Of a stretch of 64,000 nucleotides of DNA, positions 1 through 64,000 are shown one piece after another. The stretch covers positions 100,733 through 164,732 of the forward strand of contig JBNASD010000001.1 in assembly GCA_049720225.1 (NCBI GenBank), read 5' to 3'. Position numbers and translations under genes: made by a program. This stretch comes from Microgenomates group bacterium. Lineage in GTDB: Bacteria > Patescibacteriota > Microgenomatia > PFEM01 > JBNASD01. Numbering within the stretch: the stretch's first letter is position 1; every line of letters starts with the position of its first letter. The notes under the pieces were generated by a model. That model was given only the letters and a program-made list of their open reading frames with translations. It made no database searches and had not been told where the DNA came from.

Positions 1-3000
1 AACGCCCTTGATATTTATGGTACCCAACCGTTTTCTATTTCATTATGGTTTAAAATAAATTCCCTACCTTCTTCTTATGCTTATGGATTGATTATGTTTG
101 GTGAAAATGGCCAAAATCCTTCCTCTTGGGATAAGGGAATAAAAATTAAAACTAATGGTTATGCTTATGGACATCTCTGGGATGGAGCTACCAGAGAACC
201 TACTAATTCTACCCAAATTCAACCAGGCAATTGGTATCATGCAGTTTTAGTTTATGATGGAACTAATAGTTATCTTTATATTAATGGAACTGCTGGTTCA
301 CCAGTAGCAGTTGCCTGGACAGTAAATTTCAATGTTCCTAAAGTAGTTCTTTCTTTTTATAAAAGCTCTTATTTTATTCCTACCAATGGAGTAATTGATG
401 AGGTTTATATTTTTAATAAAGCCTTAACTGCCCAAGAAGTAAGTAGTTTGTATAACAACATTGTTCCGCCTACCCAATCTTTTTCTTTAAGTGTTGATGA
501 AAATTTAAATATTTCCTCTGGGGTTTTTTCTGCTTATGAGACAATTAATCTAGGAGGTGATTTTATTAATAATGGGAGTTTTCTTCATAACAATGGAACG
601 GTAGTTTTAAATGGTAGTAATCAATCAATTTGGGGAACCACCACTTTTTATAATTTAAGTAAACAAGTAAATTCTTCTGCTATTCTTACATTTGAAGCGG
701 GAAAAAGACAGACTATTTTAGGAGCATTAACTTTAAAAGGAAGCGCTAATAATCTTTTAACTTTACAATCTTCTTCTTTAGGATCACAGTGGGAAATTGA
801 TCCTCAAGGAACAAGAGATTTGGGGTATTTAGCAGTAAGAGATTCTTATAATGTTAACCAAAATCCGATTACTACCGCGGGTTTAAATATTACTGATTTA
901 GGTAATAATACTGGTTGGTTATTTAATTCTCCTCCTAACTTGCCCCATATTGATAACTATGAAGATGGTTCGTGGACTACGGACAATACTCCTACTTTAC
1001 AGTTTGATCTTTCTGATCCTGATAGTGGTGATATTATTAGATACCAGATTCAAATTGATGATAATTCTGATTTTTCTTCGCCTGTCGTCAATTTTATTGA
1101 AGAAAACGGCTCCTCTACTCCAAGAAATAACGTTACTTTTACCTCACCGGTTTTATCTGATGGTTATTATTATTGGCGAGTGAGAGCAATTGATGGAAAA
1201 GATACAGAAAGCGATTGGGCAGTTGCTAATAACGGAGAAATTGCTTTTAAAGTTGACGCTACCCCTCCGCTTTCTTTTGCTCCTGTAGTTAATCCCTCCG
1301 GTTGGACTTCTAATAATACTCCTACTCTTACTTTTTCTACTACGGATACTGCCTCAGGCGTTGATCATTATGAAGTAAAAATTGGCGAGGAAGGAACTTA
1401 TTCTATTCAATCATCTCCATATATTTTTCCATCTCAGCCCGACGGACAACAAAGAATTTATATAAAAGCAGTTGACGTTGCAGGAAACGAAAGAGTAGAA
1501 ACAGTAGACATTTTTATTGATACTGCTCCCCCTTCAGGTTCAATTTTAATTAATTCTGGTAATGAGTATACTTCTTCTTCTGAAGTAATTTTAACCTTAA
1601 ATGCATCCGATGCTACTTCAGGAGTTTCTCAAATGATTATTTCTGAAAATTCCGATTTTTCTGGTTCGTCGTGGGAAAGTTATACTACTAGCAAAGTTTT
1701 TTCTCTTTCGTCTTCTGAAGGAAGCAAAACAGTCTATGTCAAGTTTAAGGATAATGCCGGCAATATTTCGGCTGTTTTTTCCGATTCGATTATCTTAGAT
1801 ACTTCTGGTCCAACAGGCGTAATCACGATTAATAACGGAGATAATTACACTTCTTCACGAATAGTAACTCTGTCAATTTCCGCTTCGGATATTTTTGCTT
1901 CTGTCTTGCAAATGAAAATTTCGGAAAATTCTAATTTCTCAGCGGCAGTTTGGGAAAGTTATACTGCTACTAAATCTTATACTTTATCCTCCTCCGAAGG
2001 GACAAAAACAATTTATATTAAATTCAAAGATAGCTTGGGAAATGAGTCAGAAGTTTATTCCGATAGTATTATTTATGATACTACCCCTCCCTCTTTAAGT
2101 TTAGATAGCCCCGGAAATGAAAGTTATATTAATTCTGAGCGACCTTCGTTTAAGTGGAAAGCAGCTTTTGATCTTGTTTCTGGAGTAGCTAAATATAAAT
2201 TAGAAATAGATAATGGAAATACTGCTAATTTAGTTATCGATAACATTCCCTCCTTTAGAACTACCAATTATGAAACTAATAAATATGTTATTTATTATGA
2301 AAATTTTTCTGATGATAATTCGGGTAACAATTATCTCTCTGTTTATCTCAAATCTTCTTCGGAATGGAATCAAGAAGAGAATGACGGAAAATTAAAAGAG
2401 GGAAAAAGAATATGGAAAGTCACTGCCTATGACAACGCCGGAAACAGTAAAGAAGAGTCAAGAGTGTTGTTTGTGGACAAAAGTGGACCATCAATTGAGG
2501 AAGTTAAAATTAATGATTTTACAATTTCTGAATTATTAAAAACTTACGACCAAAATCCTACTTTATCAGGAAAAATAATTGATAGATTAAATGGAGATAA
2601 AGAAAGTAATTTTGTGGCTTCCGGTCCGGAAAAGTTAGAAATTGAAATTAAAAAAAGAAATAATTTAGGGATTTATCTTCCGTATGCTTTGGTTAATCTT
2701 AATTTAGATAAAATATATTGGACGACTACTAATTTAGAAATAAAGGAAAATAACCAAAATATAGGCAATAAGTATTCTTCTTTTTCTTATACTTTTACTA
2801 ATTCACTTCCAAGGGGGATTTATCAATTTAATTTAAAAGCTAAAGATAGGGCTAACAATGAAAGTACTATTGTTTCTTTTGAATTAGAAATAACTTCTTT
2901 TGAGGAATTTAAAGAAACTCCCGAAATAAAAGAAATAATAGAAGAATTAGAAAAGACTTTAGAACAACCCAAAGAAAAAATAGAAGAAGAAATTAAAAAA

Positions 3001-3582
3001 GAGGAAGTTGTTCTTCCCTCTCCCACACCAAAACCTCAATTAATAAGTAAGATTATTAATCAATCTTTTGGTGTTTTAAGTAATTTGTGGTGGAAAACCG
3101 TAGAAACTTCTAAAAATTTATTAAACAATGTCTTCCGAATGATTAATATTTCAAAAATCGAAAAGCCTTTCAATAAGCTAGCTCGGCAAGTAAATAATAT
3201 TTTGAAAAAATCTGAAAATTTAATTCGTCAACCCATTATAAGAGGAGAAAATTTGTTTAGCCGACTTAAAGTTGGGAGCGCTACTTTCATTAGTATTGTA
3301 TTTGATAAAGAACCAACAAGAATTTATGATGTACAAATAGTAGAAGTTACTCCTACCAGTGCGGTAATTACCTGGAAAACCAATCATTATGCTACCAGTA
3401 AAATAAACTATGGTTTATCACTTCAATATGGAAATGAAGTTTATTCTTCAGAAAGAGTTAAATATCATCGGGTTATTCTTAAAAATCTTGAACCAGGAAA
3501 AACTTATTATTTTGAAGTAATGTCCGAAGGAAAAAACTACACTTATGACGCTTACTATACTTTCACTACTCCCAAAAAATAA
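1..3582 (+). CDS. Large secreted surface protein (5' partial). N-terminal LamG/concanavalin-like domain followed by tandem Ig-like/FN3-like repeats and a C-terminal FN3-like beta-sandwich.
   Basis: The frame is open back to nt 1 (NALDIYGTQPFSISLWFK... upstream of the annotated start). A LamG-like 'SISLWFK...DEVYIFNKALTAQEV' motif is present. Ig-like modules recur as 'D.AGN.S' and 'TPP.LS' motifs. The C-terminus carries an 'YYFEV' FN3/purple-acid-phosphatase-N-like motif. Confidence 0.6.
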   Translation, partial: NALDIYGTQPFSISLWFKINSLPSSYAYGLIMFGENGQNPSSWDKGIKIKTNGYAYGHLWDGATREPTNSTQIQPGNWYHAVLVYDGTNSYLYINGTAGSPVAVAWTVNFNVPKVVLSFYKSSYFIPTNGVIDEVYIFNKALTAQEVSSLYNNIVPPTQSFSLSVDENLNISSGVFSAYETINLGGDFINNGSFLHNNGTVVLNGSNQSIWGTTTFYNLSKQVNSSAILTFEAGKRQTILGALTLKGSANNLLTLQSSSLGSQWEIDPQGTRDLGYLAVRDSYNVNQNPITTAGLNITDLGNNTGWLFNSPPNLPHIDNYEDGSWTTDNTPTLQFDLSDPDSGDIIRYQIQIDDNSDFSSPVVNFIEENGSSTPRNNVTFTSPVLSDGYYYWRVRAIDGKDTESDWAVANNGEIAFKVDATPPLSFAPVVNPSGWTSNNTPTLTFSTTDTASGVDHYEVKIGEEGTYSIQSSPYIFPSQPDGQQRIYIKAVDVAGNERVETVDIFIDTAPPSGSILINSGNEYTSSSEVILTLNASDATSGVSQMIISENSDFSGSSWESYTTSKVFSLSSSEGSKTVYVKFKDNAGNISAVFSDSIILDTSGPTGVITINNGDNYTSSRIVTLSISASDIFASVLQMKISENSNFSAAVWESYTATKSYTLSSSEGTKTIYIKFKDSLGNESEVYSDSIIYDTTPPSLSLDSPGNESYINSERPSFKWKAAFDLVSGVAKYKLEIDNGNTANLVIDNIPSFRTTNYETNKYVIYYENFSDDNSGNNYLSVYLKSSSEWNQEENDGKLKEGKRIWKVTAYDNAGNSKEESRVLFVDKSGPSIEEVKINDFTISELLKTYDQNPTLSGKIIDRLNGDKESNFVASGPEKLEIEIKKRNNLGIYLPYALVNLNLDKIYWTTTNLEIKENNQNIGNKYSSFSYTFTNSLPRGIYQFNLKAKDRANNESTIVSFELEITSFEEFKETPEIKEIIEELEKTLEQPKEKIEEEIKKEEVVLPSPTPKPQLISKIINQSFGVLSNLWWKTVETSKNLLNNVFRMINISKIEKPFNKLARQVNNILKKSENLIRQPIIRGENLFSRLKVGSATFISIVFDKEPTRIYDVQIVEVTPTSAVITWKTNHYATSKINYGLSLQYGNEVYSSERVKYHRVILKNLEPGKTYYFEVMSEGKNYTYDAYYTFTTPKK

Positions 3583-3588
3583 CTTTTA

Positions 3589-3664
3589 TGGGTGGCTGAG
3601 CGGATTCGAACCGCCAACATCCTGCTCCACAGGCAGGCGCTCTAACCGTTGAGCTACAGCCACC
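3589..3664 (-). tRNA. tRNA-His (anticodon GTG). Carries the G-1:C73 feature, and CCA is encoded.
   Basis: The reverse complement folds as a cloverleaf with a GTTCGAATC T-loop and anticodon loop CUGUGGA. An extra 5' G pairs with discriminator C. Confidence 0.85.
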
Positions 3665-3665
3665 G

Positions 3666-3741
3666 TGGCGCCCCTGGAGGGATTTGAACCCCCAACCTGG
3701 TGCTTAGAACGCACTCGCTCTATCCGTTGAGCTACAGGGGC
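3666..3741 (-). tRNA. tRNA-Arg (anticodon TCT)
   Basis: The reverse complement folds as a cloverleaf with anticodon loop GUUCUAA, T-loop TTCAAAT, and CCA encoded. Confidence 0.75.
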
Positions 3742-3818
<77 letters not shown>

Positions 3819-3845
3819 ATTTTTTATAATTTTAGCAAAAAATTT

Positions 3846-5423
3846 TTAAATTGGAACTTCAACTACCTCTTTCTTCTTTTCTTGAATAAAATCCAACCAC
3901 TCCTCTACTACATTAATTATACTTTTTAAAGGCGCTTCAATCAAAAAATCCATAATAATCATTAAGAAATTAAGTTTGGAAACATATTTATTTAACCAAA
4001 CTCCTAAGCTTAAAAAAGGTAAAGAAAGATTATCGATTAATTTATAAAAAACTCCTTCGTTATTTTCAATCACCAGAATTTCCGAAGCGTTATATTGGAC
4101 CCGAAAACCAAAAAGAAGAACCAACGAAAGAAAAAAGAAAAAGATAATTAATCCCAAAAAACTGAAGCCAATCTTTAAAAGAATGTAAGTAATTAAAGAA
4201 AAAATAAAGACAAAAAGAAGACCATAAATTCCTAAAAAAATTTTTCTTAAATTTTTATTAGCTTTATTAGGAGAAAGATTAATTTCTTGGGGCTCTTCTT
4301 CTGTTTTAGAGGAAAAAAGATCAATAATATCTCGGATTATTTTTTCTGTATTTTTTTCGCTAGGAATTTTAATTCTTAGGCCAATTCCAAACATTAAAAA
4401 AGGAGGAATAATAGTGTTAATTGTTAAGGGGAGCAAGTTTAATTTTTTAAAGAAAAAAAGATCATAAGGAATTTCTAAAATTAAAGCTAAAAGCACTTTG
4501 GTGATAAAAATATAAATGATACTTCGGGTAATCCCTCTTTTTACAGCATCTTTAATTTGAAAATATTTTTCTTGACAAATTTCTTCAATTTCCTCCTTTA
4601 ATTTTTCTTTTTGGTTTAAAATTTCTTCTGGATGAGGTAGGTTTTTTTCTATTATCTCTTTTAAGATAAGAAAACGAACCGTTAGTGGGCGAATAAATCT
4701 AAATAAAGGTAAGCCAATTGGATGAGAAAGTTGTTTTTCTATTTCGTTTTTAACTAATAAATGATCTTCCTTCTTTTGAATTACCGAAGGATAGTATTTT
4801 TTAATTAAATACCAGCCTAAAGTAGGATTATCAACCTTTAAAAAAGATCGACAAATAGCAATGAAAATTTGGATATCTTTTTCCTTTTCTGATAAAGAAG
4901 GCTCATTGAGAATAAAATTTCTTTTAAACCAGTTTTGGATTATTTCTACAAAAGCAAAAGGAATAGGGTTAAAAGAGATAATATTTTCTATTTCGCAAGC
5001 CATTAGATTATAAACCCAATCTTGCCAATCACTTTCTTTTTTAATCTTTAAAAGAGGAATAAATTGATTAATTACTAATTTTATTTCTTCAATTTTTTTT
5101 AGGGGAATTTCTTCATTTTTTAAGTATCTGGACCAAATTAACTCTTTAATCAAAATCTCGGCTACTTGCTCAGTGTTTTGATAGGAATTAAGCCAAAGTT
5201 GTCTTTTGACAATTCTTTCGATAGCATATTTTCTTAAAAGATTTTCTTTTTTATAATCCAAAGCATTTCTTATTCTTTCATAGATAAAAGCAAAAATCTC
5301 TATTCCCTTTTGGGCTTTTATTTTTGGTTCTTCCTTCTCTTTCTCTTTTTCTTCTAACCAAAATGAATAAATCTTTAAAAGATATTGAATATTAGAAGGG
5401 AGATTAGAAGCTTGATTAACCAT
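3846..5423 (-). CDS. Hypothetical polytopic membrane protein with a soluble helical N-terminal region and C-terminal TM helices.
   Basis: A long ORF. The start is most likely MVNQ at 5421-5423, because the first annotated Met would overlap tRNA-Pro. The C-terminal third is hydrophobic. Confidence 0.45.
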   Translation of the reverse strand: MVNQASNLPSNIQYLLKIYSFWLEEKEKEKEEPKIKAQKGIEIFAFIYERIRNALDYKKENLLRKYAIERIVKRQLWLNSYQNTEQVAEILIKELIWSRYLKNEEIPLKKIEEIKLVINQFIPLLKIKKESDWQDWVYNLMACEIENIISFNPIPFAFVEIIQNWFKRNFILNEPSLSEKEKDIQIFIAICRSFLKVDNPTLGWYLIKKYYPSVIQKKEDHLLVKNEIEKQLSHPIGLPLFRFIRPLTVRFLILKEIIEKNLPHPEEILNQKEKLKEEIEEICQEKYFQIKDAVKRGITRSIIYIFITKVLLALILEIPYDLFFFKKLNLLPLTINTIIPPFLMFGIGLRIKIPSEKNTEKIIRDIIDLFSSKTEEEPQEINLSPNKANKNLRKIFLGIYGLLFVFIFSLITYILLKIGFSFLGLIIFFFFLSLVLLFGFRVQYNASEILVIENNEGVFYKLIDNLSLPFLSLGVWLNKYVSKLNFLMIIMDFLIEAPLKSIINVVEEWLDFIQEKKKEVVEVPI

Positions 5424-5429
5424 TTTTAG

Positions 5430-5503
5430 TCGGGGATGCCAGACTCGAACTGGCGACCTCACGGTCCCAAACCGTGCGCTCTAAACCAACTGAGCTAATC
5501 CCC
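5430..5503 (-). tRNA. tRNA-Pro (anticodon TGG)
   Basis: The reverse complement reads CGGGGAT...anticodon loop UUUGGGA...GTTCGAGTC T-loop. Confidence 0.8.
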
Positions 5504-5507
5504 GCTG

Positions 5508-5592
5508 TGCCGAGGGCGGGACTCGAACCCGCACGCCTTTTGAGGGCAACGGATTTTAAGTCCGTCCTGTCTACCAATTCCAGCACCTCGGC
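5508..5592 (-). tRNA. tRNA-Leu (anticodon TAA), type II with a long variable arm
   Basis: The reverse complement reads GCCGAGG...anticodon loop CUUAAAA...long variable arm...GGTTCGAGTCC. Confidence 0.8.
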
Positions 5593-5707
5593 AGTTTTCT
5601 CCTCTAAGATTTCCAACTCTTTTATTTTTTTCTTTACTTCCATTAATAATCTTACCAAATTTATTTTAGGAATCAAGTTTTTTCTTTAAAAATTAGGTGG
5701 GATTTTA

Positions 5708-6760
5708 TTATTTAGATACTACTGAGATTAATTTTTGAGCTATATTTCCTGCTTTATCATAAGCTTTTACTTCGATAGTAAAAGTTGTGTTAGGTTTTCC
5801 CCCTACTTTCCAATTACAATTAAAAGGTCCAACAGACAAACTACATTTTAAACTTTTATTCACATAAAAATCAACCTTTTCTATTCCCGATCCGTCAGGA
5901 TTATCAGAAACGGAGGCAACAATATTGACAGTAGATAAACGATTTACTACACTTCCATCTTCAGGGCTAACAATTGATAGTGTAGGAGGAATTGTATCTC
6001 TTAAAAAGGGAGTCGGACTAGGGGAAAAAGGAGTGGGACTAGGAGAAAAAGAAGTGGTTGGAGAAGTTGTAGGAGAGTTTATTTTAACGAAAACATAAGA
6101 AGTAGGCTTTGCCAAAATATCTTGAGGACTTGTTTCTGCGGGATTTATTATTACATTACTATCTTTTAGGACATTTTCTCCTTCATAAACAAAGTTAATA
6201 GTGGTAGTTCCAGTTGCTTCTGGTTTTGCTTTAAACGTAAGTTTAGTGACAGGATTAATAACACCTTTAAATGAACCAGATAATCCCCCTTTTTGATTGT
6301 TGGCGTTAATATCAAAAGCTACCATTCCAAATTCAATTAACCCACTATTATTAGCTTTATTTATTATTTGTTCAATATCAAAATTATTCTCTTTATTGAG
6401 AGGAAGGTAAGTTTTAAAAACCCCATGAGGTTCCTGGGTAATATTTAAAAGAGTAAGTTTATTTTTATCAAAGTTTATCAAAATGTCTAAAGCAACAGCC
6501 TCCTGCTCATTATTAACTAAAATCACGGAAATAGGAACGTTAAAGACTTCATCGGGATTTACCTCGATGGTGGTAGGCGAAAAAGAAAGATTTGCCGTTA
6601 AATTATAAGCACGGGATAATAAATTTTGTTTCTTATTAATTAAATTAAAAATTGCAAACGCACTGATAGACAAAACAAGAAATATTAAAGCAGTTGATAT
6701 ATAAAATATATTTTTTTTATTCATAATTTTAAAACTTTTCTTTTTTAATTTTTGGGCCAT
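5708..6760 (-). CDS. Secreted protein with a signal peptide, an Ig/cohesin-like beta-sandwich region, a Pro/Ser/Thr-rich linker and a C-terminal Ig-like domain.
   Basis: Has an N-terminal hydrophobic signal, the linker 'SPTTSPTTSFSPSPTPFSPSPTPF', and a C-terminal 'KAYDKAGN' motif shared with other Ig-like proteins in this window. Confidence 0.5.
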   Translation of the reverse strand: MAQKLKKKSFKIMNKKNIFYISTALIFLVLSISAFAIFNLINKKQNLLSRAYNLTANLSFSPTTIEVNPDEVFNVPISVILVNNEQEAVALDILINFDKNKLTLLNITQEPHGVFKTYLPLNKENNFDIEQIINKANNSGLIEFGMVAFDINANNQKGGLSGSFKGVINPVTKLTFKAKPEATGTTTINFVYEGENVLKDSNVIINPAETSPQDILAKPTSYVFVKINSPTTSPTTSFSPSPTPFSPSPTPFLRDTIPPTLSIVSPEDGSVVNRLSTVNIVASVSDNPDGSGIEKVDFYVNKSLKCSLSVGPFNCNWKVGGKPNTTFTIEVKAYDKAGNIAQKLISVVSK

Positions 6761-8118
6761 CCAAATTGAAAAACCGCTGTTTCGCTATAAACAAAGGGTG
6801 AACCAAGAATTATTCTTTGTAATGGCCCGCTTAATCGATAAATGTTGTAAGTATTGCCGTCATAGCTTTTTTTATTAGCCCAATCGGTTTCTGTTTTTAA
6901 TAATGCTTGTCCAACTGAATATCCTTTATTCCAATAATTAAAAAAGTCATTGAAAAAGTTTCCAAATTTTGCTCCCACGGTTGGGTTTATATCTTGAGCA
7001 TGAAGCTTTCCCATATAAGAAAGTCCAATATCCTTTCCATTGATGGAAGCAAGTGCAGTAGATGTACTTTCATTTCTATAAAAATTACCATTATGACATC
7101 CCCAAGAGAAAATAAAAGCAGGTTGTTTTTCTAATAAAAAGAAATCATCTTTGTTCAAACAAAAAATTGAAGTTGCAGTTGCGTGAGAGTGAAGATAGGC
7201 CACTTCAGGGAGGAGTTTAAATGCGGAAATTAACTTTTCTTTTAGGGGACAAATATTATCACAAGAACCATCGGTAGGATAAATTTGGATTATATTTTCT
7301 GGGCTATAATTACCTTCAAAAATTCCGGTTGGCGGTGGGGGAGTTCCGCGATCACAATGAACGGCATAAACAGCTTTGTTACTAGATTTTATTTCCCCTG
7401 AAAAATACCGATGATGTTTATCAAAAAAGCGAGAAAGTTGTTGAAGGGGTGTTCCAAAATTTTTATCATTAATCGGTTTTATCCAAGAAATATATATTTC
7501 TGGACCTTCATGGGGTCCATAAGTTAAATAACGATCATAATGGTTGTTAGAATTTTTTGCAAAATTAGAGTCAAGGTCTTGATAATAAAACATGAAAGGA
7601 GCAGTCGTATTGTAATCATAAATAGAGTCAAATAAAGCATAAGGAACCTCTCCTACTAATATTGCTCCTTCAATATTTTTACAACCTAAAACAGGATCAA
7701 GTCCGCATTCAGAAATTAATTTTTCTCTAACAAAATCAGGAGTTTGTAATTTTAAGTTTTCTAAAGGAATAATCTTTATGGGAATTCCTAATTTTGTTTC
7801 AATATCATTTTTAAACTGATTTAATTGATTACTTAAATTATTAAAGTCATTTTGGTCAATAATGACCAAAACTGTTTTGTTATTTTTATTTTGATAATTA
7901 AATTTACCGTAGTTATTAAAGAGAATTAAAGCATCATTTAAATCAACCAATCCCGAATTATCTAAATCAAAAGAAGAATTTGAAGAATTGAAATTAGGTG
8001 AAAAAATAGCAAAATCTACTCCATTTACTTTTTCTGAACAATCAAAATTTCCTAAGGGGAGACAAAATTTTTGCGCTAAAACATTGAGGTTAGAAAAATA
8101 ATTATTTAGTAAAAACAA
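6745..8118 (-). CDS. Secreted protein with a dockerin-like Ca-binding repeat and a caspase-fold (C25/C11-like) putative cysteine peptidase domain.
   Basis: Has a signal peptide and a dockerin-like 'DLDNSGLVDLNDALILFNNYG'. A putative His ('YLHSHATATS') and Cys ('AFIFSWGCHNG') each follow a hydrophobic strand, as in clan CD peptidases. Confidence 0.45.
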   Translation of the reverse strand: MFLLNNYFSNLNVLAQKFCLPLGNFDCSEKVNGVDFAIFSPNFNSSNSSFDLDNSGLVDLNDALILFNNYGKFNYQNKNNKTVLVIIDQNDFNNLSNQLNQFKNDIETKLGIPIKIIPLENLKLQTPDFVREKLISECGLDPVLGCKNIEGAILVGEVPYALFDSIYDYNTTAPFMFYYQDLDSNFAKNSNNHYDRYLTYGPHEGPEIYISWIKPINDKNFGTPLQQLSRFFDKHHRYFSGEIKSSNKAVYAVHCDRGTPPPPTGIFEGNYSPENIIQIYPTDGSCDNICPLKEKLISAFKLLPEVAYLHSHATATSIFCLNKDDFFLLEKQPAFIFSWGCHNGNFYRNESTSTALASINGKDIGLSYMGKLHAQDINPTVGAKFGNFFNDFFNYWNKGYSVGQALLKTETDWANKKSYDGNTYNIYRLSGPLQRIILGSPFVYSETAVFQFGWPKN

Positions 8119-8209
8119 AAATAATAAAAAAAAGAAAAAATAAATAATTTTTTCACAATTTTATTTTGATATAATTTTTGTTCTTATGTCAAGTAGGAGA
8201 AAGAGTTTG

Positions 8210-8280
8210 CTGCGAGGCCTGGATTCGAACCAGGATTGACGGCTCCAAAGGCCGCTGTCCTACCGTTAGACGACCTCGCA
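8210..8280 (-). tRNA. tRNA-Gln (anticodon TTG)
   Basis: The reverse complement reads TGCGAGG...anticodon loop CUUUGGA...GGTTCGAATCC. Confidence 0.75.
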
Positions 8281-8286
8281 AAAGTG

Positions 8287-8358
8287 AGCGAGGGACGGGA
8301 CTTGAACCCGCGACCTTCTCCTTGGCAAGGAGACGTTCTGCCTCTGAACTACCCTCGC
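8287..8358 (-). tRNA. tRNA-Gly (anticodon GCC)
   Basis: The reverse complement reads GCGAGGG...anticodon loop UUGCCAA...GGTTCAAGTCC. Confidence 0.8.
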
Positions 8359-8363
8359 TTCGG

Positions 8364-8436
8364 TGCCGAGGGGCGGAGTCGAACCGCCATCTCATGTTTT
8401 TCAGACACGCGCCGTGACCACCTTGGCTACCTCGGC
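8364..8436 (-). tRNA. tRNA-Phe (anticodon GAA)
   Basis: The reverse complement reads GCCGAGG...anticodon loop CUGAAAA...GGTTCGACTCC. Confidence 0.75.
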
Positions 8437-8440
8437 CTAG

Positions 8441-8515
8441 TGGACGGAAGAGGATTCGAACCTCTGACCTCCTCTGTGTAAGAGAGGCGCTCTAGACCAG
8501 CTGAGCTATCCGTCC
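8441..8515 (-). tRNA. tRNA-Val (anticodon TAC)
   Basis: The reverse complement reads GGACGGA...anticodon loop CUUACAC...GGTTCGAATCC. Confidence 0.8.
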
Positions 8516-8521
8516 TTAAAG

Positions 8522-8606
8522 TGCCGCGGGAGGGACTCGAACCCTCACGCCCAATTGTGGGCATAGCTCCTCAAGCTATCGCGTATGCCAATTCCGCCAC
8601 CGCGGC
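8522..8606 (-). tRNA. tRNA-Leu (anticodon GAG), type II
   Basis: The reverse complement reads GCCGCGG...anticodon loop UUGAGGA...long variable arm...GGTTCGAGTCC. Confidence 0.75.
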
Positions 8607-8613
8607 GCCTCGG

Positions 8614-8696
8614 TGGACGGAGAGGGATTCGAACCCTCACAGCCTAAGGCTACAGGCTCCTGAAGCCTGCGCGTCTACCAACTCCGCCATCCGTCC
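8614..8696 (-). tRNA. tRNA-Leu (anticodon CAG), type II
   Basis: The reverse complement reads GGACGGA...anticodon loop UUCAGGA...long variable arm...GGTTCGAATCC. Confidence 0.75.
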
Positions 8697-8727
8697 CTAT
8701 TATTATATCTTATATCAAGAAATTATA

Positions 8728-10035
8728 TCAAACACGACTAATAGTATAAAGAGTTGGATAAAAAAGAAAAACCGCTGGTGCCTCTTCGGTTAAAAATCTT
8801 TGAAAATCAAAATATATTTGCTTTCTTTTCTCTTTGTCTATAGTTTTTCTTCCCTCCTCTAGAAGTTTATCTAAACGAGGATTTTTAAGATGACTAAGAT
8901 TAAATTTTTGAGTTGAATGCCACATTGGGTATTGATCGGGGTCTTCTGGAATTTCTTGAGTAATTAGAATTGCTTCTTCATTTTCTAGTTTAGAAATTAT
9001 TTTTATTTTTGTTTCTATCCCCAACTGACTCCAATCTTGTTTAATTTTTTCGGCTACCAACAAAAGAGAAACAGTGGTCGCAATCTCAATTTCTTGAGGT
9101 TTTTTTTCTAGTAACTCCTTAGCTCTTGAGAGGTTGTAATCATAATTTTTGACATTGGGATTATAAAATTGTGACTGAAAATTATAAGAACTTAAAGCGC
9201 GCGGTTTCCATTCTTTTTTAATAGCGTAAGAAAGTGCTTGACGGGTTGATTTTTCGCTAAACTTTTCATTTTGAGTATTAAAATAAAGGGCAACAAAAAG
9301 ATTACTTTTAACCTCGGGGGTGATTTTTATTCCTTTCCAATTAACAAAATCTTGATAATCCGTAAGATCTTTTGCGACATCTATTTCCCCTAATTTAAAA
9401 GCAATTTTTAAACTTTCTTCCGTCGGATAAAAGCGAAATTCTAAAACCTCCTTCGGTTTTTTATTTAGAGAAACTAATTGAATTTTCTCAATCGCCTCCC
9501 CGGTAGTTTTTATTTTTTTAACTTTATAATCCCCCACCCCGATTAAATTTTTTTTAAACAGCGGTTTGGAAACGACACTAAGAAAGGGAGAAAACGGCTC
9601 TTTAAGCTCAAATTTGATTGTTTTATCATCAACAACAACCGTTTTAACATCACTAAAGTTAAAATTAATATCCCCCGCTTTTACTGGTTTTCCATCGTGC
9701 CAAAAAAGATTATTTTTTAAAGAAAAAGTGTAAATTTTTCCTTCCTCTTCAATAATCCAAGATTCAGCAATGCCTTGAGAAATTTCTCCTCCCGGAGAAA
9801 CAGAAGTAAGGCCAATACTAATTAATTTTTGAATTTCCAAAGGAAGATTTTGAACATTATATTTTCCTACCATTCCGATTTTCTTTTTCTTAACAATTAG
9901 CAAGGGAGAAAACCTATTGTAAAGAAAAAAAGAGAGAGTACCAAGAACTATTCCCAAAAGAATGATTTTTCGATGTTTTTTAAAAAAAGCAAAATATAAA
10001 TTAAAATAGAATCTAATAATTTTGAAGAATTTCAT
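8728..10035 (-). CDS. Extracellular solute-binding protein, family-5-like (peptide/nickel ABC substrate-binding), N-terminally membrane anchored
   Basis: Has an N-terminal TM segment and SBP_bac_5-like N-terminal lobe motifs ('GLTSVSPGGEI...AESW...NNLFWHDGKPV'). Confidence 0.45.
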   Translation of the reverse strand: MKFFKIIRFYFNLYFAFFKKHRKIILLGIVLGTLSFFLYNRFSPLLIVKKKKIGMVGKYNVQNLPLEIQKLISIGLTSVSPGGEISQGIAESWIIEEEGKIYTFSLKNNLFWHDGKPVKAGDINFNFSDVKTVVVDDKTIKFELKEPFSPFLSVVSKPLFKKNLIGVGDYKVKKIKTTGEAIEKIQLVSLNKKPKEVLEFRFYPTEESLKIAFKLGEIDVAKDLTDYQDFVNWKGIKITPEVKSNLFVALYFNTQNEKFSEKSTRQALSYAIKKEWKPRALSSYNFQSQFYNPNVKNYDYNLSRAKELLEKKPQEIEIATTVSLLLVAEKIKQDWSQLGIETKIKIISKLENEEAILITQEIPEDPDQYPMWHSTQKFNLSHLKNPRLDKLLEEGRKTIDKEKRKQIYFDFQRFLTEEAPAVFLFYPTLYTISRV

Positions 10036-10041
10036 TTTTAA

Positions 10042-10251
10042 TTAAAAAAGATAATTCGCCAAAATTATTGCGAAGAAAAGAATTCCTAAAATTATGGTGG
10101 CAATAAACAAAAATTTTTCCACCCCCGTTTTAGAAGAAAATTTCTCTTCTAAACTAAAAGAAGACAATCCCTCCCCTTTTACCTGAAGAAGAATCACCAA
10201 AATTAAAAGTAAAGAAATAATAATTTGAGCAATTAATATTACCTGTTTCAT
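10042..10251 (-). CDS. secG: Preprotein translocase subunit SecG-like small membrane protein
   Basis: It is 69 aa with two TM helices and a 'LLQVKGEGLSSF' motif resembling the SecG 'LLQ.GKGG.L' signature. Confidence 0.5.
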   Translation of the reverse strand: MKQVILIAQIIISLLLILVILLQVKGEGLSSFSLEEKFSSKTGVEKFLFIATIILGILFFAIILANYLF

Positions 10252-10652
10252 TTTTTAACCAACCAATTTAAAAAGGTGGTAATTAAACTTAAAATAAACG
10301 ATACCAAAATTAAAGTGGCAATTTTTCCAAAAGATAAAGGAGGAACAACGAATCCCTGATAAGAAAAACCAGGAAAATTAAAATTATAAATTTTAAATTG
10401 GGGAACCAAAATAAGGGTAAAGTAAAGAGTAATTACGTTCACCAACCAGCGAAACAACCCCAATGTTAAAATATTAACCGGCAAAAGAAGAAGGTTAATT
10501 AAAGGTTTGATTAAAATATTCATAATCGTTAATACCAAAGCGGTAGTGGCAATTGTTTTAATTCCCTCCTCAAAAACTACCGAGGAAATGATGTTAGGCA
10601 GAACCCATAAAGAAAAAAAATAAAATAAAAATGAGCGAATATATTTTTTCAT
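10248..10652 (-). CDS. Hypothetical integral membrane protein (4 predicted TM helices)
   Basis: ORF with hydrophobic segments, overlapping the secG-like start by 4 nt. Confidence 0.4.
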   Translation of the reverse strand: MKKYIRSFLFYFFSLWVLPNIISSVVFEEGIKTIATTALVLTIMNILIKPLINLLLLPVNILTLGLFRWLVNVITLYFTLILVPQFKIYNFNFPGFSYQGFVVPPLSFGKIATLILVSFILSLITTFLNWLVKK

Positions 10653-10655
10653 TTT

Positions 10656-12485
10656 CTATTTATTTTTACCATAGTGCAGTAATCTTGTCAAAATAAAAAT
10701 TAATATCAATCCTCCTATTCCTCCTCCAAAATAATAAATTAAAGGATTAATTTCAACAATTTTTTCAAAATTTTTTCCGTCTACAGAAAGAATGATTTTT
10801 CCTTCTAAATTAGGAAGTAAGTTTACAGGTCTTAATTCTAAAAGAAATTCTTCTTTGGCGAAAGGAGGAAATATTTCTCTTTCCGAAGGCAAGGAAGGAG
10901 TTACGCTTTTAACCTGAAGATTTTCTTTCTTCAATTCTAATTTTAAATTATAAAAAGCAGTTGGTCCTAAATTTTTAATGAGAATTTTTTCTTTATTTAA
11001 ATTAAACCAAGAAAGTCGGGGAGAAAAAAGAAAATCTACTTGGATTTGCGGAGGAACCTCTGGAAGATATTCTCCCACCTCAATTTCAATATCTTTATTT
11101 TTTTCCTCTATTTTATAAGAACCAGGCGGATAGGGTTTTTCACTATCTTCTCCGTGAATAACGAAAACTACATGATTTAAATCCATTTTAGAAAAATAAT
11201 CAATTCCACCCGTAGTTTTCCCCCAAGTAGGATCAACAGGAATCCACATCTTTTTTTGATTGTCCCAATATTCTGGCCAAGAATGTAAAACGTCAGTGGT
11301 AAGACTTAATGATTGAAGATCATCACTTCTGCTGTAGGCATAACCATTTATTTCTCGGGCGGGAACTCCGGCCGCGCGGGCAAGAGCAACAAAAAGATCC
11401 GTAAATTCGGTACAAATCGCTTTTTTAGGATTATTTAAAGCTTCTAGCGCTCCCAAACGTTCAACCTCTCCTTTTATTTTTTCTTTATCATATTCGAGAG
11501 TTTGGACAACAAAATCATAAATTTTTTTAGGTGTTTTTAGTTCTTTTGCTTTCTGGCGAATTAGGGGATGATCAACCTCCCAATATTTTTGGGGTAAAAG
11601 ATTATTTTCTAAATTACCTTGTGGGGGAAAATTTTTTCTTGGTTCAGAAAAAACTTTTACTTTTCCTTCGGTTAAAATTCTTAATTCTTGATTAGGATTA
11701 AGAAAATATTTAGCTAACCAATTTCCATCGTTATCGACAACAACAGTTTCTGGTTGAGGTTCAATTTTTAAATAAGTTACCTGTTGAAAAGCGGTATCAG
11801 GAACTAAAGGAATTTCTGCTTCCGTTAGTTGATTATATTGATTTTTAAGATAGTAATTAATTTTAAAATTAAAAACTTGAAAATTACCAAAGGCGGCACT
11901 AATAGAAGAATTAACTAGTTGATTTTTTTCAAACCGATAAATATTTAAATTATTTTCTGTTTTTTTCTCTACTGGTGAGGGTTTAATATAAGCAGGTAAC
12001 CCCATTTCTAAAGGAACTTCTAGGTATAAAACATAACTATCAGGAAGGTTTTCTTTGGCTAAATGAGGAATAGTAATTTCCCAAACATTTCCTCTTTTTT
12101 CCAATAAGTTTAAAGCCTCATAAGAAACAGAAAAATTTTGGGTTTTCCCCTTTCCTACTACTTCTTGATTAAATTGAAAATTAATAACTGTTTGTTTACC
12201 ATCCGCGCTGATACTGGTTTTAAGCTCTCCTTTTTCGTCATGGGCAGTGACGTTTTTTACCTTTACTCCCTCCAAAATTAAAGAGTATTGGGTAGCGTAA
12301 AGATTGGAAAATTTATTAGTTAAAGAGATATTTTGGGTTACCAAAACTTTCTGATCCAAAGAAAGGCGATAATAAACAGTGTAGTCTACCTGAAATTCTT
12401 CACTGGCATTTAGATTTTTTGAAAAAATAATTAAAAAAATATAAAGAAAAATTAATTTAAAAAGATTTTTGATTTTTCTTGACAT
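10656..12485 (-). CDS. Transglutaminase-like cysteine protease superfamily protein, secreted, with a C-terminal TM anchor
   Basis: Has a signal peptide, a core 'AICTEFTDLFVALARAAGVPAREINGYAY' (Cys-containing transglutaminase motif), and a C-terminal 'GGGIGGLILIFILTRLL' TM segment. Confidence 0.65.
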   Translation of the reverse strand: MSRKIKNLFKLIFLYIFLIIFSKNLNASEEFQVDYTVYYRLSLDQKVLVTQNISLTNKFSNLYATQYSLILEGVKVKNVTAHDEKGELKTSISADGKQTVINFQFNQEVVGKGKTQNFSVSYEALNLLEKRGNVWEITIPHLAKENLPDSYVLYLEVPLEMGLPAYIKPSPVEKKTENNLNIYRFEKNQLVNSSISAAFGNFQVFNFKINYYLKNQYNQLTEAEIPLVPDTAFQQVTYLKIEPQPETVVVDNDGNWLAKYFLNPNQELRILTEGKVKVFSEPRKNFPPQGNLENNLLPQKYWEVDHPLIRQKAKELKTPKKIYDFVVQTLEYDKEKIKGEVERLGALEALNNPKKAICTEFTDLFVALARAAGVPAREINGYAYSRSDDLQSLSLTTDVLHSWPEYWDNQKKMWIPVDPTWGKTTGGIDYFSKMDLNHVVFVIHGEDSEKPYPPGSYKIEEKNKDIEIEVGEYLPEVPPQIQVDFLFSPRLSWFNLNKEKILIKNLGPTAFYNLKLELKKENLQVKSVTPSLPSEREIFPPFAKEEFLLELRPVNLLPNLEGKIILSVDGKNFEKIVEINPLIYYFGGGIGGLILIFILTRLLHYGKNK

Positions 12486-12507
12486 TGGTTATAATATTAA
12501 TAATACT

Positions 12508-13143
12508 ATGGTGTATAAATCTCCAGCCCTTTTAACCGCAAGAGAAAAACAAATTTTAGATTTTATTCTTCAGTATATCAAAAAATGGGGTTATTCGCCG
12601 AGTTTAAAAGAAATCGCCAAAGCAATTGATTTAAAATCTACCTCGGGATTAATTCCTTATATTCGGATATTAAAGAAAAAAGGTTATCTTTTAGAAAAAG
12701 AAGAAAAAGCCTATCGGAATTTGGTGGTTAACGAAAAACATTTAAAAGAATTACTTCCCGAGTTACGACTACCCGTTTTAGGTTTTATTTCGGCAGGAAA
12801 ACCTTTAGAGCCTTATACCGATCCAAATGCTACTATTGATATTCCCCCCTCGATGGTTTCAGGTAAAAGAAGAAGTTTCGTTCTCCAAGTTAAAGGGGAT
12901 TCAATGATTGAAGAGGGAATTTTAGATGGTGATTTTGTAATTATCGAAGAACAGGCAGAAGCAAATAACGGTGATATTGTGGTTGCTCTTTTAGAAAACG
13001 GTTTAGCCACCCTTAAAAGATTTTATAAAGAAAAAACGCGAGTAAGATTAGAACCTGCCAATAGCAAAATGGCTCCTATTTTTGCTAAAAATGTTCAAAT
13101 TCAAGGTAAAGTGGTAGGATTAATTCGTCGTTATTCCCGCTAA
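12508..13143 (+). CDS. lexA: LexA repressor (S24 peptidase)
   Basis: Has an N-terminal wHTH, the cleavage region 'LPVLGFISAGKP', the Ser-nucleophile motif 'VKGDSM' and the Lys motif 'ATLKRF'. The start is taken at MVYKS. Confidence 0.85.
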   Translation: MVYKSPALLTAREKQILDFILQYIKKWGYSPSLKEIAKAIDLKSTSGLIPYIRILKKKGYLLEKEEKAYRNLVVNEKHLKELLPELRLPVLGFISAGKPLEPYTDPNATIDIPPSMVSGKRRSFVLQVKGDSMIEEGILDGDFVIIEEQAEANNGDIVVALLENGLATLKRFYKEKTRVRLEPANSKMAPIFAKNVQIQGKVVGLIRRYSR

Positions 13144-13147
13144 TTTT

Positions 13148-13831
13148 ATGAGTATTCTTTATTTAGTTGCTACTCCCATTGGAAATTTAGAAGATATTAG
13201 CTTACGGGCATTAAGAACTTTGAAAGAAGTAAAAATCATTGCCTGTGAAGATACGCGAAAAACCGGTTTACTTTTAAAAAAATTAAACATTCCTCCTAAA
13301 AAATTAATTTCTTATTATTCTTATAATGAAGAAAAAAGAGTTCCCCAAATAATTTCTTTGTTAAAAAACAACCAATCAGTGGCCTTAGTGAGTGAAGCCG
13401 GCACTCCGCTTATTTCTGATCCTGGTTTTAAAATTGTTGCTGAATGTCTAAAACAAGGAATTAAAGTCGAACCGATTCCCGGTCCTTCAGCAGTAATAAC
13501 CGCCTTAATTGCCTCTGGATTACCTTCTGATAAATTTTTATTTTTAGGTTACCTTTCTAAAAAGACCACCAGAAGAAAAAAAATACTCGAAAATTTAAAA
13601 AAAGTCGAATTTCCCTTAACAATAATTCTATTTGAATCCCCCTATAGAGTAAAAAATTTACTCAATGAATTGGAAATGATTTTTGGCAATATTGAAATCG
13701 TTTTTACTAAGGAATTAACTAAAAAATTTGAAAAAATTATTAAAGATAAAATTGAAAACATAAAAAATTTTTTAAGTAAAAATCCGCCAAAAGGAGAAAT
13801 AACTCTTTTATTTAGAATTCCTCAAGACTAG
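13148..13831 (+). CDS. rsmI: 16S rRNA (cytidine1402-2'-O)-methyltransferase RsmI
   Basis: The N-terminus reads 'LYLVATPIGNLEDISLRALRTLKEVKIIACEDTR', the tetrapyrrole-methylase-like RsmI signature. Confidence 0.85.
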   Translation: MSILYLVATPIGNLEDISLRALRTLKEVKIIACEDTRKTGLLLKKLNIPPKKLISYYSYNEEKRVPQIISLLKNNQSVALVSEAGTPLISDPGFKIVAECLKQGIKVEPIPGPSAVITALIASGLPSDKFLFLGYLSKKTTRRKKILENLKKVEFPLTIILFESPYRVKNLLNELEMIFGNIEIVFTKELTKKFEKIIKDKIENIKNFLSKNPPKGEITLLFRIPQD

Positions 13832-15518
13832 AGGTATCGCCTATTGGCAAACCTAATTCTTGAGCCTTTAAAATTCGGCGAACAATTTTTCCTGAGCGAG
13901 TTTTAGGTAAGCTTTTTACAAATTCAATTTCCCGGGGATAAGCATGACCGGCAAGATTTTTTTTGACATGAAGTTGCAGTTTTTCTTTTAAAGCGTTGGT
14001 TGGTCGCCAACCGGGTTTTAAAACCACAAAAGCCTTAATAATTTCCCCTCTTACCGGGTCCGGTTTTCCGATTACTCCTGCTTCAACTACTGCCGGATGC
14101 TCAATTAAACATGATTCCACCTCAAAAGGACCAACCCGTTCTCCCGAAGTTTTAATCACATCATCTGCCCGACCAACAAACCAAAAATAACCATCCTCAT
14201 CTTTATAAGCTAAATCTCCAGTAATATACCAACCATTAACAAAATAGCTTTGGTATTTTTTAGGTCTTCGCCAAATAGTTTTCATCATCGAAGGCCAAGG
14301 TGGTTTAATGGCTAAATTTCCCATCTGTTTTATAGGTAACACCCTTCCTTTATCATCAACAATGTTTGCTTTTATTCCCGGAATTGGTTTTCCCATTGAG
14401 CCTGGTTTAATATCCAAACAGGGAAAATTAGCAATCAAAATTCCACCAGTTTCTGTTTGCCACCAAGTATCATGCAAGGGTAAATTAAAAGCTTTTAGTC
14501 CCCACCAAACCGGTTCCGGATTAAGCGGCTCCCCTACCGAGGCTAAATGCCTTAAAGAAGAAAGATTAAATTTTCTTACTAATTTAAGTCCCTGGGCCGC
14601 CAGCATCCTTATCGCCGTAGGAGCAGTATACCAAACAGAAATTCGGTATTTTTCAATTAAACGATACCATTTTTCTGGATCAAACCTTCCTTCGTAAACT
14701 AGACTGGAGGCGCCATTTGACCAAACCCCCAAAATTCCATAGGCAATTCCCGTTACCCATCCCGGATCGGCGGTACACCAATAAGTATCTTCTTCCTTAA
14801 TATCCAAAACCCATTTCGCGGTAATATGTTCCAAAACAATAGCTTTATGGGTATGAACTACTCCTTTTGGTTTTCCGGTAGTTCCTGAGGTATAGAGAAT
14901 AAAAGCAGGTTCTTGGGGAGCCATCCGTCTTAATTTTAAAGAGGAAGAATATTTACTTAAAAGATTTCTTATGTTTTCGGCAAAGACAATTTTCTTTAAA
15001 TAAGGAAGTTGTTTTTCTATTTTTCTTACGCGCTGGTAAAGTTCTTTAGTAGTAATCAAAACTTTTGCCTGGGAGTTGTTTAATCGGTCAAATAGCGCCT
15101 GGGGACCAAAAGCAGAAAATAAAGTACCAGGAATAGCGCCAATTTTTAAGGCTCCTAAAAATCCCCAATATAAACAAGGAATTCGAGGAAGAAAGAAAAA
15201 AACGCGGTCTCCTTTTTTTACCCCCAACGATTTTAAAAAATTGCCAAATTGATTAGATAAAAGATAAAGATCATAAAAAGTATATTTTTCTTCCTCTCCA
15301 TTTTCTCCCTCCCAATACAAAGCAATTTTATTTTTTCGGGGAGTATCAAGATGACGATCAATCGCATTATAAGCCGCATTTAATCTTTTTTTAGGAAACC
15401 AGCTAATTTCTTTTTCTGCTTCCTGCCAACTAAAATGACGATAGGTTTTTTCGTAATCTTTAAGATTCGGTGGGAGTTTTAAAAAATCTTTTTTCTTTAT
15501 AATTTTTTCTTTTTTCAT
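13812..15518 (-). CDS. acs: AMP-forming acetyl-/acyl-CoA synthetase (Acs family)
   Basis: Has the AMP-binding motif 'YTSGTTGKPKGVVHTH', the Acs-type 'DTWWQTETGG', and a C-terminal 'SGKIVRR' lysine motif. Confidence 0.75.
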   Translation of the reverse strand: MKKEKIIKKKDFLKLPPNLKDYEKTYRHFSWQEAEKEISWFPKKRLNAAYNAIDRHLDTPRKNKIALYWEGENGEEEKYTFYDLYLLSNQFGNFLKSLGVKKGDRVFFFLPRIPCLYWGFLGALKIGAIPGTLFSAFGPQALFDRLNNSQAKVLITTKELYQRVRKIEKQLPYLKKIVFAENIRNLLSKYSSSLKLRRMAPQEPAFILYTSGTTGKPKGVVHTHKAIVLEHITAKWVLDIKEEDTYWCTADPGWVTGIAYGILGVWSNGASSLVYEGRFDPEKWYRLIEKYRISVWYTAPTAIRMLAAQGLKLVRKFNLSSLRHLASVGEPLNPEPVWWGLKAFNLPLHDTWWQTETGGILIANFPCLDIKPGSMGKPIPGIKANIVDDKGRVLPIKQMGNLAIKPPWPSMMKTIWRRPKKYQSYFVNGWYITGDLAYKDEDGYFWFVGRADDVIKTSGERVGPFEVESCLIEHPAVVEAGVIGKPDPVRGEIIKAFVVLKPGWRPTNALKEKLQLHVKKNLAGHAYPREIEFVKSLPKTRSGKIVRRILKAQELGLPIGDTSSLEEF

Positions 15519-15520
15519 TT

Positions 15521-17140
15521 TTATAAAAGTAAACTTTTACCGGTCATTAACGGTGGTTTTTCAATTTTTAATAACTCAAGAATTGTGGGTGCCACATCTG
15601 CTAAAACCCCTCGGAGGAGATTTTTTCCGGAAATGCCAAATTTTTTGTTAATTAAAATAAAAGGAACGGGATTTAAGGAATGTTGGGTGTCTTTTTCACC
15701 AGTCGCTAAATTAATCATCTCTTCAACATTTCCGTGATCAGCCGTCACCACACAAATGCCATTTAAATTAATTACCGTATTAACAATTTTTCCTAAACAG
15801 TAATCAACCGTTTCGCATGCTTTTATTCCGGCAGATAAAACACCGGTATGACCAACCATATCCGGATTGGCAAAATTTACCAAGACAAATTGATAGAAAC
15901 CGCTTTTAATTCTTTTTAAAACTTGATCAGTAACCTCAAAAGCGGACATTTCTGGTTTAAGGTCATAGGTAGCTACTTTAGGAGAAGGAATTTCTACCCA
16001 GTCTTCACCGGGAAAAGGCTTTTCTCTTCCCCCGCCAAAAAAATAACTAATATGAGGATATTTTTCACTTTCAGCAATATGAAGTTGCCGCAAATTATTT
16101 TCACTTAATACTCTCGCCAACGGTAAAGCGACCTTTTGGGGAGGAAAAGCTACCGCCGATACTGGTAGATTTTTTTCGTATTCCGTCATTGTTACGAAAA
16201 ATAAATTTCTTAAAATTTTTTCCCGTTTAAAGGTACTGGTTCCTTTGGGAGTTTCGTAAATTTTTAGGCCATATTTTTCTGCATAAGGGTCAAAGGAAAT
16301 TGCTCTTTCTTCCAAAGTTTCAAAATTAGGCAATATAAACGCTTTTGTTAATTGTCGCGGTCGGTCAGGGCGAAAATTATAAAAAATTACGCCATCATTA
16401 TCGTTAATTAAACCATTTTTGTCTAAAATTATTGGTTCCAAAAATTCGTCACTTTTCCCTTTTTGATATTGTTCTTGAATTGCAGTTAAAAATGAATTAG
16501 CTTCCTTTCCTTTTCCCAAAACTAACGCTTCGTAAGCAATTTTTGTTCTTTCCCAGCGCCAATCCCTATCCATGGCATAATAGCGGCCCATTAAAGTGGC
16601 AATTTTGCCGATTTTGAGACTTTTTAATTGCTCCTCCACTTTAGTTAAAGAATCAATACTTGAATAAGGAGGGGAATCTCGGCCATCGGTAAAAAGATGA
16701 AGATAAAGTTTTTCCACTTGGTGCGTTTTGGCAAGATTAATTAACGCTAATAAATGGTGAATACTGGCATGAACACCGGCCGGACCAATTAATCCCAAAA
16801 GATGTAACGAAGAATGGTATCTTTTAACATGGTCAATTGCCCTTAAAAATGCCTCATTTTTAAAAAAAGTACCATCGGCAATCGCCATATTAATCCGCGG
16901 AAAATCTTGAAAAACAATTTGTCCCGCTCCTAAATTAAGATGGCCGGCTTCGGAATTTCCTTGTTCTCCCGGCGGTAACCCCACCGCTTCTTCGGCGGCT
17001 AATAATTGGGTATGGGGATAAGCACTAAAATATTTTTTAAAATTAGGAATTTTTGCCAAAGAAACCGCATTACCTGGTCCTGGTGGGGCAATTCCCCACC
17101 CATCAAGAATGATTAAAACCAATAGTTTATTTTCCTCCAT
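15521..17140 (-). CDS. gpmI: 2,3-bisphosphoglycerate-independent phosphoglycerate mutase
   Basis: The iPGM N-terminus reads 'LIILDGWGIAPPG', and the protein has the full two-domain length. Confidence 0.85.
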   Translation of the reverse strand: MEENKLLVLIILDGWGIAPPGPGNAVSLAKIPNFKKYFSAYPHTQLLAAEEAVGLPPGEQGNSEAGHLNLGAGQIVFQDFPRINMAIADGTFFKNEAFLRAIDHVKRYHSSLHLLGLIGPAGVHASIHHLLALINLAKTHQVEKLYLHLFTDGRDSPPYSSIDSLTKVEEQLKSLKIGKIATLMGRYYAMDRDWRWERTKIAYEALVLGKGKEANSFLTAIQEQYQKGKSDEFLEPIILDKNGLINDNDGVIFYNFRPDRPRQLTKAFILPNFETLEERAISFDPYAEKYGLKIYETPKGTSTFKREKILRNLFFVTMTEYEKNLPVSAVAFPPQKVALPLARVLSENNLRQLHIAESEKYPHISYFFGGGREKPFPGEDWVEIPSPKVATYDLKPEMSAFEVTDQVLKRIKSGFYQFVLVNFANPDMVGHTGVLSAGIKACETVDYCLGKIVNTVINLNGICVVTADHGNVEEMINLATGEKDTQHSLNPVPFILINKKFGISGKNLLRGVLADVAPTILELLKIEKPPLMTGKSLLL

Positions 17141-18386
17141 TTTTTATAATTTCTTCAATTTCTAATAAACGATTATATTTAACCACCCTTTCACCTCGGC
17201 AAGGAGCGCCAAACTTAACAAAATCTGCTCCCACGCCAACGGCAAAATCAGCAAGAAAGTCATCAGTTGTTTCTCCACTGCGATGGGAAATAATTACCTT
17301 CCAGCCAGCTTGGCGAGCGATTTTGATTACCTCAATTGTTTCCGCCACCGTGCCAATTTGGTTGGGCTTTACCAAAATTCCCCCACAAGCTTTTTTTCTA
17401 ATTGCCTCCTCTACCCGATTTTTATTAGTTGCCAAAAGATCATCGCCGATAATTGTCGTTTGCGATAAATTTTTGGTAATTTTTTGCCAACCCTCCCAAT
17501 CGTCTTCGGCAAAAGGATCCTCTAAAAGATATAAAGGATATTGTTTTATTAATTCCTGATAAAATCCTAAAAATTCTTCGGTATCTAAAGGTTGAGTGCG
17601 ATCACGAATTTTATATTTTCCTTGCTGATAAAAACTGGTTGCCGCCACATCCAAACCTAAAAAAATTTCTTTACCCATTAAATATCCTGCTTCTTTAATA
17701 GCCTCTGTTAAAATTGTTAATGCGTCCAAGTTAGTAAAAAGATTAGGAGCAAATCCTCCCTCATCCCCTACCGAATGAATTGCTCCATAACGAATTAAAA
17801 TTTCTTTTACCGTTTGGTAAACTTCTACCCCATTTCTTAATGATTCTTGATAAGAATCTTTAACAATAGGAATAACATGGAATTCTTGAAAGTCTAAATT
17901 TCCCGCTCCATGTTTTCCGCCATTAATTAAATTAAAAATCGGACTGGGAATTTTAAAAGGAGGTTCTAATCCGTAAAGATGACTAACGTGAACAAAGGGA
18001 GGTACTCCCTCTTCTATCGCCGCTAATTTACAAACCGCTAAAGAAACAGAAAGAATGGCGTTAGCTCCTAAATTAGTTTTGTTGGGCGTTCCATCTAAAG
18101 TGATTAAAGTTTTATCAATTTCTAATTGATTTCTTACTTCTTTGCCAATAATTTTTGGTTTAATTATTTGATTAACATTTTCCACCGCTTTTAAAACCCC
18201 CTTTCCCTTAAATCTTTTAGGATCATTATCTCTTAATTCCAAAGCTTCATATTTTCCCAAAGAAGCTCCCGAAGGAACAGAAGCAACGGCCATTCGACCG
18301 TCTTCTAAAATTACTTTTGTTTCGATAGTAGGATTTCCGCGAGAGTCAAGAATTTCTCTGGCAATAATATCTTTTATTTTCGCCAT
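17127..18386 (-). CDS. eno: Enolase
   Basis: 'IKDIIAREILDSRGNPTIE' is the canonical enolase N-terminus. 'SHRSGETTD' is the active-site motif. Confidence 0.9.
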   Translation of the reverse strand: MAKIKDIIAREILDSRGNPTIETKVILEDGRMAVASVPSGASLGKYEALELRDNDPKRFKGKGVLKAVENVNQIIKPKIIGKEVRNQLEIDKTLITLDGTPNKTNLGANAILSVSLAVCKLAAIEEGVPPFVHVSHLYGLEPPFKIPSPIFNLINGGKHGAGNLDFQEFHVIPIVKDSYQESLRNGVEVYQTVKEILIRYGAIHSVGDEGGFAPNLFTNLDALTILTEAIKEAGYLMGKEIFLGLDVAATSFYQQGKYKIRDRTQPLDTEEFLGFYQELIKQYPLYLLEDPFAEDDWEGWQKITKNLSQTTIIGDDLLATNKNRVEEAIRKKACGGILVKPNQIGTVAETIEVIKIARQAGWKVIISHRSGETTDDFLADFAVGVGADFVKFGAPCRGERVVKYNRLLEIEEIIKNGGK

Positions 18387-20680
18387 TTTACTTTTCTTTT
18401 TTCCGCCTCATAAACTAACTGACGAGTAGTTTCAATTGCGTCAGGATTAACGGAAATACTGGTAATTCCCCAATCAACTAATTTATCAATTAACCGGGGG
18501 TAAACCGAAGGGGCTTGTCCGCAAATAGAGGAAGTAATTTTTAACTTTTGACAGGTTTTAATTGTTTTTTCAATTGCCCACAAAACTGCCGGATTTTCTT
18601 CAGGATAATAAGGGGCTAAATTTTGATTGTCTCGGTCAACACCTAAAATTAACATTGTTAAATCATTAGAACCAATAGAGACACCATCAATTCCAACTTT
18701 AGCAAATTCTTCCAAAAGAATAACATTCGCGGGAATTTCTACCATTAACCACAATTTAAAACTTGGCCCCCGAATTAATCCCTCCCCAACAATAATTTTT
18801 TTTACTTCTTGAAGTTCTTGGGGAGTGCGACAAAAAGGAATCATTAGCCACAAATTATTATAATTTTTTCTTACCTCTTTTATTGCTTTTAGTTCTAATT
18901 CTAAAATTTCAGGATTAGTGATATAACGAAAAGCACCTCTAAATCCCAACAAAGGGTTTTCTTCTTCAGGTTCAAACGCTTTTCCACCAATTAAATTGCG
19001 ATATTCGTTAGTTTTAAAATCAGTCGTCCGGTAAACTACTGGCCGAGGATAAAAAGCTTTACAGAAAGAAGTTAAATTATTAGCCAATTTTTCGATAAAG
19101 AATTTTTGTTTTTTATCTTTAATAATTTTTTTAGGATGAATCCCAATTTGGGCCATCATAAATTCCGCTCTTAATAAACCGACGCCATCAACATTCCGTT
19201 GGGCAATTTCTTCGGCTAATTCTGGTTCCGCTAAATTAACATAAATTTTCGTGGCAGTTTTTAAAGTGGAAAGAGCAATATTTTCTTCCTTTTTTAAAGG
19301 AGAAAAAACTAAAGAAGTTTGTTTTTTAGCAAAAGGGTTTCCTTTATAAATTTCCCCGGTTGTCCCGTTAATAGTAATGATTTCTCCATTTTTAAGAATT
19401 TTGGTGGCATTTTTTGTTCCCACCACACAAGGAACTCCCAATTCTCGACTAACAATGGCGGCGTGAGAAGTTTGTCCTCCTTTATCAGTGACAATTCCCG
19501 CTACTTTTTTCATTACGGGAACAAAATCAGGATTAGTCATGGGGGTGACTAAGATGTCTCCCTGTTTTACTTTATTAATTTCTTTAATTGAATTAATAAC
19601 AATTACCGGTCCACTCCCTATTCCCGGACTGGCCGGTTGGCCTACTAAAATTGGTTTTTCTTTAATTTTTTTTGCTTTGATGGTTTTCTTTTCCTTAAAA
19701 TTAACGGTCGTTACCGGCCTGGTTTGGAGAATATAAAATTTTCCTTTATACAAAGCCCATTCAATATCCTGGGGATAAAAATAATGGCGGTGAATTTTTT
19801 TACCAATTTGCGCTAATTCAATAATTTGTTTATCGGTTAATTTTCTTTTATTTTGTAATTGAAGGGGTACTGGTTTTTCTTGATTAGGCGTTTTTCCTCT
19901 TTTACTAGGTAATAATTGAATCTTTTGAGGATTAATTTCTTTTTTAATAATATTCAAATTGCTTTTATCTAACCAATAAATATCAGGAGTTACTTTCCCC
20001 CCCACCACATATTCTCCTAGTCCCCAAATTGCCTCAATAATAATTCTATTTTTTTGATTAGTCACCGGATCGCAGGTAAACATAATTCCCGAGACTTCTG
20101 AAGGAATCATTTTTTGAATGACGACCGCGATTCCTACCCTAAAATGGTCAAATCCTTTTTCTTCGCGATAAAAAATCGCTCGCGGTTCAAATAAAGAGGC
20201 CCAACACTCTTTTACTTTTTCAACGACATTTGCCTCGCCTTTAATGTTTAAAAAAGTTTTTTGTTGGCCAGCAAAAGAAGCAGTGGGTAAATCCTCGGCG
20301 GTCGCCGAAGAACGAATAGCAACCTCGGCTTGACTTAAAACCCCTCCTAATTTTAAATAACTTTCAATTATTTCCTTCCCTAAATCCTGGGGAAATTCTT
20401 GAGCCAAAATTAATTTTTTAATTTTTTCCGACGCCTCTAAATAAGTTTCTGGTTTTTTAGGATGAGTTAAGGATAAAAAATTTTTTATTTTAAAGGTAAG
20501 TTTATTTTTTTCTAAAAAATCAAAATAAGCTTTAGCGGTAACGACAAAACCCGGAGGAACAGGAATGCCAAAACTGGCCATCTCCCCCAAATTGGCTCCC
20601 TTTCCTCCCACTAAGGAGATATCATCTTTATCGATTTCTTCAAACCATAAAATATTTTTGTCTTTTTTTTGGGCAGTCAT
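18374..20680 (-). CDS. ppsA: Phosphoenolpyruvate synthase (PEP-utilizing enzyme, three-domain)
   Basis: Has the N-terminal ATP-grasp motif 'VGGKGANLGEM...GIPVPPGF', a central phospho-His domain ('GGQTSHAAIVSRELGVPCVVG'), and a C-terminal PEP-binding TIM ('CGQAPS'). Confidence 0.8.
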   Translation of the reverse strand: MTAQKKDKNILWFEEIDKDDISLVGGKGANLGEMASFGIPVPPGFVVTAKAYFDFLEKNKLTFKIKNFLSLTHPKKPETYLEASEKIKKLILAQEFPQDLGKEIIESYLKLGGVLSQAEVAIRSSATAEDLPTASFAGQQKTFLNIKGEANVVEKVKECWASLFEPRAIFYREEKGFDHFRVGIAVVIQKMIPSEVSGIMFTCDPVTNQKNRIIIEAIWGLGEYVVGGKVTPDIYWLDKSNLNIIKKEINPQKIQLLPSKRGKTPNQEKPVPLQLQNKRKLTDKQIIELAQIGKKIHRHYFYPQDIEWALYKGKFYILQTRPVTTVNFKEKKTIKAKKIKEKPILVGQPASPGIGSGPVIVINSIKEINKVKQGDILVTPMTNPDFVPVMKKVAGIVTDKGGQTSHAAIVSRELGVPCVVGTKNATKILKNGEIITINGTTGEIYKGNPFAKKQTSLVFSPLKKEENIALSTLKTATKIYVNLAEPELAEEIAQRNVDGVGLLRAEFMMAQIGIHPKKIIKDKKQKFFIEKLANNLTSFCKAFYPRPVVYRTTDFKTNEYRNLIGGKAFEPEEENPLLGFRGAFRYITNPEILELELKAIKEVRKNYNNLWLMIPFCRTPQELQEVKKIIVGEGLIRGPSFKLWLMVEIPANVILLEEFAKVGIDGVSIGSNDLTMLILGVDRDNQNLAPYYPEENPAVLWAIEKTIKTCQKLKITSSICGQAPSVYPRLIDKLVDWGITSISVNPDAIETTRQLVYEAEKRKVKWRK

Positions 20681-20681
20681 T

Positions 20682-21077
20682 TTAACCTAAATAAACTTTA
20701 TTACTTTTTCTTTTTTTTCTTGCTTCCTCGGTTTCTGTTCCCCGCTGATAGTCATCTTCTAATCTTACGGTTTTTCCTTTTTCCGGCGTTGAGGCTTCTA
20801 AAATATCACAATCAGTAATTGCCCAACAGCGGTGTTTTGTCATTGGTTTAATAAAATATCCCTTTAAAGGCTTCATTTTTTGCCATCGGCCGTTAAGAAG
20901 AATTTTTGCCTCCCCTTTTAATAAGCATAAAGTTTCTGTTTTTTGGTCATGGTATTGATAACTCAATCTTTTTCCTTTTTCAAGATGAAGAATTTTTCCG
21001 GTAACTGGTGATTCGGGAGGAGTGAAAATCAATTCCCAGCCCCACGGTTTTAAAATTTTTAAAGAAAATGGCTTCAT
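20682..21077 (-). CDS. Cupin-domain protein (phosphomannose-isomerase type II C-terminal-like)
   Basis: 'GKILHLEKGKRLSYQYHDQKTETLCLLKGEAKILLNG' is a cupin type-2 two-His motif. Confidence 0.5.
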   Translation of the reverse strand: MKPFSLKILKPWGWELIFTPPESPVTGKILHLEKGKRLSYQYHDQKTETLCLLKGEAKILLNGRWQKMKPLKGYFIKPMTKHRCWAITDCDILEASTPEKGKTVRLEDDYQRGTETEEARKKRKSNKVYLG

Positions 21078-21086
21078 AATTTCATT

Positions 21087-21764
21087 TTAAAGACTTAAAA
21101 TAACTAGGTCAAGATAGTAATCTAGCGAATAAATCGCTCTTCCGCTTTTTTGTAAATAATCGATAACTAATAATTGAGAATAAAAATTAATTAATTTTTT
21201 TAAATCAAATTTTCTTGCCTGAGCAATTAGTTTTTTTCTTTTCCATGATTCATATTCTTTAAGACCTTCCTCTCCTAAATCTTTGGCAATAATTAAATCT
21301 TTAACATGCCGGTGAAGAAAGTAAAAAATCAATTCTGGTTTTTCTTTTTTTAAGCAACGATGAAAAAGCAATAATGCTTGATTTTTGGTTTCCGGAGAAA
21401 GCGATTCTAAAAACTGAAAAATAATTTTTGGCAATTCAAATATTCTTATTTGGGCAAAAGAAAAAGGAGCTAAAGTCTGAGGAGAAATTTTTTTTCCTTC
21501 CCAAATAATTAAATTTTCTGGTTTTTCTTTTATTAAATATTTAATAATTAAATTTTTTTCCTTATTTCTTGGTGAAGAAAAAAAATTTTCCAGGACCACT
21601 AATTTATCGTTTTTTAAAAGAGATTGACTTTCTAAAGCCTGAAGAAGATTTTCTAAAGCGAGGTTTTTTCCCTCTAAATAAATTACTTCTCCCGAAAAAG
21701 ACTTAACTCTCGAAGTTAAAAATTGCCGCGAGAGAGTAGTATTTTCTCCATGAAGAATTAGCAT
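21087..21764 (-). CDS. holA: DNA polymerase III delta-subunit-like protein (short HolA-like)
   Basis: The N-terminus 'MLILHGENTTLSRQFL...LEGKN' resembles the HolA N-terminal clamp-loader domain. The call is weak. Confidence 0.35.
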   Translation of the reverse strand: MLILHGENTTLSRQFLTSRVKSFSGEVIYLEGKNLALENLLQALESQSLLKNDKLVVLENFFSSPRNKEKNLIIKYLIKEKPENLIIWEGKKISPQTLAPFSFAQIRIFELPKIIFQFLESLSPETKNQALLLFHRCLKKEKPELIFYFLHRHVKDLIIAKDLGEEGLKEYESWKRKKLIAQARKFDLKKLINFYSQLLVIDYLQKSGRAIYSLDYYLDLVILSL

Positions 21765-21772
21765 TATAATAT

Positions 21773-22024
21773 TTATTCTACTTTATAAACTTCATCGCCT
21801 TCTTTTACCGGTTGGTCAACTTTCATTCCTACCGTTTGTCCTTTATCCGCCTCATTTACTGGTTGGTGTTCGATTTGCATTGACTGTACTGTTTGGGTGA
21901 ATTCTTGACCATGGCCGGTAATTTTAATTTGATCCCCTACCTTAAGAGGAGAAAGAACCTCTACCACCGCTACTCCAATTCGGTCAAAATAGTGAGTAAT
22001 TTTTCCGGCTAAAATATCCGCCAT
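21773..22024 (-). CDS. Small conserved hypothetical protein (EF-Tu domain-2-like beta-barrel)
   Basis: An 83-aa ORF that is Gly/Val/Lys-rich and beta-rich. No definitive motif was found. Confidence 0.35.
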   Translation of the reverse strand: MADILAGKITHYFDRIGVAVVEVLSPLKVGDQIKITGHGQEFTQTVQSMQIEHQPVNEADKGQTVGMKVDQPVKEGDEVYKVE

Positions 22025-22045
22025 TATCTCACCTCCTTCCTTTTT

Positions 22046-22524
22046 TCAGATTTTACCATTTTTGATCTTCCAATGACAAATCGCCACCGCCAAGGCATCG
22101 GCCGCATGAGTTGGTCGGGGAACTTTTTTTAGTTTTAAAATTTTTTTTACCTGAGATTGAATTTGATTTTTCTTTGCTCGGCCATTTTCTGTAAGCATCA
22201 TTTTAATTTTTAAAGGAGGATATTCTACTACTTGAATTTTTTTTCTTTCCGCCGCTAACTTAATTACGCCCATTGCCTGACCAACCGCAGAAGCGGATTT
22301 GGCATTGGTATTGAAAAAAAGAGTTTCTAAGGCTAAAACTTGGGGTTTATGGTCGCGAATAATTTTTAGGGTTTGTTTGTAAATTAAATCCAATCTTTTT
22401 GGGGAACTTAAATGATTAGAAGTTTTAATACTTCCGTGGCAAAGAAGAGTAATTTTTTGAGAACGACATTCAATAATTCCGTAACCAGTTTCCGCCGTTC
22501 CCGGATCAATACCGAGAATTTTCA
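22046..22524 (-). CDS. ruvC: Crossover junction endodeoxyribonuclease RuvC
   Basis: 'MKILGIDPGTAETGYGII' carries the first catalytic Asp; 'LALETLFF' (Glu), 'PTHAADALAVAICH' (Asp/His) follow. The N-terminal 80 aa of the track ORF are rejected as spurious. Confidence 0.85.
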
Positions 22525-22571
22525 TAAAATTAAGTATAGCAAAAGAAAGGCGAACGAGTAAATAAAAAAAT

Positions 22572-22655
22572 ATGCCGGGAAGAGATAAATAAAAATAATA
22601 ATGGTGTGCTTCGCTTTGGAAGCTCCCCCCCAAAAAAACTATCTCTTCCCGGCAA
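22572..22655 (-). terminator. Nested-hairpin intrinsic terminator with a 15-bp outer stem and an inner GCTTC/GAAGC stem
   Basis: tgccgggaagagata...tatctcttcccggca lies directly downstream, on the minus strand, of the 22665..23006 gene. Confidence 0.5.
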
Positions 22656-22664
22656 ATAAAAATC

Positions 22665-23006
22665 TTACCCAGAGCAAATCGTCGCCATCGTGACGATTGC
22701 TCCAATTCCGAGAATAATCTGCCCCACGCGCAACAAAAACACACCCGGTATCCACAGGGCGTATTCATCATTCATTGCTGTCTCTACCGAAAATTTCCAT
22801 GGAGGCGCGCACACCACCGCGCCTTGCACACTCTTGACCAAATCCTTTTCGGAAGAACTGCTCTTTTCAATGATGACAAAAATGGTCCTTCCGGGCAAAA
22901 GGAGGCGTCTTCCCCTCCATGCGAGATTTATCAGGAATTGAGGGATAATTCCCAATTCCATGATCATCAATCCCACCAAGATCAAAATTATGCCGAAGCC
23001 TTCCAT
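22665..23006 (-). CDS. Small hypothetical membrane protein (113 aa), compositionally GC-rich
   Basis: A strong RBS 'aaaaaggaggg' sits 7 nt upstream of the ATG (MEGFGIILILVGL...). GC is about 48% versus about 32% in the flanks. It has two or three TM segments. Confidence 0.5.
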   Translation of the reverse strand: MEGFGIILILVGLMIMELGIIPQFLINLAWRGRRLLLPGRTIFVIIEKSSSSEKDLVKSVQGAVVCAPPWKFSVETAMNDEYALWIPGVFLLRVGQIILGIGAIVTMATICSG

Positions 23007-23170
23007 TTTCAAACCCTCCTTTTTTTAAATGTGCGGCTAATTTGAATTTTACCCCAAAACCAAAAAATATTCAACATTATAGGTTTAAAAATAAAATTTT
23101 GATTAGTATTAATAATTTTTTTCTGGTATAATATTTTGTGTTCTTTGAAAATTAAAGTTAATCCGATCGT

Positions 23171-23224
23171 GGGTCCGTATCCGCCAGCCGGCGGACAACT
23201 GGCGAACTTTTAAGCAGTTGTTAT
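23171..23224 (+). pseudogene. tRNA-Lys-derived fragment, 5' acceptor 9 nt plus anticodon-loop/3'-stem 14 nt with a GC-rich palindromic insert
   Basis: gggtccgta...cttttaagcagttg is identical to segments of the adjacent intact tRNA-Lys. It lacks the D- and T-arms. Confidence 0.5.
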
Positions 23225-23297
23225 GGGTCCGTAGCTCAGAGGTAGAGCAGCTGCCTTTTAAGCAGTTGGTCGAGCGTTCGATTCGCTCCGGACCCAC
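23225..23297 (+). tRNA. tRNA-Lys (anticodon TTT)
   Basis: GGGTCCGTAGCTCAGAGGTAGAGC...anticodon loop CUUUUAA...GTTCGATTC...CGGACCCA. Confidence 0.85.
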
Positions 23298-23318
23298 CCT
23301 ACCCTAGATCCACCTTTC

Positions 23319-23392
23319 GGCCCCGTCGTCTAGCGGCCTAGGACGTCAGCTTTTCAGGCTGAAGGTCGGGGGTTCGAATCCCCCCGGGGTCA
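23319..23392 (+). tRNA. tRNA-Glu (anticodon TTC)
   Basis: GGCCCCGTCGTCTAGCGGCCTAGGACG...anticodon loop UUUUCAG...GGTTCGAATCC...CGGGGTCA. Confidence 0.85.
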
Positions 23393-23449
23393 CTTTTTGA
23401 AAGCGGTGTCTTCTTAACAATCGGTTCCAAACTTTAAAGGAGGTGGCTT

Positions 23450-23668
23450 ATGTCTTCGAGATGTCCTGCTTGTGGTGGAACTGGCAGGCAGAAAGATGGC
23501 GAGTATCTTAAGGAAAGAGATTGTCGAGTTTGTGGAGGAACAGGAATATTTTCCTCCACATCAACTTCTGACGACAATTGTCTGAGGTGCGAAGGGAGAG
23601 GTTGGTATTTCAGCGATCAGGGTTTACCCACAATTTGTACCTGCAGGAGAGCACGAAAGAAAAAATAA
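23450..23668 (+). CDS. Small standalone zinc-finger protein with three DnaJ-type CxxCxGxG repeats
   Basis: Contains CPACGGTG, CRVCGGTG and CLRCEGRG, with the RBS 'aaaggaggtggctt' upstream of the ATG. It is GC-rich relative to the genome. Confidence 0.55.
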   Translation: MSSRCPACGGTGRQKDGEYLKERDCRVCGGTGIFSSTSTSDDNCLRCEGRGWYFSDQGLPTICTCRRARKKK

Positions 23669-23670
23669 AT

Positions 23671-23769
23671 AAAAAAGCCCGAAGTAATATGGAGGGTAAT
23701 CAAATAATGGAGCATAGCGCTCTACAATTTTATTTTGATTACCTTCTTTTAAAACTTCGGGCTTTTTTT
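23671..23769 (+). ncRNA. Structured element A: triple-nested hairpin (outer AGCCCGAAGT/ACTTCGGGCT, middle GGTAATCAAA/TTTGATTACC, inner GAGC-AUAGC-GCUC) ending in a T-run. It is a terminator or small-RNA candidate.
   Basis: Perfect inverted repeats with a T7 tract. Element B has the same architecture and the same AUAGC apical loop, with compensatory stem changes. Confidence 0.45.
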
Positions 23770-23817
23770 ATTTTTAACCACTTTTATTTGCAAATTATCC
23801 TATAATGTGATATAATA
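23770..23817 (+). promoter_or_regulatory. Promoter module copy 1: TTGCAA, a 17-nt spacer, then an extended -10 TGaTATAAT
   Basis: -35 at 23788-23793 and -10 at 23811-23816. A 55-nt block is nearly identical to 24389-24443. Confidence 0.55.
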
Positions 23818-23981
23818 GCCTTGATTTAAGATAAAAAAGAAATTGAATTTTTGTTCTTTGAAAATTTAAAAAAATTCTTTATCCGAATCGGTAACCTTTT
23901 GGGCATTAATAAAAAATTAATAAATTAGTGTTCAAAAAGTTGCCGATTCGGGCACAATCTTGGAGTTGGAGGTGAAGAAGA

Positions 23982-24293
23982 ATGGCGCTCCGATTATTGA
24001 TCCCCACAACAAGGTTTGCGATCGCACAGTGGTTGCCCCATGGAGAAGAGACACCGATAGTGGTGGTCGGAGGAAAGTGGAACAATGTCGTCATCAGGCA
24101 TAATCCAAAAGGGATGACGGGGCTACTCAGTATACAGAGGGGATTTCCCCTCTCCGTAAGGTCTCTCACGATAGTCGTAAACGGAGACCCAGCGAGGATC
24201 ACTTTCATCTTCTTGGAGCGTCTTCCAGACACAATCCACGTACCGGAGGAATTGAAGAGGTACCTGAAGTTTGAGCAGGTGGTGAAGAGGTAA
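23982..24293 (+). CDS. Hypothetical protein (103 aa), GC-rich
   Basis: RBS 'ttggaggtgaagaagaATG'. Flanked upstream by promoter module 1 and downstream by element B. The antisense 108-aa ORF is disfavoured because it lacks an RBS or terminator. Confidence 0.45.
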   Translation: MALRLLIPTTRFAIAQWLPHGEETPIVVVGGKWNNVVIRHNPKGMTGLLSIQRGFPLSVRSLTIVVNGDPARITFIFLERLPDTIHVPEELKRYLKFEQVVKR

Positions 24294-24295
24294 AC

Positions 24296-24396
24296 CGAGA
24301 AAGCCGGGAATAAAGAGGATATTTAACTCACCCCTGACATAGCGTCAGGAAAAAGGATGAGTTTTATATCCGATTTACACTTCCCGGCTTTTTTTA
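24296..24396 (+). ncRNA. Structured element B: nested hairpin (outer AGCCGGGAA/TTCCCGGCT, GGATAT/ATATCC, inner CCTGAC-AUAGC-GTCAGG) ending in a T-run
   Basis: Same topology and apical loop as element A, and immediately followed by promoter module copy 2. Confidence 0.45.
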
Positions 24397-24443
24397 TTTT
24401 TAACCACTTTTATTTGCAAATTATCCTATAATGTGATACAATA
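24389..24443 (+). promoter_or_regulatory. Promoter module copy 2: TTGCAA, a 17-nt spacer, then TACAAT
   Basis: -35 at 24414-24419 and -10 at 24437-24442. It differs from copy 1 by 1-2 nt. Confidence 0.5.
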
Positions 24444-24564
24444 TCCTTTACTATACATTTAAAAACAAAAGGTAAGATTTAATAATTATGGAAAGAAAAA
24501 GAGCATCCTTTATGGAGTTTTAGAGCGTATAATCGAAAGTGTCGGTATAATAGCAATAAATAGT

Positions 24565-25155
24565 TTGATAAATGACGCGCTCAAAACTTTAGAAAGAAAA
24601 AAAGATCTTTTTCAATCAAATTCGGCAGAAGAAGTCACGATAGAAAGTTTTTATAACAGTTTACTTAGTTTTTTCAAATTTTTTTCTAAAAAATCTTCTG
24701 GAAAATCTCCGGAAGAATTTTTAAAGCAAATATCTCAAGAGTGGAATAATGGCGCCAATAAGTTTACCGATTTAAATAAAGGAAAAATCGAAAGATTAGG
24801 ACAAATAATTATGGGTGGTTATAAGGGGTTGCTATGGTTATATAAAAACCCTTCTTGGCTAATTCATTTAATTGAATTAATGACTTGGGATTTATTTCAG
24901 CGTGTAGGAAAAGACCCTGACTCTAAATTATTTTTAATTTTGTTAACTGTCGGATTAGTTGAAGAAGAAGAACTCTCACTCCCTGAGCTTTATTCTGATA
25001 AACTAAAAGCAAAAGGGGAATATATAGCCTCCTTAATTAACTGCAATAAACCAGAAAGAGAGGAATCGCTTCGATTACCCGAATTAATTAAAAAAATTTT
25101 CTCTTCAGATTTACTAACTTACTCTCCTTCGGTTTTTGGTTATTCTTCAAATTAA
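24565..25155 (+). CDS. Hypothetical protein (about 196 aa, start uncertain)
   Basis: ORF downstream of promoter copy 2 with AT-rich, host-like composition. No recognisable motif. Confidence 0.35.
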   Translation: MINDALKTLERKKDLFQSNSAEEVTIESFYNSLLSFFKFFSKKSSGKSPEEFLKQISQEWNNGANKFTDLNKGKIERLGQIIMGGYKGLLWLYKNPSWLIHLIELMTWDLFQRVGKDPDSKLFLILLTVGLVEEEELSLPELYSDKLKAKGEYIASLINCNKPEREESLRLPELIKKIFSSDLLTYSPSVFGYSSN

Positions 25156-25240
25156 ATATTTCTTTAAAATTTTCTTCCCCAATAGCGTGTTTTGTTTATT
25201 TTTCGAAAAATAAAAAATTTTTAAATATAATTTTATAATA

Positions 25241-25356
25241 AAAAAACGCCTGAGGTTTTTTAAGTAAAGAGTTTTGATTTAAGATAAGAGTTGCTTAAAT
25301 TATAACTCTTATCTTTTTTTAACTCTTTACGACTTCAGGCGTTTTTTGTTTTTTTC
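25241..25356. terminator. Bidirectional nested-hairpin terminator between convergent genes
   Basis: Outer stem aaaacgcctgaggt/acttcaggcgtttt, middle GTAAAGAGTT/AACTCTTTAC, inner GATAAGAGTT/AACTCTTATC. There are T/A runs on both sides. Confidence 0.55.
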
Positions 25357-25366
25357 AGAGGTCCAA

Positions 25367-25831
25367 TTATCTTAAGACCCCCGAAAACAGGAGCAACAAC
25401 TTCAAGAGTAATGCTTGGATAAAAGACAACTTAGCAGGAAGCAGTTGCATTTCAACTGCCCTGCTAAATATATCCGGAATCGCCCAATTCCACAAAATCA
25501 TCGTCAAAACCACCGCCAAGAAGAAGAAACCGACCTTGGCAAATATCATAAAGAGGCGCCAACCAAAAGTTTCCTCTCCATCTTCATCATCTAGGGGTAG
25601 TCTCCCCATCCCCAATACCACAAGTAATAAACACGTCTTGATCGTTTGGGCTGTGGTTAATGTTGCGGGTATGATACCCGCATTAACCAAGGTTGGTAAA
25701 AACCTGGGCATCAGTTTTGCCCACACCCACTGGAATAAAAAGATAGCAATGAAGAAACACACGAAGTAGACTAAAGCCTTCCCCACAATCATTAATGCCA
25801 TTTCCCGAAGTTCTTCTGCTTTTTCGTTCAT
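25367..25831 (-). CDS. Hypothetical membrane protein (4 TM) with an acidic loop
   Basis: RBS 'ttggaggtgaaagATG' on the minus strand. Contains hydrophobic helices and the loop 'LDDEDGEETFGW'. Confidence 0.5.
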   Translation of the reverse strand: MNEKAEELREMALMIVGKALVYFVCFFIAIFLFQWVWAKLMPRFLPTLVNAGIIPATLTTAQTIKTCLLLVVLGMGRLPLDDEDGEETFGWRLFMIFAKVGFFFLAVVLTMILWNWAIPDIFSRAVEMQLLPAKLSFIQALLLKLLLLFSGVLR

Positions 25832-26313
25832 CTTTCACCTCCAAATTTAAAATGGGATTTCGGACACGAATAATTTTTAAAAGTGCAAAATACGATCCTT
25901 TTCCTAACGTATTAAATTATACCATTAAGAATTTAAATGTCAATATTATAGGATACTATAGTAAAAATTTCTTAACTGTTTATAACCCTTAAATAAAGTT
26001 ATAAAGACTTTAAATATAGAGAAAAATTAGAGTTTAAAATTATAATTCTTTAGAAATGGAAATGAAGAGAATAGCTTCAATTTAGACTTATATTGCAGGC
26101 TTTTTAAATTAGTAATGGAATTTTTTAAGCGTCTAAATCGGAGATTTCATAAATATGAAGAAAAAAGAAGTTATTATTAAAAATTTATTTTTTCCTAAAA
26201 TTTTTATGCAAAAAGAAAAAATAAATAAAAAATTTCAGATCAATAGTTAGTCTTTAATAATTTTTAATCTAAAAAATATTAGAAAAAAGAAATACCTTTC
26301 TTTTGGATGTTTT

Positions 26314-26913
26314 TCATGCTTTTTTAATCCCGAACTCCTCCCCATGCCCCGGAAAAATAATTGTTTGGGGAGGTAATAAAAAAATTCGCTTAATTGATTT
26401 TTCTAAATCCTTGTAAGAACTATAAGAAAAATCGGTTCTCCCTACTCCATCAGCAAAAATTAAATCCCCAGAAAAAAGAAAATTTTCTGCCAAAAAACTG
26501 ACACTTCCTGGAGTATGACCGGGAGTAAATAAAACTTTTATTTTTTCTTTTTGAAAAACAATTTCTTGACCCTCTTCTAAAAATTTATCCGGCGGTAAAA
26601 TTGGCTCTGGATTTATACCGGTAAAAAATTTTGCCGATTGGGAAGCTCTTTTTAAAAGAAATAAATCTTTTTGATGAATTAAAAAGGGAATATTAAAGAC
26701 TAACTTCAATTCCGTTACTGCTAAAATATGATCAAAATGGCCGTGGGTAGCTAAAATGAATTTAGGAGAAAAACCTAATTGGTTAATTTTTTCAATGAGA
26801 TATTCTCCATCGTCTCCCGGATCAATGATCACTCCTTCATTACTTTCTTCCTCCCAAACTAAATAACAATTAGTCCGTAATTGACCAACAACTATCTTTT
26901 CAACTTTTATCAT
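26314..26913 (-). CDS. MBL-fold metallo-hydrolase (glyoxalase II-like)
   Basis: Has the 'ATHGHFDH' metal-binding motif and a later 'PGHTPGS' histidine. Confidence 0.8.
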   Translation of the reverse strand: MIKVEKIVVGQLRTNCYLVWEEESNEGVIIDPGDDGEYLIEKINQLGFSPKFILATHGHFDHILAVTELKLVFNIPFLIHQKDLFLLKRASQSAKFFTGINPEPILPPDKFLEEGQEIVFQKEKIKVLFTPGHTPGSVSFLAENFLFSGDLIFADGVGRTDFSYSSYKDLEKSIKRIFLLPPQTIIFPGHGEEFGIKKA

Positions 26914-26926
26914 TTTTAAAATCTTT

Positions 26927-27241
26927 TTAAACTTTTACTGCCGCTTTTCCTACTCTTTCCCGAAGATAGTAAAGTTTTGCCCGGCGTACCTTTCCTTGTT
27001 TTTTGACTTTTATTTTTTCAATCCAGGGAGAATTTAACGGCCAAATTCTTTCAACTCCAATCCCGCCGGTGGCAATTTTTCTTACCGTAAAGGTTTTGTT
27101 TTCTCCCCTTCCTCGAATGGCAATGACAATTCCCTCAAAATTTTGGATTCTCGTTTTTCCTCCCTCAATAATTTTTTGGGAAACAATTACCGTATCCCCT
27201 ACTTTAAAAGTGGTATCCTTAAATTTTGCCTGATTAGCCAT
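26927..27241 (-). CDS. rplS: 50S ribosomal protein L19
   Basis: '[22 protein letters not shown]...[21 protein letters not shown]' matches the L19 consensus. Confidence 0.9.
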
Positions 27242-27388
27242 GAGGAAATTCTATCAAGAAAAAGAAAAAAATACAAGGGAAAAATTTATTGATACTATAA
27301 GTTGAAAATCCAAAAAATTTAAGCTATAATAATTTTCGGTACCTTGAAAGTAGTCGTTCGAACAAGTTTGTATTAAAGGAGGGAGAAA

Positions 27389-27592
27389 ATGTGGAGGCGT
27401 ACCGCTGAATGCGAGAAGAGCAGAAATGGACAATATTGTCCAAGGGGGTCTGAATGTCCAATGACGGGACGTCGGGTAGAAAAACACAGAGGTGGAAAGT
27501 GTAGGTTGGGACCATACATTAGAAATCCTGAATGCTGGAGGAGGGATGAAATGGATTTCCCTCCCTACTATGATTATGAGAGCGAGTTATAA
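27389..27592 (+). CDS. Small Cys-rich hypothetical protein (67 aa), GC-rich
   Basis: RBS 'aaggagggagaaaATG'. It has 5 Cys and Arg/Trp-rich segments, and is followed 20 nt later by the next gene. Confidence 0.45.
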   Translation: MWRRTAECEKSRNGQYCPRGSECPMTGRRVEKHRGGKCRLGPYIRNPECWRRDEMDFPPYYDYESEL

Positions 27593-27612
27593 CGTTAGGA
27601 GGAGGCTAGACT

Positions 27613-27840
27613 ATGAAATATACATATCGTACATCTAAAGGCGACGGATATACCTTAGTTTACGGTGAAGGAAAATTTGTAGAGGAAGTTAAATTTGAGA
27701 CTATGTGTCTCACTTTTGAGGAAATGGTAAGCCACCTCAAAAGAGAGCATGGAATAAAGCATCCGACGTTTTCGATTATCTACACGTCGAGGGGCAGGTT
27801 TTGGACGCCGGATGATGGAAAACATATAGTTCCGGCGTAA
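27613..27840 (+). CDS. Small hypothetical protein (75 aa), co-operonic with the 27389 gene
   Basis: RBS 'ttaggaggaggctagactATG'. Terminator D lies immediately downstream. Confidence 0.45.
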   Translation: MKYTYRTSKGDGYTLVYGEGKFVEEVKFETMCLTFEEMVSHLKREHGIKHPTFSIIYTSRGRFWTPDDGKHIVPA

Positions 27841-27846
27841 TGTAGG

Positions 27847-27937
27847 AAAAAGGGGGGAAGTTTTTTCCCAAAAAGGCATCAAGATTACTTGATGCTGTTC
27901 TTATAAGGTAAAAACTTCCCCCCTTCCCTTTTTTTAA
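27847..27937 (+). terminator. Nested-hairpin intrinsic terminator D
   Basis: Outer stem aaaaaggggggaagtttttt/aaaaacttcccccctt, inner GCATCAAG/CTTGATGC, then T7. Confidence 0.55.
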
Positions 27938-28331
27938 ATTCTAGATTTTTTTGTACTTGGTTGCGAATTCATTTCGCGAATTTTGACTAATTCTCTATTT
28001 AATTTTTTATTTTATGAATATTTTTTATTTTTTTATAAAATATTGGTATGTCTTTTTAATATCCCTTTTTTATTTCTAAGGTATCTTGCTAATTTTTATT
28101 CTTTATAATAACCCTACTGATAACACTAAAATCAAGTAAATTCTATCAAAGATAAAGAGAAATAAAAAAGAAAAGAGAGAATTTTTAATTTAAAATCCTA
28201 TAATGTTGAAATTATTGTTTTTTTTGATATAATATTGTTATTGGCACATTGACAAAAAGAAAATTCTCTCCAATTTTATTGGAGTTTAAATATAACATTC
28301 TCCCTATTTAACGCAAGACAGGAGGTGAATT

Positions 28332-28625
28332 ATGTTTCGGGCGATACTTGAGTTGTTTTGGTCAATTTTGAAGGGGTTGGTAAAGTTAGCATGGGGATTG
28401 ATAGTGATAGTTTCTGGACTCTTAGTTTTGATTGCTCTTTTCACTTGGGGCGGAGTGTTTACAGATTCTTCTATCCCGGGGCAGAATGCTGTTAATACGT
28501 TGTGGGGCGATATTGTGATATTCCCTACCACATGGGGAGATGCATCGGCCTACCAACCAACAGGGCTGGGTTTGGCTTTGTTGGTGGTGATAGTTTTCTT
28601 TGTTCTTTTGATTCTCGCCGGTTGA
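28332..28625 (+). CDS. Small membrane protein (97 aa, TM-loop-TM), GC-rich
   Basis: RBS 'gacaggaggtgaattATG'. It has two long hydrophobic helices around a Gly/Trp-rich loop. Confidence 0.5.
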   Translation: MFRAILELFWSILKGLVKLAWGLIVIVSGLLVLIALFTWGGVFTDSSIPGQNAVNTLWGDIVIFPTTWGDASAYQPTGLGLALLVVIVFFVLLILAG

Positions 28626-28644
28626 GTAAAGGAGGTGTTACGAT

Positions 28645-28918
28645 GTTTGATATTCCAGAAATTCCCGGAAAGGTAGTAGGATTGGCCATTTTGGCTTTTA
28701 TAGTGGTTTGTTTGGGAAGTATAATGCTTCTTTTCGGCGGGAATGTGGAAAAAAACCCGCTAGCGATCGCTATGGCAGATATTGGTGATTGGCTTACGCC
28801 GGGCGATACGGGAGTTTGTTACCCTTCCGATACTTTTGCGATCCGACATAATGGAGCGGCGTTCGTATTTACGGTTGGGGTGATACTTTTTATATTGATA
28901 CTCTTCTCGTTTAGATAG
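28645..28918 (+). CDS. Small membrane protein (91 aa, TM-loop-TM), a paralogue-like partner of the 28332 gene
   Basis: RBS 'gtaaaggaggtgttacgATG' sits 19 nt after the upstream stop. It has the same TM-loop-TM topology. Confidence 0.5.
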
Positions 28919-28929
28919 AGGAGAACATT

Positions 28930-29020
28930 GGGGGGGAAGAAAAAACTTTTAACAAGGTGTCACCAAATTTTTGCGGTGACAATCTTAAGAAAAAGTTTTT
29001 CTTCCCTCCCCCCTTTTTTT
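28930..29020. terminator. Bidirectional nested-hairpin terminator E between the 28645 gene and pyrG
   Basis: Outer stem gggggggaagaaaaaact/agtttttcttccctcccccc, inner GGTGTCACC/GGTGAC, then T-run. Confidence 0.55.
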
Positions 29021-29027
29021 AATTTTA

Positions 29028-30668
29028 TTACTTTTTAACCGCTTCCCTAATAAATTCCAAAAACAACGGATGAGGTTTTAAAAATAAAGATTTATATTCC
29101 GGATGAAATTGTGTTCCCACAAAAAAGGGATGATTAGGAATTTCGATTGCCTCTACTAATTTTCCATCAGGAGAAACTCCGCTAAAAACCATTCCCGCTT
29201 TTTTAAATTTTTCCCGGTATTGATTGTTAAACTCATAGCGGTGGCGATGTCTTTCATAAATAAATTTTAAATTTAAAATTTTAAATTTAAAATTGTTATG
29301 GTAGCATTTCCAAACCAAACTATCCCTTTTTAATTTGCACGGCCAAGCGCCCAAACGAATTGTTCCTCCAAATTGGCGTTTTTTTAAATATTTTTCTTGG
29401 TCAGGCATAATATGAATAACCGGATAAGGAGTTTGGGGGTTAACTTCGGTGGAATTAGCATCTTTTAAACCTAAAACATTTCTGGCAAATTCAATTACCG
29501 CCATCTGCATCCCAAAACAAAGACCTAAATAAGGAATTTTATTCTCCCGCGCGTATTGAACAACTTTAATTTTTCCTTCTACTCCCCGACTACCCCACCC
29601 TTGAGGAACAATAATTCCCTGACATTCTTTTATTTTTTCCGGTAATCCTTCTTTTTCAATTTTTTCGGTGTCAAACCAAATAATTTCCGGCCAAACATTA
29701 TTTGCCCAACTAGCGTGTTTAACTGCTTCCACAACACTTACATACGAATCCTCCAAACAAAAATCCCCGGAAGTATAATATTTTCCGGCAATCCCAATTT
29801 TTACTTTTCTTTTTAAATTTTTAATTTTTTTGATTAAATTTCGCCATTCCTTTAAATTTCTTCTTCTTCCTTTAATTTTTAACTTTTTCATTATTCTTTC
29901 AGTAATTTTTTGTTTTTCCAAAATTAAGGGAACTTCATAAATGTTTTCCACGTCAGGATTGGCAAAAATATCTTCTGGTTCTAACGAACAGGCAAAGGCA
30001 ATTTTTTCTCGCCGGCGGAAGTCAACTTCTTTTTCCGCCCGACAAACAATAATATCCGGTTGAATTCCTAAAGAATGAAGCGCCCAAACTGATTGTTGAA
30101 GCGGTTTGGTTTTCATTTCTCCCAAAAAATGAGGAATCGGTAAATAACCCACATGAACAAACAAAACATTTTCTTTATATTTAATTTTCATTCTCCTGGC
30201 CGCCTCAAAAAACATAATATTTTGGTATTCTCCTACCGTTCCTCCAAATTCAACAATAACAATTTCTGCCTTTTTTCCTACTTTTTCTAAACGATTAATA
30301 ATTTCTTGAGGAATATGTAAATAGGCATCAACGCATTTTCCATCATATTCTAAGGCTCTTTCCCGGTCTAGAACACTTTTATATACCTGTCCTCCTGTCA
30401 TATAATTTTCTTTAGTTAGGGAAATTCCCAAAAATCTTTCGTAATGACCCAAATCTTGATCACATTCCATTCCATCGTCTAAAACAAAAATTTCTCCGTG
30501 TTCCAAAGGATTCATTGTGCCCGCGTCTAAATTTAAATAAGGATCGCATTTTACCGGTAAAACTTTAAAACCGCGAGATTGTAAAAGAAGAGAAATTGAA
30601 GCGGTGGTAATTCCCTTTCCTAATCCGGAAATTACCCCTCCAGAAACAAAAATAAATTTAGGGTTCAT
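29028..30668 (-). CDS. pyrG: CTP synthase
   Basis: 'KFIFVSGGVISGLGKGITTASI' is the N-terminal synthetase signature. The C-terminus has a GATase ('GLCFGMQ') region. Confidence 0.9.
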   Translation of the reverse strand: MNPKFIFVSGGVISGLGKGITTASISLLLQSRGFKVLPVKCDPYLNLDAGTMNPLEHGEIFVLDDGMECDQDLGHYERFLGISLTKENYMTGGQVYKSVLDRERALEYDGKCVDAYLHIPQEIINRLEKVGKKAEIVIVEFGGTVGEYQNIMFFEAARRMKIKYKENVLFVHVGYLPIPHFLGEMKTKPLQQSVWALHSLGIQPDIIVCRAEKEVDFRRREKIAFACSLEPEDIFANPDVENIYEVPLILEKQKITERIMKKLKIKGRRRNLKEWRNLIKKIKNLKRKVKIGIAGKYYTSGDFCLEDSYVSVVEAVKHASWANNVWPEIIWFDTEKIEKEGLPEKIKECQGIIVPQGWGSRGVEGKIKVVQYARENKIPYLGLCFGMQMAVIEFARNVLGLKDANSTEVNPQTPYPVIHIMPDQEKYLKKRQFGGTIRLGAWPCKLKRDSLVWKCYHNNFKFKILNLKFIYERHRHRYEFNNQYREKFKKAGMVFSGVSPDGKLVEAIEIPNHPFFVGTQFHPEYKSLFLKPHPLFLEFIREAVKK

Positions 30669-33600
30669 TAATTTTTTCCTCCAATAATTTTTTCAATTTC
30701 TTCTTTTAATCTTTGATTATAACTAATTCCAAAAGGCAATACCATTCTTTTTTCTTTTTCCCCATTAACAAAAACCAAAACTACTTTTTCCTCTCCCGGA
30801 TTTTCTTTTAAAAGCTTATTTAAAGCTACCAATTTTTGGGGAGAAATTCGGGCGGGAATTCTTATTTCTCTTTGATCTTCCTCTTTTTTTTCTTCTGCCA
30901 TTTCCTCAGAAAACAGAACTACCCGATTAGCCAATAAAGAAGTTTTCTCCTCTCTTGATTCAACCACCCCTTCAATTAAAACTACTTTCTCTTTCAATAA
31001 AAACTGACGACATTCCCTATAGACCTTAGGAAAAACAACGACTTCAATTTCTCCAGTTTCATCTTGAAGAGTAACAAAGGCCATTTCTTGATTGGAACTT
31101 TTGGTTAAAACAATTTTTAAATTGCTAATTATTCCTCCTAATTTTACTTTTTGACTTTGGACATCTCGATCAATCTGAAAGATTTTATGACTTCTTAATC
31201 TTTCTAATTTTTCCAATACCCGGGTAAGCGGATGTTCGGTAAGATAAAAACCCAAAAGTTCTTTCTCTAAACTTAAAAGTTCTTCTTGACTAAATTCTTC
31301 TATTTCCGGTAAATTATCTTTTACTTCTAAATTTTGAGGAGAAGAATTTTGCTCAAAAAGACTCACCTGACCATTATTTTTTTCTTTTTGAAAACTTAAA
31401 GCTTTTTCCCGAATGGTATCTAAATTAGCTAGCATTGCCGCTCTTTTGCCAAAACGGTCCATTGCCCCTGCTTTAATTAAACTTTCTAAAACTTTTTTAT
31501 TAACCTTTTGTCCATCTACTCGTTGACAAAAGTCAGTTAAAGAAGTAAATTCCCCCCCTAATCTTCTGGCACTTAAAATTGCCCCAATCGCCGCTTCCCC
31601 CACATTTTTAATCGCCCCCAAACCAAATCGAATTGCCTTCCCATTTAAAGAACTAGGTTCATTTTCAATAGTAAATCCCGCCTCTGATTTATTAATATCC
31701 GGAGGTAAAACAATAATTTTCATTCGCCGGCATTCTTCCACTGCCAACGCCACTTTTTCATCACGAATCGGACCGGAAGCACCACTACTTTCCGCGGTTA
31801 ATAACGCCGCCATAAATTCTACCGGAAAATGAGTTTTTAAATAAGCGGTTTGATAAGCAACCATTGCGTAAGAAGTAGAATGAGCTTTATTAAAACCGTA
31901 ACTAGCAAATCTTTCAATTAAAGCAAAAACATCTTTGGCTACTTGTTTAGGATATCCTTTTTCTACTGCCTGACGGATAAACTTTTTCTTTTCCTCTTTC
32001 ATAATTTCTTTTTTCTTTTTACCAATTGCCCGCCGAAGCATATCCGCCTCTCCCAAAGTGTAGCCGGCCATTACGTGAGCGATTTGTAAACATTGTTCCT
32101 GATAAACGGCAATTCCGTAGGTTTCTTCCAAAATTGGTTTTAAATCCGGATGGGGATAATTAATTTTTTCTGGATGGTGTTTTCCATAGATAAATTCATC
32201 AATAAATTGCATTGGTCCGGGTCGATACAAAGCAATCATCGCTACCAAGTCAGAAAATTTTGACGGGCCTAATTTTTTGGCTAATCGGCGCATTCCCCCA
32301 CTTTCTAATTGAAACACTCCCGTTGTTTCTCCTCGGGCAATCATTGCCAATGTTGGTTTATCATCTAAAGGAATTTCCGAAATATCAATTCTTTTTCCTT
32401 GAGTACTTTGAATATAAGCTAATGCTTTTTCTAAAATAGTGAGATTTCTGAGTCCTAAAATATCAATTTTCAAAAGACCAATTGCTTTATCGGCCCCAGC
32501 CGCATTAATATCTAAGCAATACATATCGTATTGCGTCATTATTCCTTCCCCACGAGTAACTTTTTGCAGGGGAACATATTCTGTTAAAGGCTTATCGGCA
32601 ACAATTACTCCCGCCGCATGGGTGGAAGCATGACGAACTGTTCCCTCCACTTTCATCGATAAATCCAAAAGTTTTTTATATTTCGGTTCTTTATAAAAAT
32701 TCGCTAATTCGGGAACGGCCTCAAGCGCTTCTTTTATTTTCATTCCCGGCGGAATAAGTTTGGCAATTTTATCGGGTTCAGAATAGGGCATCCCTAAAAC
32801 CCGGCCAATATCTCTCACTGCCTCCCGCGCTTTCATCACATTAAAAGTGACAATTTGCGCCACTTTATCTTGACCATACTTTTGGGTAATGTAATTAATT
32901 ACCTCATCTCTTCTTTCGTCAGCAAAGTCTAAATCGATATCCGGCGGCGACGGTCTTTCCGGGTTTAAAAATCGTTCAAAAGGAAGATTATGTTTTAAAG
33001 GATCAATGGAGGTGATTCTTAAAATATAAGAAACTAGTGACCCCGCCGCCGACCCTCTTCCCGGCCCAACTCTAATTCCCTGACTTTTTGCCCAGTTAAC
33101 TAAATCTTGAACAATTAAAAAGTAAGTAGCAAATCCCTTTTTACAGATTACTTCTAGTTCATAATCCATTCTTTGTTTAATTTCCGGGGTAATTTTTTCA
33201 AATCTTTTTTTCACTCTTTCATAAGTCAGTTCTTTTAAATATTCCTCGGCGGTTTTTCCTTCCGGTAAAGGATAATTAGGTAAAATCCAGTTTCCCAAAG
33301 AAATTTCCAAATGACACTGCTCAGCAATTTTTAAAGTATTTTCCAAAGCTTCGGGAAAATCGGCAAAAAATTCTTCCATTTCCTTGGGAGAGCGTAAATA
33401 AAAATCAGGAGAATCAATCATGGTAATTCGGTCCTTATCGGCAATTTTTTTCTGAGTTTGCACCGCCAATAAGGCATCTTGAGCTTCGGCATCTTCTGGT
33501 TCGACATAATGAATATCATTGGTCGCAATTAAAGGAATTCCTAATTTTCTTGATAAGGCAATTAATTTTTGATTAGCTTTTTCTTGATTTTTAATTTTGG

Positions 33601-34132
33601 GATGAGGTTGAATTTCCAAATAAAAATCTTTTCCAAAAATATCTAAAAATTCTTTTGCTTTTTTTTCTGCTTTTTGGTCTTCTCCCAAAAGAAGTAATTG
33701 GGGAATTTCTCCATCTAAACAAGCAGAAGAAGCAATTAATCCTTGGTGATATTTTTTAAGAACTTCCATATCAATTCGGGGTTTATAATAAAAGCCTTCT
33801 AAATGAGCAATGGTAATTAGCTTAAGAAGATTTTTATAACCAACCTCATTTTTAGCTAACAACACCAAATGATAGCGGTCAGAGTCAATATTGGCTTGCT
33901 TATCAAAGCGAGAACGCGCCGCCATGTAAGTTTCTACTCCAATAATTGGTTTAATTCCTATTTCCTTAGCGGTGGTATAGAATTTAATTGCTCCATACAT
34001 TACCCCGTGGTCAGTTAAAGCCAAGGCAGGCATTCCCAATTCTTTGGCTTTGGTCAGTAATTTATCAATTTTTGCTAGACCATCCAAAAGAGAATATTCC
34101 GAATGGACATGAAGATGAACAAAATTTCCCAT
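30668..34132 (-). CDS. dnaE: DNA polymerase III alpha subunit
   Basis: The PHP domain reads 'FVHLHVHSEYSLLDG'. The protein is 1154 aa, with the polymerase core and a C-terminal OB-fold. Confidence 0.9.
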   Translation of the reverse strand: MGNFVHLHVHSEYSLLDGLAKIDKLLTKAKELGMPALALTDHGVMYGAIKFYTTAKEIGIKPIIGVETYMAARSRFDKQANIDSDRYHLVLLAKNEVGYKNLLKLITIAHLEGFYYKPRIDMEVLKKYHQGLIASSACLDGEIPQLLLLGEDQKAEKKAKEFLDIFGKDFYLEIQPHPKIKNQEKANQKLIALSRKLGIPLIATNDIHYVEPEDAEAQDALLAVQTQKKIADKDRITMIDSPDFYLRSPKEMEEFFADFPEALENTLKIAEQCHLEISLGNWILPNYPLPEGKTAEEYLKELTYERVKKRFEKITPEIKQRMDYELEVICKKGFATYFLIVQDLVNWAKSQGIRVGPGRGSAAGSLVSYILRITSIDPLKHNLPFERFLNPERPSPPDIDLDFADERRDEVINYITQKYGQDKVAQIVTFNVMKAREAVRDIGRVLGMPYSEPDKIAKLIPPGMKIKEALEAVPELANFYKEPKYKKLLDLSMKVEGTVRHASTHAAGVIVADKPLTEYVPLQKVTRGEGIMTQYDMYCLDINAAGADKAIGLLKIDILGLRNLTILEKALAYIQSTQGKRIDISEIPLDDKPTLAMIARGETTGVFQLESGGMRRLAKKLGPSKFSDLVAMIALYRPGPMQFIDEFIYGKHHPEKINYPHPDLKPILEETYGIAVYQEQCLQIAHVMAGYTLGEADMLRRAIGKKKKEIMKEEKKKFIRQAVEKGYPKQVAKDVFALIERFASYGFNKAHSTSYAMVAYQTAYLKTHFPVEFMAALLTAESSGASGPIRDEKVALAVEECRRMKIIVLPPDINKSEAGFTIENEPSSLNGKAIRFGLGAIKNVGEAAIGAILSARRLGGEFTSLTDFCQRVDGQKVNKKVLESLIKAGAMDRFGKRAAMLANLDTIREKALSFQKEKNNGQVSLFEQNSSPQNLEVKDNLPEIEEFSQEELLSLEKELLGFYLTEHPLTRVLEKLERLRSHKIFQIDRDVQSQKVKLGGIISNLKIVLTKSSNQEMAFVTLQDETGEIEVVVFPKVYRECRQFLLKEKVVLIEGVVESREEKTSLLANRVVLFSEEMAEEKKEEDQREIRIPARISPQKLVALNKLLKENPGEEKVVLVFVNGEKEKRMVLPFGISYNQRLKEEIEKIIGGKN

Positions 34133-34133
34133 A

Positions 34134-35492
34134 TTAATTTTTTAATTTCTTTTTAATTTCTTCTTCTATTTGTTTGGGGTTTGCCTGCCCTTTTGTTTTC
34201 GCCATAATTTGGCCAATTAAAAATTGAATAGCATTAATTTTTCCTTTTTTAAAATCCGCAACCGCTTTTTGATTTTCTTCTAAAACTTGGTTAATTATTT
34301 TTTCTAATTCTTCCTTTTTGATGGTTATTTTTTTCTTGCTTTTTTGTCTTTGTAACTGCTTAATTAATTGTCCAGGAGAAACTTTTTTAATATCTACTTT
34401 TTTATTAATTATAACATTAGCAATTTCTTGCAATTTTATTTCTTTTTTTGCCAATTTTGTCGTTTCCTCAAAATAATCAGCGGTGAATTTCTCCGCGGTT
34501 AAAATTCTTGCCGCGTAATCAGAAAGATGATAAACTTCGACAAACTTTTTTCTTTTTTCTTGGGGAAGTTCAGGAAGAAGTTTTTTAATTTTTTCAATTT
34601 CTTCTTTATTAAATCTTATTGGCGGAATATCCGGCTCAGGAAAATAGCGATAATCAGAGGCTTCTTCTTTTTCTCGCTGTAAAACAGTAATTTTTCTTTT
34701 TTCATCCCAACCGCGGGTGGTTTTATTTCCCGGTTTTTTAGTTTCCCCGGTCTTTAAAAATTCTTTTTTTTGTCTTTCAATCTCATAATCAATTGCTTTT
34801 TTAACAAAGCTAAAAGAATTAATATTTTTCAATTCTACCAGCGGTGTATATAATTTTTTTCCGTTTTTAATCACTTCCAAATTAACCGTTGGCTCACAGC
34901 GCATTTGTCCTTTTTCCATATCCGCATCGGCAATTTCTAGCCAGCGGACTAATTGTTGAAGTGATTTTAAAAATTCTTGAATCTCTTGGCTGTCATTAAA
35001 ATCTGGTTCGGTAACAATTTCTACTAAGGGTACTCCACTACGATTAAAATCAATTAAAGAGCAACTTTCTTGACCAATTTTTTGGTGGATTAATTTTCCG
35101 GTGTCTTCCTCTAAATGAACTCGGCGGATTCTAATTTTCTTTTTTCTTTCTAAAAGTTCAAATTCTCCATTTTTATTTAGCGGTAAATCATATTGACTGA
35201 TTTGATAGCCTTTGGGTAAGTCTGGATAAAAATAATTTTTTCGGTCAAATTTAGAAAATAATGCCGGTTGACAATTTAAGGCTAAGCCTAATTTAATCGT
35301 TGCCTCAATTGCTTTTTGGTTAGGATAAGGAAGAGCGCCCGGTAAACCTAAACATACCGGACAAACTAACGTATTGGGTGGTTTACCAAAATATTGCGCT
35401 GAACAACCACAAAACATTTTGCTTTTTGTTTTCAGTTCGATATGAACTTCTAATCCAATTATCGGTTTAAATCTTATGGTTGATGAGTTCAT
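34134..35492 (-). CDS. gatB: Asp-tRNA(Asn)/Glu-tRNA(Gln) amidotransferase subunit B
   Basis: 'IGLEVHIELKTKSKMFCGC' is the GatB N-terminus. A C-terminal YqeY-like helical tail is present. Confidence 0.85.
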   Translation of the reverse strand: MNSSTIRFKPIIGLEVHIELKTKSKMFCGCSAQYFGKPPNTLVCPVCLGLPGALPYPNQKAIEATIKLGLALNCQPALFSKFDRKNYFYPDLPKGYQISQYDLPLNKNGEFELLERKKKIRIRRVHLEEDTGKLIHQKIGQESCSLIDFNRSGVPLVEIVTEPDFNDSQEIQEFLKSLQQLVRWLEIADADMEKGQMRCEPTVNLEVIKNGKKLYTPLVELKNINSFSFVKKAIDYEIERQKKEFLKTGETKKPGNKTTRGWDEKRKITVLQREKEEASDYRYFPEPDIPPIRFNKEEIEKIKKLLPELPQEKRKKFVEVYHLSDYAARILTAEKFTADYFEETTKLAKKEIKLQEIANVIINKKVDIKKVSPGQLIKQLQRQKSKKKITIKKEELEKIINQVLEENQKAVADFKKGKINAIQFLIGQIMAKTKGQANPKQIEEEIKKKLKN

Positions 35493-36711
35493 AGGGTTCT
35501 TTTAAAGAAAAAGAAAATAATATTCCTGCAAAAATTCCTATTATTATTAATACCAACTTAATTCCCAATAAATCAACTATCACTCCAATCATTAAAATGG
35601 GTAAAATTGATCCTAAAGTAATTAAAAAACCTAAAACCCCATAAATTCTTCCATAAAAATCTTTAGGAGTATTTTCTTGAATAAAAGTTTGCGAAGGAAC
35701 TACTAAAAAAACAAAAGATAATCCCAAAAAGAAAGCAATAATTGCCGTTAAAATAATCTTAAAATTTCCATTAAATAAAGGAATTATTAATCCCAAAAAA
35801 AGAAAAGAAAAAGTAGAAAAACCTAAACCAGAAGAAATTAAAGTCTTTTTTCTTATTTTTTCGGTTAATCTTTTAGAAGCCAAAATTCCTCCAATTAATG
35901 CTCCTAAACCAGCTGGAGAAATTAAGGCTAAACCAGAGTCAACCACCGGAATCTTTAAAATATCCTGAGAAAATATGGGAACAATCACCGCCAAAATACT
36001 AACAATTATTTGGGCACAAACCAAAATTGCTAAAGGAAAAAGAATCAAAGGGTTGTTTTTAAAATAATAATACCCCTCTTTTATTTTTTCAAAAAAAATT
36101 AAAGGAGTAACTTCTTTTTCCTTCGTTTTTTTAATTCCTGAAGGTAGAAAATAAACAGAAAGGGTAGCTAAAAGCAAAAAAATTCCGCATAAGAAAAAAA
36201 CATTTTGGGTCTCTCCCAAAAGACGAATTAACGGCCCAGCCAAACTGAAACCAACTAAAAAGGTAGCATTTACAGTAAACATAAAAATAGTATTGGCAAC
36301 TGGATAAAGCTTCCGAGGAATTAAAAATGGCAAAGTCGAACCTTCAGCTGGTAAATAAAGTTGGTTAAATAAAGAATAAAGAAAAATAAGCGAATAAATA
36401 ACTAGTGGTTTAATTTTTCCACTAATATATAAAAAGGCAATTATTGCTTGAATAAAGTTAGTAATCAAAAGAATTTTTCTTTTGTCGAGTAAATCGACTA
36501 CCACCCCAGAAAATGGACCTAAAAGTAAAGCGGGAATAGCGTAAAAAAACCAAATTAAAGAAACCGCCGCCGTTGAAGAGGTTTTTTCAAAAATAATGAC
36601 CGTTAAAGTAAAATTAATTAAATTAACGGTAATTTGCGAAAGCAATTGGGAAAACCACAAAAAAACAAATTTCGTTTTTAAAACTTCCCAAAAATAATTT
36701 TTCATTGCCAA
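35467..36711 (-). CDS. MFS transporter
   Basis: Has 12 predicted TM helices and an MFS motif region, 'GPFSGVVVDLLDKRK'. Confidence 0.65.
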   Translation of the reverse strand: MAMKNYFWEVLKTKFVFLWFSQLLSQITVNLINFTLTVIIFEKTSSTAAVSLIWFFYAIPALLLGPFSGVVVDLLDKRKILLITNFIQAIIAFLYISGKIKPLVIYSLIFLYSLFNQLYLPAEGSTLPFLIPRKLYPVANTIFMFTVNATFLVGFSLAGPLIRLLGETQNVFFLCGIFLLLATLSVYFLPSGIKKTKEKEVTPLIFFEKIKEGYYYFKNNPLILFPLAILVCAQIIVSILAVIVPIFSQDILKIPVVDSGLALISPAGLGALIGGILASKRLTEKIRKKTLISSGLGFSTFSFLFLGLIIPLFNGNFKIILTAIIAFFLGLSFVFLVVPSQTFIQENTPKDFYGRIYGVLGFLITLGSILPILMIGVIVDLLGIKLVLIIIGIFAGILFSFSLKEPYELINHKI

Positions 36712-38105
36712 TCCTCCTCAATTTTTTTCCCAATCTGAAAAAGCAATTCCTCTTTAAATTGAGGAGCAATAAGTTGAACTCCTACCGGTAAATTATCAAT
36801 TAGTCCTACTGGAATGCTTATTCCCGGTAAACCAGCTAAACTAGCGGGAATAGTAAAAATATCCGAAAGATACATTTGTAAAGGATTGCTAATTTTTTCT
36901 CCTAATTTAAACGACAAACTAGGAGAAACCGGCGTTAAAATTAAATCCACTTTTTCAAATGCTTTTTGGAAATCTTGTCTAATTAAAGTCCTTACTTTCA
37001 TTGCCTGAAGGTAATAAGCATCATAATAACCAGCGGAAAGAACATAAGTTCCTAACATTATTCTTCTTTTGGCTTCTGCCCCAAATTTTTCTCGGCCAAA
37101 ACCAAATCTGATTCCATCGTATCGAGCTAAATTTGAAGACACTTCTGCTGGTTGAATAATATAATAAACGGAGACCGCATATTTCGTTAAAGGTAAAGAA
37201 ATCTCTTTAATTTTTACTCCCTTTTTTTCCAATAACTTCGCCGTTTCTAAAACTCTTTTTTCAATTCTTTTATCAATTCCTTTAATAAAATATTCTTTAG
37301 GAATTCCTATTTTTAATCCTTTTATCGGTTTTTTCATTTCAGAAAGATAATCCGGGACTGGTAAAGGAGAAGTGGTGGCATCGTTTTCATCTTTTCCCGC
37401 GGTAATTTTTAAAACTAAAGCGGAATCAGTAACATCCTTGGTAAAATGACCAATCGTGTCTAAAGAAGAAGCCATGGCGATTACCCCAAATCGCGATACC
37501 CGTCCATAACTTGGTTTTAATCCCACCACTCCACAAAAACCTGCCGGTTGCCTAATCGAACCGCCGGTATCAGTCCCGGTAGCAATTAACGCCATCTTTC
37601 CGGCAATTGCCACCGCCGAACCACTACTGGAACCACCAGGAACGCGGGTTAAATCGTAAGGGTTTTTAGTTGGTCCAAAATCAGAATTTTCTCCCGATGA
37701 GCCGTGCCCCCAAGCATCACAATTAGCTTTTCCGACAATAATTGCTCCTGCCTCTTTTAATTTTTTTACCACCGTCCCATCGTAGGGGGGAATCCAGTCT
37801 TCTAAAACTTTTGAGCCCGCGGTCGTTCTTATTCCTTCGGTAACAAATAAATCTTTATGAACAACGGGAACTCCTAACAGCGGAAATTTTTCAATTAATT
37901 TTTCGTTCCCCTGTTTTTTAATTAATAAATCCCATTTTTTAGCTTCCGTTTTTGCCTCCTTGAAACAAGGAGTAATTAAAGCATTTAATTGGGGATTTAG
38001 TTTTTCTATTTTTTCTAAAAAAGCACTAATTATTTCTTGGCAAGAAATTTCTTTCTTTTTAAGTTTTTCTTGAAGTTGGAAAATCGTTAAGTCGGCAAGG
38101 TCCAT
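36702..38105 (-). CDS. gatA: Glutamyl-tRNA(Gln) amidotransferase subunit A
   Basis: Has the amidase signature 'GGSSSGSAVAIA' and the catalytic 'DTGGSIRQPA'. Confidence 0.9.
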   Translation of the reverse strand: MDLADLTIFQLQEKLKKKEISCQEIISAFLEKIEKLNPQLNALITPCFKEAKTEAKKWDLLIKKQGNEKLIEKFPLLGVPVVHKDLFVTEGIRTTAGSKVLEDWIPPYDGTVVKKLKEAGAIIVGKANCDAWGHGSSGENSDFGPTKNPYDLTRVPGGSSSGSAVAIAGKMALIATGTDTGGSIRQPAGFCGVVGLKPSYGRVSRFGVIAMASSLDTIGHFTKDVTDSALVLKITAGKDENDATTSPLPVPDYLSEMKKPIKGLKIGIPKEYFIKGIDKRIEKRVLETAKLLEKKGVKIKEISLPLTKYAVSVYYIIQPAEVSSNLARYDGIRFGFGREKFGAEAKRRIMLGTYVLSAGYYDAYYLQAMKVRTLIRQDFQKAFEKVDLILTPVSPSLSFKLGEKISNPLQMYLSDIFTIPASLAGLPGISIPVGLIDNLPVGVQLIAPQFKEELLFQIGKKIEEDWQ

Positions 38106-38111
38106 TTTTAT

Positions 38112-38399
38112 TTATTTTTCTAAAATTGCCTTTACTTTAAAAAATCCTTTAACTTTTGCTTTGCCTTCCCGAAGGGCTACTTGGGAAGATAAACCAGGTT
38201 TAACTTCGTCTGGTCGAAAAACATTTTCTAAAGCAGTTACTTGAGCCGTTGGTTCAACCTCTTTAGTGTTCAACTTCCTTAAAACTCTGATGTGGTTTAA
38301 TATTTCTGATAACTGGCGCGAATAGATTTCTAATTCCTTGGCAGTCAAAGATAAACACGCCAGTTTAGCAATATGTTTTACCTGGGCTTTAGTTAACAT
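38112..38399 (-). CDS. gatC: Glutamyl-tRNA(Gln) amidotransferase subunit C
   Basis: It is 95 aa, with 'VKHIAKLACLSLTAKELEIYSRQLSEIL' typical of GatC. It is positioned gatC-gatA. Confidence 0.8.
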   Translation of the reverse strand: MLTKAQVKHIAKLACLSLTAKELEIYSRQLSEILNHIRVLRKLNTKEVEPTAQVTALENVFRPDEVKPGLSSQVALREGKAKVKGFFKVKAILEK

Positions 38400-38406
38400 T
38401 TATTTT

Positions 38407-39303
38407 TTAAACCATTTCTTTAAGACGCCTAATTCTTTCTTCAATCGGAGGATGGGTGCTAAATAAATTGGCAAACCAACCAACATTATTTTTAAGATTT
38501 TTCAAAGGATTAACAATATAAAGATGGGCAGTAGCTTTATTAGCAACTTCTAATGGTTCTTTATCTTTAGCAATTTTTTCTAGCGCAGAAGCCAGACCCA
38601 AAGGATAGCGGGTTAGCATTACCGCCGATGAATCAGCTAAAAATTCTCTTCTTCGAGATAAAGCCAACTGAATCAAACGGGCAATTAAGGGAGAAAGGAG
38701 AGCTAAAATGATTCCTATTAAAAGGAAAATTTCTCCTCCTCGTTTATACTCTCTACTTTTTCCTCCGCTTCCCATTCTTAAAAACCAATCACCTAATAAA
38801 CTAATCATTCCCACTAAAATGGTAACAATACTCATTAGCCGAATATCATAATTTTTAATATGGGAAATTTCGTGAGCAATTACCCCCTCTAATTCCGTCC
38901 GATTTAGTTTTTCCAATAAACCGCGGGTAGCACAAATCACCGCATGCTGGGGGTCTCTTCCGGTAGCAAAAGCATTAGGAGCAGAATCCTCAATTACATA
39001 AAGTTTTGGCATCGGGATTTGGGCCGCCATTGCCAAATTTTCCGTGACTGTATAAAAATTGAAATCCCTTTCTCTATCTGCCAAGCGAGCGTTAGAAATA
39101 ATCAAAATTAACTTATCTCCCCACCAATAACTGGAAAAACTAATTAATCCCGAAAAAATTAATGCCAATCCTACTACATCCCAACCATAACCAAAAGCTT
39201 TGGCCATTAACCAGACCACTGCCGTGATAAAAACGACAAATAAAATCATAATCAAAGCACTTCTTTTCTTATTGCTTTCTTGAACTTCATAAACGTTAAG
39301 CAT
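38407..39303 (-). CDS. htpX: Zn-dependent protease HtpX (M48)
   Basis: 'HEISHIKNYD' is the HExxH motif, and a downstream Glu ('EFLADSSAV') is present. Has TM helices and an AGGAGG RBS. Confidence 0.85.
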   Translation of the reverse strand: MLNVYEVQESNKKRSALIMILFVVFITAVVWLMAKAFGYGWDVVGLALIFSGLISFSSYWWGDKLILIISNARLADRERDFNFYTVTENLAMAAQIPMPKLYVIEDSAPNAFATGRDPQHAVICATRGLLEKLNRTELEGVIAHEISHIKNYDIRLMSIVTILVGMISLLGDWFLRMGSGGKSREYKRGGEIFLLIGIILALLSPLIARLIQLALSRRREFLADSSAVMLTRYPLGLASALEKIAKDKEPLEVANKATAHLYIVNPLKNLKNNVGWFANLFSTHPPIEERIRRLKEMV

Positions 39304-39325
39304 TTCCTTTTCCTCCTTTTTTATT

Positions 39326-39916
39326 TTATTCCAATTTTACTTTCGGTGTTTTTAGTTCTTCTTCTTTAACCTCTATATGTTCTCCTTCCTCAGGAGCTTT
39401 CAATCCTACCTCTGGTTTAAAATTAAACAATTTTCCCACTAAATTTGAAGGAAAAGTCGCCAGCATCACATTATAATCGGCCGTTAAGTCAATTAAAGTT
39501 CTTCGGGCATACATTACTTTATCAGCGGTATCTCTTAATTCATCCATTAACTTCATTGTTGGCTCCGCTGAGCGTAATTGGGGGGTGGATTCAAACAATG
39601 CCCTAATTGGCGCGAGCGCTTGATTAAGTTTTTCGCTGGCATTAACTAGTTTTTGCGCTTCTTGACTACTAATTGCTTCCATCACTACTTTTCGCGCTTC
39701 GGTTATTTTTTCAAAAATTTCCTTTTCTTGCTTAAAATACCCTTTTACTGCTTCTGTTAAATTCGGAATTAAGTCTGCCTGTCTTTTTAACTGATTACCA
39801 ATTTCCTGAATTGAAGCTTTGATTCTCGTTTTCGTAGCGACAAAGCGATTATAAATACTCCAAATATAAACCCCTATTCCTAATAAAATAACCAGGAGAA
39901 TTAAAGGTAAATTCAT
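39326..39916 (-). CDS. lemA: LemA family protein
   Basis: Has an N-terminal TM and a LemA-type helical domain ('RFVATKTRIKASIQEIGNQLKRQADLIPNL'). It is in the classic lemA-htpX pairing. Confidence 0.8.
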   Translation of the reverse strand: MNLPLILLVILLGIGVYIWSIYNRFVATKTRIKASIQEIGNQLKRQADLIPNLTEAVKGYFKQEKEIFEKITEARKVVMEAISSQEAQKLVNASEKLNQALAPIRALFESTPQLRSAEPTMKLMDELRDTADKVMYARRTLIDLTADYNVMLATFPSNLVGKLFNFKPEVGLKAPEEGEHIEVKEEELKTPKVKLE

Positions 39917-39954
39917 TTTTTTTCACCTCCTTTCTTGACTGCTCACTTATTACT

Positions 39955-41790
39955 TTAGTTTTTTAGTTTTAACTTCTTTATTATTGTATCACAATCTAAA
40001 GTATTAACAATATCTTTTTTTTCTGCCCAACCACGACGCGCCACCGCCACCCCATATTCCATTAAATAAAGATGATCAAAAGCATGAGAATCGGTATTAA
40101 TAATCATTTTCACACCGTTTTTCACCGCTTCTCTCACTAGACTATCGGGTAAATCTAATCGATCCGGCCAAGCATTAATTTCTAACCATTTATCATATTT
40201 TAAACAAAAAGCAAAAATTTTCTCCCAATCTAATTCATATCCTTCTCGTTTACCGATTTTTCTTCCTGTAGGATGACCAAGAATTTTCACTTTAGGATGA
40301 GCCAAGGCCCGCAAAATCCTTTTAGTCATTTTTTTTCTTGGCATTCGAAAATTACTATGAACAGAAGCAATTGCATAATCTAAATAACTAAAGGCTTTAT
40401 CTGGCAACGCTAATTCTCCATTTGGTTTTATATCTATCTCAAGACCATTAAATACTTTTTTGAGTAATTTATTTACTCTTGAGTAATTTATTTTATCAAT
40501 ATAATCTTTTTTTCTCTTAATTAATTCAATTATTTGTTTTTCAGTATGCTGAGACTGAGAAGGATTATGCTCGGCAAAACCAAGATATTCATAACCCAGA
40601 TTTTCGGCGGAGACAATCATTTTTTCAATCGTATCTTGGCCAGGATCGTGACTTTCTTCAATTGGAAAATTGGAATGAGTATGAAGATCTCCCTTAATAT
40701 CTTTTAGAGTGACTAAATTAGGTAGTTTTCCTTTTTGTGCCGCCTCTATTTCGCCGGTGTCTTCTCTTAATTCTGGAGGAATCCAAGGCAACCCTAAAGC
40801 TTGATAGAATTCTTCTTCATTGGCAAATTCATAAATTTTCATTTTTGAGTTATAGTTTTTCATTTTAAGTTTTTGTCCCGCTAATTTTTTTACTACTTTA
40901 ATCCCATATTCCGATAAACTCAAACCCATTTTTAAAGCGAGTTCTCGTAAATGAATATTATGTTGTTTGCTTCCGGTAAAATATTGAAGCATTGCCCCAT
41001 AAGCGGTCGGTCTTTGCACTCTTAAATCAACCTGCCTTCCATTGGTTAAAACTACCGAAGTGCCCGAGGGTCCTTTTTCGATGATTTTTCTAATTTTTGG
41101 AAATTTTAAAAAATAACTAATTACTTTTTCTGGCTGATTAGTCGCCACCGCAATATCGATATCTCCCACGGTGGCGGTTTTTCTTCTTAAACTTCCCAAG
41201 GGATCAGCTCTTAATACCGCGGAATTTTTTTCCAAATAACTAAGAATTTCCTTGGTCATTTCCCAGGCATAAGGTAAATTCATTCGATTTTCCTTAATTT
41301 CTCCCTTTTTAAATGCCGCTATTGCTTCTAAAATATTTTTTTGCGAAGTTTCTCCAAAAGTTTCAATTAAGGCAATTTTTCCTTCTTTTCCTGCTTTTTC
41401 TAATTTATCAATTGCTCCTTTTGCTTCCCAAATTCCCAATTCTTGACAAAGTTTATAAGCCCGTTTAGCCCCTAAACCAGGAAGTTCTAGCAATTCAAAC
41501 ATTGCTGGAGGAAGATTTTTCATTAAATTTTCAAAGTGTTTCACTCTACCGGTTCTAAAAAGTTCATCTAAATGACTGGCAATACTTTTGCCAATTCCCG
41601 GAACTTCATCTAATTTTCCATCATCCCATAAATCTTTTAATTCAGAGGTGGCATGCTCTACTGCGGTGGCCGCTCGATCATAAGCCATTACTTTAAATTT
41701 ATTTCCTCCCTTTACTTCATAAGCAGCGGCGACCGACCGAAGAAGTTTAGCGATTTCCTGATTGTTCATTTTTAATGAAAATCTTATCAC
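39955..41790 (-). CDS. polX: DNA polymerase X family protein, Pol-beta-like core plus a C-terminal PHP phosphoesterase
   Basis: Has the HhH 'LPGLGAKRAYKL', the NT-transferase 'VGDIDIAV', and the C-terminal PHP His cluster 'DLHTHSNF...FAEHNP...HPTGRK...TDSHA'. Confidence 0.85.
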   Translation of the reverse strand: MIRFSLKMNNQEIAKLLRSVAAAYEVKGGNKFKVMAYDRAATAVEHATSELKDLWDDGKLDEVPGIGKSIASHLDELFRTGRVKHFENLMKNLPPAMFELLELPGLGAKRAYKLCQELGIWEAKGAIDKLEKAGKEGKIALIETFGETSQKNILEAIAAFKKGEIKENRMNLPYAWEMTKEILSYLEKNSAVLRADPLGSLRRKTATVGDIDIAVATNQPEKVISYFLKFPKIRKIIEKGPSGTSVVLTNGRQVDLRVQRPTAYGAMLQYFTGSKQHNIHLRELALKMGLSLSEYGIKVVKKLAGQKLKMKNYNSKMKIYEFANEEEFYQALGLPWIPPELREDTGEIEAAQKGKLPNLVTLKDIKGDLHTHSNFPIEESHDPGQDTIEKMIVSAENLGYEYLGFAEHNPSQSQHTEKQIIELIKRKKDYIDKINYSRVNKLLKKVFNGLEIDIKPNGELALPDKAFSYLDYAIASVHSNFRMPRKKMTKRILRALAHPKVKILGHPTGRKIGKREGYELDWEKIFAFCLKYDKWLEINAWPDRLDLPDSLVREAVKNGVKMIINTDSHAFDHLYLMEYGVAVARRGWAEKKDIVNTLDCDTIIKKLKLKN

Positions 41791-41835
41791 AAAAATTGAC
41801 TGTTTCTCAATCTTTTGTTAATATTATTTTAAATT

Positions 41836-41912
41836 GGGGTTGTAGCTCAACTGGTCAGAGCATCCGCCTGTCACGCGGAAGGTTGCGGGTTCGAGCCCCG
41901 TCAACCCCGCCA
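41836..41912 (+). tRNA. tRNA-Asp (anticodon GTC), CCA encoded
   Basis: GGGGTTGTAGCTCAACTGG...anticodon loop CUGUCAC...GGTTCGAGCCC...CAACCCCGCCA. Confidence 0.85.
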
Positions 41913-41972
41913 GATTCTGCCCTCCCCCCAAAGGGGATTCTGCCCAGAAAGGAGGATTCCAATCGCTAAAAA

Positions 41973-42539
41973 GTGGAAAAATTAAAAAAGTTCCTTAAAA
42001 AAATAAAAGACAATGAATCTTTAATTAGTCTGGTTTTAGGAATTTTGGTCGTTTTGGTCGCCGGTGCCTTGGTGATTAACTATTTTCGCAACCGACCAAA
42101 GACTTCTTTGGTAGAAGAAGAAACTGTAAAACAAGAAACAACAACAGAAACTCAACAAGAAACCCAAAAATTGCCTACCTTATATACCGTTAAAAAGGGA
42201 GATAATCTTTGGAAAATTGCTGAAGAAATTTATGGTTCAGGATACAACTGGGTGGATTTAGCCAAAGAGAATAATTTAAAAAATCCCAATATTTTATTAA
42301 TTGGTCAAGAATTAAAGGTACCGCCGGTAGAACCAAAAACCATTACTAAGAAACCAGTAGCCAGCGTTGGTAGTCCAATTGAGGGAGATACCTATACCGT
42401 CGTTAAGGGTGATCATCTTTGGGGTATTGCTTTACGGGCTTATGGCGATGGTTACCAATGGGTGAAAATCGCTCGGGAAAATAAATTGGCTAATCCTAAT
42501 TTAATTCATCCGGGGAATGTTTTAAAAATCCCCCGCTAA
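41973..42539 (+). CDS. LysM-domain protein (two LysM repeats) with an N-terminal TM anchor
   Basis: Two 'YTV.KGD.LW.IA...Y..G..W..I...N.L.NPN.I..G..L.IP' LysM modules. Confidence 0.8.
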   Translation: MEKLKKFLKKIKDNESLISLVLGILVVLVAGALVINYFRNRPKTSLVEEETVKQETTTETQQETQKLPTLYTVKKGDNLWKIAEEIYGSGYNWVDLAKENNLKNPNILLIGQELKVPPVEPKTITKKPVASVGSPIEGDTYTVVKGDHLWGIALRAYGDGYQWVKIARENKLANPNLIHPGNVLKIPR

Positions 42540-42576
42540 ATAAATGTTATAATTTTTATAATATTTATTTCTTAAC

Positions 42577-42647
42577 GCGGGATTAGTTGAGCGGTTCAAC
42601 GCCACCTTCCCAAGGTGGAAAGACGGGTTCGACTCCCGTATCCCGCT
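42577..42647 (+). tRNA. tRNA-Gly (anticodon CCC)
   Basis: GCGGGATTAGTTGAGCGG...anticodon loop UUCCCAA...GGTTCGACTCC...ATCCCGCT. Confidence 0.8.
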
Positions 42648-42669
42648 CTCTTTTTTGATAAAGAAAAAA

Positions 42670-44064
42670 ATGGGTTTTAAAAAATCAATAATCTTTTTTG
42701 TTTTTTTTCTCCTCTTCAGTTTTTTTACTCCGTCAGTAAAAGCCAACGAAGAAATTAATAAATTTGGCATTCATATTTTAGAACCAACTGATATTCCTTT
42801 AGCCGCCCAACTAGTAAATTCTTCTGGTGGTGATTGGGGGTGGGTAACTATCGTGATTCGCGATAATGATTTAAATTTTCAAAAATGGCAGCAATTTATG
42901 AATCTTTGTCGAGAAAACCACCTTATTCCTTTAGTTCGCTTGGCTACTCATCCGGAAAATGATATTTGGGTAAAACCTAAACTTTCTGATAGCCAAAAAT
43001 GGGTAGAATTTCTTAATCAGCTTAATTGGCCAGTAAAAGACCGTTATTTAATTATTTTTAATGAGCCAAATCATGCCAAAGAATGGGGAGGGGAAATTAA
43101 TCCTCAAGAATATGCTCAAATATTAGCGACCTTTGCCTCCGAATTTAAAAAAACTAATCCTAATTTTCAAATTCTTAATGCCGGTTTTGATTTAGCCGCC
43201 CCTAATTCTTCAAAAACAATGGATGTTTTCTTATTTTGGCAAAAAATGACTCAAGCGGTGCCAGGAATTTTTAATCTTTTAGATGGTTGGGCCTCTCATT
43301 CTTATCCCAATCATGGATTTAAAGGAAAACCAACTGACGTGGGAAAAGCTACTATCAGGGGTTATCAGTGGGAAATAAAAATGCTTAAAAAATATTTTGA
43401 ACTTAAAAAGGATTTGCCCGTTTTTATTACCGAAACTGGCTGGCCAAAAAAAAGTAAACAAAATTCTCTCTTTTATCCTGAAAAAACAACCGCCGAATAT
43501 TTAAAAACCGCCTTTCTTGACCTTTGGTTAAAAGATAAATCAATTAAAGCAATTACCCCTTTTGTTTTAAACTATCCCCAACCCCCTTTTGAAGAATTTT
43601 CTTGGATAGACGCTCAAGGGAATTTTTCTTATCAATACGAAGTAATAAAAAATCTTCCTAAAAAAAATTGGTGGCCCCCTCAGGAAGAAAAATACCAAAT
43701 AATTAAAATCTTAACCCCTCCTTTTATGCTTACCAAAAGCAAATTTCAGGGAAAAGCAATAATTAAAAATGTTGGTCAATCAATTTTAGGAGAAAAAGAA
43801 GAGTTTATTATTCCCTCAAAATCAACTAATTCTTCTTTAGTTTATCTTTCCCCTCTAATTCTTAAAGAAAAATTGAAACCTTTTGAAGAAGGAACATTAG
43901 AATTTTTGTTAATAACTTCTACTTCTTCTGGAGAATTTAATTTAGGGTGGGAAAATGGCTTGAGTTTTCAGTTGCGCGTTTTTCAGCCGAGTGTAATTAA
44001 AAAAATCGAATATTCTTTTTGGGAAAAAATCCTTTTGAAAATTAAGGAAATTTTTAACTTTTAG
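42670..44064 (+). CDS. Secreted clan GH-A (GH5-like) glycoside hydrolase
   Basis: Has a signal peptide. The acid/base 'IIFNEPNH' (NEP) and nucleophile 'FITETGWP' (TE.G) motifs are spaced as in a (beta/alpha)8 barrel. Confidence 0.55.
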   Translation: MGFKKSIIFFVFFLLFSFFTPSVKANEEINKFGIHILEPTDIPLAAQLVNSSGGDWGWVTIVIRDNDLNFQKWQQFMNLCRENHLIPLVRLATHPENDIWVKPKLSDSQKWVEFLNQLNWPVKDRYLIIFNEPNHAKEWGGEINPQEYAQILATFASEFKKTNPNFQILNAGFDLAAPNSSKTMDVFLFWQKMTQAVPGIFNLLDGWASHSYPNHGFKGKPTDVGKATIRGYQWEIKMLKKYFELKKDLPVFITETGWPKKSKQNSLFYPEKTTAEYLKTAFLDLWLKDKSIKAITPFVLNYPQPPFEEFSWIDAQGNFSYQYEVIKNLPKKNWWPPQEEKYQIIKILTPPFMLTKSKFQGKAIIKNVGQSILGEKEEFIIPSKSTNSSLVYLSPLILKEKLKPFEEGTLEFLLITSTSSGEFNLGWENGLSFQLRVFQPSVIKKIEYSFWEKILLKIKEIFNF

Positions 44065-44092
44065 GTTAATTTTGCTAAAATTAAAAAGATTG

Positions 44093-44164
44093 GCTGGCGT
44101 AGCTCAGAGGCAGAGCAACGGTTTCGTAAACCGTCGGTCGTGGGTTCGAGTCCCACCGCCAGCT
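44093..44164 (+). tRNA. tRNA-Thr (anticodon CGT)
   Basis: GCTGGCGTAGCTCAGAGGCAGAGC...anticodon loop UUCGUAA...GGTTCGAGTCC...CGCCAGCT. Confidence 0.8.
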
Positions 44165-44173
44165 CTTATTCAA

Positions 44174-44890
44174 ATGAAAAAATTTTCTTCATCACGTTTA
44201 GAAAGAATAAGAGAAAAAAAGGAAATTCGAAGGGCAGTTCTTTTTTTAATTCTTTCTTTTTTTCTTCTTTTTCTTTTTATCAATTGGGGTTTTCCCGGAT
44301 TGATAAAATTAGCAGTTTACCTAGGAAACCTAAAAAGCAACAGCGGTAATCAAAAAGACGACATTATTCCTCCTCCACCTCCTACTTTTTCCTTTATTCC
44401 CGAAGCCACTTCTTCAGCCACCATTAATCTTGCTGGCTTTGCCGAACCAGGAGTAAAAGTAGAAATTTTTCTCAATGGTGAAAAAGAAAAAGAAGTAATC
44501 AGCCTTCAAGACGGCACTTTTTCTACCGGAACAATAGTCCTTAATGAAGGAGAAAACGAACTTTATATTAAAGCGATTGATAACGCTGGCAACCAAAGTC
44601 AACCTTCGGAAAAATTTAAAATTATTTATGACGCTACCCCTCCAGAATTAATAATTGAAAAACCAAAAGATGGCGATACTTTTTATAATTTAGATAACAA
44701 AATTGAAATTAAAGGAAAAAGTGAGCCTGACGTTCAAATAACAGTCAATGACCACTTAGCGATTGTCAATCCTCAAGGAGAATTCAGTTATCCCCTTACC
44801 CTTTCTTTGGGAGAAAACAAAATTAAAATTGTCGCTACCGATATTGCCGGTAACCAAACCGAAAAAGAAATTACAGTTTACTTAGAATAA
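44174..44890 (+). CDS. Secreted/anchored Ig-like (Big-like) domain protein
   Basis: Start at MKKFSSS just after tRNA-Thr. Has an N-terminal TM or signal segment and the Ig-like motifs 'YIKAIDNAGNQS' and 'KIVATDIAGNQT'. Confidence 0.5.
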   Translation: MKKFSSSRLERIREKKEIRRAVLFLILSFFLLFLFINWGFPGLIKLAVYLGNLKSNSGNQKDDIIPPPPPTFSFIPEATSSATINLAGFAEPGVKVEIFLNGEKEKEVISLQDGTFSTGTIVLNEGENELYIKAIDNAGNQSQPSEKFKIIYDATPPELIIEKPKDGDTFYNLDNKIEIKGKSEPDVQITVNDHLAIVNPQGEFSYPLTLSLGENKIKIVATDIAGNQTEKEITVYLE

Positions 44891-46013
44891 TCGCCAACCA
44901 GCCCATTACCCAAGGATAAAATAAAGTGTTATTAAAAAAAGAATGAATTATTACCGCCACTAAAGAAGCAAAAATTAACGGTGATTTTTTAATTGCGTGG
45001 CAAAAAATTTCTCTCAATAAAAACAACACTGCTATTCCTCCTAAGATTCCGGTGGTAGCAAGAATGAACAAAAAGCTATTATCTACCCCTGCCCCCGAAT
45101 GAGAAATCAACCATTTCTCTTCGTCCAAAAAACCATATTTTCTTTGAGTATAGCGGTAGGTATTAAAGCCTACCCCTAAAAGAGGATTATCTTTAAAAAT
45201 AATCATCGCCTGGTACCAATTTTTTACTCGGGCTTCTATTGAAAAAACTCTTTCTAACTTTACCCCCTCCCCTCCCCATTTTCTTGGCAAAATTATAACC
45301 GTTATAAAAATTATTAAAATTATTAAAGGAATTATTTTTATTTTTTTCTTTAAAATCGCTAAACTGGCAATTCCCCCCAAAAAAGCCAAATAAGAAGCCC
45401 GGGAATAAGTTAAGGCCAAAGATAGATAGCCAATAATTAAAAGGAAATAATAAATAGCTTTTTTTTGAAAATTTTCTATTATTAAAATTAAGGTTAAAAC
45501 TAAAATTATCCCGGTGAAATTGGGGTCTAAAAACGTTCCTACTAGTCGATAAAAATGATCATCCCAGCCAAAAAGACTTAATATTCTTAAATCAGGCCAA
45601 AAAAAATATTGAATTAATCCAAAAATTGCGGTCGCCCCCCCAACCGTTAATAAATATTTTTGCCAATTTTGCCAATTAATCTGTTTTAATAATAAATAAA
45701 ATCCAAAATAAGCGGTTAATCTCAACCAGTAAAGACTGCTAACCAAAATTTCTCTTTTTTCTAAAAAAGGAATTTTAACAATTAAAGACAACCCGGCAAT
45801 TCCTAAAAAAATAATCATTAACTTTGCTAATCTCTCAATTTTTTCTCTCGTTATTCCAATCAAACCAATTAGACCACTTACTCCAATTATTAAATCAGTT
45901 AAATAAATATTTACTTCAGGAAAATTAGCCATTTTTATCGGTAAACGTGCCAATTGTCCAAAAGGAAATAAAACTAAATATAAAAAAATTAATCCCTCAC
46001 TAATTTTTTTCAT
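44871..46013 (-). CDS. O-antigen ligase/polymerase family (Wzy_C-like) membrane protein
   Basis: Has about 10 TM helices and a periplasmic loop with 'TYSRASYLAFLGG' typical of the O-antigen ligase domain. Confidence 0.55.
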   Translation of the reverse strand: MKKISEGLIFLYLVLFPFGQLARLPIKMANFPEVNIYLTDLIIGVSGLIGLIGITREKIERLAKLMIIFLGIAGLSLIVKIPFLEKREILVSSLYWLRLTAYFGFYLLLKQINWQNWQKYLLTVGGATAIFGLIQYFFWPDLRILSLFGWDDHFYRLVGTFLDPNFTGIILVLTLILIIENFQKKAIYYFLLIIGYLSLALTYSRASYLAFLGGIASLAILKKKIKIIPLIILIIFITVIILPRKWGGEGVKLERVFSIEARVKNWYQAMIIFKDNPLLGVGFNTYRYTQRKYGFLDEEKWLISHSGAGVDNSFLFILATTGILGGIAVLFLLREIFCHAIKKSPLIFASLVAVIIHSFFNNTLFYPWVMGWLAIILSKL

Positions 46014-46807
46014 TTTTTTTCCAAAAAATATAATTTTGCTTGAGCTAAAAAAGAATGAAAGCTCATCATTAAACTAACAATTAATCCCGGCGTTCCATCT
46101 AAAAACCCAAATTTAAAAAAATAATTTTTTAAAAATTTTCCCAAAGGATAAAAAATAATTTTTTTCAAAGACGCTTTTTTCCCTTCTTCCTTAAGGGCTT
46201 TTGCGTGTAAAGTAGAATAAAAGTCTATTTTCTTTACAAACTCATTAATTGTTGAATGAGGATAATGCCATAAGGGGTTTTTAAATTCCCCTATCTTTCC
46301 TTTTACTTCCCACACTTCATGAACTGGTCTTTTCCACTGACCTGCTGTTTTCTTTGCTAATCGTAAAAGCCTAACTTCGCCTATCTCTCCATGCTTTAGC
46401 CATCTTCCCCCAAAAAAATCCCACCGCTTAAAATAAAAACCGTTATATTTATCTTTTTTAATTGCCTCTTTTATTTCTTTTTTTAGTTCGGGAGAAACTT
46501 TTTCATCCGCGTCAATAAATAAAACCCATTCTCCTTTTGCCTTTTTTAAACCAAAATTTCTTTGTTTGGCAAAATTTCCCTCCAAACCTCTTTTATAAAT
46601 TTTTACTTTTAATTTCCCTTTTTGAACATTTGAATATTTGAACATTTGAACATTTTTTCTTGAACATTCGAACATTCGAACATTTTTTATTGTTTTATCT
46701 TCCGAAAAATCATCAATTATAATTATTTCATCGCACCAACTTAAACTTTTTAAGCAACCCAAAATATTTTTTTCTTCATTTTTAGTTAAAACTATCGCCG
46801 AAATCAT
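46010..46807 (-). CDS. Glycosyltransferase family 2 with an internal tandem-repeat-encoded insert
   Basis: 'ISAIVLTKNEEKNILGCLKSL...IIIIDDFSEDKT' is a GT-A motif. The insert 'NVRMFECSRKNVQMFKYSNVQ' is encoded by the (GAACATT[CT])n repeat. Confidence 0.75.
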   Translation of the reverse strand: MISAIVLTKNEEKNILGCLKSLSWCDEIIIIDDFSEDKTIKNVRMFECSRKNVQMFKYSNVQKGKLKVKIYKRGLEGNFAKQRNFGLKKAKGEWVLFIDADEKVSPELKKEIKEAIKKDKYNGFYFKRWDFFGGRWLKHGEIGEVRLLRLAKKTAGQWKRPVHEVWEVKGKIGEFKNPLWHYPHSTINEFVKKIDFYSTLHAKALKEEGKKASLKKIIFYPLGKFLKNYFFKFGFLDGTPGLIVSLMMSFHSFLAQAKLYFLEKK

Positions 46808-46835
46808 TTTATAAGCATTACAACTTTTATAATTT

Positions 46836-47621
46836 TTATTTAATTAATATTTTAATTCCCCTTTCTAAACAGAAAATCCACGCTAACGGTCTCCGCCACC
46901 AATCAATCCAGCGATTAATAAAAATTAAATTGCTTTTAATCATCTGCCATCTCTGCCAAAGAGGTTTTCTTTTTCCTTCTTTTAAAAAATGGGTAACCAC
47001 AGATTTTGGTTCGACCGTAATCTTAAATCCTGCTTTTTTTGCTCGTAAACAAAAATCAACATCTTCGAAATATAAAAAATAGCGTTCATCAAAAAAACCA
47101 ATTTTTTCAAATACCGGCCGATGAATAAGCATACAACACCCACTTACATAATCAATTTCAAATTTTAAATTTAAAATTTTAGATTTTTCGATATGACTTG
47201 CTTTTCCTTTTTTCCAATCAACTTTCCCTCCATAATCATAAACCCACTTTCCTCCTCGGCGAAATTTAATTATCGAACCAACAATATCCGCATGATTATT
47301 TAAAAGCCAAAATAGAAAATCTTTATCTGGTTGGGTATCTTGATTTAAAAGAAGAATCGCCTCAGAATTATTTTCTAAAGCTTCTTTTATTCCTATATTA
47401 ACCCCCTTTGCAAACCCCACATTTTTATTATTTAAAATAGTTTTTATTTTTAAATTTTTAAATTTCAAATTAAAGTTTTTATTTTTTTTAATACTGTTGT
47501 CAACGATTATAATTTCCTTTTGCCAATTTTTTGGTAGTTTAATGAATTGGAGTGAGGAAAGACAACGAAAGACTTCCTCCTCGCCATTAAATTTTAAAAT
47601 AACAATTGAGAGTTTCTTCAC
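46836..47621 (-). CDS. Glycosyltransferase family 2
   Basis: 'LSIVILKFNGEEEVFRCLSSL...IIIVDNS' plus the 'DXD-like YFEDVDF' motif. Confidence 0.75.
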   Translation of the reverse strand: MKKLSIVILKFNGEEEVFRCLSSLQFIKLPKNWQKEIIIVDNSIKKNKNFNLKFKNLKIKTILNNKNVGFAKGVNIGIKEALENNSEAILLLNQDTQPDKDFLFWLLNNHADIVGSIIKFRRGGKWVYDYGGKVDWKKGKASHIEKSKILNLKFEIDYVSGCCMLIHRPVFEKIGFFDERYFLYFEDVDFCLRAKKAGFKITVEPKSVVTHFLKEGKRKPLWQRWQMIKSNLIFINRWIDWWRRPLAWIFCLERGIKILIK

Positions 47622-47662
47622 TTTAATTAATAAAATTAATTTAATTTAAATAATTAAACTAA

Positions 47663-48808
47663 TTAATTTCTTTTTCCTAAAACTTTTTTGTAGACTTCTT
47701 CTAATTTTTTTGCCCCAATCTTTGCATCAAAATATTTTACCGCTCTTTCTCTCGCTTTTTTGCCATATTCTTCTCTCATTTTTGGATTTAAAATAAATTT
47801 TTTAATTGCTTCAGCAAGTGATAAAAAGTCCGCTGGTTGAACTTTTAACGCCGCCTCGCCGACATTTTCTTCAATTGCTCCTGATAAAGTGGTTACAATA
47901 GGTAATCCTGAAGCCTGCGCTTCAAGTAAAACAGTGGAAAATTGTTCTTGCCAATGGCGAGTCGCTCTGGAGGGTGCCACAAAAATATCTGCTTTTTGAT
48001 ATTCTTCAGGCATTTTTTCATAAGAAACAGTTTTATGGATTATTTTATCTGTAATTCCCATTCTTTTTTCTAATTCTAAAAGTCTTTTCTTCTCACTTCC
48101 CTCTCCTACCATTGTAAAAATCAAATTGTAGTCTTTAAGTTCTTCATCAGTAAGCAATTTTTTGGCCGCAAAAATCACCTCATAAACTCCTTTGTATAAC
48201 TCCAATCTGCCAACAAAAAGTATATTTATTTTCTTTTGAAAATTGAAAATTGAAAATTGAAAATTTCTGCTCGGCTTAAATGCCGAGCAGTCAATATGTT
48301 GATTAATTATTGTAATTTTTTTCGGATTCGCTCCTTCTAAAATTAGTGCCTCTCGTGAACGGTTAGAAATCGCAATAATATGATCCAATTCCTCAATGGC
48401 TCTTTTTTTAAATCTTTTTCTTCCCCAAATTCCTTCATTGCCAAAGGGAATATTTTCAAAAACAGTTGCCACCACTTTTTTCACCCATCCTTTCTTTTTA
48501 GCATTTAAACATTGTTGAGTAAAATGCATATAGGTCTCTGCACAATGAGCAATATCAAAACCTTTTAAATGTCTTTCCAAACCAAATAAATATTGAGCAT
48601 CAATAAAAATGCGGTTTAAAATTGGCATTTTGTAAGGAAAATTAGGCAAATCCATTGGAGAGGGAAGCTTAACTACCGGAAAGGCAAATTGACTATGAAA
48701 AGGTTTTAAACTGCCAAAACCAACTAAGTGATATTTCTTAACCAGCGGTTCATAAAACTGCATTTCATATTTATTTAAGTGTTTCCCCCGAACAATAGCA
48801 ATCTTCAT
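47663..48808 (-). CDS. Glycosyltransferase family 4 (GT1 superfamily, GT-B)
   Basis: The C-terminal motif 'TVLLEAQASGLPIVTT' (E..7E-like) and the two-Rossmann-domain length support this call. Confidence 0.8.
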   Translation of the reverse strand: MKIAIVRGKHLNKYEMQFYEPLVKKYHLVGFGSLKPFHSQFAFPVVKLPSPMDLPNFPYKMPILNRIFIDAQYLFGLERHLKGFDIAHCAETYMHFTQQCLNAKKKGWVKKVVATVFENIPFGNEGIWGRKRFKKRAIEELDHIIAISNRSREALILEGANPKKITIINQHIDCSAFKPSRNFQFSIFNFQKKINILFVGRLELYKGVYEVIFAAKKLLTDEELKDYNLIFTMVGEGSEKKRLLELEKRMGITDKIIHKTVSYEKMPEEYQKADIFVAPSRATRHWQEQFSTVLLEAQASGLPIVTTLSGAIEENVGEAALKVQPADFLSLAEAIKKFILNPKMREEYGKKARERAVKYFDAKIGAKKLEEVYKKVLGKRN

Positions 48809-48830
48809 TAAAATTTATTTTAGCAAATCT

Positions 48831-49097
48831 TTACCTATTTTTGGCTCTTATTCCTCCTCGATACAAACAGGAATGAGTATCGGCAATTGCTTCTCCAGGC
48901 GGTTTTCCTTTAGAAAAACAGGTTCGACATTTTTGAGCTAATGCTTCGATTACCTTCCCTTCATCATCATGGTGTTGTCCTCTTTGTTTAAGACTACTCA
49001 ATTGAGCTTGATTATCTGGAGTATATCCCATCCGACAATTAAGACAATTTAAATCAAGTTGTTGGGCAAAATCATAATCTGGTTTTATTTCTACCAT
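48831..49097 (-). CDS. Small zinc-ribbon protein (CxxC...CxxC), GC-rich, last gene of the mod-old-res operon
   Basis: Contains 'CLNC' and 'CRTC' Cys pairs. It lies 16 nt downstream of the res stop on the same strand. Confidence 0.45.
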   Translation of the reverse strand: MVEIKPDYDFAQQLDLNCLNCRMGYTPDNQAQLSSLKQRGQHHDDEGKVIEALAQKCRTCFSKGKPPGEAIADTHSCLYRGGIRAKNR

Positions 49098-49113
49098 TTT
49101 TTTAATATCTTCT

Positions 49114-52068
49114 TTAAATTACTTCTAAAATTTGGGATATATTATCAAGCCAATATTCTTTGTATTGGTCTATCGCATAAGCTTTATCGTCCGGTTTACA
49201 AAACAAAAGGACTTTAATATTGAAACCATTATGGGAAAATAATTTGTTTTTAAATATTTGGGCAAACCCATCTATTTTTCGATATGCTTCTGTATGTTCG
49301 GTACCTTTAGGGTCAACAAACACAATATAATAATTTTTATTGCTTTTTTCCTTTAACCAAAATATAAAGTCTGGTTTAAAATGCTCTATTTTTTCGGTTT
49401 TTGGATTATACCAAGGAATATAAATTTCGTCGGTAGTTTCGTCTATTTTAGAAAACATCCACCACTCAAATTTTTTATCAAATAAGTTGCCATCTTGGGC
49501 TAAATACTCATCTAACTCTTTAATAAATTTAATTTCACTTTCCTCAATAATAATATGATTTAAATAATCAATTTTTTGTCTTGGTTCGGACAAAATAACA
49601 GGATAATAGTAGTGATTAGGAACATATTTTATTTTTATTCCATTAAGAGGTTGGGAAAATAAATCTATATCTTGTCTTCCTTTTTTAAATAGTTCCAGTT
49701 GTAATTTTTTAGTTTCGTTTTCCTCCTCTTTAATTTTTTTGACCTGTTCAATCTTTTTTAAAAATTCCTCTAATTTTTCAGTTTTGGCAAATTTAATTTT
49801 CTCAAAGTGAACTATAAATTTTCCTTTTTCTACTTTTTCAAAATCTTTAAATTCTTCAGGAATTAAAGAAAAGTGGCTAATAATTCGAGAAAAAATAAGC
49901 TGTGGTTTTTTAATTGATTTTTCTTTTTCAAATTTATAGTAATTTAATGGTTTTTTAAAACTTTTTTTAATTGTATTTAATATTTTAGGTTCTGTTTCAT
50001 AGTTTATTAAAAAAATCCTCTCGTCTCCTAAATACTCAAAATATTTCTTAATTAAATTAAAATCTTCTTCACTTAAGATATAACTTTTAGGTTCTTTTAT
50101 TTCTGCTAAAGTATAATCCGCCGGTTTATAAACCGGCACAAAAAGGGGTAGTTTTTCTGCTTTTTGATTAATAATAAAATATCCTTTAAGGAGATAACCT
50201 TCCTCTTTTCTTGCCTCTTCAAAAGTTTTAATCGTTTCTTCTAAAGCATACGGATTAGTACCAAAAATAAATAGAGTTTCTAACTGAAAGCCAAAATCTT
50301 TAATTTTTTCAAAAACATTTCTTTTAATTTTATTTGCCTGATAAAGATTTTCTAATCTTTTTCTTTCGTTTTTTAAAGGCTCTATTCTTACTCCTCTTCC
50401 TGCTGATTGTAAAACAAATTTTTTTGCTTGTGGCCCTGTCCCAATATTAATGTACAAAATAATATTTGGCCTATTAGAATCCCAACCTTCATAAAAAGTT
50501 CTTGAACCCATCAGGATATTATGATCTGATTCGGGTTGATTAATTTTTTTAAAAGCGCTTTCATTGTCAAAACTTTCAATAATCTCATATCCTTCAAAAT
50601 AATCTTTAAGCCAACCTGAAATATCACCAATTTTAATTAAAGCAAACGGCCTTTCAGAAGTTTTTAACCTAAAAACCATTTCCTGGCGATTTCCGGGGAT
50701 AGTTAAAACTTCAATCGTTCCAAAGCTTTTTGAATTATAAATATCTTCTAAAATGTCTTGATAATTAATCTTTTCTATGAGGTTTTTATCAATCTTAATT
50801 TCTTCTCCTTGAGGAAAAATAACTTTGGAATCTAAAGAAAAAGTATTAATTAATTCTTCTTTTGCGGATTTAAAGACATTTTCTTTTATTTTTCCCTGGC
50901 CAATTTTTTCAATTTGCCTAAAAAACAATTTCAAATCCGCATCTTCAATATTTACCGAATTTACCAAAGTTAAAAGCAAAGGATAATGGTAAAATTTTTT
51001 ATCTATTTTTTTAATTTTATTAGCAAATTTCTTTAAATAACTCAAAAGAATCAATGACTTTAAAACAATTTTTTGTTTTTCGTTTTCGGTAAAATCTGTT
51101 TTATCTTTAAAAGCTTTTATTTCTTCTTGTGAAAGATAAATTCTTTTTCCGTAGCCGTTTTCAATAAAAACTGGCAAATTATAGTTAAAAACTGTTGTTA
51201 AAAAATCCCTTGGGTCAACAAAGGTCGCAGAAAAGTTAAATAAAAAGCCGTTACGAGACATTATTGAATAAATTATCTGTCTCACTGAATCATCCTTTTC
51301 TCCTTTGTGTGCTTCATCAAGAAGAATATACCATCTACCATTATTATCGTAATTTCTAAAATCTAATCTTTTTTCTTTTTGTTCAGTCCAAAGATTATCG
51401 GAGCGGTAATAAAAAATGGTTATTTCTCTATCTTTAAATAAAGAATAACTTCCTCTTTTTACTTCGTCCCATTCTTTTAAGCTTTTAAGATTAATATAAA
51501 AATCACTTCGAGAAGCATTTATTTCTTTGATATATTCTTTAAACTGGTCAATTAAGCCATCTCGATAAGTCAAAAACAAAATATCGCTTTCGGGAATTTC
51601 TTTATTTTTTATTAAAGAATTTAAAATCTCAATGAGTTTCACAATCACTAAAGTTTTTCCAGAACCGGTTGCCATCCAAAAATTCATTCTGTTAACAAAA
51701 TTTTCAAAACTAACTTTATTATCAATTAGCGGATAATATTCTTCTAAAAGTTTTGCTGTTTTTTTACCCTCTTTTTTAGTTAAATCATAATCAGCGCCTT
51801 TTTCTGGATAATTAGAATCAGCTTTATAAAAATTAAAAAGATGCCTTTTTCTTTCTAAATTTACTTCTAATTTTTCTTTTTCCTGATAATCAAACAATTC
51901 CTGATAATATCGCCACAAAATTTTTAAAGCATTTTTTAAAGCCTCTTGTTGAAAATCATAAAGAGATTTTTCCTTTGAAAAACCTTTCAAATCAAAACTC
52001 TGCCAAGCAGTTGGTAAATCTTCAAATCTAATTTCTTTTGCTATATTTTGAAGAATTAGTTTGGACAT
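49114..52068 (-). CDS. res: Type III restriction enzyme Res-like subunit: SF2 helicase/translocase with a C-terminal PD-(D/E)xK nuclease
   Basis: Has Walker A 'MATGSGKTLV', DEAH 'LLDEAHKG', motif VI 'QSAGRGVRI', and C-terminal 'KPDFIFW...VFVDPKG' (PD...DxK). Confidence 0.7.
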   Translation of the reverse strand: MSKLILQNIAKEIRFEDLPTAWQSFDLKGFSKEKSLYDFQQEALKNALKILWRYYQELFDYQEKEKLEVNLERKRHLFNFYKADSNYPEKGADYDLTKKEGKKTAKLLEEYYPLIDNKVSFENFVNRMNFWMATGSGKTLVIVKLIEILNSLIKNKEIPESDILFLTYRDGLIDQFKEYIKEINASRSDFYINLKSLKEWDEVKRGSYSLFKDREITIFYYRSDNLWTEQKEKRLDFRNYDNNGRWYILLDEAHKGEKDDSVRQIIYSIMSRNGFLFNFSATFVDPRDFLTTVFNYNLPVFIENGYGKRIYLSQEEIKAFKDKTDFTENEKQKIVLKSLILLSYLKKFANKIKKIDKKFYHYPLLLTLVNSVNIEDADLKLFFRQIEKIGQGKIKENVFKSAKEELINTFSLDSKVIFPQGEEIKIDKNLIEKINYQDILEDIYNSKSFGTIEVLTIPGNRQEMVFRLKTSERPFALIKIGDISGWLKDYFEGYEIIESFDNESAFKKINQPESDHNILMGSRTFYEGWDSNRPNIILYINIGTGPQAKKFVLQSAGRGVRIEPLKNERKRLENLYQANKIKRNVFEKIKDFGFQLETLFIFGTNPYALEETIKTFEEARKEEGYLLKGYFIINQKAEKLPLFVPVYKPADYTLAEIKEPKSYILSEEDFNLIKKYFEYLGDERIFLINYETEPKILNTIKKSFKKPLNYYKFEKEKSIKKPQLIFSRIISHFSLIPEEFKDFEKVEKGKFIVHFEKIKFAKTEKLEEFLKKIEQVKKIKEEENETKKLQLELFKKGRQDIDLFSQPLNGIKIKYVPNHYYYPVILSEPRQKIDYLNHIIIEESEIKFIKELDEYLAQDGNLFDKKFEWWMFSKIDETTDEIYIPWYNPKTEKIEHFKPDFIFWLKEKSNKNYYIVFVDPKGTEHTEAYRKIDGFAQIFKNKLFSHNGFNIKVLLFCKPDDKAYAIDQYKEYWLDNISQILEVI

Positions 52069-52099
52069 AACAAGTTATAATCCGCTTTTTGTTATTTAC

Positions 52100-53786
52100 T
52101 TAACTCAAATGAAAATAACTTCTTATTTTATTAATACAGTCTATAATTTGCTGAGGTATTTCTTTTTCTAGTAAAGTATTTATCTTTTCTAAAATTTCAT
52201 TTAATCTTTCAGATCCGATCAATTTTTCAAAAGATGTTTCAAACATAAATCTTTGATTTTCACTGCTAAATTCTTTTATCATCTCATCTTTACCTTCATC
52301 TTCTTCATCTTTATCATAGTCATATACTACAAAAAAATCTATTCCATAAATAAGACATATCATCTGATAATAAGGAATGTTCGATTTCCCTCTTGCATAA
52401 ATAATTGTTACTCCATCAAGAGATAAATTTAGTTTTTTTGCTATTTCAATTAAACCGTATTTGTCGTTTGGTCCTTCTAATATAATACATTTATCATCAA
52501 AAAGTATTTGATTATTGTCTCTATAAAAAATTGTTTTATCTTGCTGGTATCTTTTAATTTCATCTAAATGCGCTTCTAAACTTTGTTTTTCTTTGCTAGT
52601 AGATGATTTTTTAAACTGTTTGGATAAATCTTCTGGTCTGGGATAAATATTCTCATCAGTTAATCTTTTAATAGATTTCCAATTACTTAAATCAATAAAA
52701 ATATCTGAATGAGTACTTAAGATATGCTGATATTGAGAAGATTTAATTTCATTAAATAATTTATATTGTAATTGAGGATGCAAATGTAATTCTGGATCGT
52801 CAATTAAAAAAATAATTTCTTCTTTTGATAACTCACTTGTCAATTTAAGCAAAAAGTAGGCAATCACCATCAATTCACCTGAGGCCATTCTTGATAAAGT
52901 AATAATTTTATCGCCTTCTCTTAAAGAAAAGAAGGCGTCATCAAAAGGTTGTCGTAGATTAAAAAGAGATATTTCAAAATTGGTAAATTTTTCTCCAATG
53001 AAATCTTTAATTTTCTCTTTTAATGGATTTATTATCTTTGATTGTTTCGGGTCTTCAACTTTGTTAATAATAAAAGAGTAAATATCTTCCCATTTATTAA
53101 CATACTCGTTTCTTTTATTTATTTTGTAATCTTTAAAAAATCTCCAATTAAGTTCGTCTAAAATCTTTTGGAATGTCGTAAAATAGCCAGGCCTTAAGTC
53201 CTTATCTCTTTCTTTTGAAAAATAAAAAATCCTAGGAAAATTTTCTAAACTATCTTGTCCATAAACTTCAAGCAATCTTTCTTGAATTTCTTTAAACTTT
53301 TCATCCTTTTTAACCCAATACTCATAATTTCGTGTTTCAGTATTTAGTTGAACTTTAAGTGGTACATAATTCGTAGAAATTAAAGGTGGTTTTAATTCAT
53401 CATACTTTTGGTAGCATTCAGGAATAACAATATGTTTTGTAGTAAAAATTGTGGAAAATGCCTTACCTGGTGCAGATTTCTCGCGGTATTTAGCAACAAA
53501 CTTAATTTTTTTTTGATGGCAATTTTACCCAATCTGCAATTTTTAGAAAGAAGTAATCATCAAATTCAACTTCAATTTCTATCGGTTCTGTGTCAGAATT
53601 AAAGTCATCAGGTTTTATTTTGCTCTCTACAAAAGAAAAATTGGTCGCTAAATTTATCGCTTCTAAAATACTAGTTTTGCCAGTTCCATTTTTACCAACT
53701 AGTGTAGTAAAATTTTCTTCAAACTCAATGATTGTTTCGTTTTTAAACTTTCTAAAATTTTTAATTGTTAATTTTTTAATTCTCAT
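52100..53786 (-). pseudogene. OLD-family ABC-type ATPase + Toprim nuclease gene split by a +1/-1 frameshift at an A9/T9 tract (53506-53514). The N-fragment is 53502..53786, the bridge plus C-fragment 52100..53501.
   Basis: The N-fragment carries Walker A 'GKNGTGKTS'. The downstream frame is open for all 76 codons back to the homopolymer. The C-fragment carries 'SGE' signature-like, Walker B/D-loop 'LIDDPELHLHP', H-loop 'LSTHS' and Toprim 'ILEGPND...VVYDYDKD'. Confidence 0.65.
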
Positions 53787-56300
<2,514 letters not shown>

Positions 56301-56331
56301 TTATTATTTTTTTTAGAAAGGGGGTGAGAAA

Positions 56332-56616
56332 ATGGGAAATTATTTACCAATTATTTTCGGAGGTTTGTTTGGGGGAATTTTACGAGGAATTTTGGGAATT
56401 GCCAAAAATTTAATCACTAAAAAAGATGAAGAGATTAACTATGGCTATTTATTTCTTTCATTAATAATTTCGGCAACCATTGGAATAATCGCCGCCTCTT
56501 TATGGCCAGAAGGAGATTTTCGTATTGCCCTATTAGCCGGTTATGCCGGTTCTGATTTTTTGGAAGGTTTATTTAAGTTAAAATTTTCTGATCAGTTTTT
56601 GAAAAAGGACGAATAA
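56332..56616 (+). CDS. Small hypothetical membrane protein (94 aa, 2-3 TM)
   Basis: ORF with Gly-rich TM helices, divergent from the mod operon. Confidence 0.35.
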   Translation: MGNYLPIIFGGLFGGILRGILGIAKNLITKKDEEINYGYLFLSLIISATIGIIAASLWPEGDFRIALLAGYAGSDFLEGLFKLKFSDQFLKKDE

Positions 56617-56998
56617 CCAATTTGGTAGTTTTAACCTGTTTAGCAAAAGGCTTAAGTTTTTCCATTAACTCCGCCGAGAGTTTTTTCTGGTCATACAAAT
56701 TTCCTAAAGCGACAATATCAAAAACCATTACTTTCTCTAATTCTTTCGATTCTTTTACAATTTTTTCCAATTCTTTTCTTCCTGGCTCATTAATTTGCGG
56801 AAAACGAGTTTCCGATTGAGAAATAATTAACACCTGAAAATCGTCAGTGCTGATTTTTTTAATTTTTTCTTTTTTTGCCTTAGCAATTATTGCTTCTTTT
56901 AAACCATCAAGTCTTTTCTCGATTTTTTCTTTTTTCTTCAACCATAAAATATATTCATCAACTAAATTTTTCAAGTCGGCAGGAATATTTTTTCTCAT
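56573..56998 (-). CDS. Hypothetical protein (141 aa), Lys/Glu-rich
   Basis: ORF only. It overlaps the 56332 ORF convergently by 44 nt. Confidence 0.3.
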   Translation of the reverse strand: MRKNIPADLKNLVDEYILWLKKKEKIEKRLDGLKEAIIAKAKKEKIKKISTDDFQVLIISQSETRFPQINEPGRKELEKIVKESKELEKVMVFDIVALGNLYDQKKLSAELMEKLKPFAKQVKTTKLVIRPFSKTDQKILT

Positions 56999-57037
56999 CT
57001 TTATTTGATTTTAACACACTGTTGTATAATTTTTTTA

Positions 57038-57691
57038 ATGAAAAAACCAACTTTGGTGATTGGTGGAGGATTAGTTTTCCTCATATCTTTATTGTTAAAC
57101 CTCTTTTTATGGCAAAAGACAAAAATAACTAAGAAATCCTACTTAGTTTCCCAGGTTATTGACGGCGATACTTTCATTTTAGAAGATAAACAAACTATCA
57201 GATTGATCAATGTGGAAGCGCCGGAATTAGAATTTTGCGGCGGTAGCCAAGCAAAAGAAAAACTGGCAAAACTTATAGAGGGAAAAAGAGTTAATTTAGA
57301 AATTATCAGTAAAGATACTTTTAAACGCCCTTTAGCCTTAGTTTATCAGGGAGATATTTTAGTCAATGAAGTTCTTTTAAAAGAAGGTTTTGTTCGTTAC
57401 GACGGAACTCCCAGTCCCAAAAGAGATGAACTTAAAAAAGCTTACGATTATGCTTTTGAAAATCGATTAGGAATTCATTCTCCTTTATGTCGAGCCGAAA
57501 ATCCCGATAATCCTAAATGTTTAATTAAAGGCAATATTGATAAGCATTCCAATACTAAACTTTATTATTTTCCTGGATGCGCCAATTATCAAATCACCGT
57601 GGTGGAAAAAGATTTAGGAGAAAGTTGGTTTTGTTCTGGAGGCAGAAGCACAAAAAGCCGGTTTTCAAAAGTCACAAAACTGCTATGGTAA
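57038..57691 (+). CDS. Membrane-anchored thermonuclease (staphylococcal nuclease/SNase-like) with a Cys-rich C-terminal extension
   Basis: 'VIDGDTFILEDKQTIRLINVEAPE' and 'KDTFKRPLALVY...LLKEGFVRY' are SNase motifs. Has an N-terminal TM. An extended -10 'TGtTATAAT' at 57021-57029 sits only about 8 nt before the ATG. Confidence 0.7.
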   Translation: MKKPTLVIGGGLVFLISLLLNLFLWQKTKITKKSYLVSQVIDGDTFILEDKQTIRLINVEAPELEFCGGSQAKEKLAKLIEGKRVNLEIISKDTFKRPLALVYQGDILVNEVLLKEGFVRYDGTPSPKRDELKKAYDYAFENRLGIHSPLCRAENPDNPKCLIKGNIDKHSNTKLYYFPGCANYQITVVEKDLGESWFCSGGRSTKSRFSKVTKLLW

Positions 57692-57715
57692 AATTTATTC
57701 CCCTTAAAAAATTTA

Positions 57716-58825
57716 TTATTTCCAAAAATAAATAAACTCATAAATTACTCCAAAAATAAAAACTAAAGAAAGAAGATAAACTAAATTTTTCTTTGCGGGA
57801 TTAATTTTTTTATACATTAATAAAATTAAAACCCCATCAATTCCCAAAAAAACCGCCCCTAAAAAGGAAATTAAAGAAATAAAGTTTTTAATTCCTATAA
57901 AATAAAAAAAATAGGGAACAAAACAGGTAATTAACCAAGAGACAAAAGAAGGAATTTTTAAATCATAACTAAAAACTCTTTTTAATGTTAATCCCAAGGA
58001 AATAAAAGAAGTAAAGGTAGTCACTAATCCAAAAATTAAAGTTAAAGTGACCACCCCATCTCCTAAATAATTTTTAAGTCCTGGTAAAGCGGAAGGAGTA
58101 GTTTCTTTTCCGGTAATTCCCAAAATAGTAATCACAAAAAAAAGATAAATAATTAAAGGAATCAATAAAGAAATAAAAATCACTTTATTTAAAAGTTTTT
58201 TCTCCTCTTTTAACATTTCTTCAATTTCTGGAACCAATGCCGCTCCCCATAAAGAAAAAAGAATTAATCCGTAAGGAAGAAAAATTTGGGAAAAATCAGG
58301 CGAAGGGAAAAGATTTACTAATTTAAAATAAGGCAACCCTTTAATAAAAATTGCTAATAAAATTAATAAAAACAAAATTAATCCCACTAATTCAATTTGA
58401 GCAATTAACCGAACCCCAATTAAAATCACCAACGCTCCTAATAAAAAATATAACGTGCCATATTTTAATTCCCCTCCTCCAAAAATGGGCTGACAAATTT
58501 CCGTTAAAAATTCTCCTCCAATGATTAAATAAGCCAAAATTGCTCCCAATAAACCACCGATAGTCGTAATATAAGCTAATCTTTGCCATTTTTTTCCCAA
58601 ATGAAAGGCCACAAAACCAGGAAATCGTTTATAATCAGGCGTTTTTTTGGCAATTTCCCCATAAAAAAGATGAATAGTAATAGCCAATGCTCCTAAAACC
58701 AAAAACCAACCAATTAAAATTGGTAAACCTACTTTTGCCCCCGCATAAGGTAAAGAAAAAAGACCAACACCAATAATTGTTCCTGCTAAAGTGGTAATGG
58801 GATAAATTAAACTCTTTTTCATCAT
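57716..58825 (-). CDS. Amino-acid permease-like membrane transporter (aromatic amino acid/Trp-Tyr permease-like)
   Basis: Has 11 predicted TM helices and 'LAGTIIGVGLFSLPYA' at the N-terminus, typical of HAAAP/APC-type permeases. Confidence 0.45.
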   Translation of the reverse strand: MMKKSLIYPITTLAGTIIGVGLFSLPYAGAKVGLPILIGWFLVLGALAITIHLFYGEIAKKTPDYKRFPGFVAFHLGKKWQRLAYITTIGGLLGAILAYLIIGGEFLTEICQPIFGGGELKYGTLYFLLGALVILIGVRLIAQIELVGLILFLLILLAIFIKGLPYFKLVNLFPSPDFSQIFLPYGLILFSLWGAALVPEIEEMLKEEKKLLNKVIFISLLIPLIIYLFFVITILGITGKETTPSALPGLKNYLGDGVVTLTLIFGLVTTFTSFISLGLTLKRVFSYDLKIPSFVSWLITCFVPYFFYFIGIKNFISLISFLGAVFLGIDGVLILLMYKKINPAKKNLVYLLSLVFIFGVIYEFIYFWK

Positions 58826-58828
58826 TTT

Positions 58829-59971
58829 TTATTTTAACACAATTATTTCTGCCTCTTTACAAGCCTTTTTAATAAATTCTTTTTGGGGAACTTTTTCTTC
58901 TTCGCTTTTAATTTTTTCCCAATTAGCTTTAGTGGCCGGATGACGAGGAATAAATAAACTACAACAATCTTCTTGTGGTTCGATAGAAATATTATAAGTT
59001 TTTATTTTTTTAGCTAAATTAACAATTTCCTCTTTATCCCAACCAATTAACGGCCGAAAAACAGGAATTTTTATCCCTTGGCTAATTACCGCTAAATTAT
59101 CGAGGGTTTGCGAGGCAACTTGACCTAAACTTTCACCAGTTACCAAAGCTTTTATTCCTTCATTTTTAGCGACTTCTTGAGCAATTTTAAACATCAATCG
59201 GCGATAGAAAATCACCAAATATTTATTTTCAATATGAGTTTTTAACCAGCTTTGTATTTCCCCAAAAGGAATAAAATAAATTTTGGTTTTTCCTTGATAC
59301 TTATTTAGAACTCTTGCCAGCTGTAAGGTTTTTTCATAACTTTTTTTAGAAACTAAGGGGAAACTATGAAAATGAAGAAAAACCACCCGACAACCTCTTT
59401 TCATCATTAGCCAAGAGGCGACCGGTGAATCAATTCCTCCAGAAATTAAAGACAAAACCCTTCCGCTACTTCCTACCGGCAAACCACCGTTTCCTTTAAA
59501 TACTTGGTCAAAAATATAAGTTTTTCCTTCTCGTAATTCCAAAAAAATTTCTTTATCCGGTGAAGTTAAATTTACTTTTCTTTTAATTCCCTCTCCCACT
59601 ATTTCGGCAATTTTAAAAGAGGAGTATTTTTCTGGTTTAGCTACCCTTACTCTTAAAGCAAAACTTTCTTCTTTTTTAATTTTCTCCCCAAACTCCTTAC
59701 TTACAAATTTTTTGATCTCTTCTGGATTAGTGGTTGGCAAAACTACTGCCGGTGACCAAGAATAAATTCCAAATACATATTTTAATTTTTTTCCTAAATT
59801 TTCCGGTTTTTCCGTAAAAATAAAAATTCTCCCCCGGCTTTTTTCTAACCGATAATCTTTTCCTTTTAAAATACGTTTAATGTTTTTCACCAACAAACCT
59901 TCCAATCTTTTTAAAACCGGGGGGGATTTTAGAAAGATTTCACTGTAACGGATAATAATTAATTTATTCAT
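58829..59971 (-). CDS. thiI: tRNA 4-thiouridine synthase ThiI (THUMP + PP-loop)
   Basis: Has the PP-loop 'LISGGIDSPVASW' and an N-terminal THUMP-like region. Confidence 0.85.
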   Translation of the reverse strand: MNKLIIIRYSEIFLKSPPVLKRLEGLLVKNIKRILKGKDYRLEKSRGRIFIFTEKPENLGKKLKYVFGIYSWSPAVVLPTTNPEEIKKFVSKEFGEKIKKEESFALRVRVAKPEKYSSFKIAEIVGEGIKRKVNLTSPDKEIFLELREGKTYIFDQVFKGNGGLPVGSSGRVLSLISGGIDSPVASWLMMKRGCRVVFLHFHSFPLVSKKSYEKTLQLARVLNKYQGKTKIYFIPFGEIQSWLKTHIENKYLVIFYRRLMFKIAQEVAKNEGIKALVTGESLGQVASQTLDNLAVISQGIKIPVFRPLIGWDKEEIVNLAKKIKTYNISIEPQEDCCSLFIPRHPATKANWEKIKSEEEKVPQKEFIKKACKEAEIIVLK

Positions 59972-60174
59972 CTTTTTTTTACTACGTCAGGAAAACATCC
60001 GAGAAGTTGAATTTTTTGCTCTCCAGATTGAACTAAACTTAATATACCTTCATTAGTCTCAAATTCTTCAACTCTTACGACTGCTGGTCCAACAACTTTT
60101 CCTCCTTCTCCTTCTACATACTCACCTTCTGACAACGCCCACATATTTGTTCCTGGAATTTGTTCTGGTGACAT
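59968..60174 (-). CDS. Small hypothetical protein (68 aa), GC-rich, translationally coupled to thiI (ATGA overlap)
   Basis: ORF with Gly/Glu/Val-rich composition and a 4-nt overlap with the thiI start. Confidence 0.35.
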   Translation of the reverse strand: MSPEQIPGTNMWALSEGEYVEGEGGKVVGPAVVRVEEFETNEGILSLVQSGEQKIQLLGCFPDVVKKR

Positions 60175-60175
60175 T

Positions 60176-61285
60176 TTATTCTCCTCCTGGTTCTAATTTT
60201 AAACTTTTTATTTCTGGTAAAGTTTTTCCTATAATTCCTTGTAAATCCCCATATATTCCCGCCCAATTATCCAAAAATTTTCTTAATTGTTTTTCTTCTC
60301 TTGCCCATTTTGCTTGAAACCACCGCCGTTCCCTCTCTATTTCCTCCTGTAAACTAGAAAAACTCTCAATAATTGCTTCAATTCTTCCTCGAAATTCAGA
60401 ACTATTAATATAGCGATACAAAATTTCCGCTTTCTTTTCTCTTCCAATATTCATTAATCTTTCATTATTAATTCTTACCAAATCAAATCTTAATGCCCAA
60501 CCTAAAGGAATTACCATTTGCCGGTTAGTCACCCAAACTCCATCTTTGTATTGAAAACCATTATTTAACCATTCTGGGGGTCGAGCAACCACTAATACTG
60601 CTAATTCTGCTTTAATTCTTCTTTGGTCATCTTTTAACTTTTCAATCCAACCTTCTGACCAAACTGCATTTTTTGATTCCCAAAGAATAATCCCGCAATC
60701 CCTTCCCTTTTTATCTTTTACTTTTTGAATGACATCCGCTCCTCGTTGCCCTTTCTTAACTTCCTCAATTTCATCAATCGGAAATTCTTTTCTTAAAATT
60801 TCTTCTAATAAAAGCTCCATCGCCTCTCCTTGAAGTTGTTGAGAAGTTTTTTCCATTTTTGCCTTTAATTCTGCCAATTCTCTTTGCGCTTGTTTAAGCA
60901 TTTCCTCCTTTTCTTTGGCTTGTAATTCATATTCCGCCAAAACTTTTCTTCTTGTTTCCTCTTTAATTTTCTCTTCTTCCTCTAAAAGCTTTTTTCTCAA
61001 TTCCCATTCTTTTTCTTCTGATTTTCTTCTTAACTCTCTTACTTGCTCGCTTAATTCTTCCAATTGCTGAAGAAGTTTTCTGTTTCTTTCTTTTTCTTCT
61101 TCTGCTTCTTTTCTAAATTGCTCAACTAACCTTTGATATTCTTCTTTAATTTTTTCTTCCGCCCTTTTTCTTTCTTCTTCTTTAACCTCTTTTAAAATCT
61201 GCTCTTTTAATTGGTCCAAAAAAGCAGTTCCCGGATCAAAATATTCTCCACATTTTGGACAACGAATTTTCAGTTGATTATTCAT
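60176..61285 (-). CDS. Zinc-ribbon + long coiled-coil protein with a C-terminal PD-(D/E)xK-like region (DUF2130-like)
   Basis: Has the N-terminal 'IRCPKCGEYF', about 150 aa of Glu/Lys/Arg heptad-rich coiled coil, and the C-terminal 'GADVIQ...GIILWESK'. Confidence 0.4.
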   Translation of the reverse strand: MNNQLKIRCPKCGEYFDPGTAFLDQLKEQILKEVKEEERKRAEEKIKEEYQRLVEQFRKEAEEEKERNRKLLQQLEELSEQVRELRRKSEEKEWELRKKLLEEEEKIKEETRRKVLAEYELQAKEKEEMLKQAQRELAELKAKMEKTSQQLQGEAMELLLEEILRKEFPIDEIEEVKKGQRGADVIQKVKDKKGRDCGIILWESKNAVWSEGWIEKLKDDQRRIKAELAVLVVARPPEWLNNGFQYKDGVWVTNRQMVIPLGWALRFDLVRINNERLMNIGREKKAEILYRYINSSEFRGRIEAIIESFSSLQEEIERERRWFQAKWAREEKQLRKFLDNWAGIYGDLQGIIGKTLPEIKSLKLEPGGE

Positions 61286-61328
61286 CTTTAAAAAAATTTA
61301 ACAATTTAAAAAGAGTGATAATATTTTA

Positions 61329-63305
61329 TCACACCATAAATATTTTTATTATTTCTTCAGCAAATTTTTTCCATAAAAAATTTTTTACTTGTTGTTTTCC
61401 TTCAATAATAAGCTTTTGCCGAAATTTATTATCAAAAAAAACTTTTATCATCGCATTACTAATTTCTTTTTCATTTAAAGGATTAACTAAAATTCCCGCT
61501 TTTCCTACTATCTCTGGTTGACTTCCTGTATTTCCGGCAATTACCGGACACCCACAAGCCATTGCTTCAAGTAAGGTTAACCCAAATCCTTCATATAAAG
61601 AAGGAGAAACAAAAGCTAATGCCTCCTGATAAAGTTTAATTAATTTTTCTTTGGGAATATAGCCTAAAAATTTAACCTTTTTTTCTAAATTTAATTTTTT
61701 AATTGTCGGCTTAATTTCTTCATCTAACCACAAATCGCCTCCTACGAATAAAAAAGGAATATCTTTTCCTGTTTCTTTTAAAAACAAACTATAAGCTTTT
61801 AAAATTCGGGGGATATTTTTAATCGGTTTTAAAGCCCCAACAAAAAGAAAATAATTACCAAAAGATTTCTTTTTTGCTGGTTTAAATGATAAATCTACTC
61901 CTTCATAAACCACTTCAATTTTTTCTTCTGGGACTTTATAAAATTTAATTAAATCGTTTTTAGTCGCTTTAGAAACCGCAATAATTTTTTTTGCCTTTTT
62001 AACTGCTTCCTGGGTAATTCGTCTTAATTGAAAATAAGATTTTGGGTAACAGGCCGGATAATGTTCAAATGATAAATCATGAACTAAAACAAAACCAGGA
62101 CAAGGAAGAAATTTTGGCAAAGATTGACTTAAGCCTAAAAATAAATCTGGTTTATCTTTTAGTAATTTTAAAGGTAACCATAACCAATTCCAGCCCTTTT
62201 TTGGTTTAATGACAATATTTTTAAAATTCGAACCAAACTCTTTTAATATCTTTTTTTCAATCGGCAAAAAACTGTAAATTAAAAATTCTGTATTTTTTAA
62301 ATCTTCTAATTTTCCCCATTCTTTTAACAAATGATAAGCAACCTGATAAACTCCCACTTTAAGTCTTTCATCCTTTACCCCCAAACATCCACCATCAATT
62401 CCAATTCGTTTAATTTTCTTAACTAGTTTTCTTTTATTTATTAGTCCAATTTTTATTCCTTTTTTTATTCCTAAAAATGGCGTAATTATCGATTGCCAAC
62501 TCCTTTCTTTTCCCAACATACATCTTAAAAACCACTGCCATCTTATCAACCAAAAAATCGACCACCAATACCAACGAATATACTTCATTGCAAAATATGC
62601 CTCGCTTTTAAAAAATCCAAAATACCATTTTAACCTCCCTTCCGTCTTTCGAAACCCCCCACTTTCTGCTCGCAAATGAATCAATTGGGCTTTTGGTTCA
62701 AAAATAATTTTGTAACCTGCCTTAATGGTTCTTAAAGCTAAATCGGAATCTTCTCTAATTGGCCCACTAAAATTCTTGTCAAATCCGCCAATTTTTTCAA
62801 AAACCTCTCTTCGCCAGGAAGCGTTACAAGTAATGGCGTCAAAAACTTCCTGTTTAATTTTAGATGACCAACCCCCGGTAAAACTTCCCCAAGGAGTAAT
62901 TCGACCTACATTTTTTCTTTGTGGTTCTTCTTTTTGTCCTAGAGTAACTATTCTTCCCACCACCGCCCCTACTTTTTTATCTTGATAATTTTTTAAATGA
63001 TTAATAATTAAATCTTTATCCGCCTCTATGTCATCATCAACAAAAAGAAAAATTTTTCCTTTCGCTTTTCTCGCACCAAAATTGCGCGCCGCCGCCGCAT
63101 TAGGAGGAAGACCAGAAAAATAACAAATTTTTGAAGAATATTTTTTTAAAAACTTTTCTTTCTTGGGAAATTTTTTATCAGACTGATCAACTACAATAAT
63201 CTCAAAATTATCATAGCTTTGTTTAAATAAACTTTTTAAGGTTATCCTTAATGGCTCATCGCGATTATAAGTAGGAATAATTACTGAAACCATTATTTTT
63301 TTCAT
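61329..63305 (-). CDS. Bifunctional glycosyltransferase: N-terminal GT2 (GT-A) fused to C-terminal GT4 (GT-B)
   Basis: N-terminus 'VSVIIPTYNRDEPLRITLKSL...IIVVDQSD'. The C-terminus 'YEGFGLTLLEAMACGCPVIA' is the GT4 motif. Confidence 0.75.
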   Translation of the reverse strand: MKKIMVSVIIPTYNRDEPLRITLKSLFKQSYDNFEIIVVDQSDKKFPKKEKFLKKYSSKICYFSGLPPNAAAARNFGARKAKGKIFLFVDDDIEADKDLIINHLKNYQDKKVGAVVGRIVTLGQKEEPQRKNVGRITPWGSFTGGWSSKIKQEVFDAITCNASWRREVFEKIGGFDKNFSGPIREDSDLALRTIKAGYKIIFEPKAQLIHLRAESGGFRKTEGRLKWYFGFFKSEAYFAMKYIRWYWWSIFWLIRWQWFLRCMLGKERSWQSIITPFLGIKKGIKIGLINKRKLVKKIKRIGIDGGCLGVKDERLKVGVYQVAYHLLKEWGKLEDLKNTEFLIYSFLPIEKKILKEFGSNFKNIVIKPKKGWNWLWLPLKLLKDKPDLFLGLSQSLPKFLPCPGFVLVHDLSFEHYPACYPKSYFQLRRITQEAVKKAKKIIAVSKATKNDLIKFYKVPEEKIEVVYEGVDLSFKPAKKKSFGNYFLFVGALKPIKNIPRILKAYSLFLKETGKDIPFLFVGGDLWLDEEIKPTIKKLNLEKKVKFLGYIPKEKLIKLYQEALAFVSPSLYEGFGLTLLEAMACGCPVIAGNTGSQPEIVGKAGILVNPLNEKEISNAMIKVFFDNKFRQKLIIEGKQQVKNFLWKKFAEEIIKIFMV

Positions 63306-64000
63306 TCTTCTGCTACCTCTTTAAAAACTTGATACATCTGCTTTATCCACCTTTCTTCATTAAAATATTTTTTAACTCTTTCTTGAGCCGCTTTTCCCAT
63401 TGCTTTTCTTTTCTTTTCGTCTTTTAAAAGTCCAATAATTATGTTCGCTAATTCTTCTGGTGTTTCATCTTTAAATAAATATCCTGTCTTTCCATGAACC
63501 ACTAATTCCCTATTTCCTCCGATATCCCTTGCTACCACCGGAATTCCCATCGCCATTGCTTCAAGCAAAACCATAGAGATACCCCCTACTTTATTGGGAT
63601 AAAAAAGAATATCAAAAAATTTCAAAAATGGAAACGGATACTTTTGGTATCCTAATAAAATAAAAAATTCTTCTATCTTTTCTTTTCTAATTAAAATATT
63701 GAATTTATTAAATAATTCCCCTTCTCCGATCAGTAGAAATTTAATATTATTATATTTTTTAATTACTTCTTTAGATACATTTAAAAAGTCAATTATTCCC
63801 TTTCCAAAAGAAAAATCACCTAAATAACCAACTGTTAATTTATGATTGATAATTTTATTTAACCTACTTATTATATTTTGAATTTTTTTGCTTTTTAAAA
63901 CAATTTTTTTGATATCGTAATCAGAGATTTTTATTCCAGTGTGAACACAAATTAATTTTTCTTTTTTAATTTTATTTTTAATAGCATTCTGTTTAACATT
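63302..64000 (-). CDS. GT4 glycosyltransferase (N-terminus beyond the window end)
   Basis: The frame is open from 63625 up to at least 63787 with no stop (NIKFLLIGEGELFNKF...), so the 107-aa track ORF is only the C-terminal part. Contains 'LLEAMAMGIPVVA'. Confidence 0.6.
   Translation of the reverse strand, partial: NVKQNAIKNKIKKEKLICVHTGIKISDYDIKKIVLKSKKIQNIISRLNKIINHKLTVGYLGDFSFGKGIIDFLNVSKEVIKKYNNIKFLLIGEGELFNKFNILIRKEKIEEFFILLGYQKYPFPFLKFFDILFYPNKVGGISMVLLEAMAMGIPVVARDIGGNRELVVHGKTGYLFKDETPEELANIIIGLLKDEKKRKAMGKAAQERVKKYFNEERWIKQMYQVFKEVAEE

Follow-up and report, generated by a model that had tools for sequence, protein, structure and literature searches.

Small GC-rich accessory genes, probably moron-like units, in the core-gene backbone of a Microgenomates chromosome

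Over ~6.5 kb of an AT-rich Microgenomates (CPR) chromosome, eight small open reading frames, A to H, are spread among core genes; we analysed them within a stretch of 64 kb, referred to here as the window, which carries the locus tags ACPLKP_007xx in the source annotation. In the explanation that we favour, and that we hold to be reasonably probable, they form six autonomous, moron-like accessory units gained in this lineage only, in which acquired coding sequences have come under lineage-native promoters. These units would be A, B, C, D, E-F and G-H. A sequence-only reading of the same DNA had proposed nine small frames of this kind; the set is real, but it numbers eight, and its last member starts at 28643 rather than at 28645.

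The small genes and their slots

The backbone around the units, pyrG/dnaE-rplS-MBL-tRNA-Glu/Lys-ruvC-holA, keeps its gene order in 38 + 10 related loci. The small genes occupy three of its intergenic slots, ruvC|tRNA, tRNA|MBL and rplS|pyrG; slot size ranges from 205 to 4,900 nt among relatives. The description of the small genes as interspersed with core genes holds, with six units across three slots. In the closest relative (L119; rplS 87.5%, RuvC 85%), the MBL-ruvC gap measures 274 nt and contains two tRNAs alone, and 19 nt separate rplS from its upstream gene. A tblastn search with A-H against 44 screened related loci gave no match. Missing from all syntenic relatives screened, a comparison that the sequence-only reading had proposed, A-H are not conserved syntenically; they are lineage-specific insertions, and their slots are empty in the closest relative.

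Gene A (22665..23006, minus strand; ACPLKP_00740) encodes a 2-TM membrane protein of 113 aa, a putative orphan. It has a GC content of 0.48, a GC3 of 0.58 and a GGAGG 8 nt 5' of its ATG, with a codon periodicity of p = 1.8e-4 and an open-frame probability of 0.0014, and it forms a singleton cluster unmatched in relatives and in viral contigs. Its predicted promoter (23046..23083, minus strand) carries a box common to several units, here as CCTATAATGTTGAAT, and its long hairpin terminator (22570..22657, minus strand; inverted repeat I25; fold z = -5 to -8, a top-ranked 120-nt fold) is predicted to shield the downstream ruvC from transcription of A.

The variable MBL-ruvC slot is anchored by the conserved pair of tRNA-Lys(UUU) and tRNA-Glu(UUC) (23224..23393, plus strand), which is also found in relatives. 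No promoter was predicted between tRNA-Glu and gene B (23450..23668, plus strand; 72 aa, SD spacing 6 nt, GC3 just 0.35), which is probably carried on one transcript with the tRNA pair and ends at a bidirectional nested hairpin terminator (23664..23775, both strands; I18; z about -10 on either strand). The DnaJ-type zinc finger suggested earlier corresponds to three CxxCxGxG motifs in B, which make the protein zinc-finger-like, but its Pfam matches are below threshold only (Anti-TRAP 2e-5, DnaJ_CXXCXGXG 1.6e-4).

Gene C (23982..24293, plus strand; GC 0.51, GC3 0.64, periodicity p = 8e-5) encodes a soluble protein of 103 aa and has a leader hairpin of 25 bp in its 5' UTR (23882..23952, plus strand). 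HMMER, run exhaustively over 1.84e9 representatives, returned only C itself and P0006, a protein of ASH/DUF1573 Ig-like repeats (E = 3.8e-4); C thus appears to be essentially an orphan, possibly with an Ig-like fold. The unit is flanked by the two copies of a 91-nt direct repeat (D1), a promoter duplication. Copy 1 (23748..23838, plus strand) joins a terminator T-tail to the promoter TTGCAA-17-TATAAT and is the predicted driver of C, and copy 2 (24374..24464, plus strand) that of hyp196; the copies share 85% identity over their whole length and are almost the same across a core of ~55 nt. The nested hairpin terminator of C (24294..24400; z = -8 to -10) is the strongest non-tRNA fold of the window. 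A 196-aa accessory gene, hyp196 (24565..25155, plus strand), has native composition (GC 0.31, GC3 0.23) and no match in the relatives screened. Between it and gene D lies a bidirectional hairpin terminator (25241..25347; z = -10 to -11). Gene D (25367..25831, minus strand; GC3 0.52) encodes an orphan 4-TM membrane protein of 154 aa in which a 2-TM unit is internally duplicated (half versus half E = 7e-6), with a periodicity of p = 1e-5 and an open-frame probability of 1e-4; against 5.8e9 proteins, its sole match was itself. The predicted promoter of D (25916..25952, minus strand) reads CCTATAAT-ATTGACA-16-TGnTATAAT and agrees with the consensus at 12/12 positions.

The rplS|pyrG slot holds E-F and G-H, four genes that apparently lack annotation in the public record. 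From a predicted promoter at 27294..27330 (plus strand; variant box ACTATAAG-TTGAAA-17-TATAAT) follow gene E (27389..27592, plus strand; 67 aa, five Cys, Arg-rich, SD spacing 6 nt), which is absent from the protein collection and has an open-frame probability of 0.0097, and gene F (27613..27840, plus strand; 75 aa, soluble, AGGAGG 10 nt upstream; open-frame probability 0.0035, AF2 pLDDT 48.6) with its nested hairpin terminator (27845..27936; I6; z = -5 to -8). The predicted promoter of G-H (28197..28233, plus strand) reads CCTATAAT-GTTGAAA-16-TGnTATAAT. Genes G (28332..28625, plus strand; 97 aa, GC3 0.47, periodicity p = 5e-3) and H (28643..28918, plus strand; 91 aa, SD spacing 7 nt, periodicity p = 4e-3) both encode 2-TM membrane proteins, but the proposal of adjacent paralogue-like pairs finds no sequence support (G versus H, E = 0.3-0.7). 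A search for viral relatives of G found none. A bidirectional hairpin terminator (28925..29020; I24; z = -5 to -6) is common to H and the convergent pyrG.

GC-rich islands of AT-rich genomes are often structured RNAs, and the patches described here might be read as such, with the frames being incidental. Indeed, A, D and F fold beyond their shuffles (z = -2.4 to -4.8), codon usage is near-uniform, and antisense frames are open as well in A, C and E. However, folding excess over shuffles is absent in C, E, G and H, and an Rfam scan matched tRNAs only. At its own composition, each frame would be open with a probability of 1e-4 to 1e-2; a significant 3-base periodicity is seen in 6/8 (E and F are the exceptions), and the TM helices are well formed. 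Furthermore, all eight combine GGAGG and ATG at the 5' edge with a stop codon 0-15 nt from the terminator foot. We therefore regard the RNA alternative as exceedingly improbable; A-H are real protein-coding genes rather than structured RNAs.

Composition of the small genes

The whole window has a GC content of 32.9%, with patches of raised GC at 22.6-23.0, 23.1-23.7, 23.9-24.4, 25.4-25.8, 27.3-27.9 and 28.4-28.95 kb. A-H reach 41-51%, compared to 32.6% in backbone genes; the sequence-only reading had put the backbone correctly at about 32% and the small genes at roughly 45-50%, which captures the increase but lies a little too high for F (0.41), D (0.43) and H (0.43). At third positions, the GC3 of 0.35-0.64 exceeds that of the backbone (0.24 ± 0.035) by 3-11 SD, and G3 is 0.31 against 0.13. 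Given amino-acid composition and backbone codon usage (computed for A-G), a GC excess of +0.05 to +0.13 remains in A, C, D, F and G; the residual excess of B and E is only ~ +0.02, so that their GC is mostly due to Cys/Gly/Arg content. A uniform model fits A, C, D and G better than the backbone codon model, to which rplS, MBL and hyp196 show a good fit. A-H had been taken for compositional outliers, and at synonymous sites they still are, B and E weakly. Because this synonymous-site composition is non-native, acquired coding sequences are most likely, from a source that would have had about 45-50% GC; as the genes are also missing from syntenic relatives, a recent gain is favoured. As a donor, a 48%-GC relative (L109) does not fit.

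The GC shift lies within about 40 nt of every start codon, coinciding with the ORF edges, and the promoters and UTRs of the small genes have 12-25% GC, the native intergenic level; plain import of a foreign fragment would not be expected to produce this. Codon families remain AT-lineage-like (Arg AGR 71%, Gly GGA 46%, Leu TTR, Ile ATA 34%), and the third-position shift is mainly from A to G, for which a local process or selection could be an alternative to a foreign donor. The edge-bound shift, the codon-family choices and the weak deviation of B and E all run against an acquired origin of the coding sequences. The first two would suit a native high-expression class, that is, old resident genes whose GC and G3 are kept by selection, possibly for mRNA stability or structure, or for purine loading if the organism is thermophilic, or by transcription-associated A-to-G mutation. 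The coding strand is indeed G-rich, and the tRNA genes, at 58-66% GC, hint at a warm habitat; the lineage-native expression signals described below point in the same direction. Yet the strongly expressed native genes rplS and p83 have a GC3 no higher than 0.30-0.31, all relatives examined lack the genes, including the closest one with its empty slots and preserved flanks, and C and D have no homologue anywhere searched. Native or de novo orphan genes are, moreover, usually at or below host GC (PMC11293555), contrary to what is seen here. We thus consider a native class unlikely.

Expression signals and a reused scaffold

A GGAGG core 6-10 nt upstream of ATG is present in 8/8 small ORFs, compared to 6/47 backbone genes at their listed starts, or 10/47 with alternative starts (Fisher p = 3.6e-5), which confirms both halves of the earlier contrast between the two gene sets. 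The predicted unit promoters agree with the sigma-70 consensus at 9 to 12 of 12 positions, and those of A, D and G-H have in common the box CCTATAAT-RTTGAMA. Scanning for this box at ≤1 mismatch yielded three matches against 0.09 expected, a number reached in 0/100 shuffles, and all three lie at cassette promoters; the E-F promoter contains a looser variant, and in C, CCTATAAT stands between the -35 and -10 elements. Long hairpins of ~100 nt (z = -5 to -11 versus shuffles) follow each unit on its 3' side, and the strongest non-tRNA 120-nt folds of the entire 64 kb are all inside the small-gene region. Such hairpins had been said to bracket the genes, which is true for C only; the other units have them at the 3' end alone. 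With near-consensus promoters, a common box, strong SD sequences in 8/8 and exceptional terminators, the units make up, as far as predicted signals go, a distinct expression class.

Parts of this scaffold recur in a second genome, that of the relative L081, around a different gene. There we found the exact promoter box, a homolog of the leader hairpin of C (25 pairs, with 3 compensatory and 4 wobble-type changes and 0 broken) and a terminator stem homologous to the outer stem between hyp196 and D. In the identical slot, these modules enclose an unrelated, GC-rich membrane ORF of 90 aa (GC3 0.69), and homology to the window ends directly past the leader hairpin's 3' foot. A covariance model of this hairpin matched in the window and L081 only. 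Promoter, leader and terminator modules, common to these two genomes, are by sequence comparison lineage-native.

Unrelated ORFs between shared modules could also reflect an integron-like exchange, in which the hairpins and promoter/leader serve as recombination or docking sites and a recombinase swaps the ORFs. The abrupt end of homology is in keeping with this, as are the direct repeat around C, which fits a circular intermediate integrated by a single crossover, and the succession of small, apparently orphan ORFs and imperfect palindromes of ~100 nt. However, among the ORFs scanned in the window, RuvC is the only recombinase, and none is a tyrosine recombinase. From one hairpin to the next the sequence changes, their A-tract/T-tract layout is that of intrinsic terminators, and by eye an R''/R' core is not obvious; the cassettes possess their own promoters and occur in both orientations. 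The comparison spans one other genome. Independent indels in a recombination-prone slot offer a simpler account, and we judge such exchange to be distinctly improbable.

Origin of the units and comparison with known systems

Exhaustive or near-exhaustive searches gave no convincing homologues of C and D, and A, B, C and D each form a singleton cluster. Pfam gave nothing at curated thresholds for A-H, and PADLOC did not match the small proteins. Morons have been defined as units with their own promoter and terminator and deviant GC that sit between conserved genes, at hotspots with differing inserts (PMC2920897). The units fit this definition and might be remnants of CPR phages, namely morons or early host-takeover genes of a temperate phage of which the remaining prophage was lost. 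They cluster beside a tRNA pair, their products are small, apparently orphan membrane proteins, and B has weak PHROG matches. None of these matches is stronger than E of about 1e-4, however, and all fall on its CxxC motifs, with nothing significant for the other seven proteins. Phage tblastn for C and D and IMG/VR searches for A, D and G found no relatives, and viral contigs lack the promoter module. Among the ORFs scanned in the 64 kb, none is a phage gene for structural proteins, replication or an integrase. Nor did Pfam reveal integrase, transposase or reverse-transcriptase domains in window ORFs of at least 90 aa (except five of 94-141 aa), in agreement with the sequence-only reading. Finally, the units lie in three separate slots and in both orientations. 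A phage origin is thus improbable, and the same low probability applies to the functions tied to it, superinfection exclusion or holin-like activity of the membrane proteins. The phage, holin or toxin origin proposed earlier finds no homology in its favour, nor does one in defence. The broader choice offered there, dispersed horizontal genes or a distinct expression class, dissolves, each alternative being partly true.

In the favoured explanation of acquired coding sequences under native control, the promoter, leader and terminator modules would have been duplicated or re-used within the lineage. Judging from these signals, transcription of every unit but B would start at a near-consensus sigma-70 promoter, the GGAGG site would give efficient translation, and a bidirectional hairpin of ~100 nt would block read-through into adjacent essential genes. 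The predicted products, mostly small membrane-integral proteins (A, D, G, H), with Cys-rich, zinc-finger-like proteins (B, E) and small soluble proteins (C, F) beside them, may act as accessory envelope or conflict/host-interaction factors.

Moron-like cassettes in a CPR core backbone do not represent a new principle. With integron cassettes, the units share the small, apparently orphan ORF followed by an imperfect palindrome of ~100 nt, but differ in having their own promoters and both orientations. With phage morons they share their self-contained organization; what sets them apart is their placement among core genes.

Small GC-rich genes in an AT-rich backbone

Overall GC content of the window is 32.9% (source contig 466,595 bp, from a Microgenomates-group MAG, locus tags ACPLKP_007xx), and the GC-rich patches that a sequence-only reading had picked out at about 22.6-29 kb are real, each of them coinciding with one ORF. 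That reading spoke of nine ORFs while listing eight, and placed the start of the last at 28645 instead of 28643. We refer to the eight as A (22665-23006, minus strand), B (23450-23668), C (23982-24293), D (25367-25831, minus strand), E (27389-27592), F (27613-27840), G (28332-28625) and H (28643-28918); they are organised in six cassette-like units, with E-F and G-H as pairs. Compared to the backbone ORFs (n = 47; mean GC 0.326, GC3 0.24 ± 0.035), A-H have a GC of 0.41-0.51 and a GC3 of 0.35-0.64. For A, C, D, F and G, this is 0.05-0.13 above the value expected when the proteins are back-translated with backbone codon usage; for B and E the excess is only about 0.02, since their GC stems mostly from Cys, Gly and Arg codons.

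The strong ribosome-binding sites previously ascribed to these genes are likewise present, with a GGAGG core (SD) located 6-10 nt 5' of the ATG in all eight, versus 6-10 of the 47 backbone genes (p = 3.6e-5), and so are the long hairpins, which measure about 100 nt and follow 3' of every unit (z = -5 to -11). Ranked over the full 64 kb, the top non-tRNA 120-nt folds all fall within this region. When the entire window was scanned for SD-led ORFs with a GC at least 7 points over background and a GC3 of at least 0.38, these occurred only at 22.6-29 kb, one further match being an artefact over tRNA genes. As side observations on composition, the tRNA genes (23224-23393 and others) have 58-66% GC in this 33% GC genome, which may reflect a warm habitat and, if so, would bear on selection for RNA stability as a factor shaping the composition of the cassette ORFs; and the block at 49114-56288 deviates the other way from the cassettes, being very AT-rich (GC 26-28%), and resembles a defence island, with genes for a Type III restriction enzyme (ResIII), for an N6/N4 DNA methylase and for an AAA_15/OLD-TOPRIM protein.

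In AT-rich genomes, islands of high GC frequently turn out to be structured RNAs, and we therefore tested this reading for the patches. Fold z-scores were mixed, with a moderate folding excess in A, D and F and none in C, E, G and H, and Rfam at gathering score returned only tRNAs in the window, a permissive scan adding only chance-level matches. At the coding level, each frame would stay open by chance, at its composition, with a probability of 1e-4 to 1e-2, 3-base periodicity is significant in six of the eight, and every ORF is opened by an SD-ATG and closed by a stop 0-15 nt ahead of the foot of the terminator. Structured RNAs remain on the list of rival readings, but we rejected them as the identity of the patches on the ORF, SD and periodicity evidence: A-H are coding sequences. 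An exact-sequence look-up identified A, B, C and D as annotated hypothetical proteins. E, F, G and H (27389-28918) had no exact match in the protein collection, though neighbours from the same NCBI record were present, which suggests that gene calling for the public MAG passed them over, possibly owing to their atypical composition. With four of eight genes seemingly missed by standard annotation, small genes of atypical composition may be systematically under-called in MAGs of the Candidate Phyla Radiation (CPR).

Among the products, A, D, G and H are membrane proteins of 91-154 aa with clean transmembrane (TM) segments, two each in A, G and H and four in D. D is in itself a tandem duplication: its halves, 2-TM units of about 77 aa, share 31% identity over 52 aa (E = 7e-6). 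Paralogue-like pairs were suggested earlier; G and H align collinearly, but the similarity is not significant and does not support their paralogy. B carries three visible CxxCxGxG-type motifs (CPACGGTG, CRVCGGTG, CLRCEGRG), scoring 22.3 bits against PF00684 (DnaJ CXXCXGXG; cut-off 32.7) and 24.9 bits against the Pfam family Anti-TRAP (cut-off 32), and E contains five Cys residues. Single-sequence AlphaFold2 models of C and F reached a pLDDT of only 35 and 49, respectively, too low to be of use. Pfam and PHROGs gave nothing above threshold for the cassette proteins; for A, D, G and H this included the holin families, and no lysin gene adjoins them. Elsewhere in the window, at 10248-10652, a 134-aa protein matching Phage_holin_4_2 (E = 4.6e-15) sits beside a transglutaminase-like protein in an otherwise core neighbourhood. 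The small, putatively orphan membrane proteins that make up most of the products are plausible mediators of episymbiotic cell-surface interactions.

Unit anatomy and the slot in relatives

Near-consensus sigma-70 promoters (9 to 12 of 12 consensus positions) are predicted for A and D, both on the minus strand, for E-F, for G-H and for C, where the promoter is followed by a 165-nt leader containing a 25-bp hairpin. B follows tRNA-Glu, lacks a predicted promoter and probably shares the transcript of the tRNAs. An extended box, CCTATAAT-RTTGAMA, that abuts and includes the -35 element is common to the promoters of A, D and G-H; at up to one mismatch it occurs three times, versus 0.09 expected (0 of 100 shuffles reach three), each time at a cassette promoter. 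The E-F promoter carries a variant of the box, and in the promoters of C and of the gene following its unit, which encodes a 196-aa protein of native composition (24565..25155, plus strand), CCTATAAT is placed between -35 and -10. The latter two genes would both be driven by the same promoter, because a direct repeat of 91 nt (23748-23838 and 24374-24464; 85% identical overall and nearly identical in the central 55 nt or so), comprising the terminator T-tail and the promoter, flanks the C unit; this arrangement fits a promoter duplication or a single-crossover integration. The switch in composition falls no further than about 40 nt from each start codon, the promoters and UTRs having 12-25% GC. 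Two unusually long spacers at 25950-26310 and 27940-28200 (17-25% GC, no credible ORF) part cassettes from the MBL hydrolase gene and from each other, which is odd for a compact CPR genome.

To place the units in context, we compared 38 metagenomic loci obtained via holA and 10 via RuvC homologues, which share the backbone order (pyrG/dnaE)-rplS-MBL-[tRNA-Glu, tRNA-Lys]-ruvC-p83-holA-cupin-PPDK, p83 being a backbone gene. Neither A-H nor the 196-aa protein had a tblastn match in the 44 relative loci screened, and blastn of the slot matched only tRNAs and backbone genes in relatives. In the closest relative, L119 (rplS 87.5%, RuvC 85%), the gap between the MBL hydrolase gene and ruvC measures 274 nt and holds only the two tRNAs, and the place taken by E-F and G-H in the window is occupied by a gene for an FAD-dependent oxidoreductase, at 19 nt from rplS. 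In other relatives, the slot between the MBL hydrolase gene and ruvC ranges from 205 to 4,900 nt and contains unrelated genes of normal composition, encoding glycosyl hydrolase, DJ-1-like and GIY-YIG proteins. As the screened relatives lack A-H and the slot contents vary, we consider the cassettes to be lineage-specific insertions in a zone of plasticity.

Several further features were seen at the slot. Five independent metagenomic contigs of relatives (L120, L125, L126, L127 and L128) have 5' ends that stop 30-240 nt upstream of ruvC, at the variable slot, which suggests assembly breaks from population heterogeneity. Small GIY-YIG (URI-domain) ORFs between tRNA-Glu and tRNA-Lys in several relatives (L096 5801-6067, L109 8474-8731, L121 1975-2133) are a further sign of a site at which mobile or selfish genes land. 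Upstream of tRNA-Lys in the window, at 23170-23223, a leader mimics the acceptor start and anticodon arm of this tRNA (GGGTCCGTA...CAACTGGCGAACTTTTAAGCAGTTG). We rejected this 5' pseudo-copy as an integration scar, because the same element, including the anticodon-arm-like hairpin (about 2789-2830), is conserved in the cassette-free L119; it may instead be a regulatory or processing element.

A more distant relative, L081 (RuvC 76%), has a single ORF in this slot, 3' of tRNA-Glu, for a protein of 90 aa with three TM segments. The ORF has a GC of 0.50, a GC3 of 0.69 and an AGGAGG site, and shows no detectable relation to C or D; homology to D via an 'FGW..IF' motif was rejected (E = 0.05-0.3). 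The promoter of the L081 ORF contains an exact copy of the CCTATAAT-RTTGAMA box, the sole one among 128 fetched loci. Its leader is homologous to the C leader over about 110 nt, and all pairs of the 25-bp leader hairpin are kept between the two, with three double compensatory changes, four wobble-type changes and no broken pair; a covariance model of this hairpin found no copy beyond the window and L081. In addition, the L081 terminator and the window hairpin at 25241-25347 match in their outer stem. Because box, leader and terminator stem are shared, the scaffold appears native to the lineage and constrained, while the ORF inside differs. With two genomes, replacement within the scaffold would be indistinguishable from independent gains and losses.

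Codon usage and origin of the cassette ORFs

The codon usage of the cassette genes deviates from that of their surroundings in a particular way. The GC3 excess is mostly due to G-ending codons (AAG, AGG, TTG, GTG, ACG, CAG) and less to C-ending ones, with a G3 of 0.31 versus 0.13, a pattern other than the NNC preference that translational selection would produce. When codon models were compared, the backbone model described rplS, the MBL hydrolase gene and the gene of the 196-aa protein much better than a uniform one; for A, C, D, G and the L081 ORF it fell behind the uniform model by 0.2-1.0 bit per codon. Codon usage of L109, a Microgenomates relative of 48% GC, brought no improvement as a model, and L109 was rejected as donor, its CGS, GGC and ACC usage misfitting the cassettes. 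Within codon families, the cassette genes retain AGR (Arg), GGA (Gly), TTR (Leu) and ATA (Ile), a choice unlike that of a typical mesophilic bacterium of 50% GC.

Searches in protein, phage, viral and defence-system collections yielded no donor. D was itself the sole match among 5.8e9 proteins, and the only match of C among 1.84e9 representatives was marginal (E = 3.8e-4) and fell in the Ig-like repeats of an ASH/DUF1573 protein. PADLOC, a set of anti-phage defence HMMs, had no match for nine window proteins or the L081 ORF, and Pfam revealed no integrase, transposase, reverse transcriptase or phage gene among the scanned ORFs of at least 90 aa across the 64 kb. Phage remnants, one of the origins proposed at the outset, remain as a rival reading. 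C and D had no tblastn match in phages, IMG/VR contained no relative of A, D or G, and the promoter module was absent from IMG/VR (0 matches). In large surveys, orphan GC usually tracks host GC, and orphans with viral matches as well as de novo candidates have lower GC (PMC11293555), so that A-H are atypical as high-GC orphans; de novo emergence of the cassette ORFs from intergenic DNA of 12-25% GC is unlikely.

The best-supported reading of A-H is that they are accessory units resembling the morons of phages. Acquired coding sequences, orphan by global search in the case of C and D, would have been placed under a strong promoter typical of the lineage, with long bidirectional terminators insulating the units from neighbouring essential genes; we infer this mode of expression and insulation from sequence. 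The initial observations hold up, and their interpretation does so in part, as acquisition is favoured and phage ancestry found no match. Two further rivals remain, namely a native expression class with selected composition, and an integron-like exchange of cassettes. Both are kept alive by the fact that composition changes exactly at the ORF edges and by the codon-family choices of an AT-rich lineage, which together are the main unexplained point. A bolder version of the exchange reading, in which a conserved non-coding scaffold of the clade (CCTATAAT-RTTGAMA box, 25-bp leader hairpin, terminators of about 100 nt) would be a docking site that exchanges unrelated GC-rich ORFs, strikes us as very improbable; if true, it would imply a hairpin-delimited, integron-like cassette system in CPR with a so far unrecognised recombination mechanism, its ORFs supplied by a gene pool of distinct codon usage.

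How CPR bacteria (Patescibacteria), with their tiny, streamlined genomes, acquire new functions is poorly understood. Here, at a compact hotspot, six or more self-contained units of small genes with strong expression signals have entered a core backbone, the coding parts being foreign-looking and the control elements native and re-used. Such a cassette arrangement would allow accessory genes to be added beside essential genes without disturbance.

Comparison with known systems

We compared the units with several known classes of elements. Type I toxins are shorter than 60 aa, have a single TM segment and are paired with an overlapping antisense RNA, unlike the membrane proteins of 91-154 aa and 2-4 TM segments found here. 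With the GC-rich ncRNA islands of AT-rich (thermophile) genomes, the patches share their sharp outline and their location by tRNA genes, but they are SD-led ORFs of 41-51% GC, as opposed to 58-66% for the tRNAs, and match no RNA family. Like orphan genes and genomic islets next to tRNAs, A-H are short, apparently strain- or species-restricted, without homologues in our searches and located in a tRNA-anchored variable slot; unlike species-specific orphans, they exceed the GC of the host by 10-18 points, and their expression signals are unusually strong and uniform.

The units are like integron cassettes and CALINs in that small, mostly orphan ORFs of heterogeneous composition each have an imperfect palindrome of about 100 nt behind them, with different ORFs at one position in related genomes. 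Integron cassettes, however, are promoterless and arranged in one orientation behind Pc, whereas the units here have predicted promoters of their own and occupy both strands amid core genes. Pfam found no tyrosine recombinase or IntI among the scanned window ORFs of at least 90 aa. To the eye, the hairpins look like A-tract/GC-stem/T-tract terminators with no obvious attC R''/R' cores (RYYYAAC...GTTRRRY).

Phage morons, a concept of Hendrix and Juhala as summarised in PMC2920897, differ from the units in their residence: the latter sit in a bacterial core backbone (ruvC, tRNAs, MBL hydrolase gene, rplS, pyrG, dnaE) and not in a phage or prophage. The cassette units also share a lineage-specific promoter box, deviate upward in GC and match no moron family or phage homologue in our searches. 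Of the four features that define morons (PMC2920897), residence in a phage is thus the one missing, while the other three are found. Like morons, the units are single genes or gene pairs between conserved neighbours, equipped with their own sigma-70 promoter and factor-independent terminator, in our case predicted, and deviate in GC from surrounding genes, as is apparent from a GC3 of 0.35-0.64 against 0.24 ± 0.035; their expression is expected to be independent of flanking genes, and they occupy a hotspot with different inserts per genome, empty in L119 and filled with another GC-rich ORF in L081.

Follow-up and report, generated by a model that had tools for sequence, protein, structure and literature searches.

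Free-standing GIY-YIG ORFs of fungal mitochondria enter a gene at its 3' end and supply a replacement copy of that end, as in Allomyces atp6. The target stays functional in these cases, and the displaced part remains beside it as a pseudo-copy. SLX1 acts together with SLX4 on branched DNA. Yeast mitochondrial GC clusters and the Rickettsia palindromic elements are small mobile GC-rich palindromes in AT-rich genomes. SegB, a free-standing GIY-YIG homing endonuclease, is encoded in the tRNA gene cluster of T4/T6-like phages. Its cuts fall inside tRNA genes, their recombination-dependent repair leads to segmental duplications with whole or truncated copies, and its presence is sporadic (PMC13096335). 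tRNA genes are also common integration sites, and partial tRNA genes arise from integrase-mediated integration, which leaves partial tRNA copies (attL/attR), or from CRISPR spacer uptake (PMC9897764).

We analyzed a 64-kb stretch of DNA (the window) in which an intact tRNA-Lys(UUU) gene is directly preceded by a 50-nt tRNA-Lys fragment. This fragment belongs to a family of partial tRNA-Lys copies, found almost exclusively in Patescibacteria and here termed Lys*. The features of the locus are:

23124-23132, plus strand: extended -10 promoter-like TGGTATAAT, read from the sequence, upstream of the fragment and tRNA-Lys
23171-23220, plus strand: Lys* fragment, whole, 50 nt, upstream of intact tRNA-Lys(UUU)
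23171-23179, plus strand: block 1, GGGTCCGTA, copy of tRNA-Lys positions 1-9
23180-23195, no strand assigned: hallmark palindrome TCCGCC-AGCC-GGCGGA (TCCGCCAGCCGGCGGA), 16 nt, from sequence and motif count
23196-23206, plus strand: CAACTGGCGAA, 11 nt, right-hand part of a second, AACT-type palindrome
23207-23220, plus strand: block 2, CTTTTAAGCAGTTG, copy of the anticodon loop, the 3' anticodon stem and the start of the variable region
23221-23224, plus strand: spacer TTAT, 4 nt (TAA or ATAA in L013, L015 and L009)
23225-23297, plus strand: intact tRNA-Lys(UUU) (ARAGORN 23224-23299; Rfam tRNA 73.6 bits, 23225-23296)
23319-23393, plus strand: intact tRNA-Glu(UUC) (ARAGORN, Rfam), conserved partner of tRNA-Lys at the locus

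The original prediction had described a pseudo-tRNA that reuses the 5' acceptor nonamer and a 14-nt anticodon-loop/3'-stem segment of tRNA-Lys around a GC-rich palindrome. All of this was confirmed: block 1 equals tRNA-Lys 1-9 (23225-23233), block 2 is identical to 23255-23268, and the palindrome sits between both tRNA-derived blocks. Scoring the fragment as a tRNA, as had been proposed, gave no support for a tRNA identity, since 23171-23224 did not match the Rfam tRNA family (RF00005) even at E<=10 and ARAGORN called no tRNA at the fragment. A permissive Rfam search of 23000-24500 returned only chance microRNA-like matches on hairpins and none for the fragment.

The fragment was recognized as a Lys* copy. 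Using a covariance model built from 48 independent Lys* copies, all from other organisms, the whole fragment scored 22.9 bits with filters off (E ~9e-4 over 64 kb, E-values being rough) and was the second-best match in the window after the real tRNA-Lys. Taken singly, the two tRNA-derived blocks are weak (BLAST E 3.2 and 0.013). The palindrome is the same 16-mer that is found in the 5' fragment of the related locus L013 (L013 3543-3558), and TCCGCC-N4-GGCGGA matched once in 64 kb, with 0.03 matches expected. The fragment shares with the family the palindrome, the tRNA-derived flank, the strand, the position adjoining an intact tRNA-Lys(UUU), which is the gene targeted by the family, and the model score. 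No GIY-YIG ORF was found in any frame of the 64-kb window. An adjacent GIY-YIG gene is typical of Lys* and not required for a relic, because about 16 species share this solo state.

Alignment to the family model revealed that the window fragment lacks the 13-nt D-arm of better-preserved copies and carries a 12-nt insertion. The 11 nt of CAACTGGCGAA part the hallmark palindrome from the loop copy at 23207 and correspond to a portion of the AACT-type palindrome, TCCGC-CAACTGGCGGA, with one G>A change. As the closest relative, L001, retains the AACT-type palindrome (GCCAACTGGCGGA), as L007 carries two tandem fragments and as the window fragment has the 12-nt insertion, the region probably represents two tandem 5' fragments that collapsed into one.

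We wondered how this site is organized in close relatives, which were retrieved via RuvC. They share the order L19, beta-lactamase-fold gene, the pair of tRNA-Glu and tRNA-Lys, RuvC, an 83-aa gene, holA, a 129-aa gene and PPDK. An identical arrangement without indel polymorphism would have refuted the original prediction, and the relatives clearly do not show one; nearly every feature at the spot differs and the spot is strongly indel-polymorphic. L012 carries tRNA-Lys, an intact 89-aa GIY-YIG gene and Lys*, and L013 carries a 5' fragment, tRNA-Lys, the intact gene and Lys*. The nuclease gene is frameshifted in L004, L009 and L007, with no 5' fragment in L004, one in L009 and two in tandem in L007. 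In L001, the closest relative with the locus on its contig (86% RuvC identity), an upstream palindrome remnant (22.7 bits against the Lys* covariance model) is accompanied by a 17-codon remnant of the GIY-YIG N-terminus. This remnant lies in the tRNA-Lys/tRNA-Glu spacer, and the corresponding 19-nt spacer of the window contains no GIY-YIG remnant. L002 has no fragment upstream of tRNA-Lys and is only apparently clean, as its contig ends after the 17 nt to tRNA-Glu. One homologous site is thus found in apparently clean, intact, frameshifted, remnant and solo states among close relatives. Judged by their sequences, these graded states look like a cycle of gain, decay and loss of a homing endonuclease, with the window at the loss stage. 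The tRNA-Lys/Glu spot emerges as a hot spot of gene gain and loss in a genome otherwise syntenic with its relatives.

Across Patescibacteria, Lys* fragments are partial tRNA-Lys copies in which TCCGCC-N4-GGCGGA takes the place of positions 24-31 (end of the D-stem and 5' strand of the anticodon stem) and the anticodon loop CTTTTAAG follows. A motif scan with the AACT-type palindrome was too narrow (no genome match, three metagenome contigs). The generalized pattern of palindrome plus anticodon loop, applied to species-representative genomes, retrieved 61 stretches, almost all from Patescibacteria MAGs. Altogether we collected 94 Lys* copies in 72 non-redundant loci, Patescibacteria nearly throughout and on the strand of the intact tRNA-Lys(UUU). 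The usual order is a Lys* 5' fragment, a catalytic-domain-only GIY-YIG gene of 81-90 aa and the intact tRNA. Fragment, intact gene and tRNA-Lys were seen for 24 of the 94 motifs, and fragment and tRNA-Lys with no intervening gene (gap 13-94 nt) for 27. As in the window, the locus of about 16 species holds a solo fragment and is entirely free of a nuclease gene. In 43 of 56 cases, at least 20 of the 23 nt that precede the palindrome agree with the neighboring tRNA. The poorer matches are mostly solo fragments, which fits decay after gene loss. Targets are restricted to tRNA-Lys(UUU), plus a tRNA-Asn variant, and a related tRNA-Val design was found in Balneolaceae. The nuclease gene is placed between two tRNA-Lys copies or adjacent to them: one of these is always intact and functional, and positions 24-31 of the other are destroyed by the palindrome.

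The sample is biased, as the search pattern behind most examples prescribes the palindrome arms. Loci found through the protein (L012, L013, L015, L017, L018 and L081) agree on the arms, the sole deviation being TCCACC in the 3' copy of L013, and the arms are without compensatory variation. In the family, the palindrome consists of a 6-bp GC stem and a 4-nt loop and is followed by CTTTTAA, with only four T; palindrome plus CTTTT was not called by the terminator scan. The hairpin of the window is 11 nt away from the T-run. Searching viral contigs with the bare 16-mer gave 55 matches, mostly in GC-rich phages and none near a tRNA or with tRNA-like flanks; we treated these as background.

Median identity among the 38 intact nuclease genes is 53%, yet the catalytic residues are conserved: Y5, Y16, R26, H30 and E67 are invariant and G18 is nearly so (97%). 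The Pfam GIY-YIG family PF01541 matches at 1.7e-17. GIY-YIG homologues found by protein search adjoin tRNA-Lys and Lys* in unrelated gene neighborhoods. The anatomy of the element is constant: the start codon sits just after the anticodon-loop copy, 10-36 nt past the palindrome in 27 of the 29 genes having an upstream palindrome, and at least nine loci use the TAG at tRNA positions 8-10 (the conserved U8-A9-G10) as stop codon. The catalytic domain fills the 81-90-aa protein and leaves no separate DNA-binding domain. The best solved-structure matches were BH0048 (8.4e-8), EF2693 (4e-5) and SLX1 (5.8e-3). We found no published account of this arrangement or element family, nor one that connects UPF0213 proteins with tRNA genes or mobility, in a literature search whose coverage is incomplete and no proof of novelty. 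The elements, with their very small nuclease, seem to form a so far undescribed family that dozens of Patescibacteria species carry.

We propose, with a probability of roughly 0.75, that the fragment at 23171-23220 is a decayed solo pseudo-copy left by a small nuclease element that targets tRNA-Lys(UUU) in Patescibacteria. The nuclease would cut an element-free tRNA-Lys gene, and an element-bearing copy would then serve as the template for repair of the break, a case of homing by double-strand-break repair. Such repair would duplicate part of the tRNA and copy in the nuclease gene together with the palindrome. Later, the nuclease gene would decay and be deleted, and the pre-tRNA leader would retain the 5' fragment with its palindrome. 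The relic of the window would have decayed further: its D-arm was lost, the tandem fragments probably fused and the second palindrome acquired one G>A change. Most likely, it is neutral baggage that is transcribed with tRNA-Lys and removed by 5' processing.

Homing and cleavage by the nuclease are proposed from the arrangement of the loci. Two points complicate them. The intact tRNA-Lys beside the gene has the sequence of a naive target, so a target entirely within the tRNA should be cut in element-bearing genomes too. The nuclease also lacks a DNA-binding domain, unlike characterized GIY-YIG homing enzymes, which makes a classical homing endonuclease less likely and leaves unaffected the notion that the gene spreads like one.

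More tentatively, the invariant palindrome may be an active part of a new type of homing element with a minimal SLX1/UPF0213-like nuclease devoid of a DNA-binding domain. The nuclease might recognize the palindrome in the form of a hairpin or cruciform, or as a dimer site; the palindrome might serve as an operator or immunity mark, and may 'poison' the duplicated tRNA-Lys. We regard this extension as rather unlikely. If true, deletion of the nuclease gene by recombination would tend to destroy what is possibly the sole tRNA-Lys(UUU) gene, and the element would be a structure-guided, self-stabilizing tRNA-gene parasite that has spread through Patescibacteria, while related designs use tRNA-Asn and tRNA-Val. 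Two other roles of the palindrome were considered. That palindromes act as homology breakers against repeat-mediated deletion was weakened by the 43-nt perfect block left in the 3' copy of L012. Palindrome halves as terminal inverted repeats were rejected, as the nuclease gene never lies between half-sites.

A different role for the gene would be that GIY-YIG and Lys* form an addiction, toxin-antitoxin-like or domesticated module instead of a homing one; the window would still hold its relic. In such a module, palindrome RNA or DNA could restrain the nuclease, or recombination that removes the gene could yield a dead tRNA-Lys. The hairpin and CUUUU that precede the nuclease start codon by 10-36 nt would suit this idea, the tandem 5' fragments (two in L007) loosely recall type III antitoxin repeats, the invariant palindrome arms suggest a specific ligand, and the nearest solved relatives are UPF0213 proteins and the structure-specific SLX1, not site-specific enzymes. 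However, no similarity to known type III toxins was found, the nuclease being a GIY-YIG protein and not a ToxN/AbiQ-type endoribonuclease, and the window ORFs were without PADLOC matches. The frequent frameshifted, truncated and lost genes in surviving hosts argue against strong addiction, and the pattern of invasion, decay and loss together with the varied arrangements fits a selfish homing gene better. We therefore consider such a module unlikely.

Less probable still, and in our view quite improbable, is a functional leader RNA, in which the fragment would be a selected cis-acting pre-tRNA element, for instance a mimic of the tRNA-Lys anticodon arm or a competitor for the 3' acceptor strand, either of which would adjust processing, or a decoy for anticodon nucleases or LysRS. 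The fragment lies between the promoter-like site and the tRNA and, if TGGTATAAT is used, would become part of the pre-tRNA leader transcript. TGGTATAAT is not in the consensus promoter scan because it is without a -35 match; at the same relative place L001 has TGATATAAT and L002 has TGGTAAAAT. Minimum-free-energy folding joins the upstream GUGGGUCCG to the 3' acceptor strand over 9 bp, compared with 7 in the tRNA, a result of little weight as the cloverleaf is not favored by the folding model even with the tRNA by itself. Solo fragments do persist in about 16 species. Against selection, the fragment is absent upstream of tRNA-Lys in L002 and a remnant in L001, the structure differs from relative to relative, solo fragments match the tRNA worse than gene-bearing ones, and in the window the D-arm is deleted and the 11-nt insertion parts the palindrome from the loop.

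The DNA that surrounds the tRNA pair in the window includes the following features:

22546-23192, no strand assigned: window-specific DNA between RuvC and the tRNA pair, ~0.65 kb (BLAST map; 31-90 nt in relatives)
22665-23012, minus strand: 115-aa ORFan with a strong Shine-Dalgarno site, inside the 0.65-kb segment
23395-26332, no strand assigned: window-specific DNA between tRNA-Glu and the metallo-beta-lactamase-fold gene, 2.9 kb (BLAST map; 0-100 nt in relatives)
23852-23866, plus strand: second copy of the 15-mer TGTTCTTTGAAAATT (first copy 23139-23153)

The 2.9-kb segment is made up of promoter, ORFan and long-hairpin cassettes. ORFan DNA on both sides shows the tRNA-Lys/Glu spot to be a putative insertion hot spot; nothing links the insertions of ORFan DNA to the Lys* fragment. 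The locus had been predicted to be a footprint of rearrangement or integration at tRNA-Lys/Glu. A mobile-element footprint it is, in keeping with our reading, yet not an att-type duplication, as the 5' part and the anticodon loop were copied and not the 3' part. An integrase-type island in tRNA-Lys or tRNA-Glu, with the fragment and the short repeats as att-site duplications, would account for the 0.65 kb and 2.9 kb of window-specific ORFan DNA that adjoin the tRNAs. We consider it highly improbable. The fragment combines the 5' acceptor strand with the anticodon loop, whereas att duplications contain the 3' part, and its place is upstream of the intact tRNA, right beside it. Searches of the five larger ORFs in the window-specific DNA against Pfam, PHROGs and PADLOC recognized no family, and hence neither an integrase nor a recombinase; the sole exception among the five is a 72-aa ORF with weak CxxC zinc-finger matches, for which an exact-protein look-up gave no record. 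Deep homology searches with the 103-aa and 196-aa ORFs retrieved only themselves. The far ends of the window-specific DNA carry no tRNA-Glu or tRNA-Lys (3') repeat, and the same type of fragment stands beside a GIY-YIG gene, without islands, in dozens of genomes.

A leader of ~45 nt had been predicted to recur downstream of the tRNA pair. The sequence shows a match of 22-24 nt (23133-23156 and 23847-23869) with the exact 15-mer, which scores above 2000 shuffles. However, an equal score is also reached near 35.4 kb in the window, near-equal scores occur at 35.5 and 45.4 kb, and the ATCCGATCG / ATCCGAATCGG portion is too short to count. The 15-mer is probably a short AT-rich match outside the Lys* element. 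Nothing beyond this short match speaks for a leader captured by foreign genes, and neither the 14-nt nor the '45-nt' repeat bounds window-specific DNA. The 9-bp long-range stem assigned to the second copy turned out to form the base of an ordinary local hairpin, situated in the 103-aa ORF's 5' UTR at 23883-23951, whose 28-nt arms have a complementarity of 82% (z = -5.9).

Finally, a resemblance by chance, or a local tRNA-Lys duplication private to this genome and without connection to an element, which might be entertained because the shared blocks are short (9-10 and 14 nt, with the BLAST E-values given above), can be dismissed, since the blocks are colinear, beside the tRNA, on its strand and flank a 16-mer unique in the window, which recurs at the equivalent place in L013, with arms that recur in 94 copies and a family-model E of ~1e-3.

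A relic of a tRNA-Lys-targeting nuclease element would explain the odd pseudo-tRNA of the window. For annotation, it means that Lys* pseudo-copies can be miscalled as tRNA genes and inflate the apparent tRNA-Lys copy number of MAGs; indeed, one complete Lys* was called 'tRNA-???' by ARAGORN. The element raises the questions of how an 85-aa domain achieves target specificity, how it coexists with an intact essential target and what role the palindrome plays.

Among the described systems, SegB resembles the Lys* element in that a GIY-YIG gene is embedded among tRNA genes and present sporadically. SegB has a C-terminal part whose truncation abolishes toxicity (PMC13096335), whereas the 81-90-aa nuclease described here has nothing but the catalytic domain. 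SegB belongs to phages and shows no preference for a tRNA isotype; the Lys* nuclease is chromosomal, found in Patescibacteria and tied to tRNA-Lys(UUU). A conserved palindrome is not reported for SegB and the Lys* family has one, and the two resemble each other in sequence only over the GIY-YIG domain (SegE_GIY-YIG Pfam E 0.0055). As with the fungal GIY-YIG ORFs, a mobile nuclease gene carries a partial copy of its target; those ORFs have organellar protein-coding targets, larger proteins and no palindrome hallmark, in contrast to the tRNA target and the palindrome of the Lys* element.

Partial tRNAs left by att sites or CRISPR share with Lys* a tRNA fragment near an intact tRNA gene that annotation tools may miscall. 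The att-type fragments, however, derive from the 3' part and delimit islands of kilobase scale that encode an integrase, whereas in Lys* the copies comprise 5' parts, sit within 100-400 nt on the two sides of a ~260-nt gene and have their interior rewritten by the palindrome. Stand-alone GIY-YIG proteins of the UPF0213 type (YhbQ/COG2827-like) have the same size and single-domain build as the Lys* nuclease. Like the GC clusters and the Rickettsia elements, Lys* places a short GC-rich palindrome at several positions (anticodon stem, T-loop, D region) in AT-rich DNA and in RNA genes. Unlike the GC clusters, the Lys* palindrome is not dispersed, as it occurs once in the 64-kb window, and it is confined to tRNA pseudo-copies tied to one nuclease family.

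Directly upstream of an intact tRNA-Lys(UUU) gene, the window, from a Microgenomates (Patescibacteria/CPR) MAG (GC ~33%), carries a partial copy of that gene.

Layout of the tRNA-Lys/tRNA-Glu locus (window positions)
23124-23132: extended -10-like TGGTATAAT upstream of the fragment, read from sequence
leader of ~38 nt between the extended -10-like site and GGGTCCGTA
23171-23179: GGGTCCGTA, exact copy of tRNA-Lys positions 1-9
23180-23195: palindrome TCCGCCAGCCGGCGGA, AGCC type
23196-23206: CAACTGGCGAA, between the palindrome and the 14-mer copy
23207-23220: CTTTTAAGCAGTTG, exact copy of tRNA-Lys positions 32-45
TTAT spacer between CTTTTAAGCAGTTG and intact tRNA-Lys
23225-23297: intact tRNA-Lys(UUU)
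19-nt spacer, tRNA-Lys to tRNA-Glu
23319-23393: tRNA-Glu(UUC)

The first part of the original prediction, a tRNA-Lys fragment ahead of the intact gene, was correct, since both the 9-mer and the 14-mer match the gene exactly, the palindrome occurs once in 64 kb (0.03 expected) and a tRNA-model search of the fragment gave no score even at E<=10.

We compared the site with that of relatives found via RuvC homologues (74-86% identity). Gene order is kept (L19, a metallo-beta-lactamase-fold gene, the tRNA-Glu/tRNA-Lys pair, RuvC, an 83-aa gene, holA, a 129-aa gene, PPDK), and a BLAST map gave conserved blocks at 20009-22545, at the tRNAs (23193-23394) and at 26333-27253, with window-specific blocks at 22546-23192 and 23395-26332. 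The interval between the beta-lactamase-fold gene and RuvC is different in every relative, and an identical, indel-free arrangement, which would have refuted the original prediction, is clearly not what is seen. Locus L002 has a promoter, tRNA-Lys, 17 nt and tRNA-Glu with no fragment seen, on a contig that stops within tRNA-Glu. L012 reads tRNA-Glu, tRNA-Lys, an intact 89-aa GIY-YIG nuclease gene and a second tRNA-Lys copy truncated 5'; L013 has this layout plus a 5' fragment before tRNA-Lys, and its palindrome TCCGCCAGCCGGCGGA is identical to that of the window. The nuclease gene is frameshifted in L004, L009 and L007, which carry no 5' fragment, one, and two in tandem, respectively. In L001, the closest relative with the locus (86% RuvC identity), GCCAACTGGCGGACTTTTAAGCAGTT lies before tRNA-Lys, and the GIY-YIG gene survives between tRNA-Lys and tRNA-Glu as an N-terminal remnant of 17 codons. 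In every pseudo-copy (Lys*) the native GCAGCTGC at tRNA positions 24-31 is swapped for TCCGCC-N4-GGCGGA, and the anticodon loop follows directly. The orientation of the tRNA pair relative to RuvC also separates two sets (window, L001 and L004 versus L007, L009, L012 and L013): the tRNA genes of one point away from it, those of the other run the same way. As tRNA-Glu is found on the side of the beta-lactamase-fold gene in either set, inverting the pair once does not explain the difference.

The protein of L012 consists of a GIY-YIG catalytic domain alone (Pfam 1.7e-17) and has 99 homologues at E<1e-5; those with 60-82% identity occur in unrelated neighbourhoods, yet with the same module beside tRNA-Lys(UUU). 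A DNA motif scan with TCCGCCNNNNGGCGGACTTTTAAGC, using one genome per species, returned 61 stretches, nearly all from Patescibacteria MAGs (Moran-, Falkow-, Gottesman-, Shapiro-, Azam- and Buchananbacteria, Paceibacterota, Saccharibacteria and Microgenomates). Some motif-bearing TPA assemblies are titled 'uncultured Gammaproteobacteria' or 'Bdellovibrionales' (L020, L025, L045, L052, L057-L059, L062, L073-L075); these titles may be wrong, because the modules of tRNA-Lys and GIY-YIG gene resemble Patescibacteria ones. Counting with ARAGORN, a GIY-YIG HMM and the motif gave 94 motifs in 72 non-redundant loci, and the motif shares the tRNA-Lys(UUU) strand wherever the locus has that tRNA intact. 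The order 5' fragment, intact nuclease gene, tRNA-Lys was found 24 times, tRNA-Lys, intact gene, 3' copy five times, and 5' fragment, tRNA-Lys without an intervening gene 27 times (gap 13-94 nt). The gene is absent from the whole locus in ~16 species, and the window is in the same state. At L072 (3008-3089), ARAGORN calls a complete palindrome-bearing pseudo-copy 'tRNA-???(ggcg)', and such copies may end up annotated as odd tRNAs in MAGs.

At least 20 of the 23 nt before the palindrome match the adjoining tRNA in 43 of 56 cases, the exceptions being mostly solo fragments without a nuclease gene, and the start codon lies 10-36 nt past the palindrome in 27 of the 29 genes that have one upstream. 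In at least nine loci (e.g. L018, 2250-2270) the stop codon is the TAG of intact tRNA positions 8-10; L012 (3905-3920), L013 and L015 use the TAG within GGTAGA of the pseudo-copy. With a stop codon borrowed from a tRNA, RNase P cleavage of the transcript would strip it from the mRNA. Identity among the 38 intact genes is 28-98% (median 53%), with Y5, Y16, R26, H30 and E67 invariant and G18 at 97%; catalytic residues conserved at such divergence imply selection for nuclease activity. The nearest solved structures are UPF0213 proteins (8.4e-8) and SLX1 (5.8e-3), with I-TevI behind at 0.029.

The palindrome arms do not vary across proteins ~50% identical, nor across tRNA targets. At L080/L081 (1445-1815) the same 16-mer, TCCGCCAGCTGGCGGA, lies in the D-loop of a 5' tRNA-Asn(GUU) fragment upstream of a GIY-YIG gene 49% identical to that of L012, whose final codons and stop overlap intact tRNA-Asn; the family therefore has at least one further target besides tRNA-Lys. 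Longer pseudo-copies carry same-arm palindromes in the T-loop or D region too: a second one in the T-loop of longer 3' copies (L008, 1184-1244; L021, L022, L023, L043) and another in the acceptor/D region (L023, L039, L065). The same design occurs beyond Patescibacteria with another palindrome in a Balneolaceae MAG (L084, 1364-1990), where tRNA-Val(UAC) is followed by a hairpin, an 88-aa GIY-YIG gene and a scrambled copy of tRNA-Val whose GC hairpin differs (ATCGGG...CCCGAT), and then by a degenerate second copy of the hairpin and gene start. As the centre often retains the native AGCT, the palindrome looks like a symmetric 4+4-nt expansion of native GC-AGCT-GC. It might mark the cut site as immune, act as an operator, form an RNA hairpin or attenuator before the start codon, hinder recombination between repeats, or be cut by a structure-specific nuclease as its substrate, and is the family's most interesting part.

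A covariance model of 48 independent Lys* copies ranked the window fragment second (22.9 bits, E ~1e-3), behind the real tRNA-Lys, and aligned it with a 13-nt D-arm deletion and a 12-nt insertion within the palindrome region. This match and these changes, together with the lack of any GIY-YIG ORF in the 64-kb window, identify the fragment as a decayed solo relic of the family. The inserted CAACTGGCGAA equals the right-hand part of the AACT-type palindrome of L001, L004, L007 and L009, and the complete palindrome shares the AGCC type with L013. Most simply, two 5' fragments once in tandem, like those of L007, would have merged into one.

The pattern had also been read as resembling an att-like duplication at a tRNA target. 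The window-specific segments have no bounding tRNA repeats, and no integrase was recognised, as none of their five ORFs has a recognisable family. One segment (0.65 kb) holds a 115-aa ORFan; the other (2.9 kb) holds a 72-aa CxxC zinc-finger ORF, 103-aa and 196-aa ORFans and a 154-aa membrane ORF. The 72-aa ORF (23450-23668), directly past tRNA-Glu, has three CxxCxGxG repeats, a strong Shine-Dalgarno site and weak matches to the DnaJ central domain and Anti-TRAP; an exact-protein look-up found no record in the collection, and it may be co-transcribed with the tRNAs. The 103-aa (23982-24293) and 196-aa (24565-25155) ORFs have good Shine-Dalgarno sites and a GC content above that of the genome; searches against 5.8 billion protein clusters for the former and 1.84 billion representatives for the latter returned only the ORF itself. 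Positions 23395-26332 form three cassettes of promoter (TTGCAA-17-TATAAT), 5' UTR, ORFan and a near-perfect ~100-nt hairpin with a terminal T-run (23664-23775, z = -10.3; 24290-24400, z = -9.5; 25241-25347), and a 91-nt unit of terminator tail plus promoter is present in two copies (23748-23838 vs 24374-24464, 85%). These insertions show that foreign DNA can enter the intergenic tRNA spot; nothing connects them with the Lys* fragment. Remote from tRNA genes, 47906-47920 matches tRNA-Leu(CAG) positions 47-61 exactly over 15 nt (BLAST E 0.004).

Of the proposed ~45-nt duplicated leader, a 22-24-nt AT-rich block including an exact 15-mer is shared with the region upstream of the 103-aa ORF and scores above all 2000 shuffles, but the same scoring across the whole window reached that value again near 35.4 kb and came close to it at other places; we do not consider the duplication established. 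The accompanying 9-bp long-range stem turned out to form the base of a local hairpin (28-nt arms) within the 5' UTR of the 103-aa ORF.

The anatomy, the catalytic-residue conservation and a series running from apparently clean through intact, frameshifted and remnant to solo loci are seen directly. From these we infer that the nuclease gene spreads by homing. A naive tRNA-Lys gene would be broken and repaired from an element-bearing copy, its two ends pairing with the pseudo-copy and the intact copy, respectively; repair would thereby copy in the nuclease gene and palindrome and duplicate part of the tRNA, and the gene would afterwards decay and be lost. Counting against homing, the nuclease has no DNA-binding domain, and the intact tRNA adjoining the gene should be a target too. 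In our view the family is probably one of free-standing GIY-YIG homing genes sited at tRNA genes, with the window fragment as a relic member.

In a literature search of incomplete coverage, no published description of the 16-mer or the arrangement was found. Fragments of tRNA genes in prokaryotes are known to come from integrase-mediated integration and from CRISPR spacers (PMC9897764), and GIY-YIG genes in CPR are discussed only with regard to rRNA insertions (PMC11270868). The closest documented parallel to the proposed homing element is the phage GIY-YIG enzyme SegB, which cleaves within tRNA genes and drives recombination-dependent segmental amplification of tRNA loci (PMC13096335).

Follow-up and report, generated by a model that had tools for sequence, protein, structure and literature searches.

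Two units in the 64,000-nt window, which is the whole stretch of DNA analysed here and comes from an uncultured Microgenomates bacterium, raise the question of what a long nested hairpin joined directly to a promoter-like block does between small genes, and whether such a hairpin represents a new RNA family. The preliminary description of this DNA had reported two multi-level nested hairpins that end in a T-run and are fused to a near-identical block, and all of these features were found where it had placed them. Each unit consisted of an 86-nt hairpin, a U-tract and a promoter block; the direct repeat in full was 91 nt with 85% identity, at a spacing of 626 nt. These signals are best regarded as ordinary punctuation between genes, odd in their style and long in their stems, and not as a new RNA family. 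Judged from the sequence, the units are probably paralogues, and each would be a compound signal in which a long Rho-independent terminator of three tiers is joined to a sigma-70 promoter; the pair would insulate monocistronic, acquired genes.

Structure of the two hairpins

The hairpins H1 (23677-23762, + strand) and H2 (24303-24388, + strand) each had three tiers, and both cores were exactly 86 nt from GCC to GGC, or 98-107 nt with the A/U extension. H1 is proposed as the terminator of the tRNA-Lys/tRNA-Glu/ZnF72 transcript and H2 as the terminator of B103. H1 consisted of the outer stem GCCCGAAGT/ACTTCGGGC, an AU-rich middle stem and the apex GGAGC-AUAGC-GCUCU, and it was lengthened to 23668-23772 by pairing of an A-run with a U-run. 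H2 had the outer stem GCCGGGAA/UUCCCGGC and the apex CCUGAC-AUAGC-GUCAGG. The stems quoted earlier (AGCCCGAAGT/ACTTCGGGCT versus AGCCGGGAA/TTCCCGGCT, and GAGC/GCTC versus CCTGAC/GTCAGG) were correct, and the reported common 5-nt loop AUAGC was located at 23714-23718 in unit 1 and at 24339-24343 in unit 2. After the stems (GGGC/CGGC), TTTTTTTATTTTT was present in both units, with U7 directly 3' of the stem. Including their A-run extensions, the hairpins began 4-10 nt past the stop codons of ZnF72 (23668) and B103 (24293).

Folding of the + strand RNA gave a minimum free energy of -46.6 kcal/mol (z -10.3) for H1, with 42 pairs (13 G-C and 3 G-U), and of -48.7 kcal/mol (z -9.0) for H2, with 38 pairs (16 G-C and 2 G-U). 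For each hairpin, none of 200 dinucleotide shuffles folded as well. The opposite strands gave -39.3 kcal/mol for H1 and -43.1 kcal/mol for H2; the + strand RNA was 5-7 kcal/mol more stable than its complement because of the G-U pairs.

The differences between the two hairpins had been described as compensatory, and this part of the claim stood. RNAalifold analysis of H1 and H2 showed 27 column-congruent pairs, and in 9 of these both partners had changed; the count was made on two sequences only and on a structure derived from these same sequences. The further step, in which covariation argued for a selected RNA structure, was at most weakly supported at this sample size. The apex C-AUAGC-G was common to H1 and H2 at an equal distance from the base, with about 45% divergence elsewhere. 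The sequence likeness of H1 and H2 was no higher than that of other hairpin pairs in the window (pairwise identity 39-57%, none standing out).

Searches of Rfam at gathering and permissive thresholds passed only tRNAs; the hairpins matched no family and gave chance-level matches to microRNA precursors. A covariance model built from H1 and H2 (R1) was run against the window and about 565 kb from relatives and other Patescibacteria. It gave only weak matches to two other hairpins of the window, H3 (E about 1e-3) and H0 (E 0.39), so that the supposed module family gained no further strong member in this DNA. No positive evidence was found for the small-RNA option of the preliminary description.

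Promoter blocks

Block 1 (23760-23822, + strand) is the putative promoter P1 for B103. It was composed of the last 3 nt of H1, U7-A-U5, the -35 element TTGCAA (23788-23793), a 17-nt spacer including ATCCTATAATGT (23797-23808), and the extended -10 element TGATATAAT (23808-23816). Block 2 (24386-24448, + strand), the putative promoter P2 for C196, carried TTGCAA at 24414-24419 and the extended -10 element TGATACAAT at 24434-24442. The near identity claimed for the promoter halves was confirmed by alignment: 53 of 53 nt were the same (23760-23812 and 24386-24438), followed by two mismatches up to about 23822/24448. On either side of the 53-nt block the identity between the units faded gradually, with no sharp end. 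Transcription from P1 would start at about 23823.

The -35 and -10 hexamers, the 17-nt spacer (16-18 nt is the usual range) and the TG at -15/-14 of the extended -10 are those of a sigma-70 promoter; the -35 hexamer TTGCAA agreed at only 4 of 6 positions, which counts against the promoter reading. A 39-nt core of the block had exactly two copies in the window (0 expected by chance), and TTGCAA-17-TAYAAT occurred in the window only at these two sites. The element TGATATAAT recurred at 8722-8730, ahead of the tRNA cluster, and at 28225-28233, ahead of the gene m1; in the relative L077 it preceded tRNA-Lys. The element ATCCTATAATGT had five copies, all within two islets of small genes. Exact searches with the promoter block gave no match in GTDB species genomes, no match in IMG/VR, and one match, judged to be due to chance, in JGI metagenomes. 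Scanning IMG/VR with a 15-nt motif gave single chance matches only.

Other long hairpins in the window

Further long hairpins of like style, overlooked in the preliminary description, were found nearby (H0, HL, H3, H4, and H5). Altogether the window contained seven long non-tRNA hairpins of 69-107 nt, which all lay at 22.5-29.0 kb and inside the two islets of small ORFan genes. Six of the seven were terminator-like with a U-run, the exception being HL.

H0 (22573-22654, - strand) was an 82-nt hairpin (GCCGGGAAGAGAUA/UAUCUCUUCCCGGC) with a U-run on the - strand, located after a 115-aa membrane ORF (22665-23012) and upstream of ruvC. HL (23883-23951, + strand) was a 69-nt hairpin of 28 bp with 5 G-U pairs in the B103 leader of about 160 nt; no U-run followed it, and its fold was -35.6 on the + strand versus -25.8 on the opposite strand. 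H3 (25241-25347, + strand; MFE -48.3, z -10.3) was a nested hairpin of 107 nt (CGCCUGAGGU/ACUUCAGGCG), located where the genes C196 and D154 converge; it contained an inner 13-bp hairpin with its own U7, and its A-run and U-run gave it a bidirectional form. H4 (27850-27925, + strand) was a 76-nt nested hairpin (GGGGGGAAGU/ACUUCCCCCC) with U7 5 nt downstream, which came after a two-gene unit (27389-27840) and folded better on the opposite strand. H5 (28931-29013, + strand) was an 83-nt nested hairpin (GGGGGGGAAG.../...CUUCCCUCCCCCC) with U7, which came after a membrane-protein pair (28332-28918) and was convergent with pyrG.

Four of the five additional hairpins come after small-gene units and end in U-runs. 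The six terminator-like hairpins had a common base, a GC-clamp with GAAG ... CTTC and a GC-clamp, flanked by A and T runs. The apical loops of the five other long hairpins were unrelated to AUAGC. H4 and H5 were rejected as a second congruent pair: they had the base and the U-run in common, but no in-register alignment like that of H1 and H2. Canonical terminators in the backbone showed no excess (16 found versus 17.6 expected).

Genes of the islets and comparison with relatives

Islet 1 (22535-26313) comprised everything between ruvC and the MBL-fold gene, and islet 2 (27250-29020) comprised two small-gene units between rplS (L19) and pyrG. The last gene before H1, ZnF72 (ACPLKP_00755; 23450-23668, + strand), encoded a 72-aa CxxCxGxG zinc-ribbon protein with weak matches, below the cut-off, to Anti-TRAP and DnaJ_CXXCXGXG; its transcript probably includes the two tRNAs. 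B103 (ACPLKP_00760 at NCBI; 23982-24293, + strand) was a 103-aa ORFan between the two modules with a GGAGG ribosome-binding site. Its composition was foreign, with a GC3 of 0.63 versus 0.16-0.30 in conserved housekeeping genes, and several islet genes had a GC3 of 0.4-0.63. C196 (ACPLKP_00765; 24565-25155, + strand), downstream of P2, was a 196-aa ORFan of host-like composition.

No homologues of B103 and C196 were found in the searches made, BLASTP among ZnF72, B103 and C196 gave no significant match, and the window proteins that were present in the protein collection were each the sole member of their 90% cluster. A structured RNA in the GC-rich stretch 23952-24299 was ruled out by the fold (z -0.1), the coding-type codon-position GC, the ribosome-binding site, and the NCBI protein annotation. 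Comparison of the islet ORFs, with the m1/m2 pair and c67 outside the scan, against Pfam and PHROG gave only weak, unrelated matches and no recombinase, integrase or transposase. A phage origin of the islets was rejected on the grounds of no DNA match to phage records, no meaningful PHROG match and no relatives of D154 among viruses; for ZnF72 the match was limited to a zinc-finger motif. Integration at the 3' end of tRNA-Glu, which would leave a repeated tRNA fragment, was also rejected, as this 3' end occurred only once in the window.

In relatives (RuvC 74-86% identical), the L19-MBL-tRNA-RuvC backbone was kept and the islets were absent at both sites. The ruvC-MBL interval of the closest relative was 273 nt and contained only the tRNA-Glu/tRNA-Lys pair; the content of this interval varied in other relatives. 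Both relatives with contigs covering rplS (L077 and L084) had a different large gene directly upstream of rplS. The promoter block was absent from the corresponding sites of the relatives, and about 133 kb of their syntenic DNA contained no long hairpins other than a short one linked to the tRNA-Lys footprint and a second short one whose size was at the threshold.

Proposed mechanism of transcription punctuation

From these features we infer termination at the hairpins, initiation at the blocks, and a likely order of evolutionary events. The + strand RNA would fold into the 86-nt hairpin of 38-42 bp in three tiers, and transcription would stop at its GC-rich base followed by U7; with the upstream A-run, the terminator would be of the bidirectional form. 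The U/A-rich tail would at the same time form the upstream part of a sigma-70-type promoter (TTGCAA, 17 nt, extended -10 TGnTAYAAT), from which transcription would restart about 55 nt later. The tRNA-Lys/tRNA-Glu/ZnF72 transcript would end and the B103 mRNA start at unit 1, and the B103 mRNA would end and the C196 mRNA start at unit 2. The local set of six long-hairpin terminators would insulate small, strongly signalled ORFan genes, mostly of foreign composition; the insertions appear to lie to either side of the tRNA pair and beside rplS, in a Microgenomates backbone that is otherwise very compact. The promoter half, identical at 53 of 53 nt and ending near the start site, is probably of recent origin, by duplication or gene conversion, and would be a case of promoter propagation. 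The hairpin halves are probably older copies that kept their length, base motif and apex while the stems diverged by paired changes. The earlier suggestion of terminator-promoter cassettes framing small GC-rich genes fits all that was observed in the DNA.

Several points count against the punctuation reading. A short GC stem would suffice for termination, and a common AUAGC loop would have no role in it. Pairing of the A-run with the U-run, which lengthens the stems, could lower the termination efficiency.

Comparison with known systems

Known terminators have median stems of 20-35 nt, and TransTermHP limits the stem-loop to 59 nt and the loop to 3-13 (PMC12207403). The hairpins described here resembled Rho-independent terminators in the GC-rich stem base, the immediate U-tract (U7, against the usual 6-8 or so), the mirrored A-tract, and the sites after stop codons or between convergent genes. 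They differed in their stem-loops of 72-107 nt with 28-42 pairs in three tiers, in the GAAG/CTTC-GC-clamp base of six of them, and in the common loop of H1 and H2. The loop of H1 and H2 was 5 nt; the length of H1, H2 and H3 (86-107 nt) lay beyond the canonical 59 nt, which is a further point against punctuation. Standard predictors miss these hairpins: among them, a simple terminator scan picked up nothing but the inner mini-hairpin of H1.

Putative mobile promoters are defined by upstream regions that agree at 80% or more of positions over a stretch longer than 50 nt, with the repeat at -50 to -150 of the start codon (PMC3488235). In the survey of Matus-Garcia, Nijveen and van Passel (2012), two-member near-identical families were the commonest (PMC3488235). 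The blocks likewise formed a two-member family (91 nt at 85%, 53 nt at 100%) with non-homologous genes upstream and downstream, in agreement with the identity and neighbour parts of the definition. In contrast to mobile promoters, the repeat was farther from the start codons (-222 to -170 of B103 and -179 to -127 of C196, only the C196 copy overlapping the -50 to -150 range), included the terminator tail of the preceding gene, and had adjacent (626 nt) instead of dispersed copies.

Phage morons, as reportedly described by Hendrix and Juhala in 2000, are autonomous promoter-gene-terminator units of deviating composition between conserved genes. B103 and the islet genes were similar in being single- or two-gene units with their own promoter- and terminator-like signals and atypical GC3, absent at the same site in relatives; however, they were set in a bacterial backbone (rplS, the MBL-fold gene, tRNAs, and ruvC) with no phage genes or phage similarity.

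Integron attC sites are also structured imperfect palindromes (57-141 nt) after small ORFan genes, with ends more conserved than the interior. Unlike attC sites, the units had their own promoters and U-runs and a mixed orientation, and their G-U pairs point to RNA and not to single-stranded DNA. The attC R''/R' cores RYYYAAC ... GTTRRRY were absent from the arms GCCCGAAGT/ACTTCGGGC and GCCGGGAA/TTCCCGGC, which had no AAC/GTT. No integron integrase or attI was found near the units; the neighbours were housekeeping genes or ORFans, and units lay on both strands. REPIN/REP, ERIC, and Neisseria Correia elements are intergenic palindromes of about 100 nt that may terminate transcription, be cut by RNase III, or supply promoter hexamers. 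REPINs belong to the hairpin-forming intergenic repeats (PMC8049555). Those elements have many copies and are conserved throughout, whereas here the interiors were unrelated (pairwise identity 39-57%) and 6-7 copies were confined to two islets. The att-like option of the preliminary description had in its favour only the direct repeats that flank the B103 unit; it mismatched the definitions of integron attC and of MITE/REPIN elements.

Alternative explanations

The B103 unit (leader, gene and H2) could have entered as a separate DNA molecule with its own hairpin and block copy, and a single crossover in the block could have left the direct repeats; in this case a small-gene cassette system would exchange its units at the hairpin-block junction, with terminator and promoter activity real but secondary. 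Such a scar agrees with the limitation of identity to a 53-91-nt direct repeat exactly flanking the 626-bp unit with its foreign-composition ORFan, with the strong divergence of the adjoining hairpins, as expected from different lineages, and with the varying MBL-RuvC interval. It also agrees with the islet-2 units, which had a start motif, a C-rich 3' arm and U7 in common and contained unrelated genes, and with an exact 21-mer (23656-23676 and 26212-26232) that encloses 2556 bp of islet 1. We consider it unlikely, since the scanned islet ORFs included no recombination enzyme, the block occurred only twice in 64 kb with no true copy in the genome, metagenome and viral collections, and the similarity faded at both block edges instead of ending sharply. 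That the long hairpins and junction blocks are exchange sites of an undescribed Microgenomates small-gene cassette system, in which self-contained units (promoter, ORFan, and GAAG/CTTC-GC-clamp hairpin) are inserted beside genes for tRNAs and ribosomal proteins and change places by recombination where hairpin and promoter meet, so that the hairpin is both recombination structure and insulator, seems improbable. The hairpins might also be DNA palindromes (MITE/REPIN-like, attC-like, or neutral products of replication errors by template switching) that act or arise as cruciforms or single-stranded DNA hairpins and not as RNA. The GAAG ... CTTC GC-clamp base with A/T runs of the six terminator-like hairpins does resemble terminal inverted repeats around a variable interior, H4 was more stable on the opposite strand, and template switching is able to create and maintain long perfect stems (PMC8794818). 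We regard this explanation as improbable: the interiors were not conserved between copies, target-site duplications were not seen, the arms lacked the integron core sites, the cassettes had their own promoters, each copy stood at a gene end with a U-run, and the G-U pairs of H1, H2, H3 and HL are A-C mismatches on the other DNA strand.

The hairpins could be functional RNAs themselves, such as a stable sRNA derived from a 3' end, an element for RNase III processing or for stabilisation, or a stem-loop bound by a protein that recognises C-AUAGC-G, with incidental termination. The 7-nt apex, equally far from the base in both hairpins despite their divergence, and the G-U pairs, which point to RNA-level selection, speak for this, and the helices would be long enough for a double-strand RNase. 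As the apex was restricted to H1 and H2, the five other loops were unrelated, the Rfam and covariance-model searches gave no family or members elsewhere, and two sequences are insufficient to establish loop selection, we assign a small probability to a functional RNA. A small hydrophobic peptide is very improbable. The ORFs 23707-23805 (32 aa) and 24357-24431 (24 aa), which extend from the apex of the hairpin across the U-run and block, shared an open frame across the identical block, ended in AFFIFNHFYLQIIL, and had purine-rich stretches upstream of their ATGs. Their common C-terminus follows automatically from the identical T-rich DNA, however, their N-terminal parts were unrelated and of unequal length, their start codons are buried in the stem, and they would be cut by the terminator that they span. 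The peptide reading was rejected as a by-product of this T-rich DNA.

Implications

Apparent covariation in two paralogous hairpins is, as this locus illustrates, weak evidence for a new RNA family, and terminator finders limited to stem-loops of about 59 nt miss signals of this kind. Long hairpins of this type would mark recently acquired islets. If transcription punctuation is the correct reading, a genome-reduced CPR bacterium would equip acquired orphan genes with their own strong promoters, and exceptionally long fail-safe terminators would protect a backbone that has almost no intergenic space. The locus would then illustrate, on a small but concrete scale, how a genome insulates foreign genes and wires them in.

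Duplicated Hairpin and Putative Promoter Units

The preliminary description of two hairpins, each fused to a promoter, was borne out: the sequence, the hairpins, the AUAGC loops and the promoter halves were all present. The cores of the hairpins H1 (23677-23762, + strand) and H2 (24303-24388, + strand) were both 86 nt long and ran from GCC to GGC, with the loop AUAGC at 23714-23718 and 24339-24343, respectively. As + strand RNA, H1 and H2 had fold energies of -46.6 and -48.7 kcal/mol (z-scores -10.3 and -9.0), and 0 of 200 dinucleotide shuffles folded as well. Both had three tiers: a GC-rich base lengthened by A-run/U-run pairing, an AU-rich middle with internal loops, and a short GC-rich apical stem that closed on the pentaloop.

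On the 3' side, both hairpins were followed by TTTTTTTATTTTT, TTGCAA, 17 nt, and TATAAT or TACAAT, with TG at -15/-14; these predicted promoters are named P1 and P2. The block was identical at 53 of 53 nt between the units (23760-23812 and 24386-24438), with 2 mismatches beyond it up to about 23822, near the expected transcription start, and the similarity decayed on both sides. The full direct repeat was 91 nt at 85% identity with a spacing of 626 nt, and the 39-nt core of the block had 2 copies in the window (0 expected by chance). The feature, known from a single MAG, is real and not a chance occurrence. In theory, an exact repeat of 53 nt might mislead assembly at small k; an artefact was disfavoured because the sequence around the repeat was unique.

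Other Long Hairpins in the Window

Scanning the window revealed seven long single hairpins other than tRNAs, all at 22.5-29.0 kb, with MFE from -35.6 to -48.7 kcal/mol and nothing comparable in the remaining window. H0 (22573-22654, - strand) lay 3' of a 115-aa membrane ORF, H1 3' of the zinc-ribbon gene ZnF72, HL (23883-23951, + strand) in the leader of B103, H2 3' of B103, H3 (25241-25347, + strand) amid the convergent C196 and D154, H4 (27850-27925, + strand) 3' of the unit 27389-27840, and H5 (28931-29013, + strand) convergent with pyrG. Six of the seven had a terminal U-run and a gene-end position. These six terminator-like hairpins had in common a base of GC-clamp, GAAG ... CTTC and GC-clamp, and their interiors and loops were unrelated. 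Within H3 lay a second hairpin, of 13 bp, that carried a separate U7.

In a 20-kb backbone stretch (29100-49000), canonical terminator-like sites were not in excess (16 found, 17.6 expected), and several convergent backbone gene pairs overlapped or almost abutted. Recognisable intrinsic terminators in the window were essentially confined to the islets.

HL, in the 160-nt B103 leader, paired over 28 bp, 5 of them G-U; it had no U-run and did not cover the ribosome-binding site. Since its + strand was 10 kcal/mol more stable than the complement, HL is probably an RNA-level 5'-UTR element.

Homology of H1 and H2

The covariation proposed earlier as the mark of a selected RNA structure was at most weakly supported. 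H1 and H2 had equal core length, a common base motif, a common 7-nt apex equidistant from the base, and contiguity with the duplicated block; 27 pairs were column-congruent, 9 of them with both sides changed. However, this covariation came from two sequences, from which the structure itself was derived, and their identity (55%) was not above that of H0-H2 (57%) or H1-H3 (57%). The suggested covariance-model search for more copies, with a model of H1 and H2, recovered only H3 (E ~1e-3) and H0 (E 0.39) in the window and gave no convincing match in ~565 kb of DNA from relatives and further Patescibacteria. H1 and H2 are not a recognisable RNA family.

The block was identical at 53 of 53 nt while the hairpins diverged by ~45%; therefore, the two halves had different histories. 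The block reads as a recent duplication or conversion tract, its identity ending near the start site, and the hairpins are either older paralogues or drawn from different sources. Through G-U pairs, the + strand RNA of H1, H2, H3 and HL was more stable than the complement, which points to selection on RNA rather than on DNA cruciforms. Template switching is a plausible way for long stems to grow and stay paired (PMC8794818).

The preliminary description also considered an att-like module. Tested by the criteria for integron attC sites, the hairpins did not belong to them; the same was found for MITE/REPIN elements.

Predicted Promoters and Their Motifs

The extended -10 of P1, TGATATAAT, also occurred 5' of the tRNA cluster (8722-8730), 5' of the islet-2 membrane-protein gene m1 (28225-28233), and 5' of tRNA-Lys in the relative L077; because of this recurrence, P1 and P2 look like the strong-promoter consensus of the lineage. 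With at most 1 mismatch, the 12-mer ATCCTATAATGT occurred 5 times in the window (0.31 expected by chance), 5 of 5 at islet promoters: in the spacers of P1 (23797-23808, +) and P2 (24423-24434, +), and directly 5' of the -35 at three more promoters, those for the 115-aa ORF (23074-23085, -), D154 (25943-25954, -; a perfect TTGACA-16-TATAAT) and m1 (28195-28206, +). It could reflect common promoter ancestry or a site for one regulator.

Two 22-mers, TTTGTGTTCTTTGAAAATTAAA and TTTTTGTTCTTTGAAAATTTAA (23135-23156 and 23848-23869; 20/22 identical), lay shortly 3' of the tRNA-Lys promoter and P1. Conservation did not extend to the tRNA leader of L077; they may be a common leader/operator motif or chance.

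Islet Genes and Boundaries

Islet 1 (22535-26313) contained ZnF72 (ACPLKP_00755), B103 (ACPLKP_00760), C196 (ACPLKP_00765) and D154 (ACPLKP_00770), NCBI proteins encoded on a 466,595-bp contig of a 'Microgenomates group bacterium' MAG. The GC3 of conserved housekeeping genes was 0.16-0.30, and several islet genes were above it: B103 (0.63), the 115-aa membrane ORF (0.58), D154 (0.52) and the 75-aa ORF at 27613-27840 (0.41). The codon-position pattern of B103 was that of a coding gene of a GC-richer source. As a structured RNA, B103 was rejected: its fold was no better than shuffles, and it had the coding codon pattern and a GGAGG site. Two exhaustive protein searches found no B103 homologue, the sole other match being marginal (E 3.8e-4). 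C196 was an ORFan of host-like composition. The islet proteins did not resemble each other, Pfam and PHROGs gave only a weak zinc-ribbon signal in ZnF72 among the islet ORFs scanned, and searches found no phage or viral similarity.

Good ribosome-binding sites preceded the 115-aa membrane protein (22665-23012), a Cys-rich 67-aa ORF (27389-27592), the 75-aa ORF, and membrane proteins of 97 aa (28332-28625) and 91 aa (28643-28918). The exact sequences of these five were absent from the protein collection; in the public record, they may lack annotation or carry it from different start codons.

An exact 21-mer, AAAGAAAAAATAAATAAAAAA, occurred at the ZnF72 end just before H1 (23656-23676) and ~80 nt from the MBL-fold gene (26212-26232), bracketing 2556 bp from H1 through the D154 promoter. 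It was of low complexity (rough chance estimate ~0.02) and could be an insertion boundary. Both islet-2 units opened with a similar motif, AG(G/T)AAATTCTATCAA (27243-27282 and 28135-28174), and closed with similar C-rich hairpin arms and T7 (27919-27951 and 29004-29036). Their genes were unrelated; like ends around unrelated genes parallel the case of H1 and H2.

The Locus in Relatives

Relatives were found via RuvC (nine contig sets, identity 74-86%) and kept the order gatB-dnaE-...-rplS-MBL-(tRNA-Glu, tRNA-Lys)-ruvC-holA-PPDK-enolase. The MBL-to-ruvC interval was 3.8 kb in the window, 273 nt with two tRNAs only in the closest relative, L077 (86%), and held a GIY-YIG gene, a glycosyl hydrolase or other hypothetical genes in other relatives; it is therefore a variable spot. 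Islet 2 (27250-29020), flanked by rplS and pyrG, likewise had no counterpart in relatives. Their ~133 kb of syntenic DNA contained no islet-style long hairpins and only two short ones, one associated with the tRNA-Lys footprint, the other right at the size cut-off. The promoter-motif core CCTATAAT had no copy in the syntenic DNA of L077-L085.

Directly 5' of tRNA-Lys, the window held a pseudo-tRNA-Lys half (23169-23223) made of the acceptor start GGGTCCGTA, the hairpin TCCGCCAGCCGGCGGA and an anticodon-loop segment copy, CTTTTAAGCAGTTG. The same fragment, containing TCCGCCAG(C/T)(C/T)GGCGGA, occurred in the relatives L077 (2790-2830), L080 (1400-1820) and L084 (9560-9975); in L080 and L084/L178, it flanked a GIY-YIG gene lying between two tRNA-Lys copies. 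The fragments resemble a footprint left by a GIY-YIG element with tRNA-Lys as its target.

Proposed Function

From sequence, we infer that each unit would be a Rho-independent terminator of unusually long, tiered form joined to a sigma-70 promoter; the U-tract of the terminator would double as the AT-rich region upstream of this promoter. H1 would stop a tRNA-Lys/tRNA-Glu/ZnF72 transcript; no promoter was evident in the 56-nt gap 3' of tRNA-Glu. P1 would drive B103 via the 160-nt leader carrying HL, H2 would stop this transcript, P2 would drive C196, and H3 would stop both C196 and D154.

Phage morons are promoter-gene-terminator units of deviating composition; the islet units are alike in this, but are located in the chromosomal backbone. 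Functionally, the parts of each unit would correspond to an intrinsic terminator and an extended -10 promoter. The window hairpins were longer than mapped terminators, for which a limit of 59 nt and median stems of 20-35 nt are reported (PMC12207403). The duplicated block fits the 'promoter propagation' criteria of >50 nt at >=80% identity and non-homologous flanking genes, but lies farther from start codons than the window of that pipeline (PMC3488235). A full-text literature search returned no paper joining 'intrinsic terminator' with 'Candidate Phyla Radiation'.

In a backbone where convergent genes overlap, a strong terminator behind each insert with a strong promoter would shield the neighbouring essential operons (ruvC, rplS-MBL and pyrG). 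The function is most likely ordinary, stop-and-restart punctuation, and the form unusual, with long tiered hairpins restricted to islets of acquired orphan genes.

Follow-up and report, generated by a model that had tools for sequence, protein, structure and literature searches.

OLD-family nucleases are distinguished by their partner genes, which are UvrD/PcrA in Class 2, a retron reverse transcriptase (RT) in Class 3 and AriB in Class 4. Class 1 OLD proteins, such as Old of phage P2 and the OLD of Thermus scotoductus (PDB 6p74), feature an ABC ATPase (Walker A, Walker B, signature) and a Toprim domain (Glu, DxD), and their genes were reported to stand alone (Schiltz 2019). Genes coding ABC-ATPase/Toprim proteins were also described as embedded in the Hma, BREX, DISARM and Type I restriction-modification (R-M) systems, Type III systems lying outside the survey, and autonomous embedded systems are expected to occur outside their host operons too (Payne et al. 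2024). Embedded defence genes such as those coding PrrC in Type Ic R-M or the ABC-ATPase-Toprim HEC-04 in Hma are nested, in the same orientation, within a methylase/helicase system. Phase variation of Type III mod and res genes is established. The simple-sequence tracts that toggle the frame of an ORF in phasevarions and in the R-M systems of Helicobacter and Campylobacter lie in mod or res, are usually longer than the run described here, or are poly-G/C or multi-nucleotide repeats, and are length-polymorphic among strains.

Homopolymeric A/T runs have a further literature of their own. Nine A/T is the lower threshold for slippage, and ORFs disrupted on A9/T9 runs can be restored in the mRNA by transcriptional slippage (Baranov 2005, PMC1088944). 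Poly(A) frameshifts are also found in Buchnera and Blochmannia. Slippage of the RNA polymerase repairs part of the poly(A) frameshifts of AT-rich reduced genomes, with 12–50% of the transcripts corrected in AT-rich endosymbionts (Atkins 2016, PMC5009743). Poly(A) tracts vary in length at ~1000x the rate of point mutation and those near 5' ends can switch (Orsi 2010, PMC2831843). This literature is no evidence that the site analysed below is used as a switch.

In the window, which is the whole 64-kb stretch of DNA that was analysed, an OLD gene is interrupted by a +1 frameshift in a run of nine A (Table 1). When the run is read as A8, the restored protein has a Pfam AAA_15 match that crosses the junction in one stretch (residues 1–364, E 1e-34), a match to AAA_21, and the OLD-like_TOPRIM domain PF20469 near its carboxyl terminus. 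The top PADLOC matches for the ATPase are AriA, Old, GajA and PtuA, and the closest solved structure is that of T. scotoductus OLD, 6p74 (E 2e-21). The ABC ATPase motifs are kept (invariant G31 to T38, S302 G303 E304, D329/E332), while E437, G438, D489 and D491 of the Toprim domain are invariant and align with the EG and DED of 6p74. Having an amino-terminal ABC ATPase and a carboxyl-terminal Toprim with the catalytic Glu and DxD, the product is predicted to be a Class-1-like OLD nuclease, coded between mod and res. The class-defining partner genes (UvrD/PcrA, retron RT, AriB) are absent nearby, the neighbours being Mod and the ResIII helicase. It shares with the Class 1 proteins both domains and their motifs but differs from them in two ways: the present clade is found between mod and res of Type III-like operons, and the window copy is not a single ORF, since the A9 allele is frameshifted and stops after 94 aa.

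Table 1. Coordinates of the features of the Mod-OLD-Res operon and of the tRNA gene regions in the window.
Feature	Position	Strand	Remarks
Res-like SF2 helicase (ResIII)	49114..52068	-	starts 31 nt past the OLD stop
Whole OLD-family (Class-1-like) nuclease gene, predicted	52100..53786	-	561 aa with an A8 tract
OLD carboxyl-terminal part, +1 frame, restored residues 94–561	52100..53506	-	NCBI MGB9911139
OLD-type Toprim, restored residues 428–491	52312..52504	-	includes E437/G438, D489/D491
OLD amino-terminal fragment, 94 aa + TAA	53502..53786	-	NCBI MGB9911140
Two-frame open zone	53502..53524	-	23 nt, indel confined here
A9 homopolymer with +1 frameshift	53506..53514	-	orthologous site in relatives TCAAAAAAGATT (A6-G-A)
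Walker A / P-loop codons GKNGTGKT, residues 31–38	53673..53696	-	G31 N33 G34 G36 K37 T38 invariant
Type III Mod methyltransferase, 833-aa ORF	53787..56288	-	TAA abuts the OLD ATG
tRNA gene regions	3590-3818, 5429-5592, 8209-8696, 23224-23393, 41836-44165		

The run is A9 on the coding (-) strand, hence T9 on the + strand, and is the only homopolymer of at least 9 nt in the window. The coding strand reads ...TTG CCA TCA AAA AAA AAT TAA G... at the junction, where the TAA stop of the amino-terminal fragment (53502–53504) begins one base past the run. The alternative frame stays open between 53524 and its stop at 52100 and lacks ATG, GTG and TTG over 77 codons past the tract, the earliest being a TTG at 53275. 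The zone in which the two frames are both open, and inside which the indel must fall, is only 23 nt long, and alignment to the DNA of five relatives shows one gap of 1 nt, which falls within the run, and one G>A difference. The frameshift is therefore on the homopolymer itself. The sequence-only reading of this DNA had placed the frameshift exactly on a T9 run, between a 94-aa fragment with Walker A ending in LPSKKN and another frame that joins the Toprim-containing fragment; the run, the fragment, the open frame and the site of the frameshift are all borne out, with the Pfam match spanning the junction. Its proposal that a change of one base in either direction restores an ORF of ~560 aa is correct for the loss of a base and wrong for the gain. 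In simulations of tract length, one continuous ORF results from A8 (561 aa) and from A11 (562 aa), whereas A10 stops after 131 codons and A7 after 130. Repair of the frame thus needs -1 or +2, and A8 and A11 are the only ON states among lengths A7 to A11, with A7, A9 and A10 being OFF.

MGB9911140 and MGB9911139 are best annotated as one OLD gene. The latter is deposited as a CDS of 468 aa that begins at an ATT within the tract (53504–53506), which is unlikely to be a genuine start. That the two fragments form a split protein was considered and rejected, as one piece has Walker A and the other has the signature and Walker B, the carboxyl-terminal frame is start-less past the tract over the length given above, and no homologue is split at this position.

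The state of the site in other bacteria bears on its origin. A protein search yielded 319 homologues, most of those listed being single ORFs of ~540–590 aa. The 15 closest read KLPSKK(I/M)KF(V/I/T)AK(Y/H/S)R at the junction, and the A8 reading of the window, KLPSKKIKFVAKYR, is identical to that of several of the closest intact homologues. Fourteen relatives of the SKKIK clade, with 71–89% amino acid identity to the window OLD, were examined at the DNA level; they include L014, whose Mod is of the same subtype as in the window, and L013 (89%). All 14 read TCA AAA AAG ATT (A6-G-A) in TCAAAAAAGATT, and neither an A8 or A9 tract nor a frameshift is found at the site in any of them. The run thus arose in the window lineage through a synonymous AAG>AAA change and one extra A. 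With Lys codons of the window OLD gene in the proportion AAA 55 : AAG 10, AAG>AAA is expected drift. In all 13 relatives compared, whose genes mostly use AAA, Lys93 (window codon 53508–53510) is coded by AAG. Thirty Lys columns are invariant across the 14 sequences and the relatives are all-AAA in 18 of them and all-AAG in two; at Lys93 the G interrupts an otherwise A8 run. This codon pattern suggests that selection in the relatives may favour an interrupted run, the reverse of a contingency tract kept by selection. The second all-AAG column is Lys195 (GAT AAG GAC).

The same organism and closer strains were sought by a scan of genome contigs, in which the alignment query gave only relatives of at most 40% identity and the single-protein query none, and look-ups of the exact products (P0001, Mod and Res) gave no recorded contig. 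P0001, the protein-search hit at 100% identity, is the NCBI annotation of the window's own genome. The protein cluster of the window OLD, in which one NCBI assembly is represented, holds no intact 561-aa version.

The remainder of the OLD gene is well preserved. The restored protein keeps all 91 residues that do not vary among 31 intact homologues, 19 of them before the break and 72 after it; intact homologues tested in the same way deviate at 0–5 positions. The dN/dS ratio relative to L014 is 0.074 for the amino-terminal part and 0.145 for the carboxyl-terminal part, the latter part giving 0.128 relative to L012, and no second stop or frameshift occurs in the 1.7 kb of OLD gene DNA, whose GC content is 26%. 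From this lack of decay elsewhere in the gene, the break looks either very recent or not real.

The reading favoured here, to which a probability of about one half is given, is that of a real and recent +1 slippage mutation that produced a young loss-of-function allele and not a selected switch. Taking the extra A to be biologically real, the inferred order of events would start with the synonymous AAG>AAA change at Lys93, which would remove the interrupting G and create A8. A +1 replication slip would then convert A8 to A9, and translation would end after 94 aa so that the Toprim part would not be made. Since a run of nine A is unstable, the gene might be repaired by a -1 slip. The allele may also be leaky: a little full-length protein could come from mRNAs in which RNA polymerase has slipped to A8 or A11, or from tRNA-Lys slipping by +1 on AAA AAA, the rescued product reading SKKIK or SKKKIK. 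Such a rescue is possible and is proposed purely by analogy with other slippery runs. The situation resembles that of the A9/T9-disrupted ORFs (Baranov 2005) and of the poly(A) frameshifts of Buchnera and Blochmannia in the single-base frameshift, the 9-nt A run, the AT-rich small-genome bacterium and the restoration of the ORF that slippage to A8 or A11 would bring. It differs in that the frameshifted state of the window is common to no relative. Note that sixteen tRNA genes are present in the window, most of them in three tight clusters, and that the only tRNA-Lys found there is UUU, which would read both AAA and AAG.

The doubtful, if serious, alternative is that the run is really A8 and OLD is intact, the extra A being a homopolymer-length miscall in the consensus of the metagenome-assembled genome (MAG). 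No other homopolymer of the window is as long as the frameshifted one, and the longest run is where length miscalls are most likely; the A8 sequence gives the exact reading of the homologues, and one deposited assembly only carries the sequence. The invariant positions and the low dN/dS would look the same for an artefact. The quality of the assembly argues in the other direction. When one base was added to or removed from each of 573 runs (A/T of at least 6, G/C of at least 5), only the A9 run merged two ORF pieces within a gene, ten other flagged runs being located at the junctions of tightly packed neighbouring genes. The coding A8/T8 runs are in frame in 32 of 32 cases, and large housekeeping genes are intact, for example that of DnaE (1154 aa). 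The run test and the in-frame A8/T8 runs indicate an assembly without a general homopolymer problem, in which systematic error is low. Furthermore, the G>A by which the window departs from all relatives is a true substitution, and the lineage has therefore changed at this site in any case. A pseudogene and an assembly error, which the sequence-only reading had listed as alternatives to a phase-variation switch, remain the most likely explanations.

The distribution of run lengths in the window provides a view of how such sites are tolerated. A/T runs of 5, 6, 7, 8 and 9 nt number 712, 332, 136, 37 and 1, respectively, and the probability of extension by one base is 0.415, 0.344, 0.218 and 0.026 from length 5 to 9. 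About eight runs of at least 9 nt are expected at the 7-to-8 extension rate and one is observed, which points to selection against runs of this length in the window's genome. Their avoidance fits the 9-nt slippage threshold (Baranov 2005, PMC1088944).

An evolved phase-variation switch, in which the run is kept by selection and slippage flips a costly OLD nuclease ON (A8/A11) and OFF (A9/A10), is improbable. The slippery run and its repair by -1 give this reading a basis: the tract lies early in the gene (codon 92 of 561), poly(A) near 5' ends is highly mutable and can switch (Orsi 2010, PMC2831843), the gene is otherwise intact, and a change in tract length toggles the frame in simulation, as it does in the established phase variation of Type III mod and res. 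However, the tract is not present in the orthologues. Its length was compared in the 14 relatives, none of which is of the same species, and they keep the interrupting G in all cases, contrary to what an evolved switch predicts. Known tracts lie in mod or res and vary in length among strains, whereas here it is the embedded OLD gene that carries nine A, the minimum slippery length (Baranov 2005, PMC1088944), and no repeat tracts or arrays were found in mod and res of the window. In addition, length change restores the frame in one direction only, and the OLD gene of L015 was lost by an ordinary nonsense mutation. The evolved switch is consequently a possible but poorly supported reading, disfavoured by the comparative data.

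A switch that is newly arisen and already working is an equally slim prospect; OLD would then flip between A8 (ON) and A9 (OFF) at high frequency in the natural population. If this were true, weak mismatch repair, which CPR bacteria may have, could drive the flipping, and cells could shed and regain a costly nuclease of the abortive-infection type while the surrounding Type III system stays on. Programmed recoding, in which A9 is functional and RNA-polymerase slippage or a +1 ribosomal slip on AAA AAA keeps a toxic full-length OLD scarce, is very improbable: the run has the classic length for transcriptional slippage and reaches the threshold of nine A/T at the frame junction (Baranov 2005, PMC1088944; Atkins 2016, PMC5009743), A8 and A11 each give a full-length ORF and the zero-frame stop is directly past the run, but the two-frame layout, by whose conservation programmed recoding is usually judged, is shared by no homologue, the full-length ones being single ORFs of ~550–570 aa, and a Shine-Dalgarno-like stimulator is absent beside the site. 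A +1 programmed frameshift of the prfB type was rejected as a designed feature because the layout is not conserved and such a stimulator is missing.

Whether the frameshift arose by a recent slip, as preferred here, or otherwise, the OLD gene belongs to an operon whose other members can be assigned with varying confidence. Mod matches the PADLOC model MTase_III PDLC03638 over its full length (755 bits), carries an N6_N4_Mtase domain with PDB matches to 4zcf_A (EcoP15I Mod) and 6k0w, and has its DPPY motif ahead of FAGSGTT in the sequence. It is predicted to be a beta-class N6-adenine methyltransferase related to EcoP15I Mod. The start annotated by NCBI is at 56225 (812 aa) and not at the first ATG of the 833-aa ORF; the alignment to the PADLOC model begins at residue 23. 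An A8 run (T8 on the + strand) is found just upstream of mod at 56307–56314, where it overlaps a promoter-like -10 element (56330–56303, -); it is one of 37 and may mean nothing. Res (984 aa) has a ResIII domain (E 5e-16), a weak partial-length match to PADLOC REase_III (2.7e-20) and a carboxyl-terminal PD-(D/E)xK-like motif, KPDFIF...VDPKG, seen by eye only. The PDB sequence search with Res was without a match. A 54-aa ENA 'representative' of its 90% cluster (P0123, from L103 contig_149838) is an unrelated phage protein and was set aside as a clustering artefact. Membership of the operon in Hma was rejected, since in PADLOC Res matches REase_III only, Mod is best matched by MTase_III and the ATPase by AriA, Old, GajA and PtuA.

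The operon is located on the chromosome of a Microgenomates (CPR) bacterium. The neighbouring chromosomal genes (coding DnaE, CTP synthase, PPDK, iPGM and PolX) are all intact. The island at 49000–56300 has a GC content of 0.26–0.29, compared to 0.33 for the window and 0.35–0.40 for its housekeeping stretches, a difference that fits horizontal acquisition.

The gene order Mod - OLD - ResIII helicase is common to the window and to six relatives (L004, L006, L012, L014, L015 and L016). OLD is ~72–80% identical across these operons. Their Mod proteins belong to a different PADLOC subfamily and are ~30–40% identical to that of the window over the catalytic core, with the exception of L014, whose Mod subtype is that of the window, and their Res proteins are ~22–27% identical to the window Res. 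From these identities and the shared order, it seems that OLD travels as a cassette from one Type III-like operon to another, always landing between mod and res. The possibility that OLD supplies the nuclease to a nuclease-less Res was rejected because both Res types carry a carboxyl-terminal PD-(D/E)xK-like motif.

Distant members of the OLD clade are standalone (53%), beside a Type II system (40%) or after an Eco57I/MmeI-type methylase (63%). Like the embedded defence genes PrrC and HEC-04, the OLD gene is nested in the same orientation within a methylase/helicase system, and its clade is also found outside such operons, as Payne et al. expect. The host system differs, being a Type III R-M system by PADLOC models and not Hma.

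Losses in this operon family take several forms. In L015 (2771–4423 and 4426–6649) OLD has an in-frame nonsense change CAA>TAA (HPQL*YKLF), and Res is split in two with a T7 run near the break. In L021 and L022 OLD is intact and Res is reduced to a 99-aa remnant (L021 7617–7916). Piecemeal decay is thus common in the family and does not need a homopolymer.

The frameshift itself is minor: breaks of one base in a slippery run are ordinary, and both defence genes and MAG assemblies commonly have them. The Mod-OLD-Res context is worth more, because it brings Type III systems and CPR bacteria into the theme of embedded defence genes. The operons described here also form a comparison set in which the window is a natural OLD knock-out, L015 and L021 are knock-outs of other parts, and intact versions are available too.
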